NCBI RefSeq assembly: GCF_022846255.1
Contig: NZ_AP025682.1
Direction: 5' to 3' (one strand)
From: Escherichia coli
GTDB lineage: Bacteria; Pseudomonadota; Gammaproteobacteria; Enterobacterales; Enterobacteriaceae
Length of the DNA stretch: 64,000 nucleotides
Shown here: positions 1 to 64,000 of the stretch, piece by piece
How the letters are laid out: every line of letters starts with the position of its first letter
Position numbering within the stretch: position 1 is the first letter of the stretch
The notes under the pieces: model-generated
What the model saw: only the letters and a program-made list of their open reading frames with translations
Told to the model about the DNA's origin: nothing
Databases searched by the model: none
Position numbers and translations under genes: made by a program

Positions 1-45
1 CATTGGCGGCACGCGTTGCTAATTCACGATGGTGATTTTATTTCC

Positions 46-61
46 ACGCAAACGGTTTCGT
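46..61. promoter_or_regulatory. PurR operator (pur box) in the purL promoter
   Basis: 16-bp imperfect palindrome ACGCAAACGGTTTCGT about 75 bp upstream of the purL ATG, followed by TATAAT at 79-84; matches the PurR box consensus ACGCAAAC-GTTTGCGT. Confidence 0.55.
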
Positions 62-137
62 CAGCGCATCAGATTCTTTATAATGACGCCCGTTTCCCCC
101 CCTTGGGTACACCGAAAGCTTAGAAGACGAGAGACTT

Positions 138-3100
138 ATGATGGAAATTCTGCGTGGTTCGCCTGCATTGTCGGCATTCCGAATCAACAAACTGCTGGCA
201 CGTTTTCAGGCTGCCAGGCTCCTGGTTCACACTATTTACGCCGAGTATGTCCATTTTGCTGACCTCAATGCGCCGTTAAACGATGATGAGCACGCACAAC
301 TTGAACGCCTGCTGAAATATGGCCCGGCACTCGCCAGCCACGCCCCGCAAGGCAAACTCCTGCTGGTGACCCCGCGTCCTGGCACCATCTCTCCCTGGTC
401 TTCGAAAGCGACCGATATTGCCCATAACTGCGGGCTGCAACAGGTAAACCGCCTTGAGCGCGGCGTTGCTTACTATATAGAAGCCGGTACGCTGACCAAT
501 GAACAATGGCAGCAGGTTACCGCTGAACTGCACGACCGCATGATGGAAACGGTCTTTTTTGCTTTAGATGATGCAGAGCAGCTGTTTGCACACCATCAAC
601 CGACTCCGGTCACCAGCGTTGATTTGCTGGGGCAGGGCCGTCAGGCGCTAATCGACGCTAACCTGCGTCTTGGCCTGGCACTGGCGGAAGATGAAATTGA
701 CTATTTGCAGGATGCTTTCACAAAGCTTGGTCGTAACCCGAACGACATCGAACTGTATATGTTTGCCCAGGCGAACTCCGAGCACTGCCGCCACAAAATT
801 TTTAACGCCGACTGGGTTATCGATGGTGAACAGCAGCCGAAATCGCTATTTAAGATGATCAAAAACACCTTCGAAACCACGCCGGATCACGTTCTCTCTG
901 CTTATAAAGATAACGCCGCCGTAATGGAAGGTTCTGAAGTGGGCCGCTACTTTGCTGACCACGAAACGGGCCGCTACGATTTCCATCAGGAACCGGCGCA
1001 TATTCTGATGAAAGTCGAAACTCACAACCACCCGACGGCGATTTCTCCGTGGCCGGGCGCGGCGACCGGTTCCGGCGGTGAAATCCGCGATGAAGGTGCC
1101 ACCGGACGTGGCGCAAAGCCGAAAGCCGGTCTGGTTGGTTTCTCCGTATCCAACCTGCGAATTCCTGGCTTCGAACAGCCGTGGGAAGAAGATTTCGGTA
1201 AACCTGAGCGCATTGTTACCGCGCTGGACATCATGACCGAAGGCCCGCTGGGCGGTGCGGCGTTTAACAACGAATTTGGTCGTCCGGCACTGAACGGCTA
1301 CTTCCGTACTTATGAAGAAAAAGTGAACAGCCACAATGGCGAAGAGCTGCGCGGTTATCACAAACCGATCATGCTGGCGGGTGGGATCGGCAACATTCGC
1401 GCCGATCACGTACAAAAAGGCGAGATCAACGTTGGTGCGAAGCTGGTCGTTCTCGGCGGCCCGGCAATGAACATCGGTCTTGGCGGCGGCGCGGCGTCTT
1501 CCATGGCATCTGGTCAGTCTGATGCCGACCTCGACTTTGCTTCCGTACAGCGCGACAACCCGGAGATGGAGCGTCGCTGCCAGGAAGTGATCGACCGTTG
1601 CTGGCAGCTTGGTGATGCCAACCCAATCCTGTTTATCCACGACGTTGGCGCAGGCGGTCTTTCTAACGCCATGCCGGAACTGGTGAGCGACGGCGGGCGC
1701 GGCGGTAAATTTGAACTGCGCGATATCCTGAGCGACGAACCGGGCATGAGCCCGCTGGAAATCTGGTGTAACGAATCCCAGGAACGCTACGTGCTGGCGG
1801 TTGCTGCCGATCAGTTACCGCTGTTTGACGAACTGTGTAAGCGTGAGCGCGCACCCTACGCGGTGATTGGTGAAGCGACCGAAGAACTGCATCTTTCTTT
1901 GCACGATCGTCATTTTGATAATCAGCCGATTGATCTACCGCTGGACGTACTGCTTGGCAAAACGCCGAAGATGACCCGCGATGTACAAACGCTGAAAGCG
2001 AAAGGCGACGCGCTGGCCCGTGAAGGGATCACCATCGCTGACGCGGTGAAACGCGTGCTGCATCTGCCGACCGTGGCGGAGAAAACTTTCCTGGTGACCA
2101 TCGGTGACCGCAGCGTAACCGGCATGGTGGCGCGCGATCAGATGGTGGGGCCGTGGCAGGTGCCGGTCGCTAACTGCGCGGTCACTACCGCCAGCCTCGA
2201 CAGCTACTATGGCGAAGCGATGGCAATTGGCGAACGTGCGCCAGTTGCGCTGCTGGATTTCGCCGCTTCTGCCCGTCTGGCAGTCGGTGAAGCGCTAACC
2301 AACATCGCCGCAACACAAATTGGCGATATCAAACGCATTAAACTTTCCGCCAACTGGATGGCGGCGGCAGGCCACCCTGGTGAAGATGCTGGCCTGTATG
2401 AAGCCGTTAAAGCTGTGGGTGAAGAACTTTGTCCGGCGCTGGGCCTGACGATACCGGTGGGTAAAGACTCTATGTCGATGAAAACCCGCTGGCAGGAAGG
2501 TAACGAAGAGCGCGAAATGACGTCGCCGTTGTCGCTGGTGATTTCCGCATTTGCCCGCGTGGAAGATGTACGTCACACCATTACGCCGCAGCTTTCTACC
2601 GAAGATAACGCACTGTTGCTGATTGATTTGGGCAAAGGCAATAACGCGCTGGGCGCAACGGCACTGGCGCAGGTTTATCGTCAGCTTGGCGACAAACCGG
2701 CAGATGTACGCGATGTTGCCCAACTGAAAGGTTTCTATGACGCGATTCAGGCACTGGTTGCACAGCGTAAGCTGCTCGCGTACCACGACCGCTCTGACGG
2801 TGGCCTGCTGGTGACGCTGGCGGAAATGGCGTTTGCTGGTCATTGTGGCATTGACGCAGATATCGCCACTCTGGGTGACGATCGTCTGGCTGCATTGTTT
2901 AGCGAAGAACTGGGTGCGGTGATTCAGGTGCGAGCCGCTGACCGTGAAGCCGTTGAAGCGGTACTGGCACAGCATGGGCTTGCTGATTGCGTCCATTATG
3001 TTGGGCAGGCGGTTTCCGGTGACCGTTTTGTGATTACCGCCAACGGGCAGACTGTATTTAGCGAAAGCCGCACCACGTTGCGTGTCTGGTGGGCAGAAAC

Positions 3101-4025
3101 TACCTGGCAGATGCAGCGCCTGCGTGACAACCCGGAGTGTGCCGATCAGGAACATCAGGCGAAATCAAACGACGCCGATCCGGGCCTTAATGTGAAACTG
3201 TCGTTCGATATCAACGAAGATGTGGCAGCACCGTTTATTGCCACTGGCGCGCGTCCGAAAGTTGCTGTGCTGCGTGAGCAGGGCGTGAACTCCCATGTTG
3301 AAATGGCGGCAGCTTTCCACCGTGCAGGCTTCGATGCTATCGACGTGCATATGAGCGATCTGCTGGCTGGACGCACGGGCCTGGAGGGTTTCCACGCCCT
3401 GGTCGCGTGCGGTGGTTTTTCCTACGGTGATGTGCTGGGCGCTGGTGAAGGTTGGGCGAAGTCTATCCTGTTCAATGACCGTGTACGCGATGAGTTTGCA
3501 ACCTTCTTCCATCGTCCGCAAACGCTGGCGCTGGGGGTATGTAACGGTTGCCAGATGATGTCTAATCTGCGTGAACTGATCCCAGGTAGCGAGTTGTGGC
3601 CACGTTTTGTGCGTAACACCTCCGATCGCTTTGAAGCGCGTTTCAGTCTGGTAGAAGTAACCCAAAGCCCGTCGCTGCTGTTGCAGGGGATGGTGGGCTC
3701 GCAGATGCCGATTGCTGTCTCTCACGGTGAAGGGCGCGTTGAAGTGCGCGATGCGGCGCATCTGGCGGCACTGGAAAGCAAAGGGCTGGTGGCACTGCGC
3801 TATGTCGATAACTTCGGCAAAGTCACTGAAACCTACCCGGCTAACCCGAACGGTTCACCGAACGGTATTACGGCGGTCACGACTGAAAGTGGTCGAGTCA
3901 CCATTATGATGCCGCACCCGGAACGAGTTTTCCGTACTGTCAGCAACTCCTGGCATCCGGAAAACTGGGGCGAGGATGGCCCATGGATGCGCATTTTCCG
4001 CAATGCACGTAAGCAGTTGGGGTAA
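138..4025 (+). CDS. purL: phosphoribosylformylglycinamidine synthase (large single-chain FGAM synthase)
   Basis: 1295-aa ORF with N-terminal [20 protein letters not shown] and a C-terminal glutamine amidotransferase domain (GVCNGCQMM); full-length collinear match to enterobacterial PurL from memory. Confidence 0.97.
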
Positions 4026-4044
4026 GTCGTCAACCCATTGGTAT

Positions 4045-4080
4045 TGCAGCCCGGATGAGGCATTCACGCCGCATCCGGCA
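4045..4080. repeat. REP-like palindromic element downstream of purL
   Basis: GCCGGATG...CATCCGGC imperfect palindrome typical of enterobacterial REP units. Confidence 0.4.
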
Positions 4081-4103
4081 TTAAGCACCAACCGCTATTA
4101 TGA

Positions 4104-4127
4104 GCTCCCAACTTCGGGAGCTTTTTT
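4104..4127 (+). terminator. intrinsic terminator of purL
   Basis: GCTCCC-aacttc-GGGAGC hairpin immediately followed by TTTTTT. Confidence 0.6.
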
Positions 4128-4128
4128 G

Positions 4129-4242
4129 TGTCTGTAAATCACGACAATGGGTGGTTTGCCGTGTCGCTTTTTGGTGACACTTAACTCATTGATTTTAATA
4201 TTATCTAATAAGTTTATCTTAAGTTGTCTCTTTTTAGCGACA
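4129..4242 (+). promoter_or_regulatory. three TGTC-N10-GACA activator sites (GlrR/QseF-type) upstream of glmY
   Basis: TGTCtgtaaatcacGACA 4129-4146, TGTCgctttttggtGACA 4162-4179 and TGTCtctttttagcGACA 4225-4242, all with 10-bp spacers, 90-230 bp upstream of a sigma54 promoter. Confidence 0.6.
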
Positions 4243-4331
4243 CAGTGGCTGATTTACATTCAAATAGCGGAGAAGCCATAAACCCCTCAAAGCAGCGTAT
4301 AATCAGTATGTTACCAAACTATTTTCTTTAT

Positions 4332-4351
4332 TGGCACAGTTACTGCATAAT
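4332..4351 (+). promoter_or_regulatory. sigma54 (-24 TGGCAC / -12 CTGCA) promoter overlapping a sigma70 -10 (CATAAT) for glmY
   Basis: TGGCAC at 4332-4337 and CTGCA at 4343-4347 (GG-N10-GC spacing), with CATAAT at 4346-4351, about 8 nt upstream of the glmY 5' end. Confidence 0.65.
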
Positions 4352-4358
4352 AGTAAGC

Positions 4359-4544
4359 AGTGGCTCATTCGCCGACTTATGTCAGCCCCTTCGGGACGTG
4401 CTACATAAAATTCGAATGACGCACAACAAGGTGCCTGCCGTCCAACTTCTGATATCAGCGTAGCTATATCAACCATCGGGCGAAACGTCGAGTTAGGCAC
4501 CGCCTTATTCCATAACAAAGCCGGGTAATTCCCGGCTTTGTTGT
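4359..4544 (+). ncRNA. glmY: GlmY small RNA (regulator of glmS via GlmZ/RapZ)
   Basis: Begins AGTGGCTCATTC..., about 185 nt, ends in AAAGCCGGG-taat-CCCGGCTTT hairpin plus U-run at 4518-4544; sits immediately upstream of glrK as in K-12; no credible ORF. Confidence 0.8.
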
Positions 4545-4600
4545 ATCTGAACTTCCCCTCGGTTAGCATCAGGCTATTCGCGTCTGACGAGAGTAACGCC

Positions 4601-6028
4601 TTGAAACGCTGGCCCGTTTTTCCCCGCTCATTACGACAACTGGTAATGCTGGCATTTTTGCTGATTCTGCTGCCCCTGTTGGTGCTGGCATGGCAAGCCT
4701 GGCAAAGCCTGAATGCACTTAGCGATCAGGCGGCGCTGGTTAACCGCACTACGCTTATTGATGCCCGGCGCAGTGAAGCGATGACCAACGCGGCACTGGA
4801 GATGGAGCGCAGCTATCGTCAGTACTGCGTGCTGGACGACCCTACGCTTGCGAAGGTTTATCAAAGCCAGCGCAAGCGTTACAGCGAAATGCTCGATGCC
4901 CACGCAGGCGTGCTGCCGGACGATAAACTCTACCAGGCATTACGTCAGGATTTGAACAATCTGGCTCAACTTCAGTGTAACAACAGCGGTCCCGATGCTG
5001 CTGCCGCCGCGCGTCTGGAAGCCTTTGCCAGTGCCAATACCGAAATGGTGCAGGCCACGCGCACAGTGGTGTTCTCTCGTGGGCAGCAACTTCAGCGTGA
5101 AATCGCCGAACGTGGGCAATATTTTGGTTGGCAATCGCTGGTGCTATTTCTGGTGAGTCTGGTGATGGTACTGCTTTTCACGAGGATGATTATCGGTCCG
5201 GTGAAAAATATCGAGCGCATGATCAACCGGCTGGGGGAAGGGCGTTCTCTGGGCAATAGCGTCTCGTTCAGTGGACCGAGCGAGTTACGCTCGGTTGGGC
5301 AACGTATTCTTTGGTTAAGTGAGCGCCTGTCATGGCTGGAATCCCAACGCCATCAATTTTTAAGACATTTATCTCATGAATTAAAAACGCCACTGGCGAG
5401 TATGCGCGAGGGCACTGAATTACTGGCTGATCAGGTTGTCGGGCCGCTTACGCCAGAGCAAAAAGAGGTGGTGAGCATTCTTGATAGCAGCAGCCGCAAT
5501 TTGCAAAAGCTGATCGAACAACTGCTTGATTACAACCGTAAACAGGCGGACAGTGCGGTGGAACTGGAGAATGTTGAGTTAGCACCGCTGGTGGAGACAG
5601 TGGTTTCTGCTCATAGCCTGCCCGCACGGGCTAAAATGATGCATACCGACGTTGATCTCAAAGCAACAGCTTGCCTGGCGGAGCCAATGCTGCTGATGAG
5701 CGTACTGGATAATCTTTACTCCAATGCGGTGCACTACGGGGCTGAATCCGGTAACATTTGCCTTCGCAGCAGTTTACATGGTGCGCGGGTTTATATTGAT
5801 GTCATCAATACAGGCACGCCCATTCCGCAAGAGGAACGCGCCATGATCTTCGAACCCTTTTTTCAGGGAAGCCACCAGCGAAAAGGGGCGGTGAAGGGCA
5901 GCGGTCTGGGATTAAGCATTGCCAGGGATTGTATTCGCCGTATGCAAGGGGAACTGTATCTGGTCGACGAGAGCGGGCAAGACGTTTGTTTCCGCATTGA
6001 ATTACCGTCGTCGAAAAACACGAAATAA
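4601..6028 (+). CDS. glrK: sensor histidine kinase GlrK/QseE
   Basis: N-terminal TM segment, HAMP region, H-box SHELKTPL and HATPase motifs; start placed at TTG 4601 (MKRWPVFPRS...) rather than the upstream ATG 4538 of the ORF track, to match the known N-terminus. Confidence 0.88.
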   Translation: MKRWPVFPRSLRQLVMLAFLLILLPLLVLAWQAWQSLNALSDQAALVNRTTLIDARRSEAMTNAALEMERSYRQYCVLDDPTLAKVYQSQRKRYSEMLDAHAGVLPDDKLYQALRQDLNNLAQLQCNNSGPDAAAAARLEAFASANTEMVQATRTVVFSRGQQLQREIAERGQYFGWQSLVLFLVSLVMVLLFTRMIIGPVKNIERMINRLGEGRSLGNSVSFSGPSELRSVGQRILWLSERLSWLESQRHQFLRHLSHELKTPLASMREGTELLADQVVGPLTPEQKEVVSILDSSSRNLQKLIEQLLDYNRKQADSAVELENVELAPLVETVVSAHSLPARAKMMHTDVDLKATACLAEPMLLMSVLDNLYSNAVHYGAESGNICLRSSLHGARVYIDVINTGTPIPQEERAMIFEPFFQGSHQRKGAVKGSGLGLSIARDCIRRMQGELYLVDESGQDVCFRIELPSSKNTK

Positions 6029-6192
6029 TGCTAACAGCCCATCCCATCAGGCTATTTTATTTGTCAGTTCGGCCCCGGGCAGTGCTCGAAATCTTCACGT
6101 ACGACATGTACGCTCCGGTTTCTCCGCGCTGTCCATGTCCAAACTGCCTGCAACAATTACGCCCACTGGGATAGGCTTTAAGTCTGGTGAAT

Positions 6193-6906
6193 ATGCGACA
6201 CATTTTTCAACGATTATTGCCCCGACGGCTGTGGCTGGCAGGGCTGCCATGTCTGGCATTGCTGGGTTGCGTGCAGAGTCACAATAGGCCAGCCATTGAT
6301 ACGCCAGCAGAAGAAAAAATTCCGGTTTATCAACTGGCTGACTATCTTTCTACTGAATGTAGCGACATCTGGGCGCTGCAAGGTAAATCTACCGAAACCA
6401 ATCCGCTTTACTGGCTGCGGGCGATGGATTGTGCTGATCGTTTAATGCCTGCGCAGTCGCGTCAGCAAGCCCGCCAATATGACGACGGCAACTGGCAAAA
6501 TACCTTTAAACAAGGGATTTTGCTCGCCGACGCCAAAATTACTCCGTATGAGCGCCGCCAGCTGGTCGCGCGCATTGATGCGCTAAGTACCGAGATCCCG
6601 GCACAGGTTCGCCCACTGTATCAACTTTGGCGCGACGGTCAGGCGCTGCAACTGCAACTGGCGGAAGAGCGCCAACGCTACAGCAAACTCCAGCAGTCCA
6701 GCGACAGCGAGCTGGATACTTTGCGCCAGCAACATCACGTTCTACAACAGCAACTGGAACTCACTACCCGCAAGCTGGAAAACCTGACCGATATTGAACG
6801 CCAGCTCTCGACCCGCAAACCGGCCGGAAATTTCTCGCCGGATACGCCGCACGAGAGTGAAAAGCCCGCGCCATCCACCGATGAGGTCACTCCTGATGAG
6901 CCATAA
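6193..6906 (+). CDS. qseG: outer-membrane lipoprotein QseG/GlrP (accessory component of the GlrK-GlrR system)
   Basis: Signal peptide with lipobox LLGC, coiled-coil-rich C-terminus; lies between glrK and glrR. Confidence 0.85.
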   Translation: MRHIFQRLLPRRLWLAGLPCLALLGCVQSHNRPAIDTPAEEKIPVYQLADYLSTECSDIWALQGKSTETNPLYWLRAMDCADRLMPAQSRQQARQYDDGNWQNTFKQGILLADAKITPYERRQLVARIDALSTEIPAQVRPLYQLWRDGQALQLQLAEERQRYSKLQQSSDSELDTLRQQHHVLQQQLELTTRKLENLTDIERQLSTRKPAGNFSPDTPHESEKPAPSTDEVTPDEP

Positions 6907-8230
6907 ACCTGCGCATTTATTACTGGTCGATGACGATCCGGGATTGCTGAAACTGCTTGGCCTGCGCCTGACCAGCGAAGGCTACAGTGTGGTCACGGCG
7001 GAAAGTGGTGCTGAAGGATTGCGGGTACTGAATCGCGAAAAAGTAGATTTAGTCATCAGCGACCTGCGGATGGATGAAATGGACGGTATGCAGCTGTTTG
7101 CTGAAATCCAGAAAGTGCAGCCGGGAATGCCAGTAATTATTCTTACCGCGCATGGTTCTATTCCTGATGCCGTTGCTGCAACACAGCAGGGCGTGTTCAG
7201 TTTTCTCACCAAGCCTGTCGATAAAGATGCGCTATATCAGGCAATTGACGATGCGCTGGAACAATCCGCGCCAGCCACCGACGAACGTTGGCGCGAGGCG
7301 ATTGTCACCCGCAGCCCGCTGATGCTGCGCTTGCTGGAACAGGCGCGGCTGGTGGCACAATCAGACGTTAGCGTTTTGATTAACGGCCAGAGCGGCACCG
7401 GGAAAGAGATTTTCGCCCAGGCTATCCACAACGCCAGCCCGCGCAACAGCAAGCCATTTATTGCTATTAACTGTGGCGCATTACCCGAGCAATTGCTGGA
7501 GTCGGAGCTGTTTGGTCATGCACGTGGCGCGTTTACTGGCGCTGTCAGCAATCGCGAAGGTTTATTCCAGGCGGCGGAAGGCGGTACGCTATTTCTTGAT
7601 GAGATTGGCGATATGCCTGCACCGTTGCAGGTCAAACTGCTGCGCGTGTTGCAGGAGCGTAAAGTGCGCCCGCTGGGCAGTAACCGCGATATTGATATCG
7701 ACGTGCGGATTATTTCTGCGACCCACCGCGACCTGCCAAAAGCGATGGCGCGTGGGGAATTCCGTGAAGATCTTTATTACCGCCTCAATGTTGTCAGCCT
7801 GAAAATTCCGGCACTGGCGGAGCGCACAGAAGACATTCCGCTACTGGCAAATCACCTGTTGCGCCAGGCGGCAGAGCGACATAAACCGTTTGTCCGCGCG
7901 TTCTCCACCGATGCAATGAAACGCCTGATGACTGCGAGCTGGCCGGGCAACGTGCGCCAGTTGGTCAACGTGATTGAACAGTGCGTGGCGCTGACATCAT
8001 CTCCGGTAATTAGTGATGCGCTGGTGGAGCAGGCGCTGGAGGGCGAAAACACGGCGCTGCCAACCTTTGTTGAGGCGCGTAATCAGTTTGAACTCAACTA
8101 TTTGCGTAAGCTGCTGCAAATCACCAAAGGCAACGTCACCCACGCGGCGAGAATGGCGGGGCGCAACCGGACAGAATTTTATAAACTGCTTTCCCGACAC
8201 GAACTGGATGCAAACGATTTCAAGGAATGA
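6896..8230 (+). CDS. glrR: sigma54-dependent response regulator GlrR/QseF
   Basis: Receiver domain (LLVDDDPGLL), AAA+ sigma54-activation domain with Walker A GQSGTGKE and the GAFTGA motif, C-terminal HTH; ATG at 6896 overlaps the qseG stop by 11 nt. Confidence 0.92.
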   Translation: MSHKPAHLLLVDDDPGLLKLLGLRLTSEGYSVVTAESGAEGLRVLNREKVDLVISDLRMDEMDGMQLFAEIQKVQPGMPVIILTAHGSIPDAVAATQQGVFSFLTKPVDKDALYQAIDDALEQSAPATDERWREAIVTRSPLMLRLLEQARLVAQSDVSVLINGQSGTGKEIFAQAIHNASPRNSKPFIAINCGALPEQLLESELFGHARGAFTGAVSNREGLFQAAEGGTLFLDEIGDMPAPLQVKLLRVLQERKVRPLGSNRDIDIDVRIISATHRDLPKAMARGEFREDLYYRLNVVSLKIPALAERTEDIPLLANHLLRQAAERHKPFVRAFSTDAMKRLMTASWPGNVRQLVNVIEQCVALTSSPVISDALVEQALEGENTALPTFVEARNQFELNYLRKLLQITKGNVTHAARMAGRNRTEFYKLLSRHELDANDFKE

Positions 8231-8254
8231 ATTGGCGTTATGTGTTACGTTTAG

Positions 8255-8629
<375 letters not shown>

Positions 8630-8642
8630 AACGCGTCAAGGG

Positions 8643-8666
8643 TTGCCGGATGTGTCCATCCGGCAA
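8643..8666. terminator. perfect 10-bp inverted repeat between convergent glnB and hmp (putative bidirectional terminator or REP-like hairpin)
   Basis: TTGCCGGATG-tgtc-CATCCGGCAA. Confidence 0.35.
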
Positions 8667-8673
8667 CATCAAA

Positions 8674-9864
8674 TCACAGCACCTTATGCGGGCCAAAGCA
8701 TTCGTAATGAATGTTTTCCTGTTTCACGCCCAGATCCACTAACTGTTTCGCGGCAAACTGCATGAAGCCAACCGGGCCGCAGAGATAGAACTGCATTGTC
8801 GGATCGCTGAACGCACCTTCCAGTTTGCTCAAATCCATCAGACCTTCGCTATCAAACTGACCTTTAGCGCGATCGGCTTCGCTCGGCTGACGATACCAGG
8901 TGTGTGCGGTAAAGCGTGGCAGTGATTGACCCAGTTCCTTAACTTCATCGGCAAAGGCGTGAACATTGCCATTTTCTGCCGCATGGAACCAGTTCACTTG
9001 TGCTGTGTGGCCTGCTTTTGCCAGCGTGTCGAGCATTGCCAGCATTGGCGTTTGACCGACACCGGCAGAGATTAACGTCACTGGTGTGTCATCTGCGACA
9101 GCCATAAAGAAATCACCTGCCGGAGCGACCAGTTTCACGACATCGCCAACATTGGCGTGATTGTGCAGCCAGTTGGATACCTGCCCGCCATCTTCGCGTT
9201 TCACCGCAATACGATAGCCTTTGCCATCCGGTTTGCGAGTCAAAGAGTACTGACGAATTTCCTGATGCGGGAAACCTTCCGGCTTCAGCCAGACGCCGAG
9301 ATATTGCCCCGGACGGTATTCTGCCACTGCGCCACCGTCGACCGGCTCCAGTTCGAAGCTGGTGATAAGCGCGCTGCGCGGTGTTTTAGCCACAATGCGG
9401 AAATCGCGAGTACCTTCCCAACCACCGGCTTTGCTGGCGTTTTCGTTATAGATTTCCGCCTCGCGATTGATAAATACATTAGCCAGGACGCCATAGGCTT
9501 TACCCCACGCGTCCAGCACTTCCTGCCCCGGGCTGAACATTTCGTCCAGCGTTGCCAACAGGTGTTCACCGACGATGTTGTACTGTTCCGGTTTGATCTG
9601 GAAACTGGTGTGCTTCTGCGCGATTTTTTCTACCGCTGGCAGCAGCGCAGGCAGGTTTTCAATATTGCTGGCGTAGGCGGCAATAGCGTTAAACAGGGCT
9701 TCACGTTGATCGCCATTACGCTGGTTACTCATGTTAAAAATTTCTTTGAGTTCTGGGTTATGAGTAAACATACGGTCGTAGAAATGGGCGGTTAACTTTG
9801 GTCCCGTTTCCACCAGTAAAGGGATGGTGGCTTTTACTGTAGCGATGGTTTGAGCGTCAAGCAT
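8674..9864 (-). CDS. hmp: flavohemoglobin / nitric oxide dioxygenase
   Basis: 396 aa; N-terminal globin domain ([17 protein letters not shown]) fused to FAD/NAD(P)H ferredoxin-reductase-like domain. Confidence 0.96.
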
Positions 9865-9883
9865 ATGGTCTTCCTTTTTTTTT

Positions 9884-9915
9884 GCATCTTAATTGATGTA
9901 TCTCAAATGCATCTT
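9884..9915. promoter_or_regulatory. NsrR-type operator in the hmp promoter
   Basis: AT-rich palindrome AAGATGCATTTGAGATACATCAATTAAGATGC (read on the minus strand) 20-50 bp upstream of the hmp start; resembles the NsrR consensus AAGATGyATTT...AAATrCATCTT. Confidence 0.55.
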
Positions 9916-10193
9916 ATAAAAAATAGCCCTGCAATGTAAATGGTTCTTTGGTGTTTTTCAGAAAGAATGTGATGAAGTGAAAAATTTGCATCACAAACCT
10001 GAAAAGAAATCCGTTTCCGGTTGCAAGCTCTTTATTCTCCAAAGCCTTGCGCAGCCTGAAGGTAATCGTTTGCGTAAATTCCTTTGTCAAGACCTGTTAT
10101 CGCACAATGATTCGGTTATACTGTTCGCCGTTGTCCAACAGGACCGCCTATAAAGGCCAAAAATTTTATTGTTAGCTGAGTCAGGAGATGCGG

Positions 10194-11447
10194 ATGTTAA
10201 AGCGTGAAATGAACATTGCCGATTATGATGCCGAACTGTGGCAGGCTATGGAGCAGGAAAAAGTACGTCAGGAAGAGCACATCGAACTGATCGCCTCCGA
10301 AAACTACACCAGCCCGCGCGTAATGCAGGCGCAGGGTTCTCAGCTGACCAACAAATATGCTGAAGGTTATCCGGGCAAACGCTACTACGGCGGTTGCGAG
10401 TATGTTGATATCGTTGAACAACTGGCGATCGATCGTGCGAAAGAACTGTTCGGCGCTGACTACGCTAACGTCCAGCCGCACTCCGGCTCCCAGGCTAACT
10501 TTGCGGTGTACACCGCGCTGCTGGAACCAGGCGATACCGTTCTGGGTATGAACCTGGCGCATGGCGGTCACCTGACTCACGGTTCTCCGGTTAACTTCTC
10601 CGGTAAACTGTATAACATCGTTCCTTACGGTATCGATGCTACCGGGCATATCGACTACGCCGATCTGGAAAAACAAGCCAAAGAACACAAACCGAAAATG
10701 ATTATCGGTGGCTTCTCTGCATATTCCGGCGTGGTGGACTGGGCGAAAATGCGTGAAATCGCTGACAGCATCGGTGCTTACCTGTTCGTTGATATGGCGC
10801 ACGTTGCGGGCCTGGTTGCAGCTGGCGTCTACCCGAACCCGGTTCCTCATGCTCACGTTGTTACTACCACCACTCACAAAACCCTGGCGGGTCCGCGCGG
10901 CGGCCTGATCCTGGCGAAAGGTGGTAGCGAAGAGCTGTACAAAAAACTGAACTCTGCCGTTTTCCCTGGTGGTCAGGGTGGTCCGTTGATGCACGTAATC
11001 GCCGGTAAAGCGGTTGCTCTGAAAGAAGCAATGGAACCTGAGTTCAAAACTTACCAGCAGCAGGTCGCGAAAAACGCCAAAGCGATGGTAGAAGTGTTCC
11101 TCGAACGTGGCTACAAAGTGGTTTCTGGTGGTACTGATAACCACCTGTTCCTGGTTGATCTGGTTGATAAAAACCTGACCGGTAAAGAAGCAGACGCCGC
11201 TCTGGGCCGTGCTAACATCACCGTGAACAAAAACAGCGTACCGAACGATCCGAAGAGCCCGTTTGTGACTTCCGGTATTCGTGTAGGTACTCCGGCGATT
11301 ACCCGTCGTGGCTTTAAAGAAGCCGAAGCGAAAGAACTGGCTGGCTGGATGTGTGACGTGCTGGACAGCATCAATGATGAAGCCGTTATCGAGCGCATCA
11401 AAGGTAAAGTTCTCGACATCTGCGCACGTTACCCGGTTTACGCATAA
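10194..11447 (+). CDS. glyA: serine hydroxymethyltransferase
   Basis: 417 aa from ATG 10194 (AGGAG Shine-Dalgarno 6 nt upstream); PLP-lysine motif [14 protein letters not shown]. Confidence 0.96.
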
Positions 11448-11470
11448 GCGAAACGGTTAATCTGTTGAAA

Positions 11471-11494
11471 AAAGGCTTCCTTCGGGAAGCCTTT
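11471..11494. terminator. bidirectional intrinsic terminator between glyA and yphH
   Basis: AAAGGCTTCC-ttcg-GGAAGCCTTT hairpin flanked by an A-run upstream and T-rich sequence downstream. Confidence 0.6.
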
Positions 11495-11510
11495 CTACGT
11501 TATCGCGCCA

Positions 11511-12704
11511 TCAAATCTGCCGTAACTGCGCCTCAACATACAAATAGCCAATTCCCAGTACCTGTTGTGCGCGGCTTAATTGCCCAAAGCCAATCTGTGT
11601 CGCTTTCACGCTCGGTCCTTCGTCGCGGTCGAACGGGTTAAATCCCGTCTGGCGAATAATGGTATTAAGCCAGTTCTCACCAAAGGCACAACTGCGACCG
11701 TACAACCAAATCTGATTAATATTGAGGATGTTGAGGAAGTTATACAGACTCAAACCAATGGCGTTGGCACTGTGGTCAACCCAACTGGTGATCCACGGTT
11801 CTCCACTCTGCCAGGCAGCGATTAACTGCGCGGTAGTCAGTTTTTCAGGATCAAGCTGAGTATTAACCGGTTGTGATTTTAGCCATACCCGCGCCTGTTT
11901 TTTTAATGCGCTTAACGAGGCGACGGTTTCCAGGCAGCCATAACGTCCGCAGTCGCAGACGACGCCATCCGGATTAACGATGGTGTGACCAATCTGTCCG
12001 CTACCATACAAACTGCCGCGATAAATTTGCTCGTTAATCACGAACGACGAGCCAATGCCGTAATCAACGTTGATCACGCAGAAATCCCGGCCCTGCGAAT
12101 TATTTTGCCATTTCTCCGCCAGCGCCAGCATCACGCAGTCATTATCGACCATCACCCGAATGCCGAGCTTCTCTTCCAGCAGATATTTTACCTCAACCGG
12201 CGTTGTCCACGGCGCTTGCGGCATGGTTTGCGACACGCCGGTCACCGGATCAACCTGACCGTGGATTGCCAGCGCCAGGTTGATGGTACGGTCCGGCCAC
12301 AATTTACGGTGGCGATGCCAGCATTTTTCGATTTCGGACAGCAGCGCCTGCGGCGTCGGTGCATCAATCTGTAAATACTCAAATTCACCTTTCGGACTTA
12401 AACAAGCATTAGCAACCTGACACTCAATACTGGTGGGCGTCACGTTCAGGCACAGCGTCCAGTCACCTTCCGGCGCAATCAGCCATGTACCGCTACTATG
12501 CCCGCGCGTCTGGCTTTCATCGTCGATATTCACCACCCGTTTTTCGCTTTCCAGTTCCTGCAAAATATTACTGACTGCCGGAATCGAAATTTGCGCCAGC
12601 CGGGCCAGTGTCGATTTATTGGCGCGCTTTTGCCGGTACAGCAGTTCCAGAATCACGCATTTGTTATGGTGGCGAATCTGTTGATTATTAATGCAGGCTC
12701 TCAT
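11511..12704 (-). CDS. yphH: ROK-family (NagC/XylR-like) transcriptional regulator
   Basis: N-terminal wHTH (STLARLAQISIPAVSNILQELE) and ROK sugar-kinase-like fold with CxCGxxGC zinc motif (CDCGRYGC); start trimmed to the second ATG. Confidence 0.85.
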   Translation of the reverse strand: MRACINNQQIRHHNKCVILELLYRQKRANKSTLARLAQISIPAVSNILQELESEKRVVNIDDESQTRGHSSGTWLIAPEGDWTLCLNVTPTSIECQVANACLSPKGEFEYLQIDAPTPQALLSEIEKCWHRHRKLWPDRTINLALAIHGQVDPVTGVSQTMPQAPWTTPVEVKYLLEEKLGIRVMVDNDCVMLALAEKWQNNSQGRDFCVINVDYGIGSSFVINEQIYRGSLYGSGQIGHTIVNPDGVVCDCGRYGCLETVASLSALKKQARVWLKSQPVNTQLDPEKLTTAQLIAAWQSGEPWITSWVDHSANAIGLSLYNFLNILNINQIWLYGRSCAFGENWLNTIIRQTGFNPFDRDEGPSVKATQIGFGQLSRAQQVLGIGYLYVEAQLRQI

Positions 12705-12821
12705 CTTCACTAAACCTTGTTTAGTTAATTGCGTGATTATTCCACGAAAACATTGCCAGATTGTTCAATACACTGCCACAAATCTTTTAATTCAGTATGT
12801 CTTGTTAATATTGAGGGTACC

Positions 12822-15800
12822 ATGACTCCAGTAAAAGTGTGGCAAGAGCGCGTTGAGATCCCGACCTATGAAACCGGGCCGCAGGATATACATCCCATGT
12901 TCCTGGAAAATCGCGTTTATCAGGGATCGTCCGGCGCGGTTTATCCCTACGGCGTGACCGATACGCTGAGCGAGCAGAAAACCCTGAAATCCTGGCAGGC
13001 GGTGTGGCTGGAAAACGACTACATCAAAGTGATGATCCTGCCGGAACTGGGCGGTCGGGTGCATCGCGCGTGGGATAAAGTGAAACAGCGCGATTTTGTT
13101 TATCACAATGAAGTCATTAAACCGGCGCTGGTGGGACTGCTGGGGCCGTGGATCTCCGGCGGGATTGAGTTTAACTGGCCGCAACACCATCGCCCGACCA
13201 CCTTTATGCCCGTTGATTTCACCCTCGAAGCCCATGACGACGGCGCACAGACGGTGTGGGTCGGCGAAACGGAGCCGATGCACGGTTTACAGGTGATGAC
13301 AGGTTTCACCCTGCGCCCTGACCGGGCGGCGCTGGAAATCGCCAGTCGCGTCTATAACGGCAACGCCACGCCGCGTCATTTCTTGTGGTGGGCCAACCCG
13401 GCAGTGAAAGGGGGTGAAGGGCATCAGAGCGTTTTCCCACCGGATGTGACTGCGGTGTTTGATCACGGCAAACGGGCCGTCTCCGCTTTCCCCATCGCCA
13501 CCGGCACTTACTACAAAGTGGACTACTCCGCCGGAGTGGACATTTCTCGCTATAAAAATGTGCCCGTTCCAACCTCATATATGGCTGAAAAATCACAGTA
13601 CGATTTTGTTGGCGCGTGGTGTCACGATGAAGATGGTGGTTTGCTACACGTTGCCAACCACCATATTGCGCCAGGTAAAAAACAGTGGAGCTGGGGACAC
13701 AGTGAATTTGGCCAGGCGTGGGATAAGAGCCTGACCGACAATAACGGTCCGTATATCGAACTGATGACCGGTATTTTTGCCGATAACCAGCCTGATTTTA
13801 CCTGGCTTGATGCTTACGAGGAGAAGCGTTTCGAGCAGTATTTCCTGCCTTACCATTCTTTGGGCATGGTGCAAAACGCCTCCCGCGATGCGGTGATTAA
13901 ACTCCAGCGTAGCGAGCGGGGGATTGAGTGGGGGCTGTATGCCATCTCTCCGTTGAACGGATACCGTCTGGCGATCCGCGAAATCGGCAAATGCAACGCG
14001 TTGCTCGATGATGCGGTGGTCCTGACACCAGCGACCGCCATCCAGGGCGTGTTGCACGGTATCAATCCTGAAAGGCTGACCATTGAGCTCTCCGATGCCG
14101 ACGGCAATATTGTACTGAGTTATCAGGAACATCAGCCGCAAGCGTTGCCGTTGCCGGACGTCGCCAAAGCGCCACTGGCAGCACAAGACATTACCAGTAC
14201 AGATGAAGCCTGGTTTATCGGTCAACATCTGGAGCAATATCATCACGCCAGCCGTTCACCGTTCGATTACTATCTGCGCGGCGTGGCGCTGGATCCGCTG
14301 GATTATCGCTGTAATCTGGCGCTGGCAATGCTGGAATATAACCGTGCCGATTTCCCGCAAGCGGTGGTATATGCCAGTCAGGCACTGAAACGCGCACATG
14401 CGCTGAACAAAAATCCGCAGTGCGGACAGGCGAGTTTGATTCGCGCCAGCGCTTACGAACGTCAGGGGCAATATCAACAAGCCGAAGAGGATTTCTGGCG
14501 TGCGGTCTGGAGCGGCAACAGTAAAGCGGGCGGCTATTATGGTCTGGCACGACTGGCGGCGCGTAATGGTAACTTCGACACTGGTCTGGATTTTTGCCAA
14601 CAAAGTCTTCGCGCCTGCCCAACCAATCAGGAAGTGCTTTGCCTGCATAACCTGCTACTGGTGTTAAGTGGTCGTCAGGACAACGCGCGTTTGCAGCGCG
14701 AGAAACTGCTGCGTGATTATCCGCTGAACGCCACTCTGTGGTGGCTGAACTGGTTCGATGGTCGTAGCGAATCAGCCCTCGCGCAGTGGCGAGGTCTTTG
14801 TCAGGGACGCGACGTTAACGCCCTGATGACCGCCGGGCAACTGATTAACTGGGGCATGCCCGCCCTGGCGGCAGATATGCTGAACGCACTGGACTGTCAG
14901 CGCACGCTACCGCTTTACCTGCAAGCCAGTTTGCTACCAAAAGCTGAACGCGGAGAACTGGTCGTAAAAGCTATTGATGCCTTCCCGCAGTTTGTCCGTT
15001 TCCCTAATACGCTGGAAGAAGTGGCGGCGCTGGAGAGTATCGAAGAGTGCTGGTTTGCCCGGCATTTACTGGCCTGCTTCTACTACAACAAGCGTAGCTA
15101 CGGCAAAGCCATTGCCTTATGGCAGCGTTGCGTAGAGATGTCGCCGGAGTTTGCCGACGGCTGGCGCGGGTTGGCGATCCATGCGTGGAATAAGCAGCAC
15201 GATTATGAGCTGGCCGCGCGTTATCTTGATAATGCTTATCAGCTTGCGCCGCAGGATGCACGTCTGCTTTTCGAACGGGATTTGCTGGATAAGTTAAGCG
15301 GTGTCACACCGGAGAAACGACTGGCGCGTCTGGAAAATAATCTGGAAATTGCGCTGAAACGCGACGACATGACCGCAGAACTGCTCAATTTGTGGCATCT
15401 CACTGGTCAGGCAGACAAAGCGGCGGACATTCTCGCCACGCGCAAATTCCACCCGTGGGAAGGTGGGGAAGGGAAGGTCACCAGCCAGTTTATCCTCAAC
15501 CAGTTATTACGCGCCTGGCAGCATCTTGATGCCAGAGAGCCGCAGCAGGCCAGCGAACTGCTTCATGCCGCGCTGCATTATCCGGAGAATTTAAGCGAAG
15601 GCCGTTTACCGGGGCAAACTGACAACGACATCTGGTTCTGGCAGGCAGTATGCGCCAACGTGCAGGGCGATGAAACTGAAGCGACGCGTTGTTTACGTCT
15701 GGCGGCGACCGGCGATCGCACCATTAACATCCACAGTTATTACAACGATCAGCCGGTTGATTATCTCTTCTGGCAAGGAATGGCGCTGCGACTGCTGGGC

Positions 15801-16103
15801 GAACAACACACCGCACAGCAACTGTTTAGTGAAATGAAACAGTGGGCACAAGAGATGGCGAAAACCAGTATCGAAGCGGATTTCTTTGCCGTCTCGCAGC
15901 CTGACTTGTTGTCGCTGTATGGCGATTTACAACAGCAGCATAAAGAAAAATGCCTGATGGTGGCGATGCTGGCGGCCGCGGGATTAGGGGAGGTTGCGCA
16001 CTATGAATCTGCTCGCGCTGAATTGATGGCGATTAATCCAGCCTGGCCGAAAGCGGCATTATTCACCACCGTGATGCCTTTTATTTTTAGCTACGTTCAC
16101 TAA
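12822..16103 (+). CDS. yphG: large uncharacterized TPR-containing protein (DUF5107-type)
   Basis: About 1093-aa ORF from ATG 12822 (GAGGG Shine-Dalgarno); the upstream TTG start of the ORF track was rejected; C-terminal region rich in TPR-like helical repeats. Confidence 0.82.
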   Translation: MTPVKVWQERVEIPTYETGPQDIHPMFLENRVYQGSSGAVYPYGVTDTLSEQKTLKSWQAVWLENDYIKVMILPELGGRVHRAWDKVKQRDFVYHNEVIKPALVGLLGPWISGGIEFNWPQHHRPTTFMPVDFTLEAHDDGAQTVWVGETEPMHGLQVMTGFTLRPDRAALEIASRVYNGNATPRHFLWWANPAVKGGEGHQSVFPPDVTAVFDHGKRAVSAFPIATGTYYKVDYSAGVDISRYKNVPVPTSYMAEKSQYDFVGAWCHDEDGGLLHVANHHIAPGKKQWSWGHSEFGQAWDKSLTDNNGPYIELMTGIFADNQPDFTWLDAYEEKRFEQYFLPYHSLGMVQNASRDAVIKLQRSERGIEWGLYAISPLNGYRLAIREIGKCNALLDDAVVLTPATAIQGVLHGINPERLTIELSDADGNIVLSYQEHQPQALPLPDVAKAPLAAQDITSTDEAWFIGQHLEQYHHASRSPFDYYLRGVALDPLDYRCNLALAMLEYNRADFPQAVVYASQALKRAHALNKNPQCGQASLIRASAYERQGQYQQAEEDFWRAVWSGNSKAGGYYGLARLAARNGNFDTGLDFCQQSLRACPTNQEVLCLHNLLLVLSGRQDNARLQREKLLRDYPLNATLWWLNWFDGRSESALAQWRGLCQGRDVNALMTAGQLINWGMPALAADMLNALDCQRTLPLYLQASLLPKAERGELVVKAIDAFPQFVRFPNTLEEVAALESIEECWFARHLLACFYYNKRSYGKAIALWQRCVEMSPEFADGWRGLAIHAWNKQHDYELAARYLDNAYQLAPQDARLLFERDLLDKLSGVTPEKRLARLENNLEIALKRDDMTAELLNLWHLTGQADKAADILATRKFHPWEGGEGKVTSQFILNQLLRAWQHLDAREPQQASELLHAALHYPENLSEGRLPGQTDNDIWFWQAVCANVQGDETEATRCLRLAATGDRTINIHSYYNDQPVDYLFWQGMALRLLGEQHTAQQLFSEMKQWAQEMAKTSIEADFFAVSQPDLLSLYGDLQQQHKEKCLMVAMLAAAGLGEVAHYESARAELMAINPAWPKAALFTTVMPFIFSYVH

Positions 16104-16199
16104 ACCCTATTAACTGTAATATTTGAGCGGCACGCGCTGCCGCTCACGCTCAAATAATTAAAATAAGCCGTTGTAAATAAAAACCCTACAGGAGGCACT

Positions 16200-17183
16200 A
16201 TGCCTAAAAAAATGACAAGAACCCGTAATTTATTATTAATAGCTACGCTATTGGGTAGCGCACTATTTGCCAGGGCTTCTGATAAAGACATGACTATTGG
16301 CGCAATATACCTTGATACCCAGGGATATTACGCCGGAGTGCGTCAGGGCGTTCAGGATGCGGCAAAAGATTCTTCAGTACAGGTACAGTTAATTGAAACT
16401 AACGCTCAGGGCGATATTTCGAAAGAAAGTACCTTTGTTGATACCCTCGTGGCGCGTAATGTCGATGCCATTATTTTATCGGCAGTGTCTGAAAATGGCA
16501 GTAGCCGTACCGTTCGTCGCGCCAGTGAAGCGGGTATTCCGGTGATTTGCTACAACACCTGTATTAATCAAAAGGGTGTCGATAAATATGTCTCGGCATA
16601 TCTGGTTGGTGACCCGCTGGAATTTGGTAAAAAACTGGGTAACGCAGCCGCCGATTATTTTATTGCCAACAAAATTGACCAGCCGAAAATTGCCGTCATC
16701 AATTGCGAAGCCTTTGAAGTTTGTGTGCAGCGACGTAAAGGATTTGAAGAAGTATTAAAATCCCGCGTTCCCGGCGCGCAAATAGTCGCTAATCAGGAAG
16801 GGACTGTTTTAGATAAAGCGATTTCCGTTGGTGAAAAACTGATTATCTCCACGCCGGATCTCAACGCCATTATGGGGGAATCGGGCGGAGCGACACTCGG
16901 CGCGGTAAAAGCGGTACGTAATCAAAATCAGGCCGGAAAAATTGCTGTTTTCGGTTCGGATATGACCACTGAAATTGCTCAGGAGCTGGAAAACAATCAG
17001 GTGTTGAAAGCGGTGGTGGATATTTCCGGTAAGAAAATGGGCAATGCTGTTTTCGCGCAAACTTTGAAGGTTATCAATAAACAAGCCGACGGTGAAAAAG
17101 TGATTCAGGTGCCTATCGATCTCTATACCAAAACGGAAGACGGTAAACAGTGGCTGGCAACGCACGTTGATGGTCTGCCCTAA
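16200..17183 (+). CDS. yphF: periplasmic sugar-binding protein of an ABC transporter
   Basis: 327 aa with signal peptide (LLLIATLLGSALFARA), periplasmic-binding-protein type I fold. Confidence 0.88.
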   Translation: MPKKMTRTRNLLLIATLLGSALFARASDKDMTIGAIYLDTQGYYAGVRQGVQDAAKDSSVQVQLIETNAQGDISKESTFVDTLVARNVDAIILSAVSENGSSRTVRRASEAGIPVICYNTCINQKGVDKYVSAYLVGDPLEFGKKLGNAAADYFIANKIDQPKIAVINCEAFEVCVQRRKGFEEVLKSRVPGAQIVANQEGTVLDKAISVGEKLIISTPDLNAIMGESGGATLGAVKAVRNQNQAGKIAVFGSDMTTEIAQELENNQVLKAVVDISGKKMGNAVFAQTLKVINKQADGEKVIQVPIDLYTKTEDGKQWLATHVDGLP

Positions 17184-17205
17184 TCGCTGATTCGCAGAGG
17201 TCCCT

Positions 17206-18717
17206 ATGTTCACGGCAACAGAGGCAGTCCCGGTAGCAAAAGTGGTGGCAGGAAATAAGCGTTACCCCGGCGTCGTTGCGCTGGATAACGTTAACTTCAC
17301 GCTCAATAAAGGCGAAGTTCGCGCGCTGTTAGGCAAAAACGGTGCGGGAAAATCGACCCTCATTCGAATGCTGACCGGTAGCGAACGTCCGGATAGCGGT
17401 GATATCTGGATTGGCGAGACGCGACTGGAAGGTGACGAAGCTACGCTGACTCGCCGTGCCGCTGAACTGGGGGTTCGTGCGGTTTATCAGGAGTTAAGTC
17501 TGGTGGAAGGGCTGACAGTGGCGGAAAACCTCTGCCTCGGTCAGTGGCCCCGCCGCAACGGCATGATTGATTACCTGCAAATGGCGCAGGACGCCCAACG
17601 TTGCTTGCAGGCGTTGGGCGTTGACGTTAGTCCTGAACAACTTGTTTCAACACTAAGCCCGGCGCAAAAGCAACTGGTGGAAATTGCGCGGGTGATGAAG
17701 GGCGAGCCGCGCGTGGTCATTCTTGATGAACCCACCAGCTCGCTTGCCAGTGCGGAAGTTGAACTGGTGATCAGCGCGGTGAAAAAGATGTCGGCACTGG
17801 GCGTGGCGGTGATTTATGTCAGCCACCGGATGGAAGAAATTCGCCGCATTGCCTCCTGTGCCACCGTTATGCGCGATGGTCAGGTGGCGGGCGATGTGAT
17901 GCTCGAAAACACCTCTACGCATCATATTGTGTCGCTAATGCTCGGGCGCGATCACGTTGATATTGCGCCGGTTGCCCCTCAGGAAATTATGGATCAGGCC
18001 GTGCTGGAAGTCCGTGCGTTACGCCATAAGCCCAAGCTGGAGGATATCAGCTTTACGCTACGTCGCGGCGAAGTGCTCGGCATTGCTGGCCTGCTGGGGG
18101 CAGGGCGCAGTGAATTGCTGAAGGCGATTGTTGGGCTGGAGACGTATGAACAGGGCGAAATTGTTATCAACGGCGAGAAAATCACGCGCCCCGATTACGG
18201 CGACATGCTGAAACGCGGCATTGGCTATACGCCAGAAAACCGCAAAGAAGCGGGGATCATTCCCTGGCTGGGCGTTGACGAAAATACAGTGCTGACCAAT
18301 CGGCAAAAAATCAGCGCCAACGGTGTGCTGCAATGGTCCACCATCCGCCGCCTGACCGAAGAGGTGATGCAGCGGATGACGGTCAAGGCCGCCAGTAGCG
18401 AAACGCCCATCGGCACGCTTTCTGGCGGCAATCAGCAAAAAGTGGTGATCGGTCGTTGGGTCTATGCCGCCAGCCAGATTTTGTTGCTCGACGAGCCAAC
18501 GCGTGGCGTCGATATCGAAGCCAAACAGCAGATTTACCGTATTGTCCGCGAGCTGGCTGCCGAAGGAAAAAGCGTGGTGTTTATCTCCAGTGAAGTGGAG
18601 GAGTTGCCGCTGGTGTGTGACCGCATCCTGTTATTACAGCACGGCACGTTCTCGCAGGAGTTTCACTCTCCGGTCAATGTGGATGAGCTGATGTCCGCCA
18701 TTCTGTCTGTGCACTGA
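17206..18717 (+). CDS. yphE: sugar ABC transporter ATP-binding protein (tandem ATPase domains)
   Basis: 503 aa with two nucleotide-binding domains (Walker A GKNGAGKST, signature LSGGNQQK). Confidence 0.9.
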   Translation: MFTATEAVPVAKVVAGNKRYPGVVALDNVNFTLNKGEVRALLGKNGAGKSTLIRMLTGSERPDSGDIWIGETRLEGDEATLTRRAAELGVRAVYQELSLVEGLTVAENLCLGQWPRRNGMIDYLQMAQDAQRCLQALGVDVSPEQLVSTLSPAQKQLVEIARVMKGEPRVVILDEPTSSLASAEVELVISAVKKMSALGVAVIYVSHRMEEIRRIASCATVMRDGQVAGDVMLENTSTHHIVSLMLGRDHVDIAPVAPQEIMDQAVLEVRALRHKPKLEDISFTLRRGEVLGIAGLLGAGRSELLKAIVGLETYEQGEIVINGEKITRPDYGDMLKRGIGYTPENRKEAGIIPWLGVDENTVLTNRQKISANGVLQWSTIRRLTEEVMQRMTVKAASSETPIGTLSGGNQQKVVIGRWVYAASQILLLDEPTRGVDIEAKQQIYRIVRELAAEGKSVVFISSEVEELPLVCDRILLLQHGTFSQEFHSPVNVDELMSAILSVH

Positions 18718-18741
18718 TGAATTTTACCGAGGAACCTGAAG

Positions 18742-19740
18742 ATGTCTGCTTCGTCATTACCATTGCCGCAGGGCAAGAGCGTCTCGCTCAAACAATTTGT
18801 CAGTCGCCATATTAATGAGATCGGTTTGCTGGTGGTGATTGCCATTCTTTATCTGGTCTTCTCCCTGAACGCGCCTGGCTTTATCTCATTGAATAACCAG
18901 ATGAACGTGCTGCGCGATGCCGCCACCATCGGGATCGCCGCCTGGGCGATGACGCTGATTATTATCTCCGGTGAAATTGATGTCAGCGTTGGGCCGATGG
19001 TGGCTTTTGTTTCAGTGTGCTTGGCGTTTTTGCTGCAATTTGAAGTTCCGCTGGCGATTGCTTGTCTGCTGGTGTTGCTGTTAGGTGCGCTGATGGGAAC
19101 GCTGGCCGGGGTGCTGCGCGGCGTGTTTAATGTGCCAAGTTTTGTTGCCACGCTGGGTTTATGGAGCGCCCTGCGCGGAATGGGGCTGTTTATGACGAAC
19201 GCCTTGCCAGTGCCAATTAACGAAAACGAAGTGCTGGACTGGCTGGGCGGACAATTTCTCGGTGTGCCGGTATCCGCGCTGATCATGATGGTGTTATTTG
19301 CGCTGTTTGTGTTCATTAGCCGCAAAACCGCCTTCGGGCGCTCGGTTTTTGCTGTTGGCGGTAATGCCACTGCAGCGCAGTTGTGCGGTATTAACGTTCG
19401 TCGGGTACGCATTCTTATTTTTACCCTTTCGGGATTATTAGCGGCGGTGACCGGCATTTTGTTGGCGGCGCGCCTCGGTTCCGGTAACGCAGGTGCCGCA
19501 AACGGTCTGGAGTTTGACGTCATCGCCGCGGTCGTGGTCGGCGGTACGGCGCTTTCCGGTGGTCGCGGCTCGTTGTTCGGTACGCTGCTTGGCGTACTGG
19601 TGATTACGCTAATCGGTAACGGTCTGGTGCTGCTCGGGATTAACTCCTTTTTCCAGCAGGTGGTGCGCGGCGTCATCATCGTGGTGGCGGTGCTGGCGAA
19701 TATCTTGCTGACCCAGCGTAGCAGTAAAGCGAAACGCTAA
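18742..19740 (+). CDS. yphD: sugar ABC transporter permease
   Basis: 332 aa, highly hydrophobic multi-pass membrane protein of the ribose/xylose permease family. Confidence 0.88.
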   Translation: MSASSLPLPQGKSVSLKQFVSRHINEIGLLVVIAILYLVFSLNAPGFISLNNQMNVLRDAATIGIAAWAMTLIIISGEIDVSVGPMVAFVSVCLAFLLQFEVPLAIACLLVLLLGALMGTLAGVLRGVFNVPSFVATLGLWSALRGMGLFMTNALPVPINENEVLDWLGGQFLGVPVSALIMMVLFALFVFISRKTAFGRSVFAVGGNATAAQLCGINVRRVRILIFTLSGLLAAVTGILLAARLGSGNAGAANGLEFDVIAAVVVGGTALSGGRGSLFGTLLGVLVITLIGNGLVLLGINSFFQQVVRGVIIVVAVLANILLTQRSSKAKR

Positions 19741-19805
19741 ACCTTAACGCCCCTGGCGCGGGTGCGGCAGGGATGAAAATTAATCGTATTGTTAATGAGG
19801 GATTT

Positions 19806-20867
19806 ATGAAAACGATGCTGGCAGCTTATTTACCAGGAAATTCGACCGTCGATCTGCGGGAAGTTGCGGTGCCGACGCCGGGTATTAACCAGGTACTGAT
19901 CAAAATGAAATCCTCCGGAATTTGCGGAAGCGATGTCCACTATATCTACCACCAGCACCGCGCTACGGCGGCGGCACCCGATAAACCGTTATACCAGGGA
20001 TTTATCAACGGTCATGAACCGTGCGGGCAAATTGTGGCGATGGGGCAAGGCTGCCGCCATTTTAAAGAGGGCGACCGTGTGCTGGTGTATCATATTTCTG
20101 GCTGTGGTTTTTGCCCGAACTGCCGTCGTGGTTTTCCTATCTCTTGTACTGGCGAAGGAAAAGCGGCTTACGGCTGGCAGCGTGACGGCGGCCATGCTGA
20201 ATACCTGCTGGCGGAAGAAAAAGATCTGATCCTCCTGCCGGATGCACTGAGTTACGAAGATGGTGCGTTTATCAGTTGCGGCGTTGGTACAGCGTATGAA
20301 GGGATTTTGCGCGGCGAAGTTTCCGGCAGTGATAACGTGCTGGTGGTCGGTCTGGGGCCGGTCGGCATGATGGCGATGATGCTGGCAAAAGGTCGCGGTG
20401 CAAAAAGGATCATCGGCGTTGATATGCTGCCGGAACGTCTGGCGATGGCGAAACAGTTAGGAGTGATGGATCACGGCTATTTAGCGACTACCGAAGGTCT
20501 GTCGCAGATAATCGCCGAACTCACTCACGGCGGCGCGGATGTTGCGCTTGATTGTTCCGGTAATGCCGCAGGTCGCTTACTGGCACTGCAATCCACCGCT
20601 GACTGGGGACGCGTGGTTTACATTGGTGAAACCGGAAAAGTGGAGTTCGAGGTTAGCGCCGACCTGATGCACCATCAACGGCGGATTATCGGCTCCTGGG
20701 TGACCAGTTTGTTCCATATGGAAAAATGCGCCCACGATTTAACGGACTGGAAACTGTGGCCGCGTAACGCCATTACCCATCGTTTCTCGCTGGAACAGGC
20801 GGGAGATGCTTATGCACTGATGGCAAGCGGCAAATGTGGGAAAGTTGTGATTAATTTCCCGGATTAA
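19806..20867 (+). CDS. yphC: zinc-dependent medium-chain alcohol/polyol dehydrogenase
   Basis: 353 aa from ATG 19806; GHE zinc-ligand motif, structural-zinc cysteines CGFCPNCRRG, Rossmann GLGPVG. Confidence 0.85.
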   Translation: MKTMLAAYLPGNSTVDLREVAVPTPGINQVLIKMKSSGICGSDVHYIYHQHRATAAAPDKPLYQGFINGHEPCGQIVAMGQGCRHFKEGDRVLVYHISGCGFCPNCRRGFPISCTGEGKAAYGWQRDGGHAEYLLAEEKDLILLPDALSYEDGAFISCGVGTAYEGILRGEVSGSDNVLVVGLGPVGMMAMMLAKGRGAKRIIGVDMLPERLAMAKQLGVMDHGYLATTEGLSQIIAELTHGGADVALDCSGNAAGRLLALQSTADWGRVVYIGETGKVEFEVSADLMHHQRRIIGSWVTSLFHMEKCAHDLTDWKLWPRNAITHRFSLEQAGDAYALMASGKCGKVVINFPD

Positions 20868-20878
20868 GGAGTCTGCGG

Positions 20879-21751
20879 ATGACCATCTATACCTTATCTC
20901 ACGGGCCGCTAAAGCTGGACGTTTCTGATCAGGGCGGCGTAATCGAAGGCTTCTGGCGCGATACGACGCCGCTGCTACGTCCTGGTAAAAAAAGCGGTGT
21001 GGCAACCGATGCCTCTTGTTTTCCGCTGGTGCCGTTTGCAAACCGGGTGAGCGGCAATCGTTTTGTCTGGCAGGGGCGTGAGTATCAACTGCAACCGAAT
21101 GTTGAGTGGGATGCGCACTATCTGCACGGCGACGGCTGGCTGGGGCAGTGGCAATGTGTCTCGCGCAGCGAAGATAGCTTGTGTCTGGTGTATGAACATC
21201 GCAGCGGTGTTTATCACTATCGGGTAAGTCAGGCGTTTCATTTAACGGCAGATACGCTGACGGTGACGCTCTCTGTCACCAATCAAGGGGCAGAGACGCT
21301 GCCATTTGGTACCGGCTGGCATCCTTATTTTCCGTTGTCGCCGCAAACGCGGATTCAGGCACAGGCGAGCGGTTACTGGCTGGAGCGGGAGCAGTGGCTG
21401 GCGGGTGAATTTTGCGAGCAGCTACCGCAGGAACTGGATTTTAACCAGCTCACGCCGTTGCCGCGCCAGTGGGTAAACAATGGTTTTGCCGGATGGAATG
21501 GTAAGGCCCGCATCGAGCAGCCGCAGGAGGGTTATGCCATCATCATGGAAACGACGACACCTGCACCGTGTTATTTCATCTTTGTTTCAGACCCGGCGTT
21601 TGATAAAGGATATGCGTTTGATTTCTTCTGTCTGGAACCGATGAGCCATGCGCCGGATGACCATCATCGCCCGGAAGGTGGTGACCTCATTGCGCTTGCA
21701 CCAGGGGAATCAACAACTTCAGAGATGTCGTTGCGGGTTGCGTTACTGTAA
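20879..21751 (+). CDS. yphB: aldose 1-epimerase (mutarotase) family protein
   Basis: 290 aa; size and sequence consistent with galactose mutarotase-like fold. Confidence 0.8.
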   Translation: MTIYTLSHGPLKLDVSDQGGVIEGFWRDTTPLLRPGKKSGVATDASCFPLVPFANRVSGNRFVWQGREYQLQPNVEWDAHYLHGDGWLGQWQCVSRSEDSLCLVYEHRSGVYHYRVSQAFHLTADTLTVTLSVTNQGAETLPFGTGWHPYFPLSPQTRIQAQASGYWLEREQWLAGEFCEQLPQELDFNQLTPLPRQWVNNGFAGWNGKARIEQPQEGYAIIMETTTPAPCYFIFVSDPAFDKGYAFDFFCLEPMSHAPDDHHRPEGGDLIALAPGESTTSEMSLRVALL

Positions 21752-21760
21752 TTTATAAAA

Positions 21761-21792
21761 TGCCGGATAAGGCGTTCACGCCGCATCCGGCA
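21761..21792. repeat. REP element
   Basis: TGCCGGATAAGGCGTTCACGCCGCATCCGGCA palindrome between convergent yphB and yphA. Confidence 0.5.
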
Positions 21793-21798
21793 TCTTTC

Positions 21799-22221
21799 CT
21801 AACGGCGATCGAGAGAAATCGCCCCCGGCCCGGTAATTGCCAACAGCAGGAATGCGCCAGCGATACTGACATTCTTCCAGAAATTAATCATATTTGGCCC
21901 AACCGCATCGCCGGTCATATCCCAGTAATGGTGACCAATTACCGCTGTACCCAGCGTGTAGAAAATAAACAGCACCGCCAGCGGACGGGTGAAAAAGCCA
22001 AGCACGATTAATATCGCGGCGGGCACTTCCATAACTACCGCAATAATCGCTGCCAGCATCGGCATTGGCGCGCCCAGCGAGGCCATATATTGGACCGTAC
22101 CGTCAAAGCCCATCATTTTGGGAAAACCAAAAATAATGAAAATTAAGACCACGGCGATACGGGCAATTAATAACAAAACGGGGCGTGCAGCACCAAAATC
22201 AAAATAACGTAGTGTGTTCAT
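21799..22221 (-). CDS. yphA: DoxX-family inner-membrane protein
   Basis: 140 aa from the internal ATG (MNTLRYFDF...); four hydrophobic helices. Confidence 0.8.
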
Positions 22222-22317
22222 AACCAATCCCTTTGCAAGATAATGTGATTTAAACGTAATACACACTCTGGCACCTCGCCACGCCCCAGGAGTTGAGATA
22301 TTCGCTAATTGTCCTGG

Positions 22318-23529
<1,212 letters not shown>

Positions 23530-24342
23530 TTAAAGATCCAGCCCAGCCGCTACGTGGCGAATGCCGCGAATCGCTAAACCCGCATCAGCGTTGATCATCA
23601 CACCGCTTAATGCGCGATTATTGCGCCGCGATGCCAACATCACATACGGACCCGTAAAATCCGCCGGTTGCGGGAAAAATTGCAGCGGTAATATGGCGGC
23701 AATTTTCTCCGGCGTCAGAGACTGCATTATCGAGGTTTCACTTTGCCCGAGCGCCTGTGGGCCGCGCAGGTCGCTGGCCATACCACACGGGCCGACGCCA
23801 TTCACCCGCACTTTCGGTGCCAGTTCATAAGCCAGTTGGCGAATAAGTCCGGTTGCGGCATGTTTACTGGCGGTGTACAGCGGGCCACCGCCGCCGGGAT
23901 ACCAGGCGGCATTTGACAGTGTGAAAATCATGCTGCCTTCACTGGCGATTAACGCCGGAGCGCAGGCTTTTGCGCCCAGCAGGTAACCGAGTACGTTGAC
24001 GTTAAACAGCTCGTGGAAGCCGGTTTCGAGCGTCTCTGCGGGAGTATTAACCAGTGAGGCATTGTGATCCCAGATGCCCGCATTGCCGATAAAACAATCC
24101 AGTTTGCCAGAACGAGTCAGGATCTGATCGATCGCGCGTTGATAATCGGTATAACAGGTCACGTTGCCTTCCACCGCCAGAATATGTTCACCAAATCGCT
24201 GACGCAGACTGGCGACTTTCGCCGCCGACAGTTCCAACGTGGCAACCTGCGCGCCTTCTTCGATAAATCGCTCGACCAGCGCCAGGCCTAATCCCGAACC
24301 GCCGCCGGTAATAAAGATGGACTCGTTATGCAGATCGCTCAT
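23530..24342 (-). CDS. hcaB: cis-dihydrodiol dehydrogenase (SDR family)
   Basis: 270 aa short-chain dehydrogenase ([13 protein letters not shown] catalytic motif). Confidence 0.92.
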
Positions 24343-24658
24343 GGCTGCGCCTCCGGTAAGTCGATGAAGATGTCACCACCTTCAACGTGTACTGGATAAG
24401 TGGTTAGCGGATCGGTGGCGGGCAGGCATAATGCTTTCCCCGTTTTCAGGCAAAAACTGGCGGCGTGCAGCGGGCACTCCACCGTGGCGTCATCTTCCAG
24501 ATACCCTTCTGACATCGACGCATTACCATGGCTGCAACGATCGTTAATGGCATAAAACTCGCCGCCTACGTTGAACAGGGCGATGACGGGCGAGGTATCG
24601 ATCCGGAGAGCCTCACCCTCCGGCACATCCGCAACGGGACACGCATAAATTCGATTCA

Positions 24659-24659
<1 letters not shown>
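24339..24659 (-). CDS. hcaC: Rieske-type ferredoxin of the 3-phenylpropionate dioxygenase
   Basis: 106 aa; Rieske ligands CSH...CPLH; 4-nt overlap with hcaB. Confidence 0.92.
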
Positions 24660-26571
<1,912 letters not shown>

Positions 26572-26670
26572 CTATTTTTGTGCCATAAGGATGTTGCTGG
26601 TTGGTTGCTGATATGTGAAATAGTTAATTTCTACCAGCTGAGACGTTTTTTCGATAACAAGGGGAAGGTG

Positions 26671-27561
26671 ATGGAACTACGGCATTTACGCTATTTCGTC
26701 GCAGTGGCGCAGGCACTGAACTTTACCCGTGCGGCGGAAAAACTGCATACCTCACAGCCTTCGTTAAGCAGCCAGATCCGCGATCTTGAAAACTGTGTCG
26801 GTGTTCCGTTACTGGTGAGGGATAAGCGCAAAGTCGCGTTGACGGCGGCGGGAGAATGTTTTCTCCAGGACGCGCTGGCAATCCTCGAACAAGCGGAAAA
26901 TGCCAAATTACGGGCGCGGAAAATTGTTCAGGAAGACAGACAATTAACCATTGGCTTTGTGCCATCGGCGGAAGTGAATTTACTGCCAAAAGTATTACCG
27001 ATGTTTCGTCTCAGACAGCCAGACACCTTAATTGAGCTGGTGAGTTTAATCACCACGGAACAGGAAGAAAAAATTCGCCGTGGTGAACTCGACGTCGGCT
27101 TAATGCGCCATCCCGTTTATAGCCCGGAGATTGATTATCTGGAGCTTTTTGACGAACCATTAGTGGTGGTGTTACCGGTTGATCACCCTTTAGCACATGA
27201 AAAAGAGATCACTGCCGCGCAACTGGATGGCGTGAATTTCGTCAGTACTGATCCAGCGTATTCCGGTTCGCTTGCGCCGATCGTTAAAGCGTGGTTTGCG
27301 CAAGAAAACAGCCAGCCAAATATCGTCCAGGTGGCAACGAATATTCTGGTGACCATGAATCTGGTGGGGATGGGGCTGGGCGTCACTTTGATACCCGGTT
27401 ATATGAATAATTTTAATACCGGCCAGGTGGTATTTCGACCCATTGCCGGAAATGTGCCTGCCATTGCTTTACTGATGGCGTGGAAAAAAGGGGAGATGAA
27501 GCCGGCATTACGCGATTTCATCGCCATTGTGCAGGAACGTTTGGCATGCGTAACGGCATAA
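26671..27561 (+). CDS. hcaR: LysR-type transcriptional activator of the hca operon
   Basis: 296 aa from ATG 26671 (MELRHLRYFVAVAQALNFTRAAEKLHTSQPSLSSQI = LysR HTH); divergent from hcaE. Confidence 0.92.
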   Translation: MELRHLRYFVAVAQALNFTRAAEKLHTSQPSLSSQIRDLENCVGVPLLVRDKRKVALTAAGECFLQDALAILEQAENAKLRARKIVQEDRQLTIGFVPSAEVNLLPKVLPMFRLRQPDTLIELVSLITTEQEEKIRRGELDVGLMRHPVYSPEIDYLELFDEPLVVVLPVDHPLAHEKEITAAQLDGVNFVSTDPAYSGSLAPIVKAWFAQENSQPNIVQVATNILVTMNLVGMGLGVTLIPGYMNNFNTGQVVFRPIAGNVPAIALLMAWKKGEMKPALRDFIAIVQERLACVTA

Positions 27562-27720
27562 TTACGCATTATTTTTGCAACATGCGTCGCGGCTCGCAGT
27601 TTTTTAGTGCTTGTGAACTGGCGTTACAGACATCAGGAAGCAGGCTCGAATATTCTTATTTTTCAACTTGCACCAACATTCGATTAACCCCAGACTAACG
27701 CCTCCTGACGGGAGGGACTC

Positions 27721-28860
27721 ATGGTTTTGCAATCCACGCGCTGGTTGGCGCTCGGCTATTTCACATACTTTTTTAGTTACGGCATTTTTCTACCTTTCTG
27801 GAGCGTCTGGCTTAAAGGGATTGGTTTAACGCCAGAAACCATCGGCCTGTTATTGGGGGCGGGTCTGGTTGCCCGTTTCCTCGGGAGTTTGCTCATCGCG
27901 CCCCGCGTCAGCGATCCTTCCCGCCTGATTTCCGCCTTGCGCGTGCTGGCACTGCTGACACTTCTCTTTGCTGTCGCCTTCTGGGCGGGGGCGCACGTAG
28001 CGTGGCTGATGCTGGTGATGATTGGCTTTAACCTCTTTTTCTCACCGCTGGTACCGTTGACCGATGCACTGGCGAATACGTGGCAAAAGCAGTTCCCGCT
28101 TGATTACGGCAAAGTGAGACTGTGGGGCTCGGTGGCGTTTGTCATTGGCTCGGCGCTGACGGGCAAACTGGTCAGTATGTTTGATTATCGGGTGATCCTC
28201 GCGCTGTTGACGTTGGGCGTGGCATCCATGCTGCTCGGCTTTCTCATCCGTCCGACGATTCAGCCACAAGGGGCAAGCCGCCAGCAGGAGAGCACCGGCT
28301 GGTCTGCGTGGTTGGCGTTGGTTCGCCAGAACTGGCGCTTTCTGGCCTGCGTTTGTTTATTGCAGGGGGCACATGCGGCCTATTACGGTTTTAGCGCCAT
28401 TTACTGGCAGGCAGCTGGCTACTCGGCCTCGGCGGTGGGGTATTTGTGGTCGCTGGGCGTGGTGGCGGAAGTCATTATCTTTGCGCTGAGTAATAAACTT
28501 TTCCGCCGTTGTAGTGCACGCGATATGCTGTTGATCTCGGCGATTTGCGGCGTAGTGCGCTGGGGCATTATGGGAGCAACGACGGCGTTGCCGTGGTTGA
28601 TAGTGGTGCAAATTCTGCATTGCGGTACCTTCACGGTCTGCCACCTGGCTGCCATGCGCTATATTGCTGCTCGCCAGGGTAGCGAAGTCATCCGTTTACA
28701 GGCGGTTTACTCTGCCGTCGCGATGGGCGGCAGTATCGCCATCATGACCGTTTTCGCCGGTTTCCTGTATCAATATCTCGGCCACGGCGTGTTCTGGGTG
28801 ATGGCGCTGGTGGCGCTTCCGGCAATGTTTTTGCGCCCGAAAGTTGTTACCTCATGCTGA
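27721..28860 (+). CDS. hcaT: MFS transporter (putative 3-phenylpropionate permease)
   Basis: 379 aa, 12 predicted TM helices. Confidence 0.88.
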   Translation: MVLQSTRWLALGYFTYFFSYGIFLPFWSVWLKGIGLTPETIGLLLGAGLVARFLGSLLIAPRVSDPSRLISALRVLALLTLLFAVAFWAGAHVAWLMLVMIGFNLFFSPLVPLTDALANTWQKQFPLDYGKVRLWGSVAFVIGSALTGKLVSMFDYRVILALLTLGVASMLLGFLIRPTIQPQGASRQQESTGWSAWLALVRQNWRFLACVCLLQGAHAAYYGFSAIYWQAAGYSASAVGYLWSLGVVAEVIIFALSNKLFRRCSARDMLLISAICGVVRWGIMGATTALPWLIVVQILHCGTFTVCHLAAMRYIAARQGSEVIRLQAVYSAVAMGGSIAIMTVFAGFLYQYLGHGVFWVMALVALPAMFLRPKVVTSC

Positions 28861-30132
28861 TTCGAGCATTTTGCGGATCTGCTCCTGTTGATGTGTTGTC
28901 AATGTCAGGTCCGTATAGATCAGCGGTGGTGAAAAGAGCGGTAACGGCATGGTATAAGGCGCAATAATCAGTGCCGCGCCGCGCGGAGCGCCTGTCTGCA
29001 AAAATGCCTTTACCGACATATGTTTAATGTTGAGCGGCAGTAACGTTAGTTCGCGTAGCTGCTGCTCAATCTGCGCTTCTCGCTCGCTATCATTCCCGGT
29101 CAGTAGAATAATCTGTTTCTCATGCAGGTCGTTTTCCTGCATTAGCCAGGCACCAAAAATCACCGCTACCAGACCGCTTTCCTCATCAGAAAGATGGACG
29201 CCGTATTCACTTTCAAATCCGGCCAGCGCCGCGCGGGTGGTGCGCACCAGGCGTGGATACAGGCGGGCGAACTCTTCCGGCAGGGTGTTATCAATACCGA
29301 TGGCAAACAAACTGCGATTTAACGCCTGGGCGAGGTGGGTATAAAGCTGATCGCATAACCCCTGTTCATCATAAAAACGAACATTTCCCAGCTCACGAAA
29401 GTGGTTTACCAGACGTTTGATAGACTGACGCAGTTGTCTGTCCCGCTGATGCGCATCCCGCAGTGGATCGGGAACCCGCAACATGGAAAAGAGTAGAGCC
29501 ATAAACAGTGGCTCATCAGGCGGTACAGGCTGGAGTGCCCGACGCTGCCAGTGGCGTCCAATTTCCTGCGCTACCTGAAATTCAAGGCAGGATTCTGCCC
29601 AGCGACGTTGGAGCGGATTAAACTGAGGCGTAATTCCAGCGTGATGTTGCAACAAACAATATTGCAAATACAGACACAGGAAATGAATATCGCGCGTTTC
29701 AAAGCGTTTTTGCAGCCGTCGGGAGCAGAGATTCACTAACGCTTGTAGATTGGTATCGTCGTAAAAGTTACGCGCAATTCCGCGCCGCTTCAGTTCACTC
29801 TTCAGGGCGGGGGTGAATCGGCTGGTAATAAATGACGGACACAGACGGAAACCACGTCGTAGCCAGTGAAATAAACACAAACGTTGGTTAAGCACTGTAC
29901 CTTCAACCCGGTAGCTGCCGTCATAACCAGTAGTCAGTGTGAGTTGATGATAGCGCAGGATCTCCCGTCCTGTTTCGCTGATATCAAGACTGGCAATATC
30001 ATCATCCACACCATTAAGCTCGCTGAAAGTTGCCGTGGTGGCGGTCAACCCCGGCTGAAAGAGCGTCAGCAAGATCTGGCAGCGGCGCTGGGGAGCCGAA
30101 AGGACAGATGGTGGAGCAAGCGTAGGCATCAT
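28852..30132 (-). CDS. csiE: stationary-phase-inducible protein CsiE
   Basis: 426 aa from the MMPTLAPPSVL start; 3' end overlaps the hcaT 3' end by 9 nt (convergent). Confidence 0.85.
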   Translation of the reverse strand: MMPTLAPPSVLSAPQRRCQILLTLFQPGLTATTATFSELNGVDDDIASLDISETGREILRYHQLTLTTGYDGSYRVEGTVLNQRLCLFHWLRRGFRLCPSFITSRFTPALKSELKRRGIARNFYDDTNLQALVNLCSRRLQKRFETRDIHFLCLYLQYCLLQHHAGITPQFNPLQRRWAESCLEFQVAQEIGRHWQRRALQPVPPDEPLFMALLFSMLRVPDPLRDAHQRDRQLRQSIKRLVNHFRELGNVRFYDEQGLCDQLYTHLAQALNRSLFAIGIDNTLPEEFARLYPRLVRTTRAALAGFESEYGVHLSDEESGLVAVIFGAWLMQENDLHEKQIILLTGNDSEREAQIEQQLRELTLLPLNIKHMSVKAFLQTGAPRGAALIIAPYTMPLPLFSPPLIYTDLTLTTHQQEQIRKMLESA

Positions 30133-30322
30133 CTGTAGATCTCCCATAAGCATAATTGATAAGAATAGCTAAAGTTTGCTCAGGGAAATGGCGAAGGGAA
30201 TGCTAATCATCAGAAATGTTGGCAAGCATCACAGAATTTTTCTCATTTTAAACTGTTCTGACCAGTGGATTAGCATGTCTTAAGGTGGTTTTGTGAATGA
30301 TTATCGTGCTAGTGATCATGGG

Positions 30323-31177
30323 TTAGTTCTGCGGATTCAACGCGCTAAGAATAAAATCCACCATCTGTTCGCGATAAACATCGCCGTGACGATCGGAAAA
30401 AGCATCAATGTGTTCGCCATCCGGGATTAGGATCAACCGTTTTGGTTCTTTTGCCAGGCTATACAACTTTTCACTGTGCTGCCATGGGATAACGTGATCA
30501 GCTTTACCGTGAATGAGTAAAAGCGGGATCGGGCTGACGCTGGCGATGTAATTTTCGCCGCTGTAACTCTCATCAAGTAAGTAGCCACTGCCGGGGATCA
30601 TCTGGTTGGCAATGGTCGCATAAGAGGCAAATGTGGAGTCGAGGATCACCGCACGTATGCCTTCACGATCACCCTGACCAATAACATCCAGAATATTCGC
30701 CCCGCCAATACTCTGCCCGAACAGCACCAGCCGTTGTGGGTTTACATCGCTGCGATGGCGCACCACATTGATGGCACTTTGCGTATCGTCCAGCAATCCG
30801 GCCTGGGACGGTGTGCCTTTTGATTTACCAAACCCGCGATAATCAAACATAAAAACGTTGAAATTACGCTCGGGTAACCAACTGACCAGCGGCCAGTGGG
30901 CGGACATATTTCCGGCATTGCCGTGAGCATGAATGATGGTTGCGATGGCGTTGTCAGCAGGGCCCGTCGAAGAAGGAATAAACCAGCCTTGCAGACGAGT
31001 ACCGTCCTTAGCCGTAAATTCGACGGATTCCGCCGACCAGGGGTCGGGACCGTATATTTTATCGTCAGGATAATAGAAGAAGTTGATGGCGACGCGCGGC
31101 ACTAAATAAACGCAGAAGGCAACAACAAAGAGAATAAACAGAATTTTGAGAACGCGTTTGTTCACTGGCAGCGCCAT
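30323..31177 (-). CDS. yfhR: alpha/beta-hydrolase (S9-type peptidase/esterase family) membrane-anchored protein
   Basis: 284 aa from the internal ATG (MALPVNKRVLKILFILFVVAF TM anchor); nucleophile elbow GQSIGG. Confidence 0.85.
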   Translation of the reverse strand: MALPVNKRVLKILFILFVVAFCVYLVPRVAINFFYYPDDKIYGPDPWSAESVEFTAKDGTRLQGWFIPSSTGPADNAIATIIHAHGNAGNMSAHWPLVSWLPERNFNVFMFDYRGFGKSKGTPSQAGLLDDTQSAINVVRHRSDVNPQRLVLFGQSIGGANILDVIGQGDREGIRAVILDSTFASYATIANQMIPGSGYLLDESYSGENYIASVSPIPLLLIHGKADHVIPWQHSEKLYSLAKEPKRLILIPDGEHIDAFSDRHGDVYREQMVDFILSALNPQN

Positions 31178-31321
31178 AACCTTTCCTTGCGACTTCTTTA
31201 TCATCCATTAATCGGGGAAAGATGGTGGGAGAGTGACGAAAGAAAGTAAAGCGGTGAGGAAGTATTTCGGAATAGCGCCTGAAAGGCGAGGGCGGGTGAG
31301 TGATATCACCCGCCTGAGTCA

Positions 31322-32125
31322 TTAACGCTTCAGAGCGTCGCTTAACTCGTCACGCATGTTCGCCAGCATGGCTTTAACAACGCGCGGGTTACCAGCAACG
31401 ATGTTACCGGTCAGCATATAGTTATGACCACCGGTGAAGTCGCTGACGATGCCGCCTGCTTCACGAACCAGCAGCTCGCCTGCCGCGAAATCCCACGGGC
31501 GCAGACCGATTTCAAAGAAACCGTCAACACGACCCGCAGCGACGTAAGCCAGATCCAGCGCCGCAGAACCGGTACGACGGAAGTCTGCACATTCGTTGAA
31601 CAGTTTGCCGACGATATTGATGTAGGTAGTGGCGTACTGTTTTGCTTTGAACGGGAAGCCGGTCGCCAGAATAGTACCGTCGAGATCGCGAGCGGTGCTG
31701 CCGCGCAGACGGTAGCCGTTCAGCTGTGCGCCCTGACCGCGAGTGGCGGTGAACAGTTCGTTACGCATAGGATCGTATACCACAGCAACTTCGGTGCGGC
31801 CTTTGATACGAACGGCGATAGATACCGCGAAGTGCGGCAGACGTTTGATAAAGTTGGTAGTGCCATCCAGTGGATCGATAACCCATTGAACATCCTGATC
31901 GGTACCTTCAAGTTCACCGCTTTCTTCGGTGATGATGGTGTGCTGTGGGTAAGATTTACGAATCGTGTCGATAATCACCGCTTCGGCAGCTTTATCTACG
32001 TTGGTCACGAAATCGTTACTGCCTTTCTGGCTCGCTTCTACAGCGTCCGGGGTTTCATAGTTTTTGGCAATTAAATTACCCGCCTTGCGCGCTGCGCGCA
32101 CGGCGATGTTCAGCATCGGATGCAT
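31322..32125 (-). CDS. suhB: inositol monophosphatase
   Basis: 267 aa; IMPase motifs WVIDPLDGTTNF and FEIGLRPWDFAAG. Confidence 0.95.
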   Translation of the reverse strand: MHPMLNIAVRAARKAGNLIAKNYETPDAVEASQKGSNDFVTNVDKAAEAVIIDTIRKSYPQHTIITEESGELEGTDQDVQWVIDPLDGTTNFIKRLPHFAVSIAVRIKGRTEVAVVYDPMRNELFTATRGQGAQLNGYRLRGSTARDLDGTILATGFPFKAKQYATTYINIVGKLFNECADFRRTGSAALDLAYVAAGRVDGFFEIGLRPWDFAAGELLVREAGGIVSDFTGGHNYMLTGNIVAGNPRVVKAMLANMRDELSDALKR

Positions 32126-32243
32126 CGGTCTCTCTCACTGGATGTTAAAGAACGGGAAAACGGCGCAGAGTATAGCAGCGAGATCGGCATCTGTCTTCGT
32201 TTTATGATAAGATGCGTGAATAATCTTTAGATGAAGAAAGACA

Positions 32244-32984
32244 ATGCTGCAAAATATTCGAATTGTGCTGGTGGAGACGTCACACACCGGCAATATGGGT
32301 TCTGTTGCCCGTGCCATGAAAACAATGGGATTAACCAATCTGTGGCTGGTTAATCCACTAGTGAAACCTGACTCCCAGGCGATTGCCCTGGCAGCAGGAG
32401 CCAGCGATGTGATTGGTAATGCTCACATCGTCGATACGCTCGACGAAGCGTTAGCCGGTTGTAGTCTGGTGGTGGGCACCAGCGCTCGCTCCCGCACGCT
32501 GCCGTGGCCGATGCTCGACCCGCGCGAATGCGGTCTGAAAAGCGTCGCTGAAGCGGCAAATACCCCGGTGGCGCTGGTGTTTGGTCGCGAGCGCGTCGGC
32601 TTGACCAATGAAGAGTTGCAGAAATGCCATTATCATGTCGCGATTGCGGCTAACCCGGAATACAGTTCGCTGAACCTGGCGATGGCGGTTCAGGTTATTG
32701 CCTATGAAGTGCGCATGGCCTGGCTGGCAACTCAGGAAAATGGCGAGCAGGTCGAGCATGAAGAGACGCCGTATCCGCTGGTCGATGATCTGGAGCGTTT
32801 TTATGGTCATCTGGAGCAAACGCTGCTGGCAACCGGTTTTATCCGTGAAAACCATCCGGGGCAGGTGATGAATAAATTGCGCCGTCTGTTTACCCGTGCA
32901 CGCCCGGAAAGCCAGGAATTGAATATCCTGCGCGGGATTCTGGCTTCTATTGAGCAGCAGAATAAAGGTAACAAGGCCGAATAA
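32244..32984 (+). CDS. trmJ: tRNA (cytidine/uridine-2'-O-)-methyltransferase TrmJ (SpoU family)
   Basis: 246 aa SPOUT methyltransferase ([25 protein letters not shown]). Confidence 0.93.
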
Positions 32985-32991
32985 CAGTGGT

Positions 32992-33078
32992 TGCCTGATG
33001 CGATGCTTAACGCGTCTTATCAGGCCTGTAAGTGCACGGAATCCCAGGTCGGATAAGGTGTTCACACCGCATCCGACA
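32992..33078. repeat. pair of REP-like palindromes (BIME-like) downstream of trmJ
   Basis: GCCTGATGCG...CGTCTTATCAGGC and GTCGGATAAGGTGTTCACACCGCATCCGAC. Confidence 0.5.
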
Positions 33079-33139
33079 ACAGGTACAAACGCCACGATAA
33101 AAAATGGCACTGAAGGTTAAATACCCGACTAAATCAGTC

Positions 33140-33215
33140 AAGTAAATAGTTGACCAATTTACTCGGGAATGTCAGACTTGACCCTGCTATGCAATACCCC
33201 CACTTTTACAATAAA
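33140..33215 (+). promoter_or_regulatory. iscR promoter region with IscR autoregulatory sites
   Basis: ATAGTTGACCAATTTACTCGGGAATGTCAGACTTGACCC: two TTGACC elements within AT-rich dyad-like sequence 40-110 bp upstream of iscR, consistent with known type-1 IscR operators. Confidence 0.5.
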
Positions 33216-33253
33216 AAACCCCGGGCAGGGGCGAGTTTGAGGTGAAGTAAGAC

Positions 33254-33742
33254 ATGAGACTGACATCTAAAGGGCGCTATGCCGTGACCGCAATGCTTGA
33301 CGTTGCGCTCAACTCTGAAGCGGGCCCGGTACCGTTGGCTGATATTTCCGAACGTCAGGGAATTTCCCTTTCTTATCTGGAACAACTGTTTTCCCGTCTG
33401 CGTAAAAATGGTCTGGTTTCCAGCGTACGTGGACCAGGCGGTGGTTATCTGTTAGGCAAAGATGCCAGCAGCATCGCCGTTGGCGAAGTGATTAGCGCCG
33501 TTGACGAATCTGTAGATGCCACCCGTTGTCAGGGTAAAGGCGGCTGCCAGGGCGGCGATAAATGCCTGACCCACGCGCTGTGGCGTGATTTGAGCGACCG
33601 TCTTACCGGTTTTCTCAATAACATTACTTTAGGCGAACTGGTTAATAACCAGGAAGTGCTGGATGTGTCTGGTCGTCAGCATACTCACGACGCGCCACGC
33701 ACCCGCACACAAGACGCGATCGACGTTAAGTTACGCGCTTAA
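33254..33742 (+). CDS. iscR: Fe-S cluster regulator IscR (Rrf2 family)
   Basis: 162 aa; Rrf2 HTH and cluster-ligand cysteines ([13 protein letters not shown]). Confidence 0.96.
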
Positions 33743-33853
33743 TAAAAAGAATTCAGAATCAGGCCGGAGTGCCAAACACTCCGTAAACACGGTCGTACAT
33801 CCAGCCGGTAGCCTGGTTCCTTGCATTGAGTGATGTACGGAGTTTATAGAGCA

Positions 33854-35068
33854 ATGAAATTACCGATTTATCTCGACTACTCCGCAACCACGCCGGTGGA
33901 CCCGCGTGTTGCCGAGAAAATGATGCAGTTTATGACGATGGACGGAACCTTTGGTAACCCGGCCTCCCGTTCTCACCGTTTCGGCTGGCAGGCTGAAGAA
34001 GCGGTAGATATCGCCCGTAATCAGATTGCCGATCTGGTCGGCGCTGATCCGCGTGAAATCGTCTTTACCTCTGGTGCAACCGAATCTGACAACCTGGCGA
34101 TCAAAGGTGCAGCCAACTTTTATCAGAAAAAAGGCAAGCACATCATCACCAGTAAAACCGAACATAAAGCGGTACTGGATACCTGCCGTCAGCTGGAGCG
34201 CGAAGGTTTTGAAGTCACTTACCTGGCACCGCAGCGTAATGGCATTATCGACCTGAAAGAACTCGAAGCAGCGATGCGTGACGACACCATCCTTGTTTCC
34301 ATCATGCACGTAAATAACGAAATCGGCGTGGTGCAGGATATCGCGGCTATCGGCGAAATGTGCCGTGCTCGTGGCATTATCTATCACGTTGATGCAACCC
34401 AGAGCGTGGGCAAACTGCCTATCGACCTGAGCCAGTTGAAAGTTGACCTGATGTCTTTCTCCGGTCACAAAATCTATGGCCCGAAAGGTATTGGTGCGCT
34501 GTATGTGCGTCGTAAACCGCGCGTACGTATCGAAGCACAAATGCATGGCGGCGGTCACGAGCGCGGTATGCGTTCCGGCACTCTGCCTGTTCACCAGATC
34601 GTCGGTATGGGCGAAGCCTATCGCATCGCAAAAGAAGAGATGGCGACCGAGATGGAACGTCTGCGCGGCCTGCGTAACCGTCTGTGGAACGGCATCAAAG
34701 ATATCGAAGAAGTTTACCTGAACGGTGACCTGGAACACGGTGCGCCGAACATTCTCAACGTCAGCTTCAACTACGTTGAAGGTGAGTCGCTGATTATGGC
34801 GCTGAAAGACCTCGCGGTTTCTTCAGGTTCCGCCTGTACGTCAGCAAGCCTCGAACCGTCCTACGTGCTGCGCGCGCTGGGGCTGAACGACGAGCTGGCA
34901 CATAGCTCTATCCGTTTCTCTTTAGGTCGTTTTACTACTGAAGAAGAGATCGACTACACCATCGAGTTAGTTCGTAAATCCATCGGTCGTCTGCGTGACC
35001 TTTCTCCGCTGTGGGAAATGTACAAGCAGGGCGTGGATCTGAACAGCATCGAATGGGCTCATCATTAA
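33854..35068 (+). CDS. iscS: cysteine desulfurase IscS
   Basis: 404 aa from ATG 33854 ([15 protein letters not shown]); PLP lysine in [12 protein letters not shown]; catalytic Cys in SSGSACTS. Confidence 0.96.
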
Positions 35069-35095
35069 TCGGTATCGGAATCAGGAGAATTTATA

Positions 35096-35482
35096 ATGGC
35101 TTACAGCGAAAAAGTTATCGACCATTACGAGAATCCGCGTAACGTGGGTTCCTTTGACAACAACGACGAGAACGTCGGCAGCGGCATGGTGGGTGCACCG
35201 GCCTGTGGCGACGTGATGAAGTTGCAGATTAAAGTCAACGATGAAGGTATCATTGAAGACGCGCGTTTTAAAACTTACGGCTGCGGTTCCGCTATCGCTT
35301 CCAGCTCCCTGGTCACCGAATGGGTGAAAGGGAAGTCTCTCGACGAAGCACAGGCGATCAAAAACACCGATATTGCTGAAGAACTTGAACTGCCGCCGGT
35401 GAAAATTCACTGTTCTATTCTGGCAGAAGACGCGATCAAAGCCGCCATTGCGGACTATAAAAGCAAACGTGAAGCAAAATAA
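35096..35482 (+). CDS. iscU: Fe-S cluster scaffold IscU
   Basis: 128 aa; conserved Cys ligands (GAPACGDVM, TYGCGSAIAS, HCSILAEDAI) and the LPPVK motif. Confidence 0.97.
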   Translation: MAYSEKVIDHYENPRNVGSFDNNDENVGSGMVGAPACGDVMKLQIKVNDEGIIEDARFKTYGCGSAIASSSLVTEWVKGKSLDEAQAIKNTDIAEELELPPVKIHCSILAEDAIKAAIADYKSKREAK

Positions 35483-35498
35483 GAGTTGAGGTTTGGTT

Positions 35499-35822
35499 AT
35501 GTCGATTACACTGAGCGACAGTGCAGCAGCGCGAGTAAATACCTTTCTGGCTAACCGCGGTAAAGGGTTTGGCCTGCGTCTGGGCGTGAGAACCTCCGGG
35601 TGTTCAGGTATGGCTTATGTACTGGAATTTGTTGACGAACCGACGCCGGAAGACATCGTGTTTGAAGACAAAGGCGTGAAAGTCGTGGTCGATGGCAAAA
35701 GCCTGCAATTTCTGGACGGTACGCAGCTGGACTTCGTCAAAGAAGGCCTTAACGAAGGGTTTAAATTCACCAACCCGAACGTCAAAGATGAGTGTGGTTG
35801 CGGCGAAAGCTTCCACGTTTGA
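35499..35822 (+). CDS. iscA: A-type Fe-S carrier IscA
   Basis: 107 aa; C-terminal CGCGESF motif. Confidence 0.95.
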
Positions 35823-35917
35823 TGCGCATACCGATAACCCCACCGTGGTCGCCTGCGCGTGGGGTTTGTTTTACCTGATTCGCCGTTATCGCGGCGGATC
35901 GCAGCCCTGAGAATGTT

Positions 35918-36433
35918 ATGGATTACTTCACCCTCTTTGGCTTGCCTGCCCGTTATCAACTCGATACCCAGGCGCTGAGCCTGCGTTTTCAGGATCTACA
36001 ACGTCAGTATCATCCTGATAAATTCGCCAGCGGAAGCCAGGCGGAACAACTCGCCGCCGTACAGCAATCCGCGACCATTAACCAGGCCTGGCAAACGCTG
36101 CGTCATCCGTTAATGCGCGCGGAATATTTGCTTTCTTTGCACGGTTTTGATCTCGCCAGCGAGCAGCATACTGTGCGCGACACCGCGTTCCTGATGGAAC
36201 AGCTGGAACTGCGCGAAGAACTGGACGAGATCGAACAGGCGAAAGATGAAGCGCGGCTGGAAAGCTTTATCAAACGTGTGAAAAAGATGTTTGATACCCG
36301 CCATCAGTTGATGGTTGAACAGTTAGACAACGAGACGTGGGACGCGGCGGCGGATACCGTGCGTAAGCTGCGTTTTCTCGATAAACTGCGGAGCAGTGCC
36401 GAACAACTCGAAGAAAAACTGCTCGATTTTTAA
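35918..36433 (+). CDS. hscB: J-domain co-chaperone HscB
   Basis: 171 aa; J-domain HPD motif (QRQYHPDKF). Confidence 0.95.
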
Positions 36434-36449
36434 TTTCTGGAAGCTAAAC

Positions 36450-38300
36450 ATGGCCTTATTACAAATTAGTGAACCTGGTTTGAGTGCTGCGCCGCATCAG
36501 CGTCGCCTGGCGGCCGGTATTGACCTGGGCACAACCAACTCGCTGGTGGCAACAGTGCGCAGCGGTCAGGCCGAAACGTTAGCTGACCATGAAGGCCGTC
36601 ACCTGCTGCCATCTGTTGTTCACTATCAACAGCAAGGGCATTCGGTGGGTTATGACGCGCGTACTAATGCAGCGCTCGATACCGCCAACACAATTAGTTC
36701 TGTTAAACGCCTGATGGGGCGCTCGCTGGCTGATATCCAGCAACGCTATCCGCATCTGCCTTATCAATTCCAGGCCAGCGAAAACGGCCTTCCGATGATT
36801 GAAACGGCGGCGGGGCTGCTGAACCCGGTGCGCGTTTCTGCGGACATCCTCAAAGCACTGGCGGCGCGGGCAACTGAAGCCCTGGCAGGCGAGCTGGATG
36901 GTGTCGTTATCACCGTTCCGGCGTACTTTGACGATGCCCAGCGTCAGGGCACCAAAGACGCGGCGCGTCTGGCGGGCCTTCACGTCCTGCGCTTACTTAA
37001 CGAACCGACCGCTGCGGCTATCGCCTACGGGCTGGATTCCGGTCAGGAAGGCGTGATCGCTGTTTATGACCTCGGCGGCGGGACGTTTGATATTTCCATT
37101 CTGCGCTTAAGTCGCGGCGTGTTTGAAGTGCTGGCAACCGGCGGTGATTCCGCGCTCGGCGGCGATGATTTCGACCATTTGCTGGCGGATTATATTCGCG
37201 AGCAGGCGGGCATTCCTGATCGTAGCGATAACCGCGTTCAGCGTGAACTGCTGGATGCCGCCATTGCAGCCAAAATCGCGCTGAGTGATGCGGACTCCGT
37301 GACCGTTAACGTTGCGGGCTGGCAGGGCGAAATCAGCCGTGAACAATTCAATGAACTGATCGCGCCACTGGTAAAACGAACCTTACTGGCTTGTCGTCGC
37401 GCGCTGAAAGACGCGGGTGTAGAAGCTGATGAAGTGCTGGAAGTGGTGATGGTGGGCGGTTCTACTCGCGTGCCGCTGGTGCGTGAACGGGTAGGCGAAT
37501 TTTTCGGTCGTCCACCGCTGACTTCCATCGACCCGGATAAAGTCGTCGCTATTGGCGCGGCGATTCAGGCGGATATTCTGGTGGGTAACAAGCCAGACAG
37601 CGAAATGCTGCTGCTTGATGTGATCCCACTGTCGCTGGGCCTCGAAACGATGGGCGGCCTGGTGGAGAAAGTGATTCCGCGTAATACCACGATTCCGGTG
37701 GCTCGCGCCCAGGATTTCACCACCTTTAAAGATGGTCAGACGGCGATGTCTATCCATGTAATGCAGGGTGAGCGTGAACTGGTGCAGGACTGCCGCTCGC
37801 TGGCGCGTTTTGCGCTGCGTGGTATTCCGGCGCTACCGGCTGGCGGTGCGCATATTCGCGTGACGTTCCAGGTCGATGCCGACGGTCTTTTGAGCGTGAC
37901 GGCGATGGAGAAATCCACCGGCGTTGAGGCATCTATTCAGGTCAAACCGTCTTATGGTCTGACCGACAGCGAAATCGCCTCGATGATCAAAGACTCAATG
38001 AGCTATGCCGAGCAGGACGTAAAAGCCCGAATGCTGGCAGAACAAAAAGTAGAAGCGGCGCGTGTGCTGGAAAGTCTGCACGGTGCGCTGGCTGCTGATG
38101 CCGCGCTGTTAAGCGCCGCAGAACGTCAGGATATCGACGATGCTGCCGCTCACCTGAGTGAAGTGGCGCAGGGCGATGATGTTGACGCCATCGAACAAGC
38201 GATTAAAAACGTAGACAAACAAACCCAGGATTTCGCCGCTCGCCGCATGGACCAGTCGGTTCGCCGTGCGCTGAAAGGCCATTCCGTGGACGAGGTTTAA
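36450..38300 (+). CDS. hscA: Hsp70-type chaperone HscA
   Basis: 616 aa from ATG 36450 ([10 protein letters not shown]); DnaK-like ATPase motifs ([17 protein letters not shown]). Confidence 0.96.
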
Positions 38301-38301
38301 T

Positions 38302-38637
38302 ATGCCAAAGATTGTTATTTTGCCTCATCAGGATCTCTGCCCTGATGGCGCTGTTCTGGAAGCGAATAGTGGTGAAACCATTCTCGACGTTGCGCTGCGT
38401 AACGGTATCGAGATTGAACACGCCTGTGAAAAATCCTGTGCTTGCACCACCTGCCACTGCATCGTTCGCGAAGGTTTTGACTCGCTGCCGGAAAGCTCAG
38501 AGCAGGAAGACGACATGCTGGACAAAGCCTGGGGACTGGAGCCGGAAAGCCGTTTAAGCTGCCAGGCGCGCGTTACTGACGAAGATTTAGTGGTCGAAAT
38601 CCCGCGTTACACTATCAACCATGCGCGTGAGCATTAA
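38302..38637 (+). CDS. fdx: [2Fe-2S] ferredoxin (adrenodoxin-type)
   Basis: 111 aa; Cys ligands [12 protein letters not shown]...C. Confidence 0.95.
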
Positions 38638-38648
38638 CAGAGGTTACT

Positions 38649-38849
38649 ATGGGACTTAAGTGGACCGATAGCCGCGAAATTGGCGAAGCACTGTACGATG
38701 CGTATCCCGATCTTGATCCGAAAAGGGTTCGATTCACCGATATGCATCAGTGGATTTGCGATCTGGAAGATTTCGACGACGACCCGCAGGCATCCAACGA
38801 AAAAATCCTCGAAGCGATTTTGTTGGTCTGGCTGGACGAAGCCGAGTAA
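38649..38849 (+). CDS. iscX: Fe-S assembly protein IscX
   Basis: 66-aa acidic protein [24 protein letters not shown] at the end of the isc operon. Confidence 0.93.
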
Positions 38850-38907
38850 ATGAACGGGCTGCCTGGGGGTAGCCCGTTTTGCTGTTAAACGAATAAGGAT
38901 AACTAAA

Positions 38908-40191
38908 ATGACAGAAGCGATGAAAATTACCCTCTCTACCCAACCTGCCGATGCGCGCTGGGGAGAAAAAGCAACTTACAGCATTAATAATGATGGCATT
39001 ACCCTGCATTTGAACGGGGCAGACGATCTGGGGCTGATCCAGCGTGCGGCGCGCAAGATTGATGGTCTGGGCATCAAGCATGTTCAGCTAAGCGGAGAAG
39101 GCTGGGATGCGGATCGCTGCTGGGCATTCTGGCAAGGTTACAAAGCCCCGAAAGGCACGCGTAAAGTGGAGTGGCCGGATCTGGACGATGTCCAGCGCCA
39201 GGAACTGGATAACCGCCTGATGATCATCGACTGGGTGCGTGACACCATTAACGCACCGGCGGAAGAGCTGGGGCCATCGCAACTGGCACAGCGTGCTGTT
39301 GATCTGATCAGCAATGTCGCGGGCGATCGTGTGACTTACCGGATCACCAAAGGCGAAGATCTGCGTGATCAAGGTTATATGGGACTGCACACGGTCGGAC
39401 GCGGTTCAGAACGTTCTCCGGTATTGCTGGCGCTGGATTACAACCCAACTGGCGATAAAGAAGCGCCAGTGTACGCGTGCCTGGTTGGTAAAGGCATCAC
39501 TTTTGACTCCGGCGGCTACAGCATCAAACAGACCGCATTTATGGACTCGATGAAGTCGGACATGGGCGGCGCGGCAACGGTTACCGGGGCGCTGGCGTTT
39601 GCCATTACGCGCGGACTGAATAAGCGCGTGAAGCTGTTCCTCTGCTGTGCGGATAACCTGATCAGCGGCAACGCGTTCAAACTGGGCGATATTATTACCT
39701 ATCGCAACGGTAAAAAAGTCGAAGTGATGAACACCGATGCCGAAGGGCGTCTGGTGCTGGCCGATGGCCTGATTGATGCCAGTGCGCAGAAACCGGAACT
39801 GATCATTGATGCGGCGACCCTCACCGGGGCGGCGAAAACTGCGCTGGGTAATGATTATCACGCGTTGTTCAGTTTTGACGATGCGCTTGCCGGTCGTTTG
39901 CTGGCGAGTGCCTCACAAGAGAACGAACCGTTCTGGCGTCTGCCGCTTGCGGAATTCCACCGCAGCCAGCTGCCGTCTAACTTTGCCGAACTGAACAATA
40001 CCGGAAGCGCGGCGTATCCGGCAGGTGCAAGTACGGCTGCGGGCTTCCTGTCGCACTTTGTTGAGAACTATCAGCAAGGCTGGCTGCATATCGACTGCTC
40101 GGCGACTTACCGTAAAGCGCCGGTTGAACAGTGGTCTGCGGGTGCTACGGGACTTGGTGTGCGCACGATTGCTAATCTGTTAACGGCGTAA
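38908..40191 (+). CDS. pepB: aminopeptidase B (M17 family)
   Basis: 427 aa; M17 motif NTDAEGRL. Confidence 0.95.
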
Positions 40192-40199
40192 ACTAATAT

Positions 40200-40296
<97 letters not shown>

Positions 40297-40332
40297 ACTT
40301 GCTCCCCGAACGTTGAATGAATTGTGGTTCTT

Positions 40333-41109
40333 ATGTCCGAAACAAAAAACGAACTTGAAGACCTGCTGGAAAAAGCAGCAACCGAACCGGCTCACCGCCC
40401 GGCCTTTTTCCGTACTCTACTGGAATCCACCGTCTGGGTGCCTGGTACGGCGGCGCAGGGCGAGGCAGTAGTTGAAGATAGCGCGCTTGATTTACAGCAC
40501 TGGGAAAAAGAAGACGGCACCAGCGTCATTCCTTTTTTTACCTCGTTAGAAGCACTTCAACAGGCGGTTGAAGACGAACAGGCATTTGTCGTAATGCCCG
40601 TTCGCACATTGTTTGAGATGACCCTTGGCGAAACGCTCTTCCTTAATGCCAAACTGCCAACCGGTAAAGAGTTTATGCCGCGTGAAATCAGTTTGTTGAT
40701 TGGTGAAGAAGGGAATCCGCTGAGTAGCCAGGAAGTACTGGAAGGCGGTGAATCGCTGATATTATCGGAAGTCGCAGAGCTGCCAGCACAAATGATTGAT
40801 TCACTCACCACCTTATTTAAAACCATTAAGCCGGTGAAGCGTGCTTTTATTTGTTCAATTAAAGAGAACGAAGAGGCACAGCCTAATTTACTTATTGGCA
40901 TTGAAGCCGATGGTGATATCGAAGAAATTATTCAGGTGGCGGGAAGTGTAGCGACCGATACATTACCTGGCGATGAGCCCATCGATATTTGTCAGGTGAA
41001 AAAAGGGGAAAAAGGAATTAGCCACTTTATTACCGAACATATTGTGCCATTCTATGAACGTCGCTGGGGTGGTTTTTTGCGTGACTTTAAACAGAGTCGG
41101 ATAATCTAA
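40333..41109 (+). CDS. sseB: SseB (enhanced serine sensitivity protein B)
   Basis: 258 aa from ATG 40333 (MSETKNELEDLLEKAATEPAHRPAFF). Confidence 0.9.
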   Translation: MSETKNELEDLLEKAATEPAHRPAFFRTLLESTVWVPGTAAQGEAVVEDSALDLQHWEKEDGTSVIPFFTSLEALQQAVEDEQAFVVMPVRTLFEMTLGETLFLNAKLPTGKEFMPREISLLIGEEGNPLSSQEVLEGGESLILSEVAELPAQMIDSLTTLFKTIKPVKRAFICSIKENEEAQPNLLIGIEADGDIEEIIQVAGSVATDTLPGDEPIDICQVKKGEKGISHFITEHIVPFYERRWGGFLRDFKQSRII

Positions 41110-41420
41110 AATATGCCGCCCCAAAGGGCGGCATTCGGGCTTACTTGCTGCTCTGAAGTTTGTTAACCACCAGTAAATTGTCGCCGGAGAGACTCCGGTT
41201 ATTATTTACCTCGGTTAACAGCGCACCAGAAACAATAAGTACGATACAGAAGCACCGTATCTTCATTGTGCGGTCCATGCGAAGACCGCATCACGACAGC
41301 ACCACTGGCGATATTGCCGCGATAGCAAGCGCTGTGAAACACCTGCATTTACGGCCATGGAACATCCTTTCCTTAAGCCAGCGCCCGTTTGCGAGACGGC
41401 GGAAAGGGCCGGTGTCGATA
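41105..41420 (-). ncRNA. ryfA: RyfA-like transcript (about 310 nt; probably a small-protein mRNA, TimP/RyfA family)
   Basis: Minus-strand unit bounded by a 9-bp GC-rich hairpin (41113-41134) plus U-run at its 3' end and promoter-like elements near 41420-41461; position between sseB and sseA and size match enterobacterial ryfA; the 5' end is approximate. Confidence 0.55.
41141..41278 (-). CDS. candidate small hydrophobic peptide (TimP-like putative type I toxin), 45 aa, or 41 aa from the second ATG
   Basis: Minus-strand ORF MDRTMKIRCFCIVLIVSGALLTEVNNNRSLSGDNLLVVNKLQSSK inside the RyfA-like transcript; hydrophobic N-terminal segment then polar tail; weak Shine-Dalgarno; below the 60-aa cutoff of the supplied ORF track. 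Confidence 0.35.
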   Translation of the reverse strand: MDRTMKIRCFCIVLIVSGALLTEVNNNRSLSGDNLLVVNKLQSSK

Positions 41421-41489
41421 ATACGCTAAATAAACAATGATTGCTCTCTTTCGCTTGACAAAAAGAGAGTTACTGGCGAGTATTGCTTT

Positions 41490-41592
41490 GCTGTGAAGCA
41501 CCTGCGTTGCTCATGCAACACAAGCCAATCTGCTGGAAAGGCCGCGAACCAAACCAGCAACAAATAACCGCCTGATTTTGGCGGTTTTTTGT
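41490..41592 (+). ncRNA. candidate small RNA unit 1 (about 100 nt), divergent from the RyfA-like transcript; putative antitoxin (TimR/RyfB-like)
   Basis: TTGACA (41455-41460) - 17 bp - GAGTAT (41478-41483) promoter, then about 100 nt ending in AACCGCC-tgatttt-GGCGGTT hairpin plus TTTTTTGTTG; the 5' end (41490-41505, GCTGTGAAGCACCTGC) is complementary to the RyfA-like RNA; no ORF. Confidence 0.45.
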
Positions 41593-41767
41593 TGTTTAAA
41601 GAAAGTGAAATTACACGTTTAAGTAATATCTTTTACCAGTTAGTATTTTAATATTAAGCGGGATTTGTTTATATTTGTCTGAATTCGGACTGATAAGCCA
41701 AATGAATTCAAAATCTATCCTTTTTTATCTACTTGACATCGTTGATGCATAAAGCGAGTATTGAGTA

Positions 41768-41856
41768 GACGAGATACACTTGCAGTAATACAACCTGCTG
41801 GAAAGGCCGCGAACCAGACCAGCAATAAAAAACCGCCAAATTCGGCGGTTTTTTAT
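41768..41856 (+). ncRNA. candidate small RNA unit 2 (paralog of unit 1, about 90 nt); its terminator also serves convergent sseA
   Basis: Second TTGACA (41733-41738) - 17 bp - GAGTAT (41756-41761) promoter; 3' 60 nt (CTGCTGGAAAGGCCGCGAACCAGACCAGCAA...) near-identical to unit 1; ends in AAAACCGCC-aaattc-GGCGGTTTTTT bidirectional terminator directly after the sseA stop. Confidence 0.4.
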
Positions 41857-41870
41857 TGCCTGTAAAAAGC

Positions 41871-42716
41871 TTATTTTACGGGCTCAACCGGTAAATCTGC
41901 TCGTGCGCCCCATTCACTCCATGCGCCGTCGTACAGTTTCACGTTTGGCACATCAAGTGTCGCGAGTGCCAACAAAACCACGGCTGCCGTTACACCAGAG
42001 CCGCAGCTGACGATAATAGGTTTGTCATAACTTACGCCGCGACCAAAAAATATCGCATCCAGTTCATCGGTCGTTTTTAGTTCACCTTCGCGCACCAGTT
42101 CCGTCCACGGAACATTTAGTGCACCGGGAATATGTCCGCGACGTAAACCTGGGCGAGGTTCATCAACTTCTGCGTTAAAACGTGCAGCCGGGCGGGCATC
42201 GATAATTTGCGCCGTATTTTCATGGCTTGCCAATAACACATCGGTTACTTTCACCACGGCTTCAGGATTAAACGCGGCGTTAAACTCTCCTTCCGGCAGC
42301 TCTACTGCGCCTTCTTCTAATAGCAGATCATCACGCTGCCAGCCTGCAAGTCCACCACCCAGAATCGACACTTTCTCTACACCAAAGGTGCGCAGCATCC
42401 ACCATGCTCGTGGGGCTGAGAAAAGATTACCTTCGTCATAGACAATCAGGTGCTTATCCTGGTTAACGCCTAATTCACGCATCGCCACGGCGAACGTTTC
42501 CGGGCGCGGCAGCATGTGCGGAAGCGGGGAAGTGTGATCAGAAAGCGCTTCTATATCAAAAAACACTGCGCCGGGAATATGTCCATTCAGATACTCCTGA
42601 GCAACGTTACGATCTTCCTGTCCAGGCGACGCCATGCGGGCATCGATAATCTGAATTTCCGGGTCATCAATATGTTCGGCGAGCCAGTCGGCTCCTACAA
42701 ACCATGTCGTGGACAT
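41871..42716 (-). CDS. sseA: 3-mercaptopyruvate sulfurtransferase (tandem rhodanese domains)
   Basis: 281 aa from internal ATG 42716 (MSTTWFVGADWL); active-site CGSGVTA. Confidence 0.93.
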   Translation of the reverse strand: MSTTWFVGADWLAEHIDDPEIQIIDARMASPGQEDRNVAQEYLNGHIPGAVFFDIEALSDHTSPLPHMLPRPETFAVAMRELGVNQDKHLIVYDEGNLFSAPRAWWMLRTFGVEKVSILGGGLAGWQRDDLLLEEGAVELPEGEFNAAFNPEAVVKVTDVLLASHENTAQIIDARPAARFNAEVDEPRPGLRRGHIPGALNVPWTELVREGELKTTDELDAIFFGRGVSYDKPIIVSCGSGVTAAVVLLALATLDVPNVKLYDGAWSEWGARADLPVEPVK

Positions 42717-42922
42717 AGGCATCTCCATTTTTGCCGGGGTTAGGCTAAATTGTCGGATGTTTAGTGAAAGGCGACAAGCAAAAGAGGCTGATTTGGCTGT
42801 CTGAGCCACAATTCTCACTAAAATTCGGATTGTATGGGCGTGATACTGAATTACATAACGTAAATTCTCACGCATAATAATTATTCGACGTTGCTAACGG
42901 GCCATTGTGGCAGGGATGAAAA

Positions 42923-45900
42923 ATGAAAAAGTTACGCGTAGCCGCCTGCATGCTAATGCTGGCGCTGGCAGGGTGCGACAACAACGATAACGCGCCAACA
43001 GCGGTGAAAAAAGATGCGCCTTCTGAAGTTACTAAAGCGGCCTCTTCAGAAAACGTGAGTTCAGCAAAACTTTCCGCGCCAGAGCGACAAAAACTGGCCC
43101 AACAGAGTGCCGGTAAGGCGCTGACATTGCTGGATCTCTCTGAAGTTCAACTTGATGGCGCAGCCACGCTGGTGCTGACATTCTCCATCCCTCTCGACCC
43201 GGATCAGGAATTCTCACGCGTTATCCATGTCGTCGATAAGAAAAGCGGCAAAGTGGATGGTGCCTGGGAGCTGTCAGATAATCTTAAAGAGTTGCGTTTA
43301 CGCCACCTCGAACCGAAACGTGATTTGATCGTCACTATTGGCAAGGAGGTCAAAGCACTCAACAACGCAACCTTCAGTAAAGATTACGAAAAAACTATAA
43401 CTACCCGAGATATCCAACCCAGCGTCGGTTTTGCCAGCCGTGGCTCGTTGTTACCTGGTAAAGTTATTGAAGGGCTGCCGGTAATGGCGCTCAACGTTAA
43501 CAATGTCGATGTTAACTTCTTCCGTGTTAAGCCAGAATCTCTGCCTGCATTCATTAGCCAATGGGAATACCGCAATTCGCTGGCGAACTGGCAGTCTGAC
43601 AAACTGCTGCAGATGGCGGATCTGGTTTATACCGGACGGTTTGATCTCAATTCTGCGCGTAACACCCGTGAAAAATTATTGCTGCCGCTGGGCGATATCA
43701 AACCGCTTCAGCAGGCAGGCGTGTATCTGGCTGTGATGAATCAGGCTGGACGTTACGATTACAGTAATCCCGCGACGCTGTTTACGTTAAGTGATATCGG
43801 CGTTTCAGCTCACCGTTATCACAATCGTCTGGATATCTTTACCCAAAGCCTGGAAAACGGCGCGGCCCAGCAAGGAGTTGAAGTCTCATTATTAAATGAG
43901 AAAGGGCAGACTCTGACTCAGGCAACCAGTGATGCCCAGGGGCATGTGCAGCTGGAAAATGATAAAAACGCGGCATTACTGTTGGCGCGTAAAGACGGTC
44001 AGACAACGCTACTCGATTTAAAACTTCCGGCGCTGGACTTAGCAGAATTTAACATTGCTGGCGCGCCAGGCTATAGCAAACAGTTTTTCATGTTTGGCCC
44101 GCGCGATCTTTATCGCCCTGGTGAAACAGTCATCCTCAATGGTTTATTGCGTGATGCAGATGGTAAAGCATTGCCCGATCAACCCATCAAGTTAGACGTG
44201 ATTAAACCCGACGGGCAGGTACTCAGGAGCGTCGTTAGTCAGCCGGAGAATGGCCTCTACCACTTTACCTGGCCACTCGATAGCAATGCGGCAACCGGTA
44301 TGTGGCATATTCGCGCTAACACGGGCGATAACCAGTATCGGATGTGGGATTTCCACGTCGAAGATTTTATGCCAGAGCGCATGGCGCTGAATCTGACCGG
44401 TGAGAAAACCCCGCTAACGCCGAAAGATGAAGTGAGATTCTCCGTGGTGGGGTACTACCTGTATGGTGCGCCTGCTAATGGTAATACTTTGCAAGGGCAA
44501 CTTTTCCTGCGCCCACTGCGTGAAGCTGTGTCAGCCTTACCTGGTTTCGAATTCGGCGATATAGCTGCCGAAAATCTTTCCCGCACGCTGGATGAAGTTC
44601 AGTTGACGCTGGATGATAAAGGGCGTGGCGAAGTTTCTACAGAAAGCCAGTGGAAGGAAACGCATTCCCCATTACAGGTTATTTTCCAGGGTAGTTTGTT
44701 GGAATCGGGCGGTCGCCCGGTGACGCGCCGCGCTGAGCAGGCTATCTGGCCTGCTGATGCATTGCCGGGGATCCGTCCGCAGTTCGCCTCGAAATCGGTT
44801 TACGATTATCGCACCGACAGCACGGTGAAACAGCCCATTGTTGATGAAGGCAGTAACGCCGCTTTTGACATCGTTTATAGCGATGCGCAAGGCGTGAAAA
44901 AAGCCGTATCGGGCTTGCAGGTGCGCCTGATTCGCGAACGCCGCGATTACTACTGGAACTGGTCGGAATATGAAGGCTGGCAGTCACAGTTTGAGCAAAA
45001 AGATCTGATCGAAAATGAACAAACTCTGGATCTGAAAGCGGACGAAACCGGTAAGGTCAGTTTCCCGGTAGAGTGGGGCGCTTATCGTCTGGAAGTTAAA
45101 GCGCCGAATGAAGCGGTCAGTAGTGTGCGTTTCTGGGCTGGCTATAGCTGGCAGGACAACAGCGACGGGAGCGGTGCCGTGCGACCCGACCGTGTCACGC
45201 TGAAACTGGATAAAGCCAGTTATCGCCCTGGCGATACCATTAAGTTGCATATTGCCGCGCCAACGGCGGGTAAAGGTTATGCGATGGTCGAGTCCAGTGA
45301 AGGGCCGCTGTGGTGGCAAGAGATTGATGTTCCGGCTCAAGGGCTGGATCTGACGATTCCGGTCGATAAAACCTGGAATCGTCATGATTTGTATTTAAGT
45401 ACGCTGGTGGTACGTCCTGGCGATAAATCTCGCTCCGCGACGCCAAAACGCGCAGTTGGGGTGTTGCATCTGCCGCTTGGCGATGAAAACCGTCGTCTCG
45501 ATCTGGCGCTGGAAACCCCCACCAAAATGCGCCCCAATCAGCCATTAACCGTGAAAATTAAAGCCAGCAATAAAAATGGTGAGATGCCAAAACAGGTGAA
45601 TGTGCTGGTGTCTGCCGTTGATAGCGGTGTGCTGAATATTACTGATTACGTTACCCCCGATCCGTGGCAGGCGTTCTTTGGTCAGAAACGCTATGGTGCA
45701 GACATTTACGATATTTACGGTCAGGTCATTGAAGGTCAGGGGCGTCTGGCAGCTCTGCGTTTTGGTGGCGATGGTGATGAGCTGAAACGTGGTGGTAAAC
45801 CGCCGGTCAATCACGTCAATATTGTCGCGCAGCAGGCGCTGCCGGTAACGCTCAACGAACAGGGTGAAGGCTCGGTTACACTGCCGATTGGTGATTTTAA

Positions 45901-47884
45901 CGGTGAATTGCGCGTCATGGCGCAAGCCTGGACGGCAGATGACTTCGGAAGCAACGAAAGCAAAGTGATTGTTGCTGCACCGGTGATTGCTGAACTGAAC
46001 ATGCCACGCTTTATGGCGAGTGGCGATACCTCGCGCCTGACGCTGGATATCACTAATCTTACCGATAAACCGCAAAAACTTAATGTTGCTCTGACCGCCA
46101 GTGGCTTGCTTGAACTGGTGAGTAATTCCCCCGCACCTGTTGAATTAGCGCCAGGGGTGCGTACTACGCTGTTTATCCCGGTGCGTGCATTGCCGGGTTA
46201 TGGCGATGGAGACATTCAGGCCACCATTAGCGGGTTAGCGTTACCCGGGGAAACCGTTGCCGATCAGCATAAGCAGTGGACAATCGGCGTCCGTCCGGCA
46301 TTCCCGGCACAAACGGTCAATTACGGTACGGCGTTACAGCCTGGTGAAACCTGGGCGCTCCCGGCTGATGGATTGCAAAACTTCTCGCCTGTTACGCTGG
46401 AAGGGCAATTGTTGTTGAGCGGCAAACCACCGCTGAACATCGCACGTTATATCAAAGAGTTAAAAGCGTATCCGTACGGCTGTCTCGAGCAAACCACCAG
46501 CGGCCTGTTCCCGTCACTTTATACCAATGCAGCCCAACTGCAGGCGTTGGGCATCAAAGGCGACAGTGATGAGAAACGCCGTGCATCGGTCGATATCGGC
46601 ATTTCCCGTTTGCTGCAAATGCAACGTGATAACGGCGGCTTTACGCTGTGGGATAAAAACGGTGACGAAGAGTACTGGCTGACGGCTTACGTGATGGATT
46701 TCCTGGTCCGCGCAGGCGAACAGGGTTACAGCGTACCGACAGACGCCATTAACCGGGGTAATGAGCGTCTGCTGCGCTATTTACAAGATCCGGGCATGAT
46801 GTCGATCCCGTACGCTGATAATCTCAAAGCCAGTAAATTCGCCGTACAGTCTTACGCTGCGCTGGTGTTGGCCCGTCAGCAAAAAGCACCACTGGGTGCG
46901 TTGCGTGAAATCTGGGAGCATCGTGCAGATGCCGCTTCTGGTTTACCGCTGCTGCAACTTGGCGTTGCGCTGAAAACCATGGGTGATGCAATGCGTGGTG
47001 AAGAAGCGATTGTGCTGGCGCTGAAAACGCCGCGTAATAGTGATGAGCGGATATGGCTGGGTGATTACGGTAGTCCACTGCGCGACAGCGCGTTGATGCT
47101 CTCATTGCTGGAAGAGAACAAACTGCTACCCGATGAGCAGTACTCCCTGTTGAACACACTTTCGCAGCAGGCGTTCGGTGAACGCTGGCTATCGACGCAG
47201 GAAAGTAACGCGTTGTTCCTGGCTGCCCGTACTCTTCAGGATTTACCGGGCAAATGGCAGGCGCAAACCACTTTCTCTGCTGAGCCGCTGACAGGCGAGA
47301 AAGCGCAAACCAGCAATCTGAATAGCGATCAACTTGCCACCTTGCAGGTGACCAACAGTGGCGATCAGCCGTTATGGCTGCGTGTGGATGCCAGCGGTTA
47401 TCCGCAATCCGCACCTTTACCGGCGAGCAATGTGCTGCAAATTGAGCGTCATATTCTGGGTACTGACGGTAAGAGCAAATCGCTGGACTCGTTACGTAGC
47501 GGCGATCTGGTGCTGGTGTGGTTGCAGGTTAAAGCCAGTAACAGTGTACCGGATGCGTTAGTCGTGGATCTGTTGCCTGCGGGGCTGGAACTGGAAAACC
47601 AGAATCTGGCGAACGGCAGCGCCAGCCTGGAGCAAAGTGGTGGTGAAGTGCAGAACTTGCTGAACCAGATGCAGCAGGCGAGCATTAAGCACATAGAGTT
47701 CCGTGACGATCGCTTTGTGGCGGCGGTTGCCGTTGATGAATATCAACCGGTAACGCTGGTGTATCTGGCGCGGGCGGTGACGCCGGGAACGTATCAGGTG
47801 CCGCAGCCTATGGTGGAATCAATGTATGTTCCTCAATGGCGGGCGACTGGTGCGGCTGACGATCTGTTGATAGTCAGACCGTAA
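42923..47884 (+). CDS. yfhM: alpha-2-macroglobulin family lipoprotein (ECAM) with intact thioester site
   Basis: 1653 aa; lipobox LAGC at the N-terminus; thioester motif CLEQ in KAYPYGCLEQTTSG. Confidence 0.93.
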   Translation: MKKLRVAACMLMLALAGCDNNDNAPTAVKKDAPSEVTKAASSENVSSAKLSAPERQKLAQQSAGKALTLLDLSEVQLDGAATLVLTFSIPLDPDQEFSRVIHVVDKKSGKVDGAWELSDNLKELRLRHLEPKRDLIVTIGKEVKALNNATFSKDYEKTITTRDIQPSVGFASRGSLLPGKVIEGLPVMALNVNNVDVNFFRVKPESLPAFISQWEYRNSLANWQSDKLLQMADLVYTGRFDLNSARNTREKLLLPLGDIKPLQQAGVYLAVMNQAGRYDYSNPATLFTLSDIGVSAHRYHNRLDIFTQSLENGAAQQGVEVSLLNEKGQTLTQATSDAQGHVQLENDKNAALLLARKDGQTTLLDLKLPALDLAEFNIAGAPGYSKQFFMFGPRDLYRPGETVILNGLLRDADGKALPDQPIKLDVIKPDGQVLRSVVSQPENGLYHFTWPLDSNAATGMWHIRANTGDNQYRMWDFHVEDFMPERMALNLTGEKTPLTPKDEVRFSVVGYYLYGAPANGNTLQGQLFLRPLREAVSALPGFEFGDIAAENLSRTLDEVQLTLDDKGRGEVSTESQWKETHSPLQVIFQGSLLESGGRPVTRRAEQAIWPADALPGIRPQFASKSVYDYRTDSTVKQPIVDEGSNAAFDIVYSDAQGVKKAVSGLQVRLIRERRDYYWNWSEYEGWQSQFEQKDLIENEQTLDLKADETGKVSFPVEWGAYRLEVKAPNEAVSSVRFWAGYSWQDNSDGSGAVRPDRVTLKLDKASYRPGDTIKLHIAAPTAGKGYAMVESSEGPLWWQEIDVPAQGLDLTIPVDKTWNRHDLYLSTLVVRPGDKSRSATPKRAVGVLHLPLGDENRRLDLALETPTKMRPNQPLTVKIKASNKNGEMPKQVNVLVSAVDSGVLNITDYVTPDPWQAFFGQKRYGADIYDIYGQVIEGQGRLAALRFGGDGDELKRGGKPPVNHVNIVAQQALPVTLNEQGEGSVTLPIGDFNGELRVMAQAWTADDFGSNESKVIVAAPVIAELNMPRFMASGDTSRLTLDITNLTDKPQKLNVALTASGLLELVSNSPAPVELAPGVRTTLFIPVRALPGYGDGDIQATISGLALPGETVADQHKQWTIGVRPAFPAQTVNYGTALQPGETWALPADGLQNFSPVTLEGQLLLSGKPPLNIARYIKELKAYPYGCLEQTTSGLFPSLYTNAAQLQALGIKGDSDEKRRASVDIGISRLLQMQRDNGGFTLWDKNGDEEYWLTAYVMDFLVRAGEQGYSVPTDAINRGNERLLRYLQDPGMMSIPYADNLKASKFAVQSYAALVLARQQKAPLGALREIWEHRADAASGLPLLQLGVALKTMGDAMRGEEAIVLALKTPRNSDERIWLGDYGSPLRDSALMLSLLEENKLLPDEQYSLLNTLSQQAFGERWLSTQESNALFLAARTLQDLPGKWQAQTTFSAEPLTGEKAQTSNLNSDQLATLQVTNSGDQPLWLRVDASGYPQSAPLPASNVLQIERHILGTDGKSKSLDSLRSGDLVLVWLQVKASNSVPDALVVDLLPAGLELENQNLANGSASLEQSGGEVQNLLNQMQQASIKHIEFRDDRFVAAVAVDEYQPVTLVYLARAVTPGTYQVPQPMVESMYVPQWRATGAADDLLIVRP

Positions 47885-50197
47885 ATGCCTCGCCTGTTAA
47901 CCAAACGCGGCTGCTGGATAATGCTGGCAGCCGCGCCTTTTATCATCATTCTGGCAGCATGGGCAGCAGATAAACTCTGGCCTCTGCCATTGCAAGAAGT
48001 GAATCCTGCACGCGTGGTGGTGGCGCAGGATGGTACGCCACTCTGGCGTTTCGCCGATGCTGACGGCATCTGGCGTTATCCGGTAACAATCGAAGATGTT
48101 TCTCCACGTTACCTTGAAGCGCTGATCAATTATGAAGATCGCTGGTTCTGGAAGCATCCGGGGGTGAATCCGTTCTCGGTGGCGCGTGCAGCCTGGCAAG
48201 ATCTCACGTCGGGTCGGGTCATTTCCGGCGGCAGCACGCTCACCATGCAGGTGGCGCGCCTGCTTGATCCTCACCCCAAAACGTTTGGCGGCAAAATTCG
48301 CCAGCTCTGGCGCGCGTTGCAACTGGAATGGCATCTGTCTAAACGTGAAATTCTGACCTTGTATCTTAACCGTGCCCCGTTTGGCGGTACGTTGCAGGGG
48401 ATTGGTGCGGCAAGTTGGGCTTACCTCGGGAAATCGCCTGCGAATTTAAGCTATTCCGAGGCGGCAATGCTGGCGGTGTTGCCGCAAGCGCCCAGCCGTC
48501 TTCGCCCGGATCGTTGGCCGGAGCGTGCCGAAGCCGCGCGTAATAAAGTGCTCGAACGGATGGCCGTGCAAGGTGTGTGGTCCCATGAGCGGGTAAAAGA
48601 GTCAAGGGAAGAACCCATCTGGCTGGCACCCCGACAAATGCCGCAACTGGCACCGCTGTTTTCGCGCATGATGCTCGGTAAAAGCAAAAGCGACAAAATC
48701 GTTACTACGCTGGATGCCGGTCTTCAACGACGTCTGGAAGAACTGGCGCAAAACTGGAAAGGACGATTACCACCGCGCAGCTCACTGGCGATGATCGTGG
48801 TTGATCATACCGATATGCGTGTTCGCGGCTGGGTGGGTTCGGTTGATCTCAACGATGATTCACGCTTTGGTCATGTTGATATGGTCAATGCGATCCGATC
48901 GCCAGGATCGGTGCTCAAACCGTTTGTTTACGGTCTGGCGCTGGATGAAGGCTTGATCCACCCGGCATCGCTGTTGCAAGACGTCCCCCGGCGTACCGGT
49001 GATTACCGACCTGGCAACTTTGACAGCGGTTTTCATGGCCCGATCAGCATGAGCGAGGCGCTGGTGCGCTCGCTGAATTTACCAGCTGTGCAGGTGCTGG
49101 AAGCCTATGGACCGAAACGGTTTGCGGCAAAATTACGCAATGTTGGATTGCCGTTGTATCTGCCCAACGGTGCTGCGCCGAATCTTTCGCTCATTCTCGG
49201 CGGCGCTGGTGCAAAACTGGAAGATATGGCGGCGGCCTATACCGCGTTTGCTCGCCACGGCAAGGCAGGTAAATTGCGCTTACAGCCTGACGATCCGCTG
49301 CTTGAACGGCCTTTAATGTCGTCGGGGGCTGCGTGGATCATTCGCCGGATTATGGCTGATGAAGCGCAACCCTTGCCGGATGGTGCCTTGCCGCGCGTCG
49401 CCCCACTGGCATGGAAAACGGGCACCAGCTATGGCTATCGTGATGCCTGGGCGATTGGGGTTAACGCTCGCTATGTCATTGGGATCTGGACTGGCAGACC
49501 GGACGGCACGCCCGTTGTTGGTCAGTTTGGCTTTGCCAGTGCCGTACCGCTGTTGAATCAGGTTAATAATATCTTACTGTCGCGCAGTGTGAATTTGCCG
49601 GAAGACCCACGTCCTGACTCTGTAAGTCGTGGCGTTATCTGCTGGCCGGGCGGACAGTCTTTGCCGGAAGGTGACGGTAACTGTCGCCGCCGCCTGGCAA
49701 CCTGGCTGCTGGACGGGAGCCAGCCGCCAACTCTATTACTGCCGGAGCAGGAAGGCATTAATGGCATTCGTTTCCCCATCTGGCTGGATGAAAACGGCAA
49801 ACGTGTTGCCGCTGATTGCCCTCAGGCGCGACAAGAAATGATAAATGTCTGGCCGCTATCGCTGGAACCCTGGCTGCCCGCATCAGAACGTCGCGCTGTG
49901 CGCTTGCCACCGGCCTCGACAATTTGCCCGCCATACGGTCACGATGCACAACTCCCGCTGCAGCTAACAGGTGTGCGCGATGGCGCGATTATTAAACGTT
50001 TACCGGGCGCAGCGGAAGCGACTTTGCCGTTGCAATCAAGTGGAGGGGCAGGTGAACGCTGGTGGTTTCTGAATGGCGAACCGTTAACTGAACGTGGGCG
50101 CAACGTGACCCTGCATTTGACGGATAAAGGCGATTATCAATTGCTGGTGATGGATGACGTGGGGCAAATAGCGACAGTGAAATTTGTCATGCAATAG
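47885..50197 (+). CDS. pbpC: penicillin-binding protein 1C (bifunctional glycosyltransferase/transpeptidase)
   Basis: 770 aa; GT51 motifs and transpeptidase KTG(T/S) motif (WKTGTSYGYRDAWA); ATG directly abuts the yfhM stop (TAAATG). Confidence 0.93.
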   Translation: MPRLLTKRGCWIMLAAAPFIIILAAWAADKLWPLPLQEVNPARVVVAQDGTPLWRFADADGIWRYPVTIEDVSPRYLEALINYEDRWFWKHPGVNPFSVARAAWQDLTSGRVISGGSTLTMQVARLLDPHPKTFGGKIRQLWRALQLEWHLSKREILTLYLNRAPFGGTLQGIGAASWAYLGKSPANLSYSEAAMLAVLPQAPSRLRPDRWPERAEAARNKVLERMAVQGVWSHERVKESREEPIWLAPRQMPQLAPLFSRMMLGKSKSDKIVTTLDAGLQRRLEELAQNWKGRLPPRSSLAMIVVDHTDMRVRGWVGSVDLNDDSRFGHVDMVNAIRSPGSVLKPFVYGLALDEGLIHPASLLQDVPRRTGDYRPGNFDSGFHGPISMSEALVRSLNLPAVQVLEAYGPKRFAAKLRNVGLPLYLPNGAAPNLSLILGGAGAKLEDMAAAYTAFARHGKAGKLRLQPDDPLLERPLMSSGAAWIIRRIMADEAQPLPDGALPRVAPLAWKTGTSYGYRDAWAIGVNARYVIGIWTGRPDGTPVVGQFGFASAVPLLNQVNNILLSRSVNLPEDPRPDSVSRGVICWPGGQSLPEGDGNCRRRLATWLLDGSQPPTLLLPEQEGINGIRFPIWLDENGKRVAADCPQARQEMINVWPLSLEPWLPASERRAVRLPPASTICPPYGHDAQLPLQLTGVRDGAIIKRLPGAAEATLPLQSSGGAGERWWFLNGEPLTERGRNVTLHLTDKGDYQLLVMDDVGQIATVKFVMQ

Positions 50198-50260
50198 TCT
50201 GTTTTGTCCCTGATTGTTGCTTAAACTGGGTTTATTTTAAAAAAATGTTACCTTCATCAA

Positions 50261-50289
50261 TAGTCAACGGCCCTGTTGCTCATTATAAT
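50261..50289 (+). promoter_or_regulatory. putative sigma70 promoter of ndk
   Basis: TAGTCA (-35) - 17 bp - TATAAT (-10) about 55 bp upstream of the ndk ATG. Confidence 0.4.
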
Positions 50290-50345
50290 CCGCGCCATCT
50301 CGTACGCTGGTACAGACAACAACAGAACAATTTACAGAGGTAAAA

Positions 50346-50777
50346 ATGGCTATTGAACGTACTTTTTCCATCATCAAACCGAACGCGGTAGCAAAAAACG
50401 TGATTGGTAGTATCTTTGCGCGCTTTGAAGCTGCAGGGTTCAAAATTGTCGGCACCAAAATGCTGCACCTGACCGTTGAACAGGCTCGTGGCTTTTATGC
50501 TGAACACGATGGAAAACCGTTCTTTGATGGTCTGGTTGAATTCATGACTTCTGGCCCGATCGTTGTTTCCGTGCTGGAAGGTGAAAATGCTGTTCAGCGT
50601 CACCGCGATCTGCTGGGCGCGACCAATCCGGCAAATGCACTGGCCGGTACTCTGCGTGCTGATTACGCTGACAGCCTGACCGAAAATGGTACCCACGGTT
50701 CTGATTCCGTCGAATCTGCCGCTCGCGAAATCGCTTATTTCTTCGGCGAAGGCGAAGTGTGCCCGCGCACCCGTTAA
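50346..50777 (+). CDS. ndk: nucleoside diphosphate kinase
   Basis: 143 aa; active-site NGTHGSDS. Confidence 0.97.
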
Positions 50778-50840
50778 TAATTTCGTAAATGCCGCGTGCA
50801 AACGTGGCATCCGTGCGCCAGAATTTGTACAATGCAGCGC

Positions 50841-50880
50841 CCCCGGACGAGCAGCCGCTCACCGGGGCGTTTCTTTTTTC
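50841..50880 (+). terminator. putative intrinsic terminator downstream of ndk
   Basis: CCCCGG...CCGGGG stem followed by a T-rich tract (CGTTTCTTTTTTC). Confidence 0.4.
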
Positions 50881-50926
50881 AACCCTCCAGGGGCCATAAC
50901 GTGTAATAACGAGGCCGGAATAGCAT

Positions 50927-52081
50927 ATGTCTGAACAATTAGTCACACCTGAAAACGTCACCACGAAAGATGGAAAAATCAACCTGCTGGATCTCAACCG
51001 TCAGCAGATGCGGGAGTTTTTTAAAGATTTAGGTGAAAAACCCTTCCGCGCCGATCAGGTGATGAAGTGGATGTATCACTATTGCTGCGACAACTTTGAT
51101 GAGATGACCGACATCAATAAAGTGTTGCGCGGCAAACTGAAAGAGGTGGCGGAAATCCGTGCACCGGAAGTGGTTGAAGAACAGCGTTCATCTGACGGCA
51201 CCATTAAATGGGCGATCGCCGTTGGCGATCAGCGCGTTGAAACGGTGTATATCCCGGAAGACGACCGTGCCACGCTCTGCGTCTCTTCGCAGGTGGGGTG
51301 TGCGCTGGAGTGTAAATTCTGTTCCACCGCCCAGCAGGGCTTTAACCGCAACCTGCGGGTATCGGAAATTATCGGCCAGGTGTGGCGTGCGGCGAAAATT
51401 GTCGGCGCAGCAAAAGTCACCGGTCAGCGCCCAATCACTAACGTAGTGATGATGGGTATGGGCGAGCCGCTGCTCAACCTGAACAACGTCGTTCCGGCGA
51501 TGGAAATCATGCTTGATGATTTCGGTTTTGGCCTGTCAAAACGTCGCGTCACGCTTTCCACTTCCGGTGTGGTTCCGGCGCTGGATAAACTGGGCGATAT
51601 GATCGACGTAGCGCTGGCAATTTCCCTGCACGCGCCGAACGACGAAATTCGTGACGAAATTGTGCCGATCAACAAAAAGTACAATATCGAAACGTTCCTT
51701 GCGGCGGTGTGCCGTTATCTGGAGAAATCCAACGCCAATCAGGGCCGAGTCACTATTGAATACGTGATGCTTGACCACGTTAACGACGGCACTGAACACG
51801 CGCACCAACTGGCAGAACTGCTGAAAGATACGCCGTGTAAGATCAACCTGATCCCGTGGAACCCGTTCCCGGGCGCGCCGTATGGACGCAGTTCGAACAG
51901 CCGTATCGACCGTTTCTCAAAAGTGCTGATGAGCTACGGTTTCACCACTATTGTGCGTAAAACTCGTGGTGATGACATTGATGCTGCTTGTGGTCAGTTG
52001 GCGGGCGATGTTATCGACCGTACGAAACGTACTCTGCGTAAGCGGATGCAGGGTGAAGCCATCGACATTAAAGCGGTCTGA
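50927..52081 (+). CDS. rlmN: 23S rRNA/tRNA adenine C2-methyltransferase RlmN (radical SAM)
   Basis: 384 aa; radical-SAM CxxxCxxC motif (CALECKFC). Confidence 0.96.
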
Positions 52082-52087
52082 TAGCCA

Positions 52088-52127
52088 TTACGCCACGGTT
52101 ACTTTATGTACCGTGGCGTAATCTTTT
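52088..52127 (+). terminator. intrinsic terminator of rlmN
   Basis: TTACGCCACGG-loop-CCGTGGCGTAA 11-bp stem followed by TCTTTT. Confidence 0.6.
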
Positions 52128-52365
52128 ATGAATGAAGTATTAAGTTGCAATTGTCTGGTCAATATTAACGGTGCGTTTTTGCTGACTTTAAGGCAGTATG
52201 TAACGATGCAACAGTAAGTTAGCCTTAGCGAATGTGGGCTTTGTCACGAGCACACAGACGGTCTTATACTGTATGATAACGGTTAACTTAACGGATGTTT
52301 CGCGGTGTGGGTGGGCATGATGGTTCACCGGCATCTCAATTCTCATTTAAACGTACCTGCAGCGA

Positions 52366-53373
52366 ATGAATACTGAAGCCACGCACGACCAAAATGAAGC
52401 ACTTACTACCGGCGCTCGCCTGCGTAATGCTCGCGAACAACTAGGACTTAGTCAACAGGCCGTTGCCGAGCGACTTTGCCTGAAGGTTTCCACGGTACGC
52501 GACATTGAAGAAGATAAGGCACCCGCCGATCTTGCTTCAACATTCCTGCGCGGATATATCCGCTCTTATGCGCGTCTGGTACATATTCCAGAAGAAGAAC
52601 TGCTGCCAGGGCTGGAAAAGCAGGCTCCACTACGGGCTGCAAAAGTTGCGCCGATGCAGAGTTTTTCCCTCGGTAAACGCCGCAAAAAACGTGACGGCTG
52701 GCTGATGACCTTCACCTGGCTGGTGTTGTTTGTGGTTATTGGCCTGAGCGGTGCCTGGTGGTGGCAAGACCACAAAGCTCAGCAGGAAGAGATCACCACT
52801 ATGGCCGATCAATCTTCTGCGGAACTGAATAATAATCAAAGCCAGAGTGTACCGTTAGATACGTCGACAACCACAGATCAGGCTATGGCGACCACGCCGA
52901 CATCACCTGTGGATACCACCGCAACCAACACGCAAACACCTGCCGTAACTGCGCCAGCACCAGCTGTTGATCCGCAACAGAATGCGGTTGTTCCACCTTC
53001 GCAGGCAAATGTTGATACCGCTGCGACTCCGGCACCAGCGGCAACAACAACACCAGATGGCGCTGCGCCGTTGCCAACCGATCAGGCTGGCGTGACCACG
53101 CCGGCGGTTGACCCGAATGCGCTGGTGATGAACTTTACTGCCGATTGCTGGCTGGAAGTCACCGATGCTACCGGTAAAAAACTGTTTAGCGGTATGCAGC
53201 GTAAAGACGGTAATTTGAACTTAACCGGCCAGGCACCGTACAAACTGAAAATTGGTGCGCCAGCCGCAGTACAGATCCAGTATCAAGGGAAACCTGTCGA
53301 TCTGAGTCGTTTTATCAGAACTAACCAGGTTGCGCGTCTGACCCTCAATGCCGAACAATCACCGGCGCAGTAA
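52366..53373 (+). CDS. rodZ: cytoskeleton protein RodZ
   Basis: 335 aa; N-terminal XRE-type HTH, single TM segment, Pro/Thr/Ala-rich periplasmic linker, C-terminal domain. Confidence 0.93.
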
Positions 53374-53399
53374 CAGACGGGTAACGCGGGAGATTTTTC

Positions 53400-54518
53400 A
53401 TGCATAACCAGGCTCCAATTCAACGTAGAAAATCAACACGTATTTACGTTGGGAATGTGCCGATTGGCGATGGTGCTCCCATCGCCGTACAGTCCATGAC
53501 CAATACGCGTACGACAGACGTCGAAGCAACGGTCAATCAAATCAAGGCGCTGGAACGTGTTGGCGCTGATATCGTCCGTGTCTCCGTACCGACGATGGAC
53601 GCGGCAGAAGCGTTCAAACTCATCAAACAGCAGGTTAACGTGCCGCTGGTGGCTGACATCCACTTCGACTATCGCATTGCGCTGAAAGTAGCGGAATACG
53701 GCGTCGATTGTCTGCGTATTAACCCTGGCAATATCGGTAATGAAGAGCGTATTCGCATGGTGGTTGACTGTGCGCGCGATAAAAACATTCCGATCCGTAT
53801 TGGCGTTAATGCCGGATCGTTGGAAAAAGATCTGCAAGAAAAGTATGGCGAACCGACGCCGCAGGCGTTGCTGGAATCTGCCATGCGTCATGTTGATCAT
53901 CTCGATCGCCTGAACTTCGATCAGTTCAAAGTCAGCGTGAAAGCGTCTGACGTCTTCCTCGCTGTTGAGTCTTATCGTTTGCTGGCAAAACAAATCGATC
54001 AGCCGCTGCATCTGGGGATCACCGAAGCCGGTGGTGCGCGTAGCGGGGCAGTAAAATCCGCTATTGGTTTAGGTCTGCTGCTGTCTGAAGGCATCGGCGA
54101 CACGCTGCGCGTATCGCTGGCGGCCGATCCGGTCGAAGAGATCAAAGTCGGTTTCGATATTTTGAAATCGCTGCGTATCCGTTCGCGCGGGATCAACTTC
54201 ATCGCCTGCCCGACCTGTTCGCGTCAGGAATTTGATGTTATCGGTACGGTTAACGCGCTGGAGCAACGCCTGGAAGATATCATCACTCCGATGGACGTTT
54301 CGATTATCGGCTGCGTGGTGAATGGCCCTGGTGAGGCGCTGGTTTCTACACTCGGCGTCACTGGCGGCAACAAGAAAAGCGGCCTCTATGAAGATGGCGT
54401 GCGCAAAGACCGTCTGGACAACAACGATATGATCGATCAGCTGGAAGCGCGCATTCGTGCGAAAGCCAGTCAGCTGGACGAAGCGCGTCGAATTGACGTT
54501 CAGCAGGTTGAAAAATAA
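53400..54518 (+). CDS. ispG: 4-hydroxy-3-methylbut-2-enyl diphosphate synthase (IspG/GcpE)
   Basis: 372 aa; [4Fe-4S] ligands in [12 protein letters not shown] and GCVVNGPGE. Confidence 0.96.
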
Positions 54519-54628
54519 TAACGTGATGGGAAGCGCCTCGCTTCCCGTGTATGATTGAACCCGCATGGCTCCCGAAACATTGAGGGAAGCGTTGAGGGTT
54601 CATTTTTATATTCAGAAAGAGAATAAAC

Positions 54629-55903
54629 GTGGCAAAAAACATTCAAGCCATTCGCGGCATGAACGATTACCTGCCTGGCGAAACGGCCATCTGGCAGCGC
54701 ATTGAAGGCACACTGAAAAACGTGCTCGGCAGCTACGGTTACAGTGAAATCCGCTTGCCGATTGTAGAGCAGACCCCGCTATTCAAACGTGCGATTGGTG
54801 AAGTCACCGACGTGGTTGAAAAAGAGATGTACACCTTTGAGGATCGCAATGGCGACAGCCTGACTCTGCGCCCTGAAGGGACGGCGGGCTGTGTACGCGC
54901 CGGCATCGAGCATGGTCTTCTGTACAATCAGGAACAGCGTCTGTGGTATATCGGGCCTATGTTCCGTCACGAGCGTCCGCAGAAAGGGCGTTATCGTCAG
55001 TTCCATCAGTTGGGCTGCGAAGTTTTCGGTCTGCAAGGTCCGGATATCGACGCCGAACTGATTATGCTCACTGCCCGCTGGTGGCGCGCGCTGGGTATTT
55101 CCGAGCACGTAACTCTTGAGCTGAACTCTATCGGTTCGCTGGAAGCTCGTGCGAATTACCGCGATGCGCTGGTGGCATTCCTTGAGCAGCATAAAGAAAA
55201 GCTGGACGAAGACTGCAAACGCCGCATGTACACTAACCCGTTGCGCGTACTGGATTCAAAAAATCCGGAAGTGCAGGCGCTTCTCAACGACGCTCCGGCA
55301 TTAGGCGATTATCTGGACGAGGAATCTCGTGAGCACTTTGCCGGTCTGTGCAAACTGCTTGAGAGCGCGGGGATCGCTTACACCGTAAACCAGCGTCTGG
55401 TGCGCGGTCTGGATTACTATAACCGTACCGTTTTCGAGTGGGTGACTAACAGCCTCGGTTCCCAGGGCACCGTGTGTGCAGGTGGTCGTTATGACGGTCT
55501 GGTGGAACAACTGGGTGGTCGTGCAACACCGGCAGTCGGTTTTGCGATGGGCCTCGAACGTCTTGTATTGTTAGTTCAGGCCGTTAATCCGGAATTTAAA
55601 GCCGATCCTGTTGTCGATATATACCTGGTGGCTTCAGGTGCTGACACACAATCTGCGGCTATGGCATTAGCAGAGCGTCTGCGTGATGAATTACCGGGCG
55701 TGAAACTGATGACCAACCACGGCGGCGGCAACTTTAAGAAACAGTTTGCCCGTGCTGATAAATGGGGTGCCCGCGTTGCTGTGGTGCTGGGTGAGTCTGA
55801 AGTGGCTAACGGCACAGCAGTAGTGAAGGATTTGCGCTCTGGTGAGCAAACTGCAGTTGCGCAGGATAGCGTAGCCGCGCATTTGCGCACGTTACTGGGT
55901 TAA
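54629..55903 (+). CDS. hisS: histidine--tRNA ligase
   Basis: 424 aa with GTG start ([18 protein letters not shown]); class II aaRS motifs. Confidence 0.96.
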
Positions 55904-55920
55904 GGAAGGAGAAGGACAGC

Positions 55921-56541
55921 GTGGAAATTTACGAGAACGAAAACGACCAGGTTGAAGCGGTTAAACGCTTTTTTGCTGAAAATGGCAAAGCACTGGCTGT
56001 TGGGGTGATTTTGGGCGTTGGCGCACTGATTGGCTGGCGCTACTGGAACAGCCATCAGGTTGATTCTGCACGCTCCGCTTCTCTTGCCTATCAAAATGCG
56101 GTTACCGCAGTGAGCGAAGGCAAACCGGATAGCATCCCAGCGGCGGAAAAATTTGCTGCTGAAAATAAAAATACTTATGGTGCGCTGGCTTCTTTGGAAC
56201 TTGCGCAGCAATTTGTTGACAAAAATGAACTAGAGAAAGCTGCCGCCCAGTTACAACAGGGGCTGGCAGACACGAGCGATGAAAATCTCAAAGCCGTGAT
56301 AAATCTGCGTCTTGCTCGCGTTCAGGTACAGCTCAAGCAGGCTGATGCCGCGCTAAAAACCCTTGATGCTATCAAAGGTGAAGGGTGGGCTGCCATTGTT
56401 GCCGACCTGCGTGGTGAAGCATTGCTGAGCAAAGGTGATAAGCAAGGTGCGCGTAGTGCATGGGAAGCAGGCGTGAAAAGCGATGTTACCCCGGCACTGA
56501 GCGAAATGATGCAGATGAAAATTAATAATTTGTCCATCTGA
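55921..56541 (+). CDS. yfgM: TPR-like membrane-anchored protein YfgM (ancillary SecYEG/PpiD partner)
   Basis: 206 aa with GTG start (MEIYENENDQVEAVKRFFAENGK), single N-terminal TM helix. Confidence 0.9.
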   Translation: MEIYENENDQVEAVKRFFAENGKALAVGVILGVGALIGWRYWNSHQVDSARSASLAYQNAVTAVSEGKPDSIPAAEKFAAENKNTYGALASLELAQQFVDKNELEKAAAQLQQGLADTSDENLKAVINLRLARVQVQLKQADAALKTLDAIKGEGWAAIVADLRGEALLSKGDKQGARSAWEAGVKSDVTPALSEMMQMKINNLSI

Positions 56542-56551
56542 GAGGGACCCG

Positions 56552-64000: not shown

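What the first reader, a model, noticed from the sequence alone, without database searches (positions are those of the whole stretch)
41105..41592. Candidate type I toxin-antitoxin-like module: RyfA/TimP-like small-protein RNA with a divergent complementary sRNA
The sseB-sseA intergenic region carries a ~310-nt minus-strand transcript unit (hairpin terminator at 41113-41134) containing a 41-45 aa ORF with a hydrophobic N-terminal segment (MKIRCFCIVLIVSGALL...). Divergently, a plus-strand unit with a TTGACA-N17-GAGTAT promoter starts at ~41490. Its first 16 nt (GCTGTGAAGCACCTGC) are a 15/16 direct repeat of plus-strand 41331-41346 (GCTGTGAAACACCTGC), so the two RNAs can form a 16-20 bp duplex (the mismatches are G-U compatible) about 55-70 nt upstream of the peptide start codon. 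The two units also share back-to-back -35 elements (TTGTCAA/TTGACAA palindrome at 41455-41461). This mirrors tisB/IstR, zor/orz and Salmonella timP/TimR.
Basis: partly seen in the sequence, partly recalled or inferred. Interest (0 to 1): 0.8.

Follow-up and report, generated by a model that had tools for sequence, protein, structure and literature searches.

The report
Known timP/TimR toxin-antitoxin locus

Summary

- **RNA match:** The minus-strand unit at 41108-41412 is a full-length match to Rfam ryfA (RF00126, 311.7 bits against a threshold of 80).
- **Protein match:** Its 41-aa ORF (41141-41266) matches NCBIfam NF040796 "toxic_TimP" (83.8 bits, cut-off 45). RefSeq annotates the same gene as timP in E. 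coli genomes.
- **Antitoxin:** The divergent plus-strand sRNA (41490 to about 41592) is TimR. Its first 19 nt pair continuously (17 Watson-Crick, 2 G-U) with timP mRNA nt 64-82, in stem-loop SL2.
- **Conservation:** Eleven of 15 other Enterobacterales loci have a 16-21-nt pairing at the same position, and its sequence differs between genera.
- **Published control elements:** The SL1-SL3 pseudoknot, the SD-sequestering SL4 and the site 2-site 4 complementarity are all present.

Two details fail. The 45-aa start is not conserved. The "shared back-to-back -35" does not fit the timP -10 and start-site geometry.

The side observation worth keeping is a second TimR-like gene at 41768 to about 41854. 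It is non-cognate here. Its seed exactly matches a rare timP allele found in other strains (39 genomes, against 394 that carry the sRNA). E. coli has at least four timP/TimR specificity alleles.

The parts
41108..41412 (-). timP (formerly ryfA) mRNA, about 303-305 nt; the start is probably near 41410
   Evidence: Rfam RF00126 matches at 311.7 bits, full length. A start at 41410 puts the ATG at +145, as reported for Salmonella (PMC7667032).
41141..41266 (-). timP coding sequence: 41 aa plus stop, MKIRCFCIVLIVSGALLTEVNNNRSLSGDNLLVVNKLQSSK
   Evidence: The ORF is. NCBIfam NF040796 toxic_TimP scores 83.8 bits against a cut-off of 45. RefSeq timP CDSs are 126 nt at the same place. The ORF is conserved in all 16 loci. 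The exact sequence is named TimP.
41113..41134 (-). Intrinsic terminator of timP
   Evidence: Terminator scan: 9-bp stem with 7 GC pairs, followed by a T-rich tail.
41418..41423 (-). Probable timP -10 hexamer, TATTAT
   Evidence: Read from the sequence. GTATTAT is conserved in the three-strain alignment. It lies 7 nt upstream of the inferred start. This is an inference; the start site was not mapped here.
41331..41349 (-). TimR-binding site in the timP 5'UTR (mRNA nt 64-82; 5' arm and loop of SL2)
   Evidence: It forms 19 contiguous base pairs with TimR +1 to +19. The position matches the published SL2 site (PMC11228461). The site co-varies with TimR seeds across genera and across E. coli alleles.
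41377..41383 (-). Pseudoknot strand 1 (site 1) in upper SL1, CGCUGGC, mRNA nt 30-36
   Evidence: It pairs over 7 bp with nt 104-110. Three of the 7 pairs show compensatory changes on both sides across the 18-sequence alignment, and 94% of cells are paired. This matches PMC11228461.
41303..41309 (-). Pseudoknot strand 2 (site 3) in the SL3 loop, GCCAGUG, mRNA nt 104-110
41350..41355 (-). Site 2 (GGCCGU, nt 58-63), complementary to the 5' arm of SL4
   Evidence: Read from the sequence. Six pairs form with GCGGUC at nt 124-129. It corresponds to the site 2-site 4 interaction of PMC13000454. This is an inference by homology.
41270..41289 (-). SL4 hairpin (nt 124-143), which sequesters the Shine-Dalgarno-like GGA just upstream of the ATG
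   Evidence: The Rfam consensus structure shows it. All 7 pairs are intact, but their invariance is partly forced by my search pattern.
41455..41483 (+). TimR promoter: TTGACA (41455-41460), 17-nt spacer, GAGTAT (41478-41483)
   Evidence: Read from the sequence. Both hexamers are invariant in three strains. The same architecture precedes the second TimR-like gene.
41490..41592 (+). TimR (RyfB-type) antitoxin sRNA, about 103 nt: seed at 41490-41508, conserved body hairpin, terminator at 41566-41586
   Evidence: The terminator is and the predicted fold. The seed is complementary to timP. The counterpart is described in PMC7667032 and PMC5333039.
41733..41854 (+). Second, non-cognate TimR-like sRNA gene (TimR-B): promoter TTGACA 41733-41738 and GAGTAT 41756-41761, RNA from 41768 to about 41854
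   Evidence: It aligns to the TimR gene with the same promoter, body and terminator but a different 5' seed. The longest contiguous pairing with the resident timP is only 9 bp. Its seed is identical to the timP site of E. coli LR-28.

Best explanation
The region is the chromosomal timP/TimR type I toxin-antitoxin locus of Escherichia.

**Shown here at sequence level**
- timP (41412 to 41108, minus strand) is an mRNA of about 305 nt. Its 146-nt structured 5'UTR (SL1-SL4) precedes a 41-aa hydrophobic protein.
- TimR (41490 to about 41592, plus strand) is transcribed divergently from its own promoter and does not overlap timP.
- The 5'-terminal 19 nt of TimR can pair with SL2 of the timP leader.

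**Inferred from Salmonella experiments on the orthologue**
- The full-length timP mRNA switches between an inactive fold and an active fold. In the inactive fold the SD is locked in SL4.
- In the active fold an SL1-SL3 pseudoknot forms, together with a site 2-site 4 contact that opens SL4.
- TimR binds the active fold, opens SL2, destabilises the pseudoknot and blocks initiation.
- When TimR is depleted, TimP is made and inserts into the inner membrane through its uncleaved signal-like N-terminus. At high levels it makes the membrane leaky.
For: - Rfam ryfA matches at full length, 311.7 bits.
- NCBIfam toxic_TimP scores 83.8 bits against a cut-off of 45.
- RefSeq annotates timP between sseB and sseA.
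- The exact protein is named TimP and was seen on about 1,000 contigs.
- TimR and timP pair over 19 bp. The 16-mer repeat is unique in the window, with 0 of 100 shuffles reaching two matches.
- The duplex energy of the 30-nt seed against the UTR is -40.8 kcal/mol. Shuffled seeds average -22.9 (sd 2.9), and none of 1,000 shuffles reaches it.
- Eleven of 15 other Enterobacterales loci have a 16-21-nt pairing at the same timP position. The partner lies 82-99 nt upstream on the other strand, and the sequences differ between genera.
- Four E. coli site alleles each have a matching TimR seed.
- The ORF is kept in all 16 loci.
- The pseudoknot shows compensatory changes at 3 of 7 pairs, and the whole structure is 95% paired against 33-50% when partners are slid.
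- Experimental basis: PMC7667032 (toxicity, start codon, membrane location, compensatory TimR/timP mutants, in vitro translation), PMC11228461 (pseudoknot), PMC13000454 (structural switch).
Against: - Nothing here measures expression, toxicity or repression in this strain.
- Transcript ends are inferred, not mapped.
- The duplex energy alone is not unique: 1 of 1,578 genomic 30-mers reaches -40.0 kcal/mol.
- In Shigella dysenteriae no protein was detected from ryfA1 (PMC5333039).
- In Salmonella, natively expressed TimP causes only mild envelope stress (PMC7667032).
- UPEC and APEC studies attribute stress and virulence phenotypes to RyfA acting as a regulatory RNA (PMC8205139, PMC13188913). 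The physiological role of the module therefore remains open.
Confidence: 0.93

Rival explanations
1. RyfA acts mainly as a non-coding regulatory sRNA that controls stress-response and virulence genes. The divergent sRNA (RyfB/TimR) regulates or sponges it. The small ORF is incidental or rarely translated.
For: - UPEC and APEC ryfA deletions change oxidative and osmotic resistance, fimbriae and virulence. The ryfA-timR double deletion restores wild-type behaviour (PMC8205139, PMC13188913).
- In S. dysenteriae, RyfA1 overproduction lowers ompC and no protein was detected (PMC5333039).
Against: - The ORF is kept with an in-frame start and stop in all 16 loci from six genera (Escherichia to Yersinia). 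Its hydrophobic N-terminus is conserved while the RNA sequence drifts.
- A curated protein model matches it.
- In Salmonella an ATG-to-AAG mutation abolishes both the protein and the toxicity without lowering the mRNA (PMC7667032).
- The two roles are not mutually exclusive; a dual-function RNA remains possible.
Confidence: 0.12
2. The 16-nt repeat and the promoter-like hexamers are chance features of a conserved intergenic region, and there is no RNA-RNA regulation.
For: The promoter scan did not call the TimR promoter. Promoter-like sites in the region are no more frequent than in shuffles.
Against: - The repeat is unique in 64 kb, with 0.04 matches expected by chance.
- The paired segments co-vary across genera and across four E. 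coli alleles while keeping their positions.
- Both sRNA genes have terminators.
- Published compensatory-mutation tests exist for the orthologue (PMC7667032).
Confidence: 0.01

Closest known systems
timP/TimR of Salmonella enterica serovar Typhimurium (Andresen et al. 2020, PMC7667032; Eleftheraki and Holmqvist 2024, PMC11228461; Eleftheraki et al. 2026, PMC13000454)
   Same: - Same RNA family (RF00126) and same protein family (NF040796).
- Divergent, non-overlapping sRNA whose 5' end pairs for about 18-19 nt with SL2 of the leader.
- The ATG lies at about +145.
- A 7-bp SL1-SL3 pseudoknot, SL4 over the SD, and the site 2-site 4 complementarity are all present.
   Different: - TimP here is 41 aa, against 38 aa in Salmonella, and the C-terminal half differs.
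- The seed and site sequences differ (specificity allele A).
- No STM2534-like gene lies between timP and sseA.
- A second, non-cognate TimR-like gene lies downstream.
ryfA1/ryfB1 and ryfA2/ryfB2 of Shigella dysenteriae (Fris et al. 2017, PMC5333039)
   Same: - Same locus and same RNAs.
- A roughly 100-nt divergent RyfB is complementary to a 'variable region' of RyfA.
- Two RyfB-type genes sit in tandem.
   Different: S. dysenteriae keeps two full ryfA genes. The window has one timP and two TimR-type genes, so the second sRNA has no partner toxin here.
E. coli K-12 ryfA (Wassarman et al. 2001, as cited in PMC7667032), now annotated timP in RefSeq
   Same: - Same position between sseB and sseA.
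- Same site allele A.
- The TimP sequence is near-identical.
   Different: In K-12-like genomes the cognate TimR-A is the distal copy. It is preceded by a roughly 45-nt remnant of a second timP 5' end, and the proximal copy is TimR-C. In the window the cognate copy is proximal and the distal copy is TimR-B.
tisB/istR-1, zorO/orzO and shoB/ohsC (other E. coli type I systems with divergently encoded antitoxins of limited complementarity)
   Same: The architecture is shared: a small hydrophobic membrane toxin, a structured leader, a separately transcribed sRNA pairing with about 18-20 nt far upstream of the start codon, and no gene overlap.
   Different: - No sequence homology: the NCBIfam search returned only toxic_TimP at E<=1.
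- Those systems are activated by nucleolytic processing of the mRNA. timP is reported to use a processing-free structural switch (PMC11228461).

Membership tests
timP/TimR type I toxin-antitoxin system | The toxin mRNA belongs to Rfam ryfA (RF00126), scoring above the gathering threshold | tested here: met
   311.7 bits against a threshold of 80; model positions 1-296 of 296; window 41108-41412 on the minus strand.
timP/TimR type I toxin-antitoxin system | The small ORF belongs to the TimP protein family (NCBIfam NF040796) | tested here: met
   83.8 bits against a curated cut-off of 45, E 6.7e-24, residues 1-40 of 41. The exact sequence is named TimP in NCBI.
timP/TimR type I toxin-antitoxin system | A divergent, non-overlapping sRNA with its own promoter and terminator, whose 5' end is complementary (about 18 nt) to SL2 of the timP 5'UTR | tested here: met
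   19 contiguous base pairs between TimR +1 to +19 and timP nt 64-82. The terminator lies at 41566-41586. The promoter hexamers are conserved.
timP/TimR type I toxin-antitoxin system | The toxin site and antitoxin seed co-vary between lineages | tested here: met
   Eleven of 15 other loci have 16-21-nt runs at the same position with different sequences. Four E. coli alleles each have a matching seed.
timP/TimR type I toxin-antitoxin system | A 7-bp pseudoknot between upper SL1 and SL3 | tested here: met
   CGCUGGC (nt 30-36) pairs with GCCAGUG (nt 104-110). Three of 7 pairs change on both sides and 94% of cells are paired in 18 sequences.
timP/TimR type I toxin-antitoxin system | The SD is sequestered in stable SL4, with a site 2 sequence complementary to the 5' arm of SL4 | tested here: met
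   SL4 at nt 124-143 is fully paired. GGCCGU (nt 58-63) can pair with GCGGUC (nt 124-129). This is shown at sequence level only.
timP/TimR type I toxin-antitoxin system | TimP is toxic on overexpression and locates to the inner membrane, and TimR blocks its translation | not testable with these tools
   Known only from Salmonella experiments (PMC7667032). The sequence here shows the hydrophobic N-terminal 17-20 residues.
timP/TimR type I toxin-antitoxin system | Genomic position between sseB and sseA, as in E. coli | tested here: met
   sseB is at 40324-41109 (+) and sseA at 41871 onward (-). RefSeq neighbours are the same.
cis-antisense type I systems (hok/sok, ldr/rdl type) | The antitoxin is transcribed from the strand opposite the toxin gene and overlaps it | tested here: not met
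   TimR starts 78 nt beyond the timP start and runs away from it, so there is no overlap.
tisB/istR-1, zor/orz, shoB/ohsC | Toxin homologous to TisB, ZorO or ShoB | tested here: not met
   The NCBIfam scan at E<=1 returned only toxic_TimP. The resemblance is architectural only.

The most novel reading that the evidence does not exclude
The most novel reading not excluded is that timPR in E. coli is a multi-allelic specificity system with widespread orphan antitoxins.

- At least four site/seed alleles partition the species. Their timP-site counts are A 1,969, B 39, C 2,898 and D 383 of 5,426 genomes.
- Many genomes, including this window, carry a second TimR-type gene whose seed matches a timP allele present only in other strains. 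TimR-B occurs in 394 genomes against 39 for timP-B.
- Such orphans could be retained for a function. They might neutralise a timP allele arriving by recombination (an anti-addiction or immunity role), or they might regulate other targets.
- The direct repeat that defines the module also recurrently deletes both promoters. Fused loci occur in C. amalonaticus, Y. aleksiciae, Y. similis and one E. coli strain.

The papers I read mention only the RyfA1/A2 'variable region' and RyfB1/B2.
Probability: 0.2. Interest if true: 0.4.

Novelty: already known. Interest (0 to 1): 0.1.

Why it matters
For the finding itself there is little consequence. It re-identifies a named, annotated and mechanistically dissected type I toxin-antitoxin locus. 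The useful outcome is a correct label and precise coordinates for its functional elements in this window.

The side observations could matter modestly for understanding how RNA antitoxin specificity diversifies within a species, and how such modules decay. These are the four co-varying specificity alleles, the orphan TimR-B that is ten times commoner than its toxin allele, and the repeat-mediated promoter deletions.

Tried and rejected
1. **Full-length duplex folding.** RNAduplex on the two whole RNAs gave a sprawling 'duplex' with z = -0.8 against shuffles. This was uninformative, so I replaced it with a seed-restricted duplex and contiguous-run counts.
2. **Collection scan.** The pattern GCGGTCNNNGCANNGACCGCAC is hairpin-like and picked up about 105 chance hits in GC-rich genomes. 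Only 15 Enterobacterales loci were usable, and SL4 invariance in my alignment is therefore by construction.
3. **Rfam at a permissive E-value.** No Rfam family for TimR turned up, only weak terminator-driven hits such as rimP leader and RNAI.
4. **Is TimR a diverged duplicate of the antisense of the timP leader?** The local alignment always finds the same CGGCC(C)TTTCC motif, but z is only 0.1-2.6. I do not claim it.
5. **Counting repeat-fusion deletions in E. coli.** A junction query failed because the tool joins the two normal pieces into one place.
6. **Shared -35 palindrome.** Rejected on spacing, as set out in the observation check.
7. **Target for the orphan TimR-B seed.** No match elsewhere in the window at up to 3 mismatches.

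Full report
**What is there**

The region lies between sseB (40324-41109, plus strand) and sseA (from 41871, minus strand). An Rfam scan of the whole window gives a full-length match to ryfA (RF00126) at 41108-41412 on the minus strand. It scores 311.7 bits against a gathering score of 80.

A megablast of 41000-41900 against 5,426 complete E. coli genomes hits 5,425 of them. RefSeq annotates "timP: small toxic inner membrane protein TimP" under the match. The flanking genes are 98.2-98.3% identical to the best E. coli genomes. The exact 41-aa protein is named TimP [Escherichia coli] and was seen on about 1,000 contigs. The window therefore comes from E. coli or a very close relative.

**Check of the observation**

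- The terminator at 41113-41134 (minus strand) is found.
- The ORF 41141-41278 gives 45 aa, or 41 aa from the ATG at 41266.
- The two 16-mers (41331-41346 and 41490-41505) match 15/16. They are the only matches in the window at up to 2 mismatches, against 0.04 expected by chance.
- Allowing G-U, TimR +1 to +19 (41490-41508) pairs without interruption with timP mRNA nt 64-82 (41331-41349). That is 17 Watson-Crick and 2 G-U pairs.
- A seed-restricted duplex gives -40.8 kcal/mol, against -22.9 ± 2.9 for shuffled seeds (0 of 1,000 reach it). One of 1,578 genomic 30-mers comes close, so the energy alone is not decisive.
- The TimR promoter, TTGACA-N17-GAGTAT, is in the sequence. The scan missed it because GAGTAT matches only 3 of 6. 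Both hexamers are invariant in a three-strain alignment.

Two details fail.
- **The "shared back-to-back -35".** On the minus strand, TTGTCA (41461-41456) lies 32 nt upstream of the only good timP -10 (TATTAT, 41423-41418). That -10 is correctly placed for a start at about 41410. This is the Rfam start, and it puts the ATG at +145 as in Salmonella (PMC7667032).
- **The 45-aa start.** It lies inside the SL4 hairpin and is absent in Rahnella, Erwinia and Y. similis. The conserved and annotated protein has 41 aa.

**Identity and conservation**

The 41-aa ORF matches NCBIfam NF040796 toxic_TimP at 83.8 bits against a cut-off of 45. No other family appears at E<=1.

I fetched 15 Enterobacterales loci from a scan of species-representative genomes, and all 15 carry ryfA above the Rfam threshold. 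Together with the window that makes 16 loci. All 16 keep an ORF of 38-42 aa beginning MK(I)R(C/Y)..CI.

In 11 of the 15 fetched loci, as in the window, a 16-21-nt complementary run joins timP nt ~64-87 to a site 82-99 nt upstream on the opposite strand. The paired sequence differs between genera, which is the signature of a maintained RNA-RNA interaction.

On an 18-sequence alignment the Rfam helices plus the published pseudoknot are 95% paired, against 33-50% when partners are slid. The pseudoknot pairs nt 30-36 (CGCUGGC) with nt 104-110 (GCCAGUG). It has compensatory changes at 3 of its 7 pairs, more than any other helix. SL4 invariance is partly forced by my search pattern.

**Mechanism**

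*Shown here at sequence level:*
- a structured leader with SL1 to SL4;
- the TimR site in SL2;
- the pseudoknot;
- SL4 covering the SD-like GGA;
- site 2 (GGCCGU, nt 58-63) complementary to the 5' arm of SL4;
- a separate, divergent sRNA of about 103 nt with a free 5' seed and a terminator.

*Inferred from experiments on the Salmonella orthologue:*
- TimP overexpression kills and permeabilises cells. An ATG-to-AAG mutation abolishes both the protein and the toxicity.
- TimP fractionates with the inner membrane.
- Deleting timR unmasks TimP synthesis. Compensatory seed/site mutants and in vitro translation show direct repression (PMC7667032).
- The unprocessed mRNA alternates between folds, and translation needs the SL1-SL3 pseudoknot.
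- TimR binds the active fold and disrupts the pseudoknot (PMC11228461).
- A site 2-site 4 contact frees the SD (PMC13000454).

**Rival reading**

The main rival is that RyfA acts as a riboregulator of stress and virulence, with TimR or RyfB as its regulator. It rests on UPEC, APEC and Shigella genetics (PMC8205139, PMC13188913, PMC5333039). It is not excluded as a second function. It cannot explain the conserved ORF or the curated protein family. A chance origin is excluded by the co-variation.

**Comparison and novelty**

This is a member of the timP/TimR family on every testable criterion. It works like tisB/istR-1, zor/orz and shoB/ohsC in architecture but is not homologous to them. It is not a cis-antisense system, because the two genes do not overlap. 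The finding is already known, so interest is low.

**Seen along the way**

*A second, non-cognate TimR gene.* A TimR-like gene lies at 41768 to about 41854. It has the same promoter architecture (TTGACA 41733-41738, GAGTAT 41756-41761), body and terminator, but a different seed, GACGAGAUACACUUGCA. Its longest contiguous pairing with the resident timP is 9 bp. It has no other match in the window. Its seed is identical to the timP site of E. coli LR-28.

*Four specificity alleles in E. coli.* Sampling 14 Escherichia loci shows four site/seed alleles, A to D. Most have one clearly cognate TimR (16-20 bp), proximal or distal, and zero or one non-cognate copy. In L018 and L058 the best contiguous run is only 10-12 bp, and L131 has no intact TimR promoter.

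Junction queries give the counts below. They are lower bounds, because megablast needs a 28-nt exact word.

| Element | Genomes (of 5,426) |
|---|---|
| timP site allele A | 1,969 |
| timP site allele B | 39 |
| timP site allele C | 2,898 |
| timP site allele D | 383 |
| TimR-A seed | 2,088 |
| TimR-B seed | 394 |

The window's second sRNA is therefore a common orphan antitoxin. This extends the RyfA1/A2 and RyfB1/B2 picture of PMC5333039. I found no description of it in the papers I read.

*Fused loci.* In C. amalonaticus, Y. aleksiciae, Y. similis and E. coli 06-00048, the timP SL2 site is fused directly to the TimR body. This removes timP nt 1-63 and both promoters, as expected from a deletion between the two direct repeats.

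Noticed in passing
window 41733-41854 (+): A second TimR-like sRNA gene (TimR-B) has the same promoter, body and terminator as TimR but a different 5' seed, GACGAGATACACTTGCA. It is non-cognate to the resident timP (9 bp at most). It is identical to the timP site allele of E. coli LR-28. TimR-B occurs in 394 of 5,426 E. coli genomes, against 39 with the matching timP-B allele, so it is mostly an orphan antitoxin.
   Followed up: partly
window 41331-41349; loci L001, L002, L124-L130, L018, L058, L068: E. coli and close relatives carry at least four co-varying timP-site/TimR-seed specificity alleles. Site-allele counts are A 1,969, B 39, C 2,898 and D 383 genomes. The cognate TimR can be the proximal or the distal copy. 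K-12-like genomes keep a roughly 45-nt remnant of a second timP 5' end in front of the distal copy.
   Followed up: partly
L131 1520-1600; L080 8066-8125; L071 4554-4620; L116 5340-5409: In E. coli 06-00048, Citrobacter amalonaticus, Yersinia similis and Y. aleksiciae, the timP SL2 site is fused directly to the TimR body. timP nt 1-63 and both promoters are missing, as expected from a deletion between the two direct repeats. The TimP ORFs are still intact. In 06-00048 an IS3-family element also interrupts the TimR terminator.
   Followed up: partly
window 41548-41724 (-): Rfam IS128 (RF00125, 164.8 bits) lies between the two TimR-type genes, on the timP strand. It overlaps the TimR terminator in antisense. 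A partial second hit (34 bits) lies at 41813-41900. In Y. similis the analogous position upstream of timP holds Rfam Ysr224 (L071 4361-4467).
   Followed up: no
window 41536-41545 (+) and 41401-41411 (-): The loop of TimR's second hairpin (GGAAAGGCCG) is complementary to timP mRNA nt 2-12 (CGGCCCUUUCC) in every genus examined. Per-species alignment scores are not significant (z 0.1-2.6). It could be a second contact, shared ancestry or chance.
   Followed up: partly
window 4359-4506 (+), 33743-33852 (+), 54518-54609 (+): Other Rfam matches above threshold in the window are GlmY (143.6 bits), the iscRS stability element (135.1 bits) and SroE (116.6 bits). These are ordinary E. coli features.
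   Followed up: no
window 36000-41100: The flanking housekeeping genes (hscA to sseB) are at most 98.3% identical to any of 5,426 complete E. coli genomes. The source may be a Shigella or an under-sampled Escherichia lineage.
   Followed up: no

Follow-up and report, generated by a model that had tools for sequence, protein, structure and literature searches.

The interval between sseB and sseA in a 64,000-nucleotide stretch of Escherichia coli DNA (the window) carries two short plus-strand units in tandem beside a single toxin gene, raising the questions of what these units encode and why one toxin should be accompanied by two of them. The toxin gene is timP, whose mRNA is historically known as the sRNA RyfA. 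The transcript region (41108-41412, minus strand) was matched over its full length by the Rfam ryfA family (RF00126, 311.7 bits; gathering score, 80), and its 41-amino-acid reading frame, MKIRCFCIVLIVSGALLTEVNNNRSLSGDNLLVVNKLQSSK (41141-41266, minus strand), by the NCBIfam model toxic_TimP (NF040796, 83.8 bits against a cut-off of 45), which identifies the product as TimP, a small toxic membrane protein. A probable −10 box (TATTAT, 41418-41423, minus strand) lies 5 nucleotides upstream of the Rfam-defined 5' end, and timP is annotated in RefSeq at the homologous position in essentially all E. coli genomes. The pepB gene of the window shares 95-99% identity with that of nearly all 5,425 E. coli genomes matched, in line with an origin in the E. 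coli/Shigella lineage. ryfA has been identified as the TimP toxin mRNA, and in Salmonella a divergent sRNA, TimR (formerly STnc2070), pairs via its 5' end with the timP 5'UTR, destabilizing a pseudoknot and stopping translation (PMC7667032, PMC11228461). In a purified cell-free system, too, Salmonella TimR keeps timP from being translated (PMC7667032, PMC11228461); such a system is taken to be free of Hfq, so that TimR seems to need no chaperone for its core activity.

Two TimR genes in the sseB-sseA interval

Unit 1 (41490-41592, plus strand) lies on the strand opposite to ryfA, starts about 78 nucleotides from the 5' end of that gene and is thus divergent from timP, while unit 2 (41768-41856, plus strand) sits in the same intergenic region with unit 1 and a spacer between it and timP. 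The first-pass annotation had placed a TTGACA-N17-GAGTAT promoter ahead of each unit, and both could be read directly from the plus strand: TTGACA at 41455-41460 and GAGTAT at 41478-41483 for unit 1 (promoter 41455-41483), and TTGACA at 41733-41738 and GAGTAT at 41756-41761 for unit 2 (promoter 41733-41761), with a 17-nucleotide spacer in each case. Neither promoter, nor the unit 2 terminator, was listed by a consensus promoter and terminator scanner at its thresholds; the promoters were missed because GAGTAT agrees with TATAAT at just 3 of 6 positions. The −35, spacer and −10 of unit 1 occupy the same position in the TimR genes of Citrobacter, Yersinia, Rahnella and Erwinia.

The 3' modules, earlier described as near-identical, form an ungapped 64-nucleotide direct repeat (41526-41589 and 41791-41854) with 83% identity. 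CTGCTGGAAAGGCCGCGAACCA is common to both units without mismatch, and the 16-mer GGAAAGGCCGCGAACC, which lies in the loop of the second stem-loop (SL2), is restricted to the two units within the 64 kb, against a chance expectation of 0.07. Each unit was predicted to fold into a UGCUGG/CCAGCA hairpin with a 17-nucleotide loop followed by an intrinsic terminator, with fold z-scores of −3.5 and −5.1. The terminators share the core stem CCGCC/GGCGG and differ in their loops (UGAUUUU versus AAAUUC), just as the first-pass annotation had it. In the predicted fold of unit 1, a seed (about 41490-41508) is followed by a first stem-loop, SL1 (41506-41519), SL2 (41531-41559) and the terminator (41560-41592). 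Unit 2 is predicted to comprise the seed GACGAGAUACACUUGCA (41768-41784), SL2 (41796-41824) and a bidirectional terminator (41825-41856). The latter also serves the convergent sseA gene (3-mercaptopyruvate sulfurtransferase; 41871-42716, minus strand, with the start inferred from 846-nucleotide RefSeq homologues), whose stop codon lies 15 nucleotides from it. On the minus strand, positions 41548-41724 matched IS128 (RF00125, 164.8 bits, above the gathering score); the matched region corresponds to the spacer between the tandem timPR modules of other strains, and its 3' end is antisense to the unit 1 terminator. IS128 RNA was undetected with strand-specific probes in K-12 and has been called a likely artefact (PMC3175480).

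To place the units in a family, a covariance model was built from eight TimRs of Citrobacter, Superficieibacter, Yersinia, Rahnella and Erwinia, none of them from Escherichia and each lying upstream of ryfA. Unit 1 was matched with 73.2 bits (E = 7e-15) over 41490-41591, and unit 2 with 67.2 bits (E = 1.7e-13) over 41768-41855, where 8 SL1 positions were missing; the transcript ends proposed earlier (41490-41592 and 41768-41856) are at most 1 nucleotide off. The plus strand of the 64 kb was otherwise without a match, and weak echoes on the minus strand came from the palindromic terminators. That both units match a TimR model free of Escherichia sequences indicates that both are TimR/RyfB genes, which encode the antitoxin sRNA of the type I toxin-antitoxin locus timP (ryfA). 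The first-pass annotation was right to describe a pair of paralogous sRNA genes that each have a promoter and a terminator, and to link unit 1 with ryfA; what it missed is the identity of the family. TimR/RyfB is a known antitoxin family, and the units are not a new kind of RNA.

The same architecture was found on the opposite strand upstream of ryfA in 15 enterobacterial loci, where TTGACA-N17 is followed by a short 5' region, SL1, the SL2 motif GCUGGAAAGGCCGC-NAACC-NGACCAGC and a terminator. These 15 were among the at least 120 loci in the matches listed for the ryfA pattern GCGGTCNNNGCANNGACCGCAC in a scan of a genome collection; this pattern is too GC-rich, so that the matches listed were mostly chance ones in high-GC genomes, and a TimR SL2 pattern would have been more specific. 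In an alignment of 17 sequences, 97% of cells were paired, against at most 51% when partners were slid by 1-3 columns. Compensatory changes occurred at two pairs of SL1 (GC to AU and AU to GC) and at two pairs of the terminator. By contrast, hardly any variation between Escherichia and Yersinia was seen in the SL2 core GCUGG/CCAGC, in the inner GG/CC pairs or in most of the loop, and no compensatory change was found in SL2 in the same alignment. The covariance analysis across Enterobacteriaceae that the first-pass annotation had proposed therefore supports SL1 and the terminator, whereas the invariance of SL2 indicates that constraint acts on the sequence itself. The first-pass annotation had also suggested that the conserved 3' module could be a platform for Hfq or another protein, and its conservation across genera at the level of sequence bears on that idea.

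SL1 is present in every other aligned member of the family, but unit 2 lacks it, showing a 13-nucleotide gap against unit 1 in the pairwise alignment and no SL1 apex, a loss that could mean reduced function. Because the SL2 loop looks like an antisense copy of the 5' end of ryfA, a second contact between this loop and timP mRNA was considered, and it was rejected: the best duplexes were no better than those of shuffled sequences, and the sites differed by species. No Rfam family was matched at threshold by either unit. Weak matches to the rimP leader, AgrB, RNAI and leader peptides were driven by the terminators, and membership of unit 2 in AgrB (RF02891) was dismissed at 28.8 bits, below the gathering score of 40.

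Seed pairing and specificity codes

Unit 1, as the probable cognate TimR, would be transcribed divergently from timP and would pair through its 5' end with the variable stretch of the timP 5'UTR. By analogy with Salmonella TimR, this pairing would keep the pseudoknot on which TimP translation depends from forming. The predicted duplex between the unit 1 5' domain and the resident timP 5'UTR, which involves the target site AAUGCAGGUGUUUCACAGCG (41330-41349, minus strand), reached −49.7 kcal/mol, compared with −31.0 ± 3.2 kcal/mol for shuffled sequences, none of 300 being as good. Unit 2 gave −19.5 kcal/mol with the same toxin, compared with −20.2 ± 2.8 kcal/mol for shuffles, of which 173 of 300 were as good. 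The difference between −49.7 and −19.5 kcal/mol agrees with the earlier claim that likeness to the ryfA 5' region is confined to unit 1. Given that unit 2 mispairs with the resident timP, it is a member of the family by descent and architecture and not a functional partner of this toxin.

The target of unit 2 is found in other strains. Its 17-nucleotide seed is the perfect complement of the timP 5'UTR of strain LR-28, and the toxin of that strain is its best partner (−31.0 to −34.5 kcal/mol). The first-pass annotation had supposed that unit 2 is aimed at an unrelated RNA or is a decayed duplicate, and a seed that exactly complements a natural timP allele contradicts both suppositions. Target prediction for unit 2, which was also proposed there, thus yielded the timP of other strains and neither the resident timP nor any other target in the window: apart from its own opposite strand, a single site in the 64 kb matched the seed with 3 mismatches, which is at chance level.

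This correspondence recurs in the family. For every one of the 10 distinct species or strain pairs compared, the first 17 or so nucleotides of TimR complement the variable stretch of the 5'UTR of its own timP, and seed and variable region change together between the species examined. In a cross-matrix of 24-nucleotide seeds against 130-nucleotide timP 5'UTRs, own-locus pairings at loci with a single TimR ranged from −32 to −43 kcal/mol, compared with medians of −13 to −26 kcal/mol for non-cognate ones. Four seed codes could be distinguished within E. coli, here called alpha, beta, gamma and delta. Beta also has a variant whose toxin and antitoxin carry an identical G-to-A change. The resident toxin of the window and unit 1 are both of the alpha type, and unit 2, like the LR-28 toxin, is of the gamma type. 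TimR pairing to its cognate target is long and near-perfect, whereas Hfq-dependent trans-acting sRNAs pair with unlinked targets over limited and imperfect stretches.

Could unit 2 nevertheless serve as a back-up repressor of the resident alpha timP, via partial seed pairing and the 3' module shared with unit 1? SL2 and the terminator are indeed common to both units, and ACACUUGC, which forms the 3' half of the seed in unit 2, is able to pair with the alpha target. However, the full prediction falls among the shuffles as given above, and the 24-nucleotide seed reaches −16.0 kcal/mol with the alpha target. Moreover, the sibling antitoxins of Shigella dysenteriae discriminate between their toxins although their largest run of differences is the 5-nucleotide variable region, and no consistent complementarity links the SL2 loop to timP mRNA. 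We regard such a back-up role as extremely improbable.

TimR-gamma and its toxin across E. coli

The distribution of toxins and antitoxins was surveyed in 5,426 complete E. coli genomes, with counts that are minimum values, since megablast requires a perfectly matching 28-nucleotide seed. There were 5,603 copies of the ryfA body in 5,425 genomes, all of those found in E. coli being chromosomal; about 3% of genomes carry two tandem toxin copies and 97% a single ryfA. TimR-alpha was found in 2,096 genomes and the alpha toxin target in 1,969, and TimR-beta in 4,543 genomes and the beta toxin target in at least 1,093, the last being an underestimate in that one common SNP leaves the 47-nucleotide query without a 28-nucleotide seed. 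By contrast, the promoter and seed of TimR-gamma were present in 394 genomes and the gamma toxin target in 39, so that about 90% of TimR-gamma genes are orphans. Over the 68 nucleotides of the unit 2 promoter and seed, 238 E. coli genomes were 100% identical. With so little diversity in E. coli, the near-identical copies of unit 2 in different strains do not prove purifying selection.

Architecture was read individually in 17 E. coli loci. Single matched modules of the alpha, beta, beta variant and delta types were seen, as were full tandems (alpha plus beta, and alpha plus delta) with the order timP-TimR, spacer, sseB 3' fragment, timP-TimR. Other loci carry one toxin and two TimRs, namely a beta toxin with beta and gamma TimRs (four strains) or with beta and alpha TimRs. 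In K-12-type loci an alpha toxin stands with a proximal beta TimR and a distal alpha TimR, and in LR-28-type loci a gamma toxin stands with a proximal alpha-like TimR and a distal gamma TimR. Among the sampled Escherichia loci, 18 of 19 toxin genes are accompanied at their locus by a matching TimR; the remaining toxin gene, that of strain 06-00048, is a promoterless fusion. TimRs without a matching toxin are frequent. TimR-gamma occupied the sseA-proximal slot in all six sampled genomes as well as in the window, whether the resident module was alpha, beta or gamma, and it joins the spacer at one and the same junction wherever that junction was readable. The combination in the window (alpha toxin, alpha TimR and gamma TimR) was found in none of the complete E. 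coli genomes, in which the best match to its 901-nucleotide region was 95%. Its parts do occur elsewhere: the proximal module of the window agrees in TimR 5' domain and in timP target stretch with the tandem strain FDAARGOS_497, and the spacer between the units aligns with the spacers of that strain and of MG1655.

We consider it likely that unit 1 is the cognate TimR of the resident toxin and that unit 2 is an orphan gamma TimR, the remnant of a second module after loss of its toxin. Unit 2 would be a second TimR paralogue with the gamma code, residing in the slot that holds the second module of tandem strains. In the lineage of the window the toxin gene would have been lost from this sseA-side slot, leaving a remnant with intact promoter, seed, SL2 and terminator and with no matching target in the locus. 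The deletion would end just upstream of the unit 2 −35 box and so differ from that of MG1655, where the second toxin was apparently lost through a clean deletion that reaches from the sseB' fragment to about 14 nucleotides from the timP 5' end. This history is a reconstruction, given that no intact module of adjacent timP-gamma and TimR-gamma was present among the sampled loci. In the source genome, of which 64 kb are visible here, unit 2 most likely is without a cognate target. An origin of the gamma toxin allele by gene conversion from TimR-gamma was rejected, as the identical tract is 17 nucleotides long and without flanking homology.

An orphan of this kind might also be a silent, decaying pseudogene in which selection acts on the terminator alone, for the sake of convergent sseA. 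The perfect bidirectional hairpin terminator, 15 nucleotides from the sseA stop codon, and the loss of SL1 would fit such decay, and the locus does decay readily by other routes, namely seed-mediated fusions and IS insertions. On the other hand, the −35 box, 17-nucleotide spacer, −10 box and 17-nucleotide seed of unit 2 carry no disabling change, and 39 genomes with only the gamma toxin rely on the SL1-less TimR-gamma as their sole matching antitoxin. An orphan copy in K-12, moreover, is demonstrably transcribed: ECS011/IS129 was seen by deep sequencing and strand-specific northern analysis, giving bands of about 95 and 100 nucleotides with a seed-specific probe and an RNA start 6-7 nucleotides after GAGTAT (PMC3175480). 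The published ECS011 sequence is the proximal TimR of K-12, a beta-type homologue of the units in the window; it pairs weakly with the resident alpha toxin (−25.4 kcal/mol), compared with −35.8 kcal/mol for the distal copy. That this beta copy is transcribed from the same promoter architecture argues against the units being promoterless terminator duplicates. The REP-like scenario of that kind, which the first-pass annotation had raised against its own reading, also sits badly with a promoter position kept in every genus examined. We consider the pseudogene quite unlikely, and by analogy with K-12 unit 2 is probably still transcribed. Expression of the distal K-12 TimR was not found in the supplements of PMC3175480. 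C0614 maps just upstream of that copy on the same strand, though the mapping is imprecise.

Another reading is that unit 2 is no longer an antitoxin. It could have been co-opted as a trans-acting regulator of unrelated mRNAs, or be kept as immunity by which the strain would tolerate a gamma timP gained through recombination, and the intactness of its promoter, seed, SL2 and terminator together with the identical copy in 238 genomes would suit either role. In the swapped loci of the K-12 and LR-28 types the resident toxin matches the distal TimR and not the proximal one, which is the expected look of an allele replacement tolerated by a prior orphan. In APEC, the phenotypes of a ryfA deletion vanish once timR is also deleted, in keeping with a regulator acting beyond its toxin. 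Against these points, the 64 kb hold no candidate target, their sole 3-mismatch match being at chance level, and conservation within a single species is no proof of selection. Furthermore, one strain with the gamma toxin carries an IS1 inside the −35 box of its TimR-gamma. Co-option or immunity thus appears unlikely, and the orphan remnant of a second module is the reading we retain.

The TimR repertoire and related antitoxin loci

What is new here is that TimR falls into seed classes and that orphan or mismatched copies are common in E. coli, K-12 included. No mention of 'orphan', 'copies' or 'cognate' was found in two later timPR papers, nor of second copies or paralogues in the APEC paper. 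At the timPR locus, changes of a few nucleotides in the seed create separate specificity classes of toxin and antitoxin, and antitoxins are lost less readily than toxins. TimR has neither an Rfam family nor RefSeq annotation and is therefore invisible to routine annotation. In addition, the TimR adjoining timP in E. coli is not always its match, the perfect complement in K-12 being the distal copy, and deletion studies that define timR and ryfA by position could therefore be misread. On a wider and rather doubtful view, the sseB-sseA interval might hold a TimR repertoire of at least four mutually discriminating codes that outnumbers the toxins and in which orphans are maintained. If so, orphan TimRs could constitute immunity that permits or polices timP allele replacement by recombination; alternatively, they could be free to regulate other mRNAs, a role consistent with the TimR-dependent phenotypes of the APEC ryfA deletion. 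On that view, the constancy of the SL2 loop throughout the genera would point to a binding partner common to all copies.

Unit 1 resembles Salmonella TimR as described (PMC7667032, PMC11228461, PMC13000454) in being divergent, about 100 nucleotides long and ended by an intrinsic terminator. In both, the 5' end complements a site in the timP 5'UTR more than 60 nucleotides upstream of the ribosome-binding site. However, Salmonella is described with one TimR per timP, while the window has a second TimR 278 nucleotides downstream of the first, with a different seed, no SL1 and no toxin of its own. The closest counterpart of the tandem arrangement is S. dysenteriae, where ryfA1/ryfB1 and ryfA2/ryfB2 lie in tandem in the sseB-sseA interval and RyfB1 and RyfB2, both transcripts of about 100 nucleotides, are about 60% identical; RyfB1 lowers RyfA1 and not RyfA2 (PMC5333039). 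The window likewise has two paralogous sRNAs between sseB and sseA, but S. dysenteriae has one RyfA per RyfB, whereas here one ryfA stands with two RyfB-type genes. ECS011/IS129 of K-12 shares promoter architecture, SL2 and terminator with both units and was originally presented as antisense to IS128 and its partner, with no antitoxin role ascribed to it (PMC3175480). Its seed is beta, in contrast to the alpha and gamma seeds of the window, and it, too, is not the best match to its resident toxin.

Tandem paralogous antitoxin sRNAs are also found in the E. coli type I loci agrA/agrB-dinQ, zorO-orzO/zorP-orzP and Sib/Ibs. Although the sequences of these loci are unrelated to TimR, short seed differences set specificity in all three, and at dinQ, of two adjacent sRNAs, agrB alone represses the toxin.

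Terminator and SL2 hairpin of the TimR units

In the stretch 41825-41873 of the window, the orphan gamma-type TimR beside sseA (unit 2) ends in a terminator that consists of a near-perfect 19-nt palindrome, AAAAAACCGCC...GGCGGTTTTTT. The stop codon of the convergently transcribed sseA lies 15 nt from this palindrome, and the terminator probably serves both unit 2 and sseA. Unit 2 also matched Rfam AgrB, the dinQ antitoxin, at 41776-41857 (+), but with 28.8 bits (E 0.007) it stayed below the gathering score of 40. This match probably stems from the terminator and gives no evidence of a relationship.

SL2, the second TimR hairpin 5' of the terminator, has the form GCUGGAAAGGCCGC-NAACC-NGACCAGC and occupies 41531-41559 in the cognate alpha-type TimR (unit 1) and 41796-41824 in unit 2, corresponding to columns 43-72 of the TimR alignment A3. 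In this alignment, SL2 was near-invariant across Escherichia, Yersinia, Rahnella and Erwinia with zero compensatory changes. A search for complementarity between SL2 and the timP toxin mRNA revealed none that was consistent. As read from the aligned copies, the constraint on SL2 is one that acts at the sequence level.

Elsewhere in the window, the Rfam matches to GlmY (4359-4506), the iscR stability element (33743-33852) and SroE (54518-54609), all on the plus strand, are ordinary ones and follow the usual gene order of E. coli.

Target and seed changes in other loci

E. coli NS-NP030 (locus L134) carries a beta variant whose toxin target and antitoxin seed share one and the same G-to-A change (GACGCGC to GACGCAC), a compensatory pair inside one species. 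The sole toxin of E. coli MSB1_4I (L128, about 2648-3400 in its own coordinates) is of gamma type, and the −35 box of its TimR-gamma is interrupted by IS1. Either the resulting hybrid promoter is enough, or this strain can do without complete TimP repression.

Four loci have a timP body fused straight to the SL1-SL2-terminator portion of TimR at the target-site/seed repeat, with both promoters and the timP 5' end missing from all of them: E. coli 06-00048 (L136, about 1772-1900), C. amalonaticus (L081), Y. similis (L072) and Y. aleksiciae (L117). At the DNA level, toxin target and antitoxin seed form direct repeats, and loss of the stretch between the two therefore seems to be a route by which the whole locus is repeatedly inactivated. 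Directly adjoining the Y. similis remnant is a match to Rfam Ysr224 (133.9 bits, L072 4361-4467). At this locus, an insertion with AACCGCCTTTATGGCGGTTT repeats on its flanks seems to interrupt the TimR terminator.

The IS128 match and the K-12 arrangement

A match to Rfam 'IS128' (164.8 bits, 41548-41724, minus strand) comprises the spacer that lies between tandem timPR modules in other strains, together with the unit 1 terminator in reverse complement. The K-12 version of IS128, whose RNA was undetected with strand-specific probes (PMC3175480), starts with the promoter and the remaining stub of a second timP lost by deletion. This start region is absent from the window, in which 3 nt stand in place of 33 model positions.

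The two K-12 TimR copies (E. coli MG1655p, L127) lie at about 1581-1680 and about 1903-2005. The timP-adjacent copy is of beta type (ECS011/IS129) and the resident toxin is of alpha type; the perfect complement of this toxin is the alpha TimR, the distal copy beside sseA, upstream of which remains a stub of ~14 nt from the deleted second timP. Identity bands from searches with TimR-alpha and the alpha target suggest that some 1,650 of the complete E. coli genomes have the K-12 arrangement.

What the first reader, a model, noticed from the sequence alone, without database searches (positions are those of the whole stretch)
42923..50197. alpha-2-macroglobulin (intact CLEQ thioester) translationally abutted to PBP1C
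The 1653-aa lipoprotein retains the thioester motif (GCLEQ) and its stop codon directly abuts the pbpC start (TAAATG at 47882-47887), consistent with an obligately co-expressed periplasmic protease-trap plus cell-wall-repair pair.
Basis: partly seen in the sequence, partly recalled or inferred. Interest (0 to 1): 0.4.

Follow-up and report, generated by a model that had tools for sequence, protein, structure and literature searches.

The report
E. coli yfhM–pbpC operon, known pair
This is the well-studied E. coli gene pair for a periplasmic protease trap (alpha-2-macroglobulin YfhM/ECAM) and the cell-wall enzyme PBP1C, so the finding is ordinary; the one thing I could not find described is a conserved RNA hairpin inside the first codons of pbpC that may let the cell make more trap than enzyme.

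Summary
ORF 42923-47884 (1653 aa) is E. coli YfhM/ECAM. It has the full bacterial alpha-2-macroglobulin domain set, a lipobox with Cys18 followed by Asp, and GCLEQ at residues 1186-1190. It is 97.8% identical to K-12 YfhM, whose structure is solved (4RTD, 4ZIQ, 5A42). ORF 47885-50197 (770 aa) is PbpC/PBP1C with all catalytic motifs intact. TAAATG sits at 47882-47887.

The pair is core E. coli genome (5423 of 5426 complete genomes). The "protease trap plus wall repair" idea was published in 2004 and is still untested, so this is already known.

New detail on the junction:
- The gap is 0-1 nt in 65 of 71 Enterobacterales species.
- pbpC has no Shine-Dalgarno sequence in any of 69 tightly joined loci, which fits translational coupling.
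- A 12-13 bp hairpin (47906-47935, codons 8-17 of pbpC) is kept across 69 species by many compensatory changes while the encoded peptide changes.
- Distant relatives with a real gap often carry a terminator right after the A2M stop.

I infer that the hairpin forms or stabilises a yfhM 3' end, so the two genes are linked but not expressed equally. No transcript data could be found to test this.

The parts
42850..42878 (+). Sigma-70-like promoter match (ATTACA-17-CATAAT, 9 of 12), 45 nt upstream of the yfhM ATG. It is the only + strand promoter-like site between here and 50261.
   Evidence: This is a consensus match only; function was not shown.
42923..47884 (+). yfhM (ECAM), the bacterial type I alpha-2-macroglobulin. 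1653 aa, inner-membrane lipoprotein, coordinates include the stop codon.
   Evidence: Pfam finds bMG1, A2M_bMG2, bMG3, MG2, bMG5, bMG6, A2M_BRD, A2M, TED_complement, CUB_A2MG and bMG10, all above their cut-offs. phmmer matches PDB 4rtd, 4ziq and 5a42 (E. coli YfhM) at 3581-3612 bits, and 4u48 (annotated only as a putative inner membrane lipoprotein / alpha-2-macroglobulin; I take it to be the Salmonella A2M from my own knowledge) at 3041 bits. 1616 of 1653 residues are identical to K-12 with no gaps.
42923..42976 (+). Signal peptide with lipobox LAGC (Cys18). The next residue is Asp, the Lol-avoidance signal for inner-membrane retention.
   Evidence: Inner-membrane anchoring of ECAM is stated in PMC4498604.
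45197..45637 (+). Bait-region domain (residues 759-905).
   Evidence: Pfam PF07703, E = 3.9e-16.
46481..46492 (+). Thioester motif CLEQ (Cys1187-Gln1190) within the TED domain.
   Evidence: The residue numbers match those in the K-12 crystal structure paper (PMC4498604). CLEQ is present in 70 of the 71 related loci whose TED region was found; the other has CAEQ.
47882..47887 (+). Junction TAAATG: yfhM stop followed directly by the pbpC start. There is no Shine-Dalgarno sequence upstream.
   Evidence: Anti-SD duplex energy is +0.4 kcal/mol for pbpC, against -6.0 for yfhM, -7.1 for ndk and -5.9 for rlmN.
47885..50197 (+). pbpC (PBP1C), a class A penicillin-binding protein. 770 aa, coordinates include the stop codon.
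   Evidence: NCBIfam NF008414 PbpC equivalog, 1564.6 bits against a cut-off of 1121; TIGR02073 PBP_1c, 915.8 bits against 494.2. Pfam finds Transgly, Transpeptidase and BiPBP_C. 754 of 770 residues are identical to K-12. Motifs: EDRWFWKHPG at 84, GGSTLTMQ at 115, SVLK at 342, SLN at 396, KTG at 511.
47906..47935 (+). Conserved sense-strand RNA hairpin inside pbpC codons 8-17: CGCGGCUGCUGG-AUAAUG-CUGGCAGCCGCG, followed by CCUUUUAUCAUCAUU. It begins 21 nt after the yfhM stop.
   Evidence: It is the strongest terminator-like hit in 41800-51000 (12 pairs, 9 G-C). Folding energy is -23.4 kcal/mol, z = -3.9. RNAalifold on 69 species predicts the same stem, with 9 of 10 pairs showing compensatory changes. 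90.8% of cells are paired, against 30-60% when the partner is slid; 131 cells have changes on both sides, against 49 +/- 5.5 in shuffles (0 of 500 reach the observed value). No Rfam family matches.
41871..42716 (-). sseA (3-mercaptopyruvate sulfurtransferase), the divergently transcribed upstream neighbour. Given as context.
   Evidence: Annotation of matching E. coli records.
50346..50777 (+). ndk (nucleoside-diphosphate kinase), the downstream neighbour, with its own promoter-like site at 50261-50289. Given as context.

Best explanation
The region is the Escherichia coli yfhM-pbpC operon.

**Shown by sequence identity to experimentally characterised proteins**
- YfhM (ECAM) is a monomeric, inner-membrane-anchored periplasmic alpha-2-macroglobulin. 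A protease that cuts its bait region triggers a conformational change and becomes covalently bound through the Cys1187-Gln1190 thioester.
- PbpC is the third class A PBP of E. coli. It has a GT51 glycosyltransferase domain, a transpeptidase-fold domain and a BiPBP_C domain.

**Inferred from sequence here**
- Both genes are transcribed from a promoter upstream of yfhM.
- pbpC has no Shine-Dalgarno sequence and starts 0-1 nt after the yfhM stop, so it is translated mainly by ribosomes that have just terminated on yfhM (my estimate about 0.7).

**Inferred from comparative evidence**
- A conserved RNA hairpin in pbpC codons 8-17, 21 nt after the yfhM stop, acts as a 3'-end element for the yfhM cistron. 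It could be a partial terminator or pause site, a barrier to 3' exonucleases, or both.
- The result would be more YfhM than PbpC (my estimate about 0.5).

**Published hypothesis, untested**
- The trap protects the envelope from proteases that enter after outer-membrane damage, and PBP1C repairs the peptidoglycan.
For: **Identity**
- Full A2M domain set; PbpC equivalog models above their cut-offs.
- PDB entries for E. coli YfhM matched at more than 3580 bits.
- 97.8% and 97.9% identity to K-12 YfhM and PbpC, with no gaps.
- 5423 of 5426 complete E. coli genomes carry the whole region, annotated yfhM | pbpC between sseA and ndk.
- CLEQ, lipobox with Asp at +2, and all PbpC motifs are intact.

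**Trap mechanism and the pbpC linkage in the literature**
- PMC4498604, PMC3328433, PMC3735191.

**Single transcription unit and translational coupling**
- No + strand promoter-like site lies between 42878 and 50261.
- The gap is 0-1 nt in 65 of 71 loci.
- The SD duplex energy for pbpC is +0.4 kcal/mol here. Across 69 loci the mean is +0.21 and none is at or below -5, while neighbouring genes score -6 to -7.

**Hairpin**
- Covariation statistics support it.
- The encoded peptide varies (KRGCWIMLAAAP, IRSRWLWLAGAL, IKRRWRWLAAFI) while pairing is kept.
- Conserved U-G and G-U wobble pairs mean only the sense RNA can form it.
- A d'Aubenton-Carafa-type score classes it as a terminator in 17 of 69 species. 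The Klebsiella oxytoca group scores +42 to +45 with a UUUAUUUUUUU tail.
- In Mangrovibacter the hairpin is shifted but has canonical terminator form.
- In distant relatives with real gaps, hairpins or canonical terminators lie 9-54 nt after the A2M stop and well upstream of pbpC (L061, L073, L082, L084).

**Weak expression support**
- One deep E. coli proteome lists YfhM (12 peptides) but has no pbpC row (PMC6544118 supplement).
- In another, the pbpC row is all zeros (PMC8144880 supplement).
Against: - In E. coli itself the U-tract is poor. In the window it is CCUUUUAUCA, with T-score 1.31 and d = -21; in K-12 it is CCCUUUCUC. Efficient intrinsic termination is therefore not predicted.
- Only 17 of 69 species score as terminators, which points to a role for the stem itself rather than for termination.
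- Two GC-rich distant loci (L083, L085) have no convincing hairpin after the A2M stop.
- I found no mapped 3' end in the supplements I could search. Those files may be truncated, and yfhM is weakly expressed in the laboratory.
- No direct YfhM-PBP1C interaction or joint phenotype has been reported in the papers I read.
- The promoter call is a consensus match only.
Confidence: 0.85

Rival explanations
1. The hairpin acts on translation rather than on transcript 3' ends. Sitting just beyond the leading edge of a ribosome at the stop/start junction, it would either hold terminating ribosomes near the SD-less AUG and so favour re-initiation, or throttle elongation into pbpC to keep PBP1C low.
For: - The spacing from start codon to stem is constant (21 nt, no indels) in nearly all tightly joined loci.
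- pbpC has no Shine-Dalgarno sequence in any of them.
- The stem is conserved while the U-tract is not.
Against: - In Mangrovibacter the hairpin lies about 25 nt further downstream.
- In relatives with 73-133 nt gaps, the hairpin stays next to the A2M stop and lies upstream of the pbpC start, where it cannot act as a downstream barrier for pbpC initiation.
- The constant spacing could simply reflect the absence of indels in a short coding segment.
Confidence: 0.25
2. The adjacency and tight junction reflect shared descent and co-transfer of the two genes, not a working partnership. YfhM and PBP1C would then act independently.
For: - No direct interaction or joint phenotype is reported. PBP1c has no known role under standard laboratory conditions, and the first phenotype reported for it involves LdtD rather than YfhM (PMC7554673, PMC6131605).
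- One sampled A2M relative (L087) has no pbpC downstream.
Against: - pbpC lies immediately downstream on the same strand in all 71 Enterobacterales loci where both gene ends could be read.
- It also does so in 6 of 7 distant loci at 36-56% identity, despite different surrounding genes.
- Such persistence across changing neighbourhoods usually indicates selection for linkage. The literature reports the same co-occurrence (PMC3328433).
Confidence: 0.2
3. The hairpin is a by-product of protein-coding constraints: Arg/Lys codons before the membrane helix, a conserved Trp, and Leu-Ala codons. On this view it has no RNA-level function.
For: - The inner stem GCUGGC...GCUGGC coincides with the conserved W and L-A residues.
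- GC-rich Ala, Gly and Arg codons pair easily with one another.
Against: - The outer stem positions change on both sides together. Columns 64-87 show GC 22, UA 19, CG 13, UG 5 and AU 3; columns 65-86 show CG 29 and GC 28; columns 67-84 show CG 34, UA 14 and GC 11.
- The amino acids at those codons change in matched pairs (Gly/Ala, Ser/Gly, Arg/Ala, Thr/Gly, Asn/Val).
- Sliding the partner by 1-3 columns drops pairing from 90.8% to 30-60%.
- None of 203 background windows within the yfhM and pbpC coding regions reaches d > 0.
Confidence: 0.08

Closest known systems
E. coli K-12 YfhM (ECAM, b2520) - PbpC (PBP1C, b2519) operon
   Same: Same genes, same lengths (1653 and 770 aa), same 0-nt TAAATG junction, same neighbours (sseA, ndk), same thioester residue numbers, same hairpin.
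   Different: Only allelic differences: 37 substitutions in YfhM and 16 in PbpC. Only 61 of 5425 matching genomes are at least 99% identical over the 7.7 kb, so the window comes from a less-sampled lineage.
PDB 4U48 / 4U59 / 4U4J, which I take from my own knowledge to be the Salmonella enterica A2M; the search names them only as a putative inner membrane lipoprotein / alpha-2-macroglobulin
   Same: Alignment over residues 18-1653 at 3041 bits. A Salmonella locus (L065) is 82% identical, has CLEQ and a 0-nt junction to pbpC, and keeps the hairpin.
   Different: An orthologue from another genus. Its hairpin arms carry compensatory differences (CGUGGCCGCUGGC / GCUGGCGGUCGCG).
Type II bacterial alpha-macroglobulins (Pseudomonas MagD; the second E. 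coli class, which I recall as YfaS)
   Same: Same macroglobulin fold family and the same periplasmic location (PMC3735191).
   Different: MagD lacks both the lipobox Cys and the CxEQ thioester, and is encoded in a six-gene mag operon rather than next to pbpC. The window protein has the lipobox, CLEQ and pbpC, so it is type I.
Human alpha-2-macroglobulin / complement C3 / CD109
   Same: MG domains, bait region and a TED domain with a CxEQ thioester. Sequence matches to 7voo, 6tav, 8cem and 9fx2 have E-values from 1e-6 to 5e-4.
   Different: Only very distant in sequence. The bacterial protein is a membrane-anchored lipoprotein. That ECAM acts as a monomer while the human protein is a tetramer is from my own knowledge and from PMC3328433.
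Hairpins between cistrons that set unequal expression within an operon: partial intrinsic terminators, and mRNA-stabilising stem-loops such as the REP element between malE and malF (own knowledge)
   Same: A stable GC-rich stem just after the upstream gene's stop. It scores as a terminator in some species and sits in a position to end or protect the upstream message.
   Different: It lies inside the coding sequence of the downstream gene. It is single-copy rather than a dispersed repeat (1 place per genome). Its U-tract is weak in E. coli. Its function is untested.

Membership tests
Bacterial type I alpha-2-macroglobulin (ECAM / YfhM) | Multi-domain architecture: MG1-MG2-MG3-MG4(MG2)-MG5-MG6, bait-region domain, A2M, TED, CUB, C-terminal MG10. 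| tested here: met
   All 11 Pfam domains are found in order and above their cut-offs. Full-length alignment to the solved YfhM structures.
Bacterial type I alpha-2-macroglobulin (ECAM / YfhM) | CxEQ thioester motif in the TED domain. | tested here: met
   GCLEQ at residues 1186-1190, nt 46478-46492.
Bacterial type I alpha-2-macroglobulin (ECAM / YfhM) | Signal peptide with a lipobox cysteine (membrane-anchored lipoprotein). | tested here: met
   LAGC with Cys18 and Asp at +2.
Bacterial type I alpha-2-macroglobulin (ECAM / YfhM) | Gene lies next to pbpC. | tested here: met
   0-nt junction. The same holds in K-12 and in 71 related loci.
Bacterial type I alpha-2-macroglobulin (ECAM / YfhM) | The thioester actually forms, and proteases are trapped covalently. 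| not testable with these tools
   Reported for the K-12 protein, which is 97.8% identical with no gaps (literature cited in PMC4498604 and PMC3328433).
PBP1C (PbpC), class A penicillin-binding protein | Scores above the curated equivalog cut-off. | tested here: met
   NF008414: 1564.6 bits against 1121. TIGR02073: 915.8 bits against 494.2.
PBP1C (PbpC), class A penicillin-binding protein | GT51 glycosyltransferase domain with the catalytic Glu motif; transpeptidase-fold domain with SxxK, SxN and KTG; C-terminal BiPBP_C domain; N-terminal membrane anchor. | tested here: met
   Pfam Transgly, Transpeptidase and BiPBP_C. EDRWFWKHPG at 84, GGSTLTMQ at 115, SVLK at 342, SLN at 396, KTG at 511. Hydrophobic N-terminus CWIMLAAAPFIIILAAWAA.
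PBP1C (PbpC), class A penicillin-binding protein | Enzymatic activity (glycan polymerisation; atypical beta-lactam binding). | not testable with these tools
   Inferred from 97.9% identity to K-12 PbpC.
Intrinsic (Rho-independent) terminator, considered for the hairpin at 47906-47935 | GC-rich stem-loop. | tested here: met
   12 pairs, 9 of them G-C, 6-nt loop, -23.4 kcal/mol.
Intrinsic (Rho-independent) terminator, considered for the hairpin at 47906-47935 | U-rich tract immediately 3' of the stem. | tested here: not met
   In the window the tail is CCUUUUAUCA, with T-score 1.31 and d = -21. The feature is met in only 17 of 69 related species, for example Klebsiella oxytoca at d = +42 to +45. 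I therefore do not file the E. coli hairpin as a canonical terminator; it may still work like a weak one or as a stabiliser.
Intrinsic (Rho-independent) terminator, considered for the hairpin at 47906-47935 | An RNA 3' end is observed at the site. | not testable with these tools
   No entry for yfhM or pbpC in the Term-seq supplements held. Those files may be incomplete.
Rfam RNA families | Match to any curated covariance model at the hairpin. | tested here: not met
   No hit at 47800-48000, even at E <= 1.

The most novel reading that the evidence does not exclude
The covarying hairpin inside pbpC codons 8-17 could be a previously undescribed regulatory element embedded in coding sequence. 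It would set, and perhaps regulate, the YfhM:PBP1C ratio.

One version is a translation-sensitive attenuator. The hairpin forms, and ends or protects a yfhM-only transcript, unless a ribosome re-initiating at the abutting SD-less AUG follows RNA polymerase closely and melts it. pbpC expression would then report on coupling efficiency. A stable yfhM 3' fragment with a function of its own is also not excluded.
Probability: 0.25. Interest if true: 0.5.

Novelty: already known. Interest (0 to 1): 0.25.

Why it matters
The gene pair itself adds nothing new. YfhM/ECAM has crystal and cryo-EM structures, and its linkage to pbpC has been discussed since 2004.

What could matter is the junction architecture. 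PBP1C is the one class A PBP of E. coli without an established role, and the "trap plus repair" hypothesis remains untested. Three observations here give concrete handles on when and how much PBP1C is made relative to the trap:

- pbpC has no ribosome-binding site of its own.
- It is welded to the yfhM stop across Enterobacteriaceae.
- It carries an evolutionarily maintained RNA hairpin in its first codons.

They also suggest simple mutants (arm-disrupting and compensatory changes) that would uncouple the two proteins for functional tests.

Tried and rejected
- **Rfam:** an E-value scan of 40000-53000 and a gathering-threshold scan of the whole window found nothing at the hairpin.
- **Experimental 3' ends or expression data:**
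  - The eLife 2021 Term-seq supplements have no yfhM or pbpC entry, and the main text does not mention them.
  - The TERMITe supplements have none.
  - Three other papers had no supplements held.
  - Two PMC ids recalled from memory for proteome and ribosome-profiling papers were not held.
- **Budd et al. 2004**, the original A2M-pbpC paper, is not held. I cite it only through papers that quote it.
- **Full-text searches** for pbpC together with terminator, hairpin, attenuator or translational coupling found no relevant paper. None of the 43 papers mentioning yfhM concerns the junction.
- **The simple terminator scan** did not flag the hairpins in L061 and L073. In L073 the loop is far longer than the scan's 8-nt limit; for L061 the likeliest reason is that the stem runs into its own T-tract. 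I relied on folding instead.
- **DNA palindrome, protein-binding site or dispersed repeat:** rejected. Two stem positions are conserved G-U wobbles, so only the sense RNA pairs, and the junction sequence occurs once per genome.
- **A separate pbpC promoter inside yfhM:** no + strand consensus match between 42878 and 50261. This is weak negative evidence.
- **Sigma-E lead:** a genomic-SELEX table lists a minor-sigma binding peak inside yfhM (PMC5493296). A scan for GGAACTT-N15-17-TCAAA gave only poor matches, so I did not pursue it.
- **Structure prediction** was not run. Near-identity to solved structures makes it unnecessary.

Full report
**1. Observation**

The ORF list shows 42923..47884 (+, ATG, 1653 aa) followed at once by 47885..50197 (+, ATG, 770 aa). 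The sequence at 47882-47887 is TAAATG.

The first protein starts MKKLRVAACMLMLALAGC, with lipobox LAGC, Cys18 and Asp at +2. It contains YPYGCLEQTTSG, with Cys1187 to Gln1190 encoded at nt 46481-46492.

**2. Identity**

- *First protein.* Pfam finds the complete bacterial alpha-2-macroglobulin set in order: bMG1, A2M_bMG2, bMG3, MG2, bMG5, bMG6, bait-region domain, A2M, TED, CUB and bMG10. The PDB search returns E. coli YfhM (4rtd, 4ziq, 5a42) at more than 3580 bits over the full length, and 4u48 at 3041 bits; I take 4u48 to be the Salmonella A2M from my own knowledge.
- *Second protein.* It passes the NCBIfam PbpC equivalog (1564.6 bits against a cut-off of 1121) and TIGR02073. It has Transgly, Transpeptidase and BiPBP_C domains. 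The GT51 motifs and the SxxK, SxN and KTG motifs are intact.
- *Comparison with K-12.* The proteins are 1616/1653 and 754/770 identical, with no gaps.
- *Distribution.* The 7.7 kb region is present in 5423 of 5426 complete E. coli genomes, always on the chromosome, annotated sseA | yfhM | pbpC | ndk. Only 61 genomes are at least 99% identical, so the window comes from a less-sampled lineage.

**3. What is already known**

- The papers I could read state that bacterial type I alpha-2-macroglobulins carry a lipobox and a CLEQ thioester, and are encoded next to pbpC (PMC3735191).
- ECAM traps proteases through the thioester, and both proteins are anchored in the inner membrane facing the periplasm (PMC4498604).
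- Budd et al. 2004 proposed that the trap and PBP1C act together in defence and repair (PMC3328433).
- A 2020 review still calls the PBP1c role speculative (PMC7554673).
- The first phenotype reported for PBP1c concerns LdtD rather than YfhM (PMC6131605).

The pair is already known, and the functional link remains a hypothesis.

**4.

- K-12 has the same 0-nt junction. Around it, 21 nt are invariant among five E. coli strains.
- One scan of species-representative genomes gave 77 loci from Escherichia, Citrobacter, Salmonella, Klebsiella, Enterobacter, Kluyvera, Kosakonia and others.
- In every one of the 71 loci where both gene ends could be read, pbpC follows on the same strand. The gap is 0 nt in 29, 1 nt in 36, 3-12 nt in 4, and at least 52 nt in 2 (Providencia stuartii and an Enterobacterales MAG).
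- Of the 71 loci whose TED region was found, 70 have CLEQ and one has CAEQ.
- pbpC has no Shine-Dalgarno sequence. The anti-SD duplex energy is +0.4 kcal/mol here; across 69 loci the mean is +0.21 and none is at or below -5. The neighbours yfhM, ndk, rlmN and sseA score -5.9 to -7.1.
- No + strand promoter-like site lies inside yfhM.

These facts support one transcription unit, with pbpC translated by ribosomes that have just terminated on yfhM. That is an inference; nothing here measures it.

**5.

The strongest terminator-like hit in the region is a hairpin at 47906-47935, inside pbpC codons 8-17 and 21 nt after the yfhM stop. It folds at -23.4 kcal/mol (z = -3.9); the K-12 version folds at -20.8.

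In an alignment of 69 species (A2):

- RNAalifold predicts the same stem independently, and 9 of 10 pairs show compensatory changes.
- For my 13-pair structure, 90.8% of cells are paired, against 30-60% when the 3' partner is slid by 1-3 columns.
- 10 of 13 pairs show changes on both sides.
- 131 cells have double changes, against 49 +/- 5.5 in shuffles (0 of 500 reach the observed value).
- Single positions carry up to five pair types, for example GC 22, UA 19, CG 13, UG 5 and AU 3.

The encoded peptide changes while the pairing stays: KRGCWIMLAAAP in E. coli, IRSRWLWLAGAL in Enterobacter, IKRRWRWLAAFI in Klebsiella oxytoca. Codon pairs switch together: Gly/Ala, Ser/Gly, Arg/Ala, Thr/Gly, Asn/Val.

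Two conserved G-U wobbles mean that only the sense RNA can form the stem. The sequence occurs once per genome and matches no Rfam family. I found no paper describing it.

**6. What the hairpin may do**

*Evidence that it marks the 3' side of the A2M cistron:*

- Relatives with a real intergenic gap place a strong hairpin or canonical terminator right after the A2M stop, well upstream of pbpC.
  - L061: AAAAAGGACGAUG...AUUGUCCUUUUUU, -22.5 kcal/mol, z = -7.5.
  - L073: -24.4 kcal/mol, followed by UAUUUGUUUG.
  - L082: a -26.3 kcal/mol hairpin at +9, plus a canonical terminator at +54.
  - L084: a canonical terminator at +29.
- Mangrovibacter has a shifted hairpin of canonical terminator form inside pbpC.
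- By a d'Aubenton-Carafa-type score (my own implementation with modern energy parameters), 17 of 69 Enterobacteriaceae hairpins class as terminators. The Klebsiella oxytoca group scores +42 to +45. None of 203 background coding windows does.

*Evidence against efficient termination in E. coli:*

- The U-tract is poor (d = -21 in the window).
- Two GC-rich distant loci lack a convincing hairpin.

My best reading (about 0.5) is a leaky terminator or pause site, an exonuclease barrier, or both, giving more YfhM than PbpC. The main rival (about 0.25) is an effect on re-initiation or early elongation of pbpC. A pure coding by-product is unlikely (about 0.08).

Weak expression support: one deep proteome lists YfhM with 12 peptides but has no pbpC row, and in another the pbpC row is all zeros. 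I could find no 3'-end mapping data for this site.

**7. Wider sampling of the pairing**

Representatives at 36-56% identity were located on contigs. Six of seven have a Transgly/Transpeptidase/BiPBP_C gene, or in one case a 765-aa gene with no Pfam record, immediately downstream on the same strand, despite unrelated surrounding genes. The junctions range from a 1-nt overlap to 364 nt. One locus has no pbpC at all.

So the pairing is widespread, as the literature says. The welded junction, however, is a feature of Enterobacteriaceae. "Obligate" co-expression is too strong as a general statement.

**8. Verdict**

The system is already known.
- Interest is low for the finding as given. It rises modestly because of the conserved, apparently undescribed hairpin inside the coding sequence and the SD-less welded junction. 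Both are testable handles on how PBP1C is expressed relative to the trap.

Noticed in passing
window 47906-47935 (+); same position in L005-L081; K-12 NC_000913.3 minus strand 2647275-2647304: A conserved, covarying RNA hairpin inside pbpC codons 8-17, 21 nt after the yfhM stop. It has no Rfam match and no paper was found describing it. It scores as a terminator in 17 of 69 species but not in E. coli.
   Followed up: yes
L061 5563-5625; L073 9000-9072; L082 8526-8641; L084 5416-5500: In more distant A2M-pbpC loci that have a real intergenic gap (73-133 nt), a strong hairpin or canonical intrinsic terminator lies 9-54 nt after the A2M stop. pbpC may then depend on readthrough or on a promoter of its own.
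   Followed up: partly
window 41108-41412 (-) and 41548-41724 (-): Rfam ryfA (311.7 bits) and IS128 RNA (164.8 bits) lie between sseB and sseA. The matching E. coli record annotates the small toxin gene timP here. Weak partial IS128-like repeats also appear at 41818-41896.
   Followed up: no
window 4359-4506 (+), 33743-33852 (+), 54518-54609 (+): Known RNA elements elsewhere in the window: the GlmY sRNA, the iscRS stability element and the sroE sRNA. All score above their gathering thresholds.
   Followed up: no
window 42700-50400: Only 61 of 5425 matching E. coli genomes are at least 99% identical over this 7.7 kb; 5344 fall at 95-99%. Yet the 81-nt junction is 100% identical to O25:H4 and Nissle (EcN) strains, while only 1543 genomes give any megablast hit to it. 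The window comes from a less-sampled lineage, or this locus is mosaic.
   Followed up: partly
window about 43366, which is K-12 old coordinate 2649866, inside yfhM about 440 nt from its start: A genomic-SELEX study lists a minor-sigma (extracytoplasmic-stress section) RNA polymerase binding peak inside yfhM (PMC5493296). My scan for a sigma-E consensus at 42500-43900 found only poor matches, for example GGATGTT-N16-GCAAA at 42755.
   Followed up: partly
window 50198-50345: No terminator-like site lies between the pbpC stop and ndk. ndk has its own promoter-like site (50261-50289, 10 of 12), and the next + strand terminator-like site is after ndk at 50856. Transcription from pbpC may read into ndk.
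   Followed up: no
L087 8337-8822: One A2M relative (38% identity) is followed by a 149-aa gene with no Pfam hit and a convergent sigma-54 activator gene, instead of pbpC. This is a variant context for a type I-like A2M.
   Followed up: no
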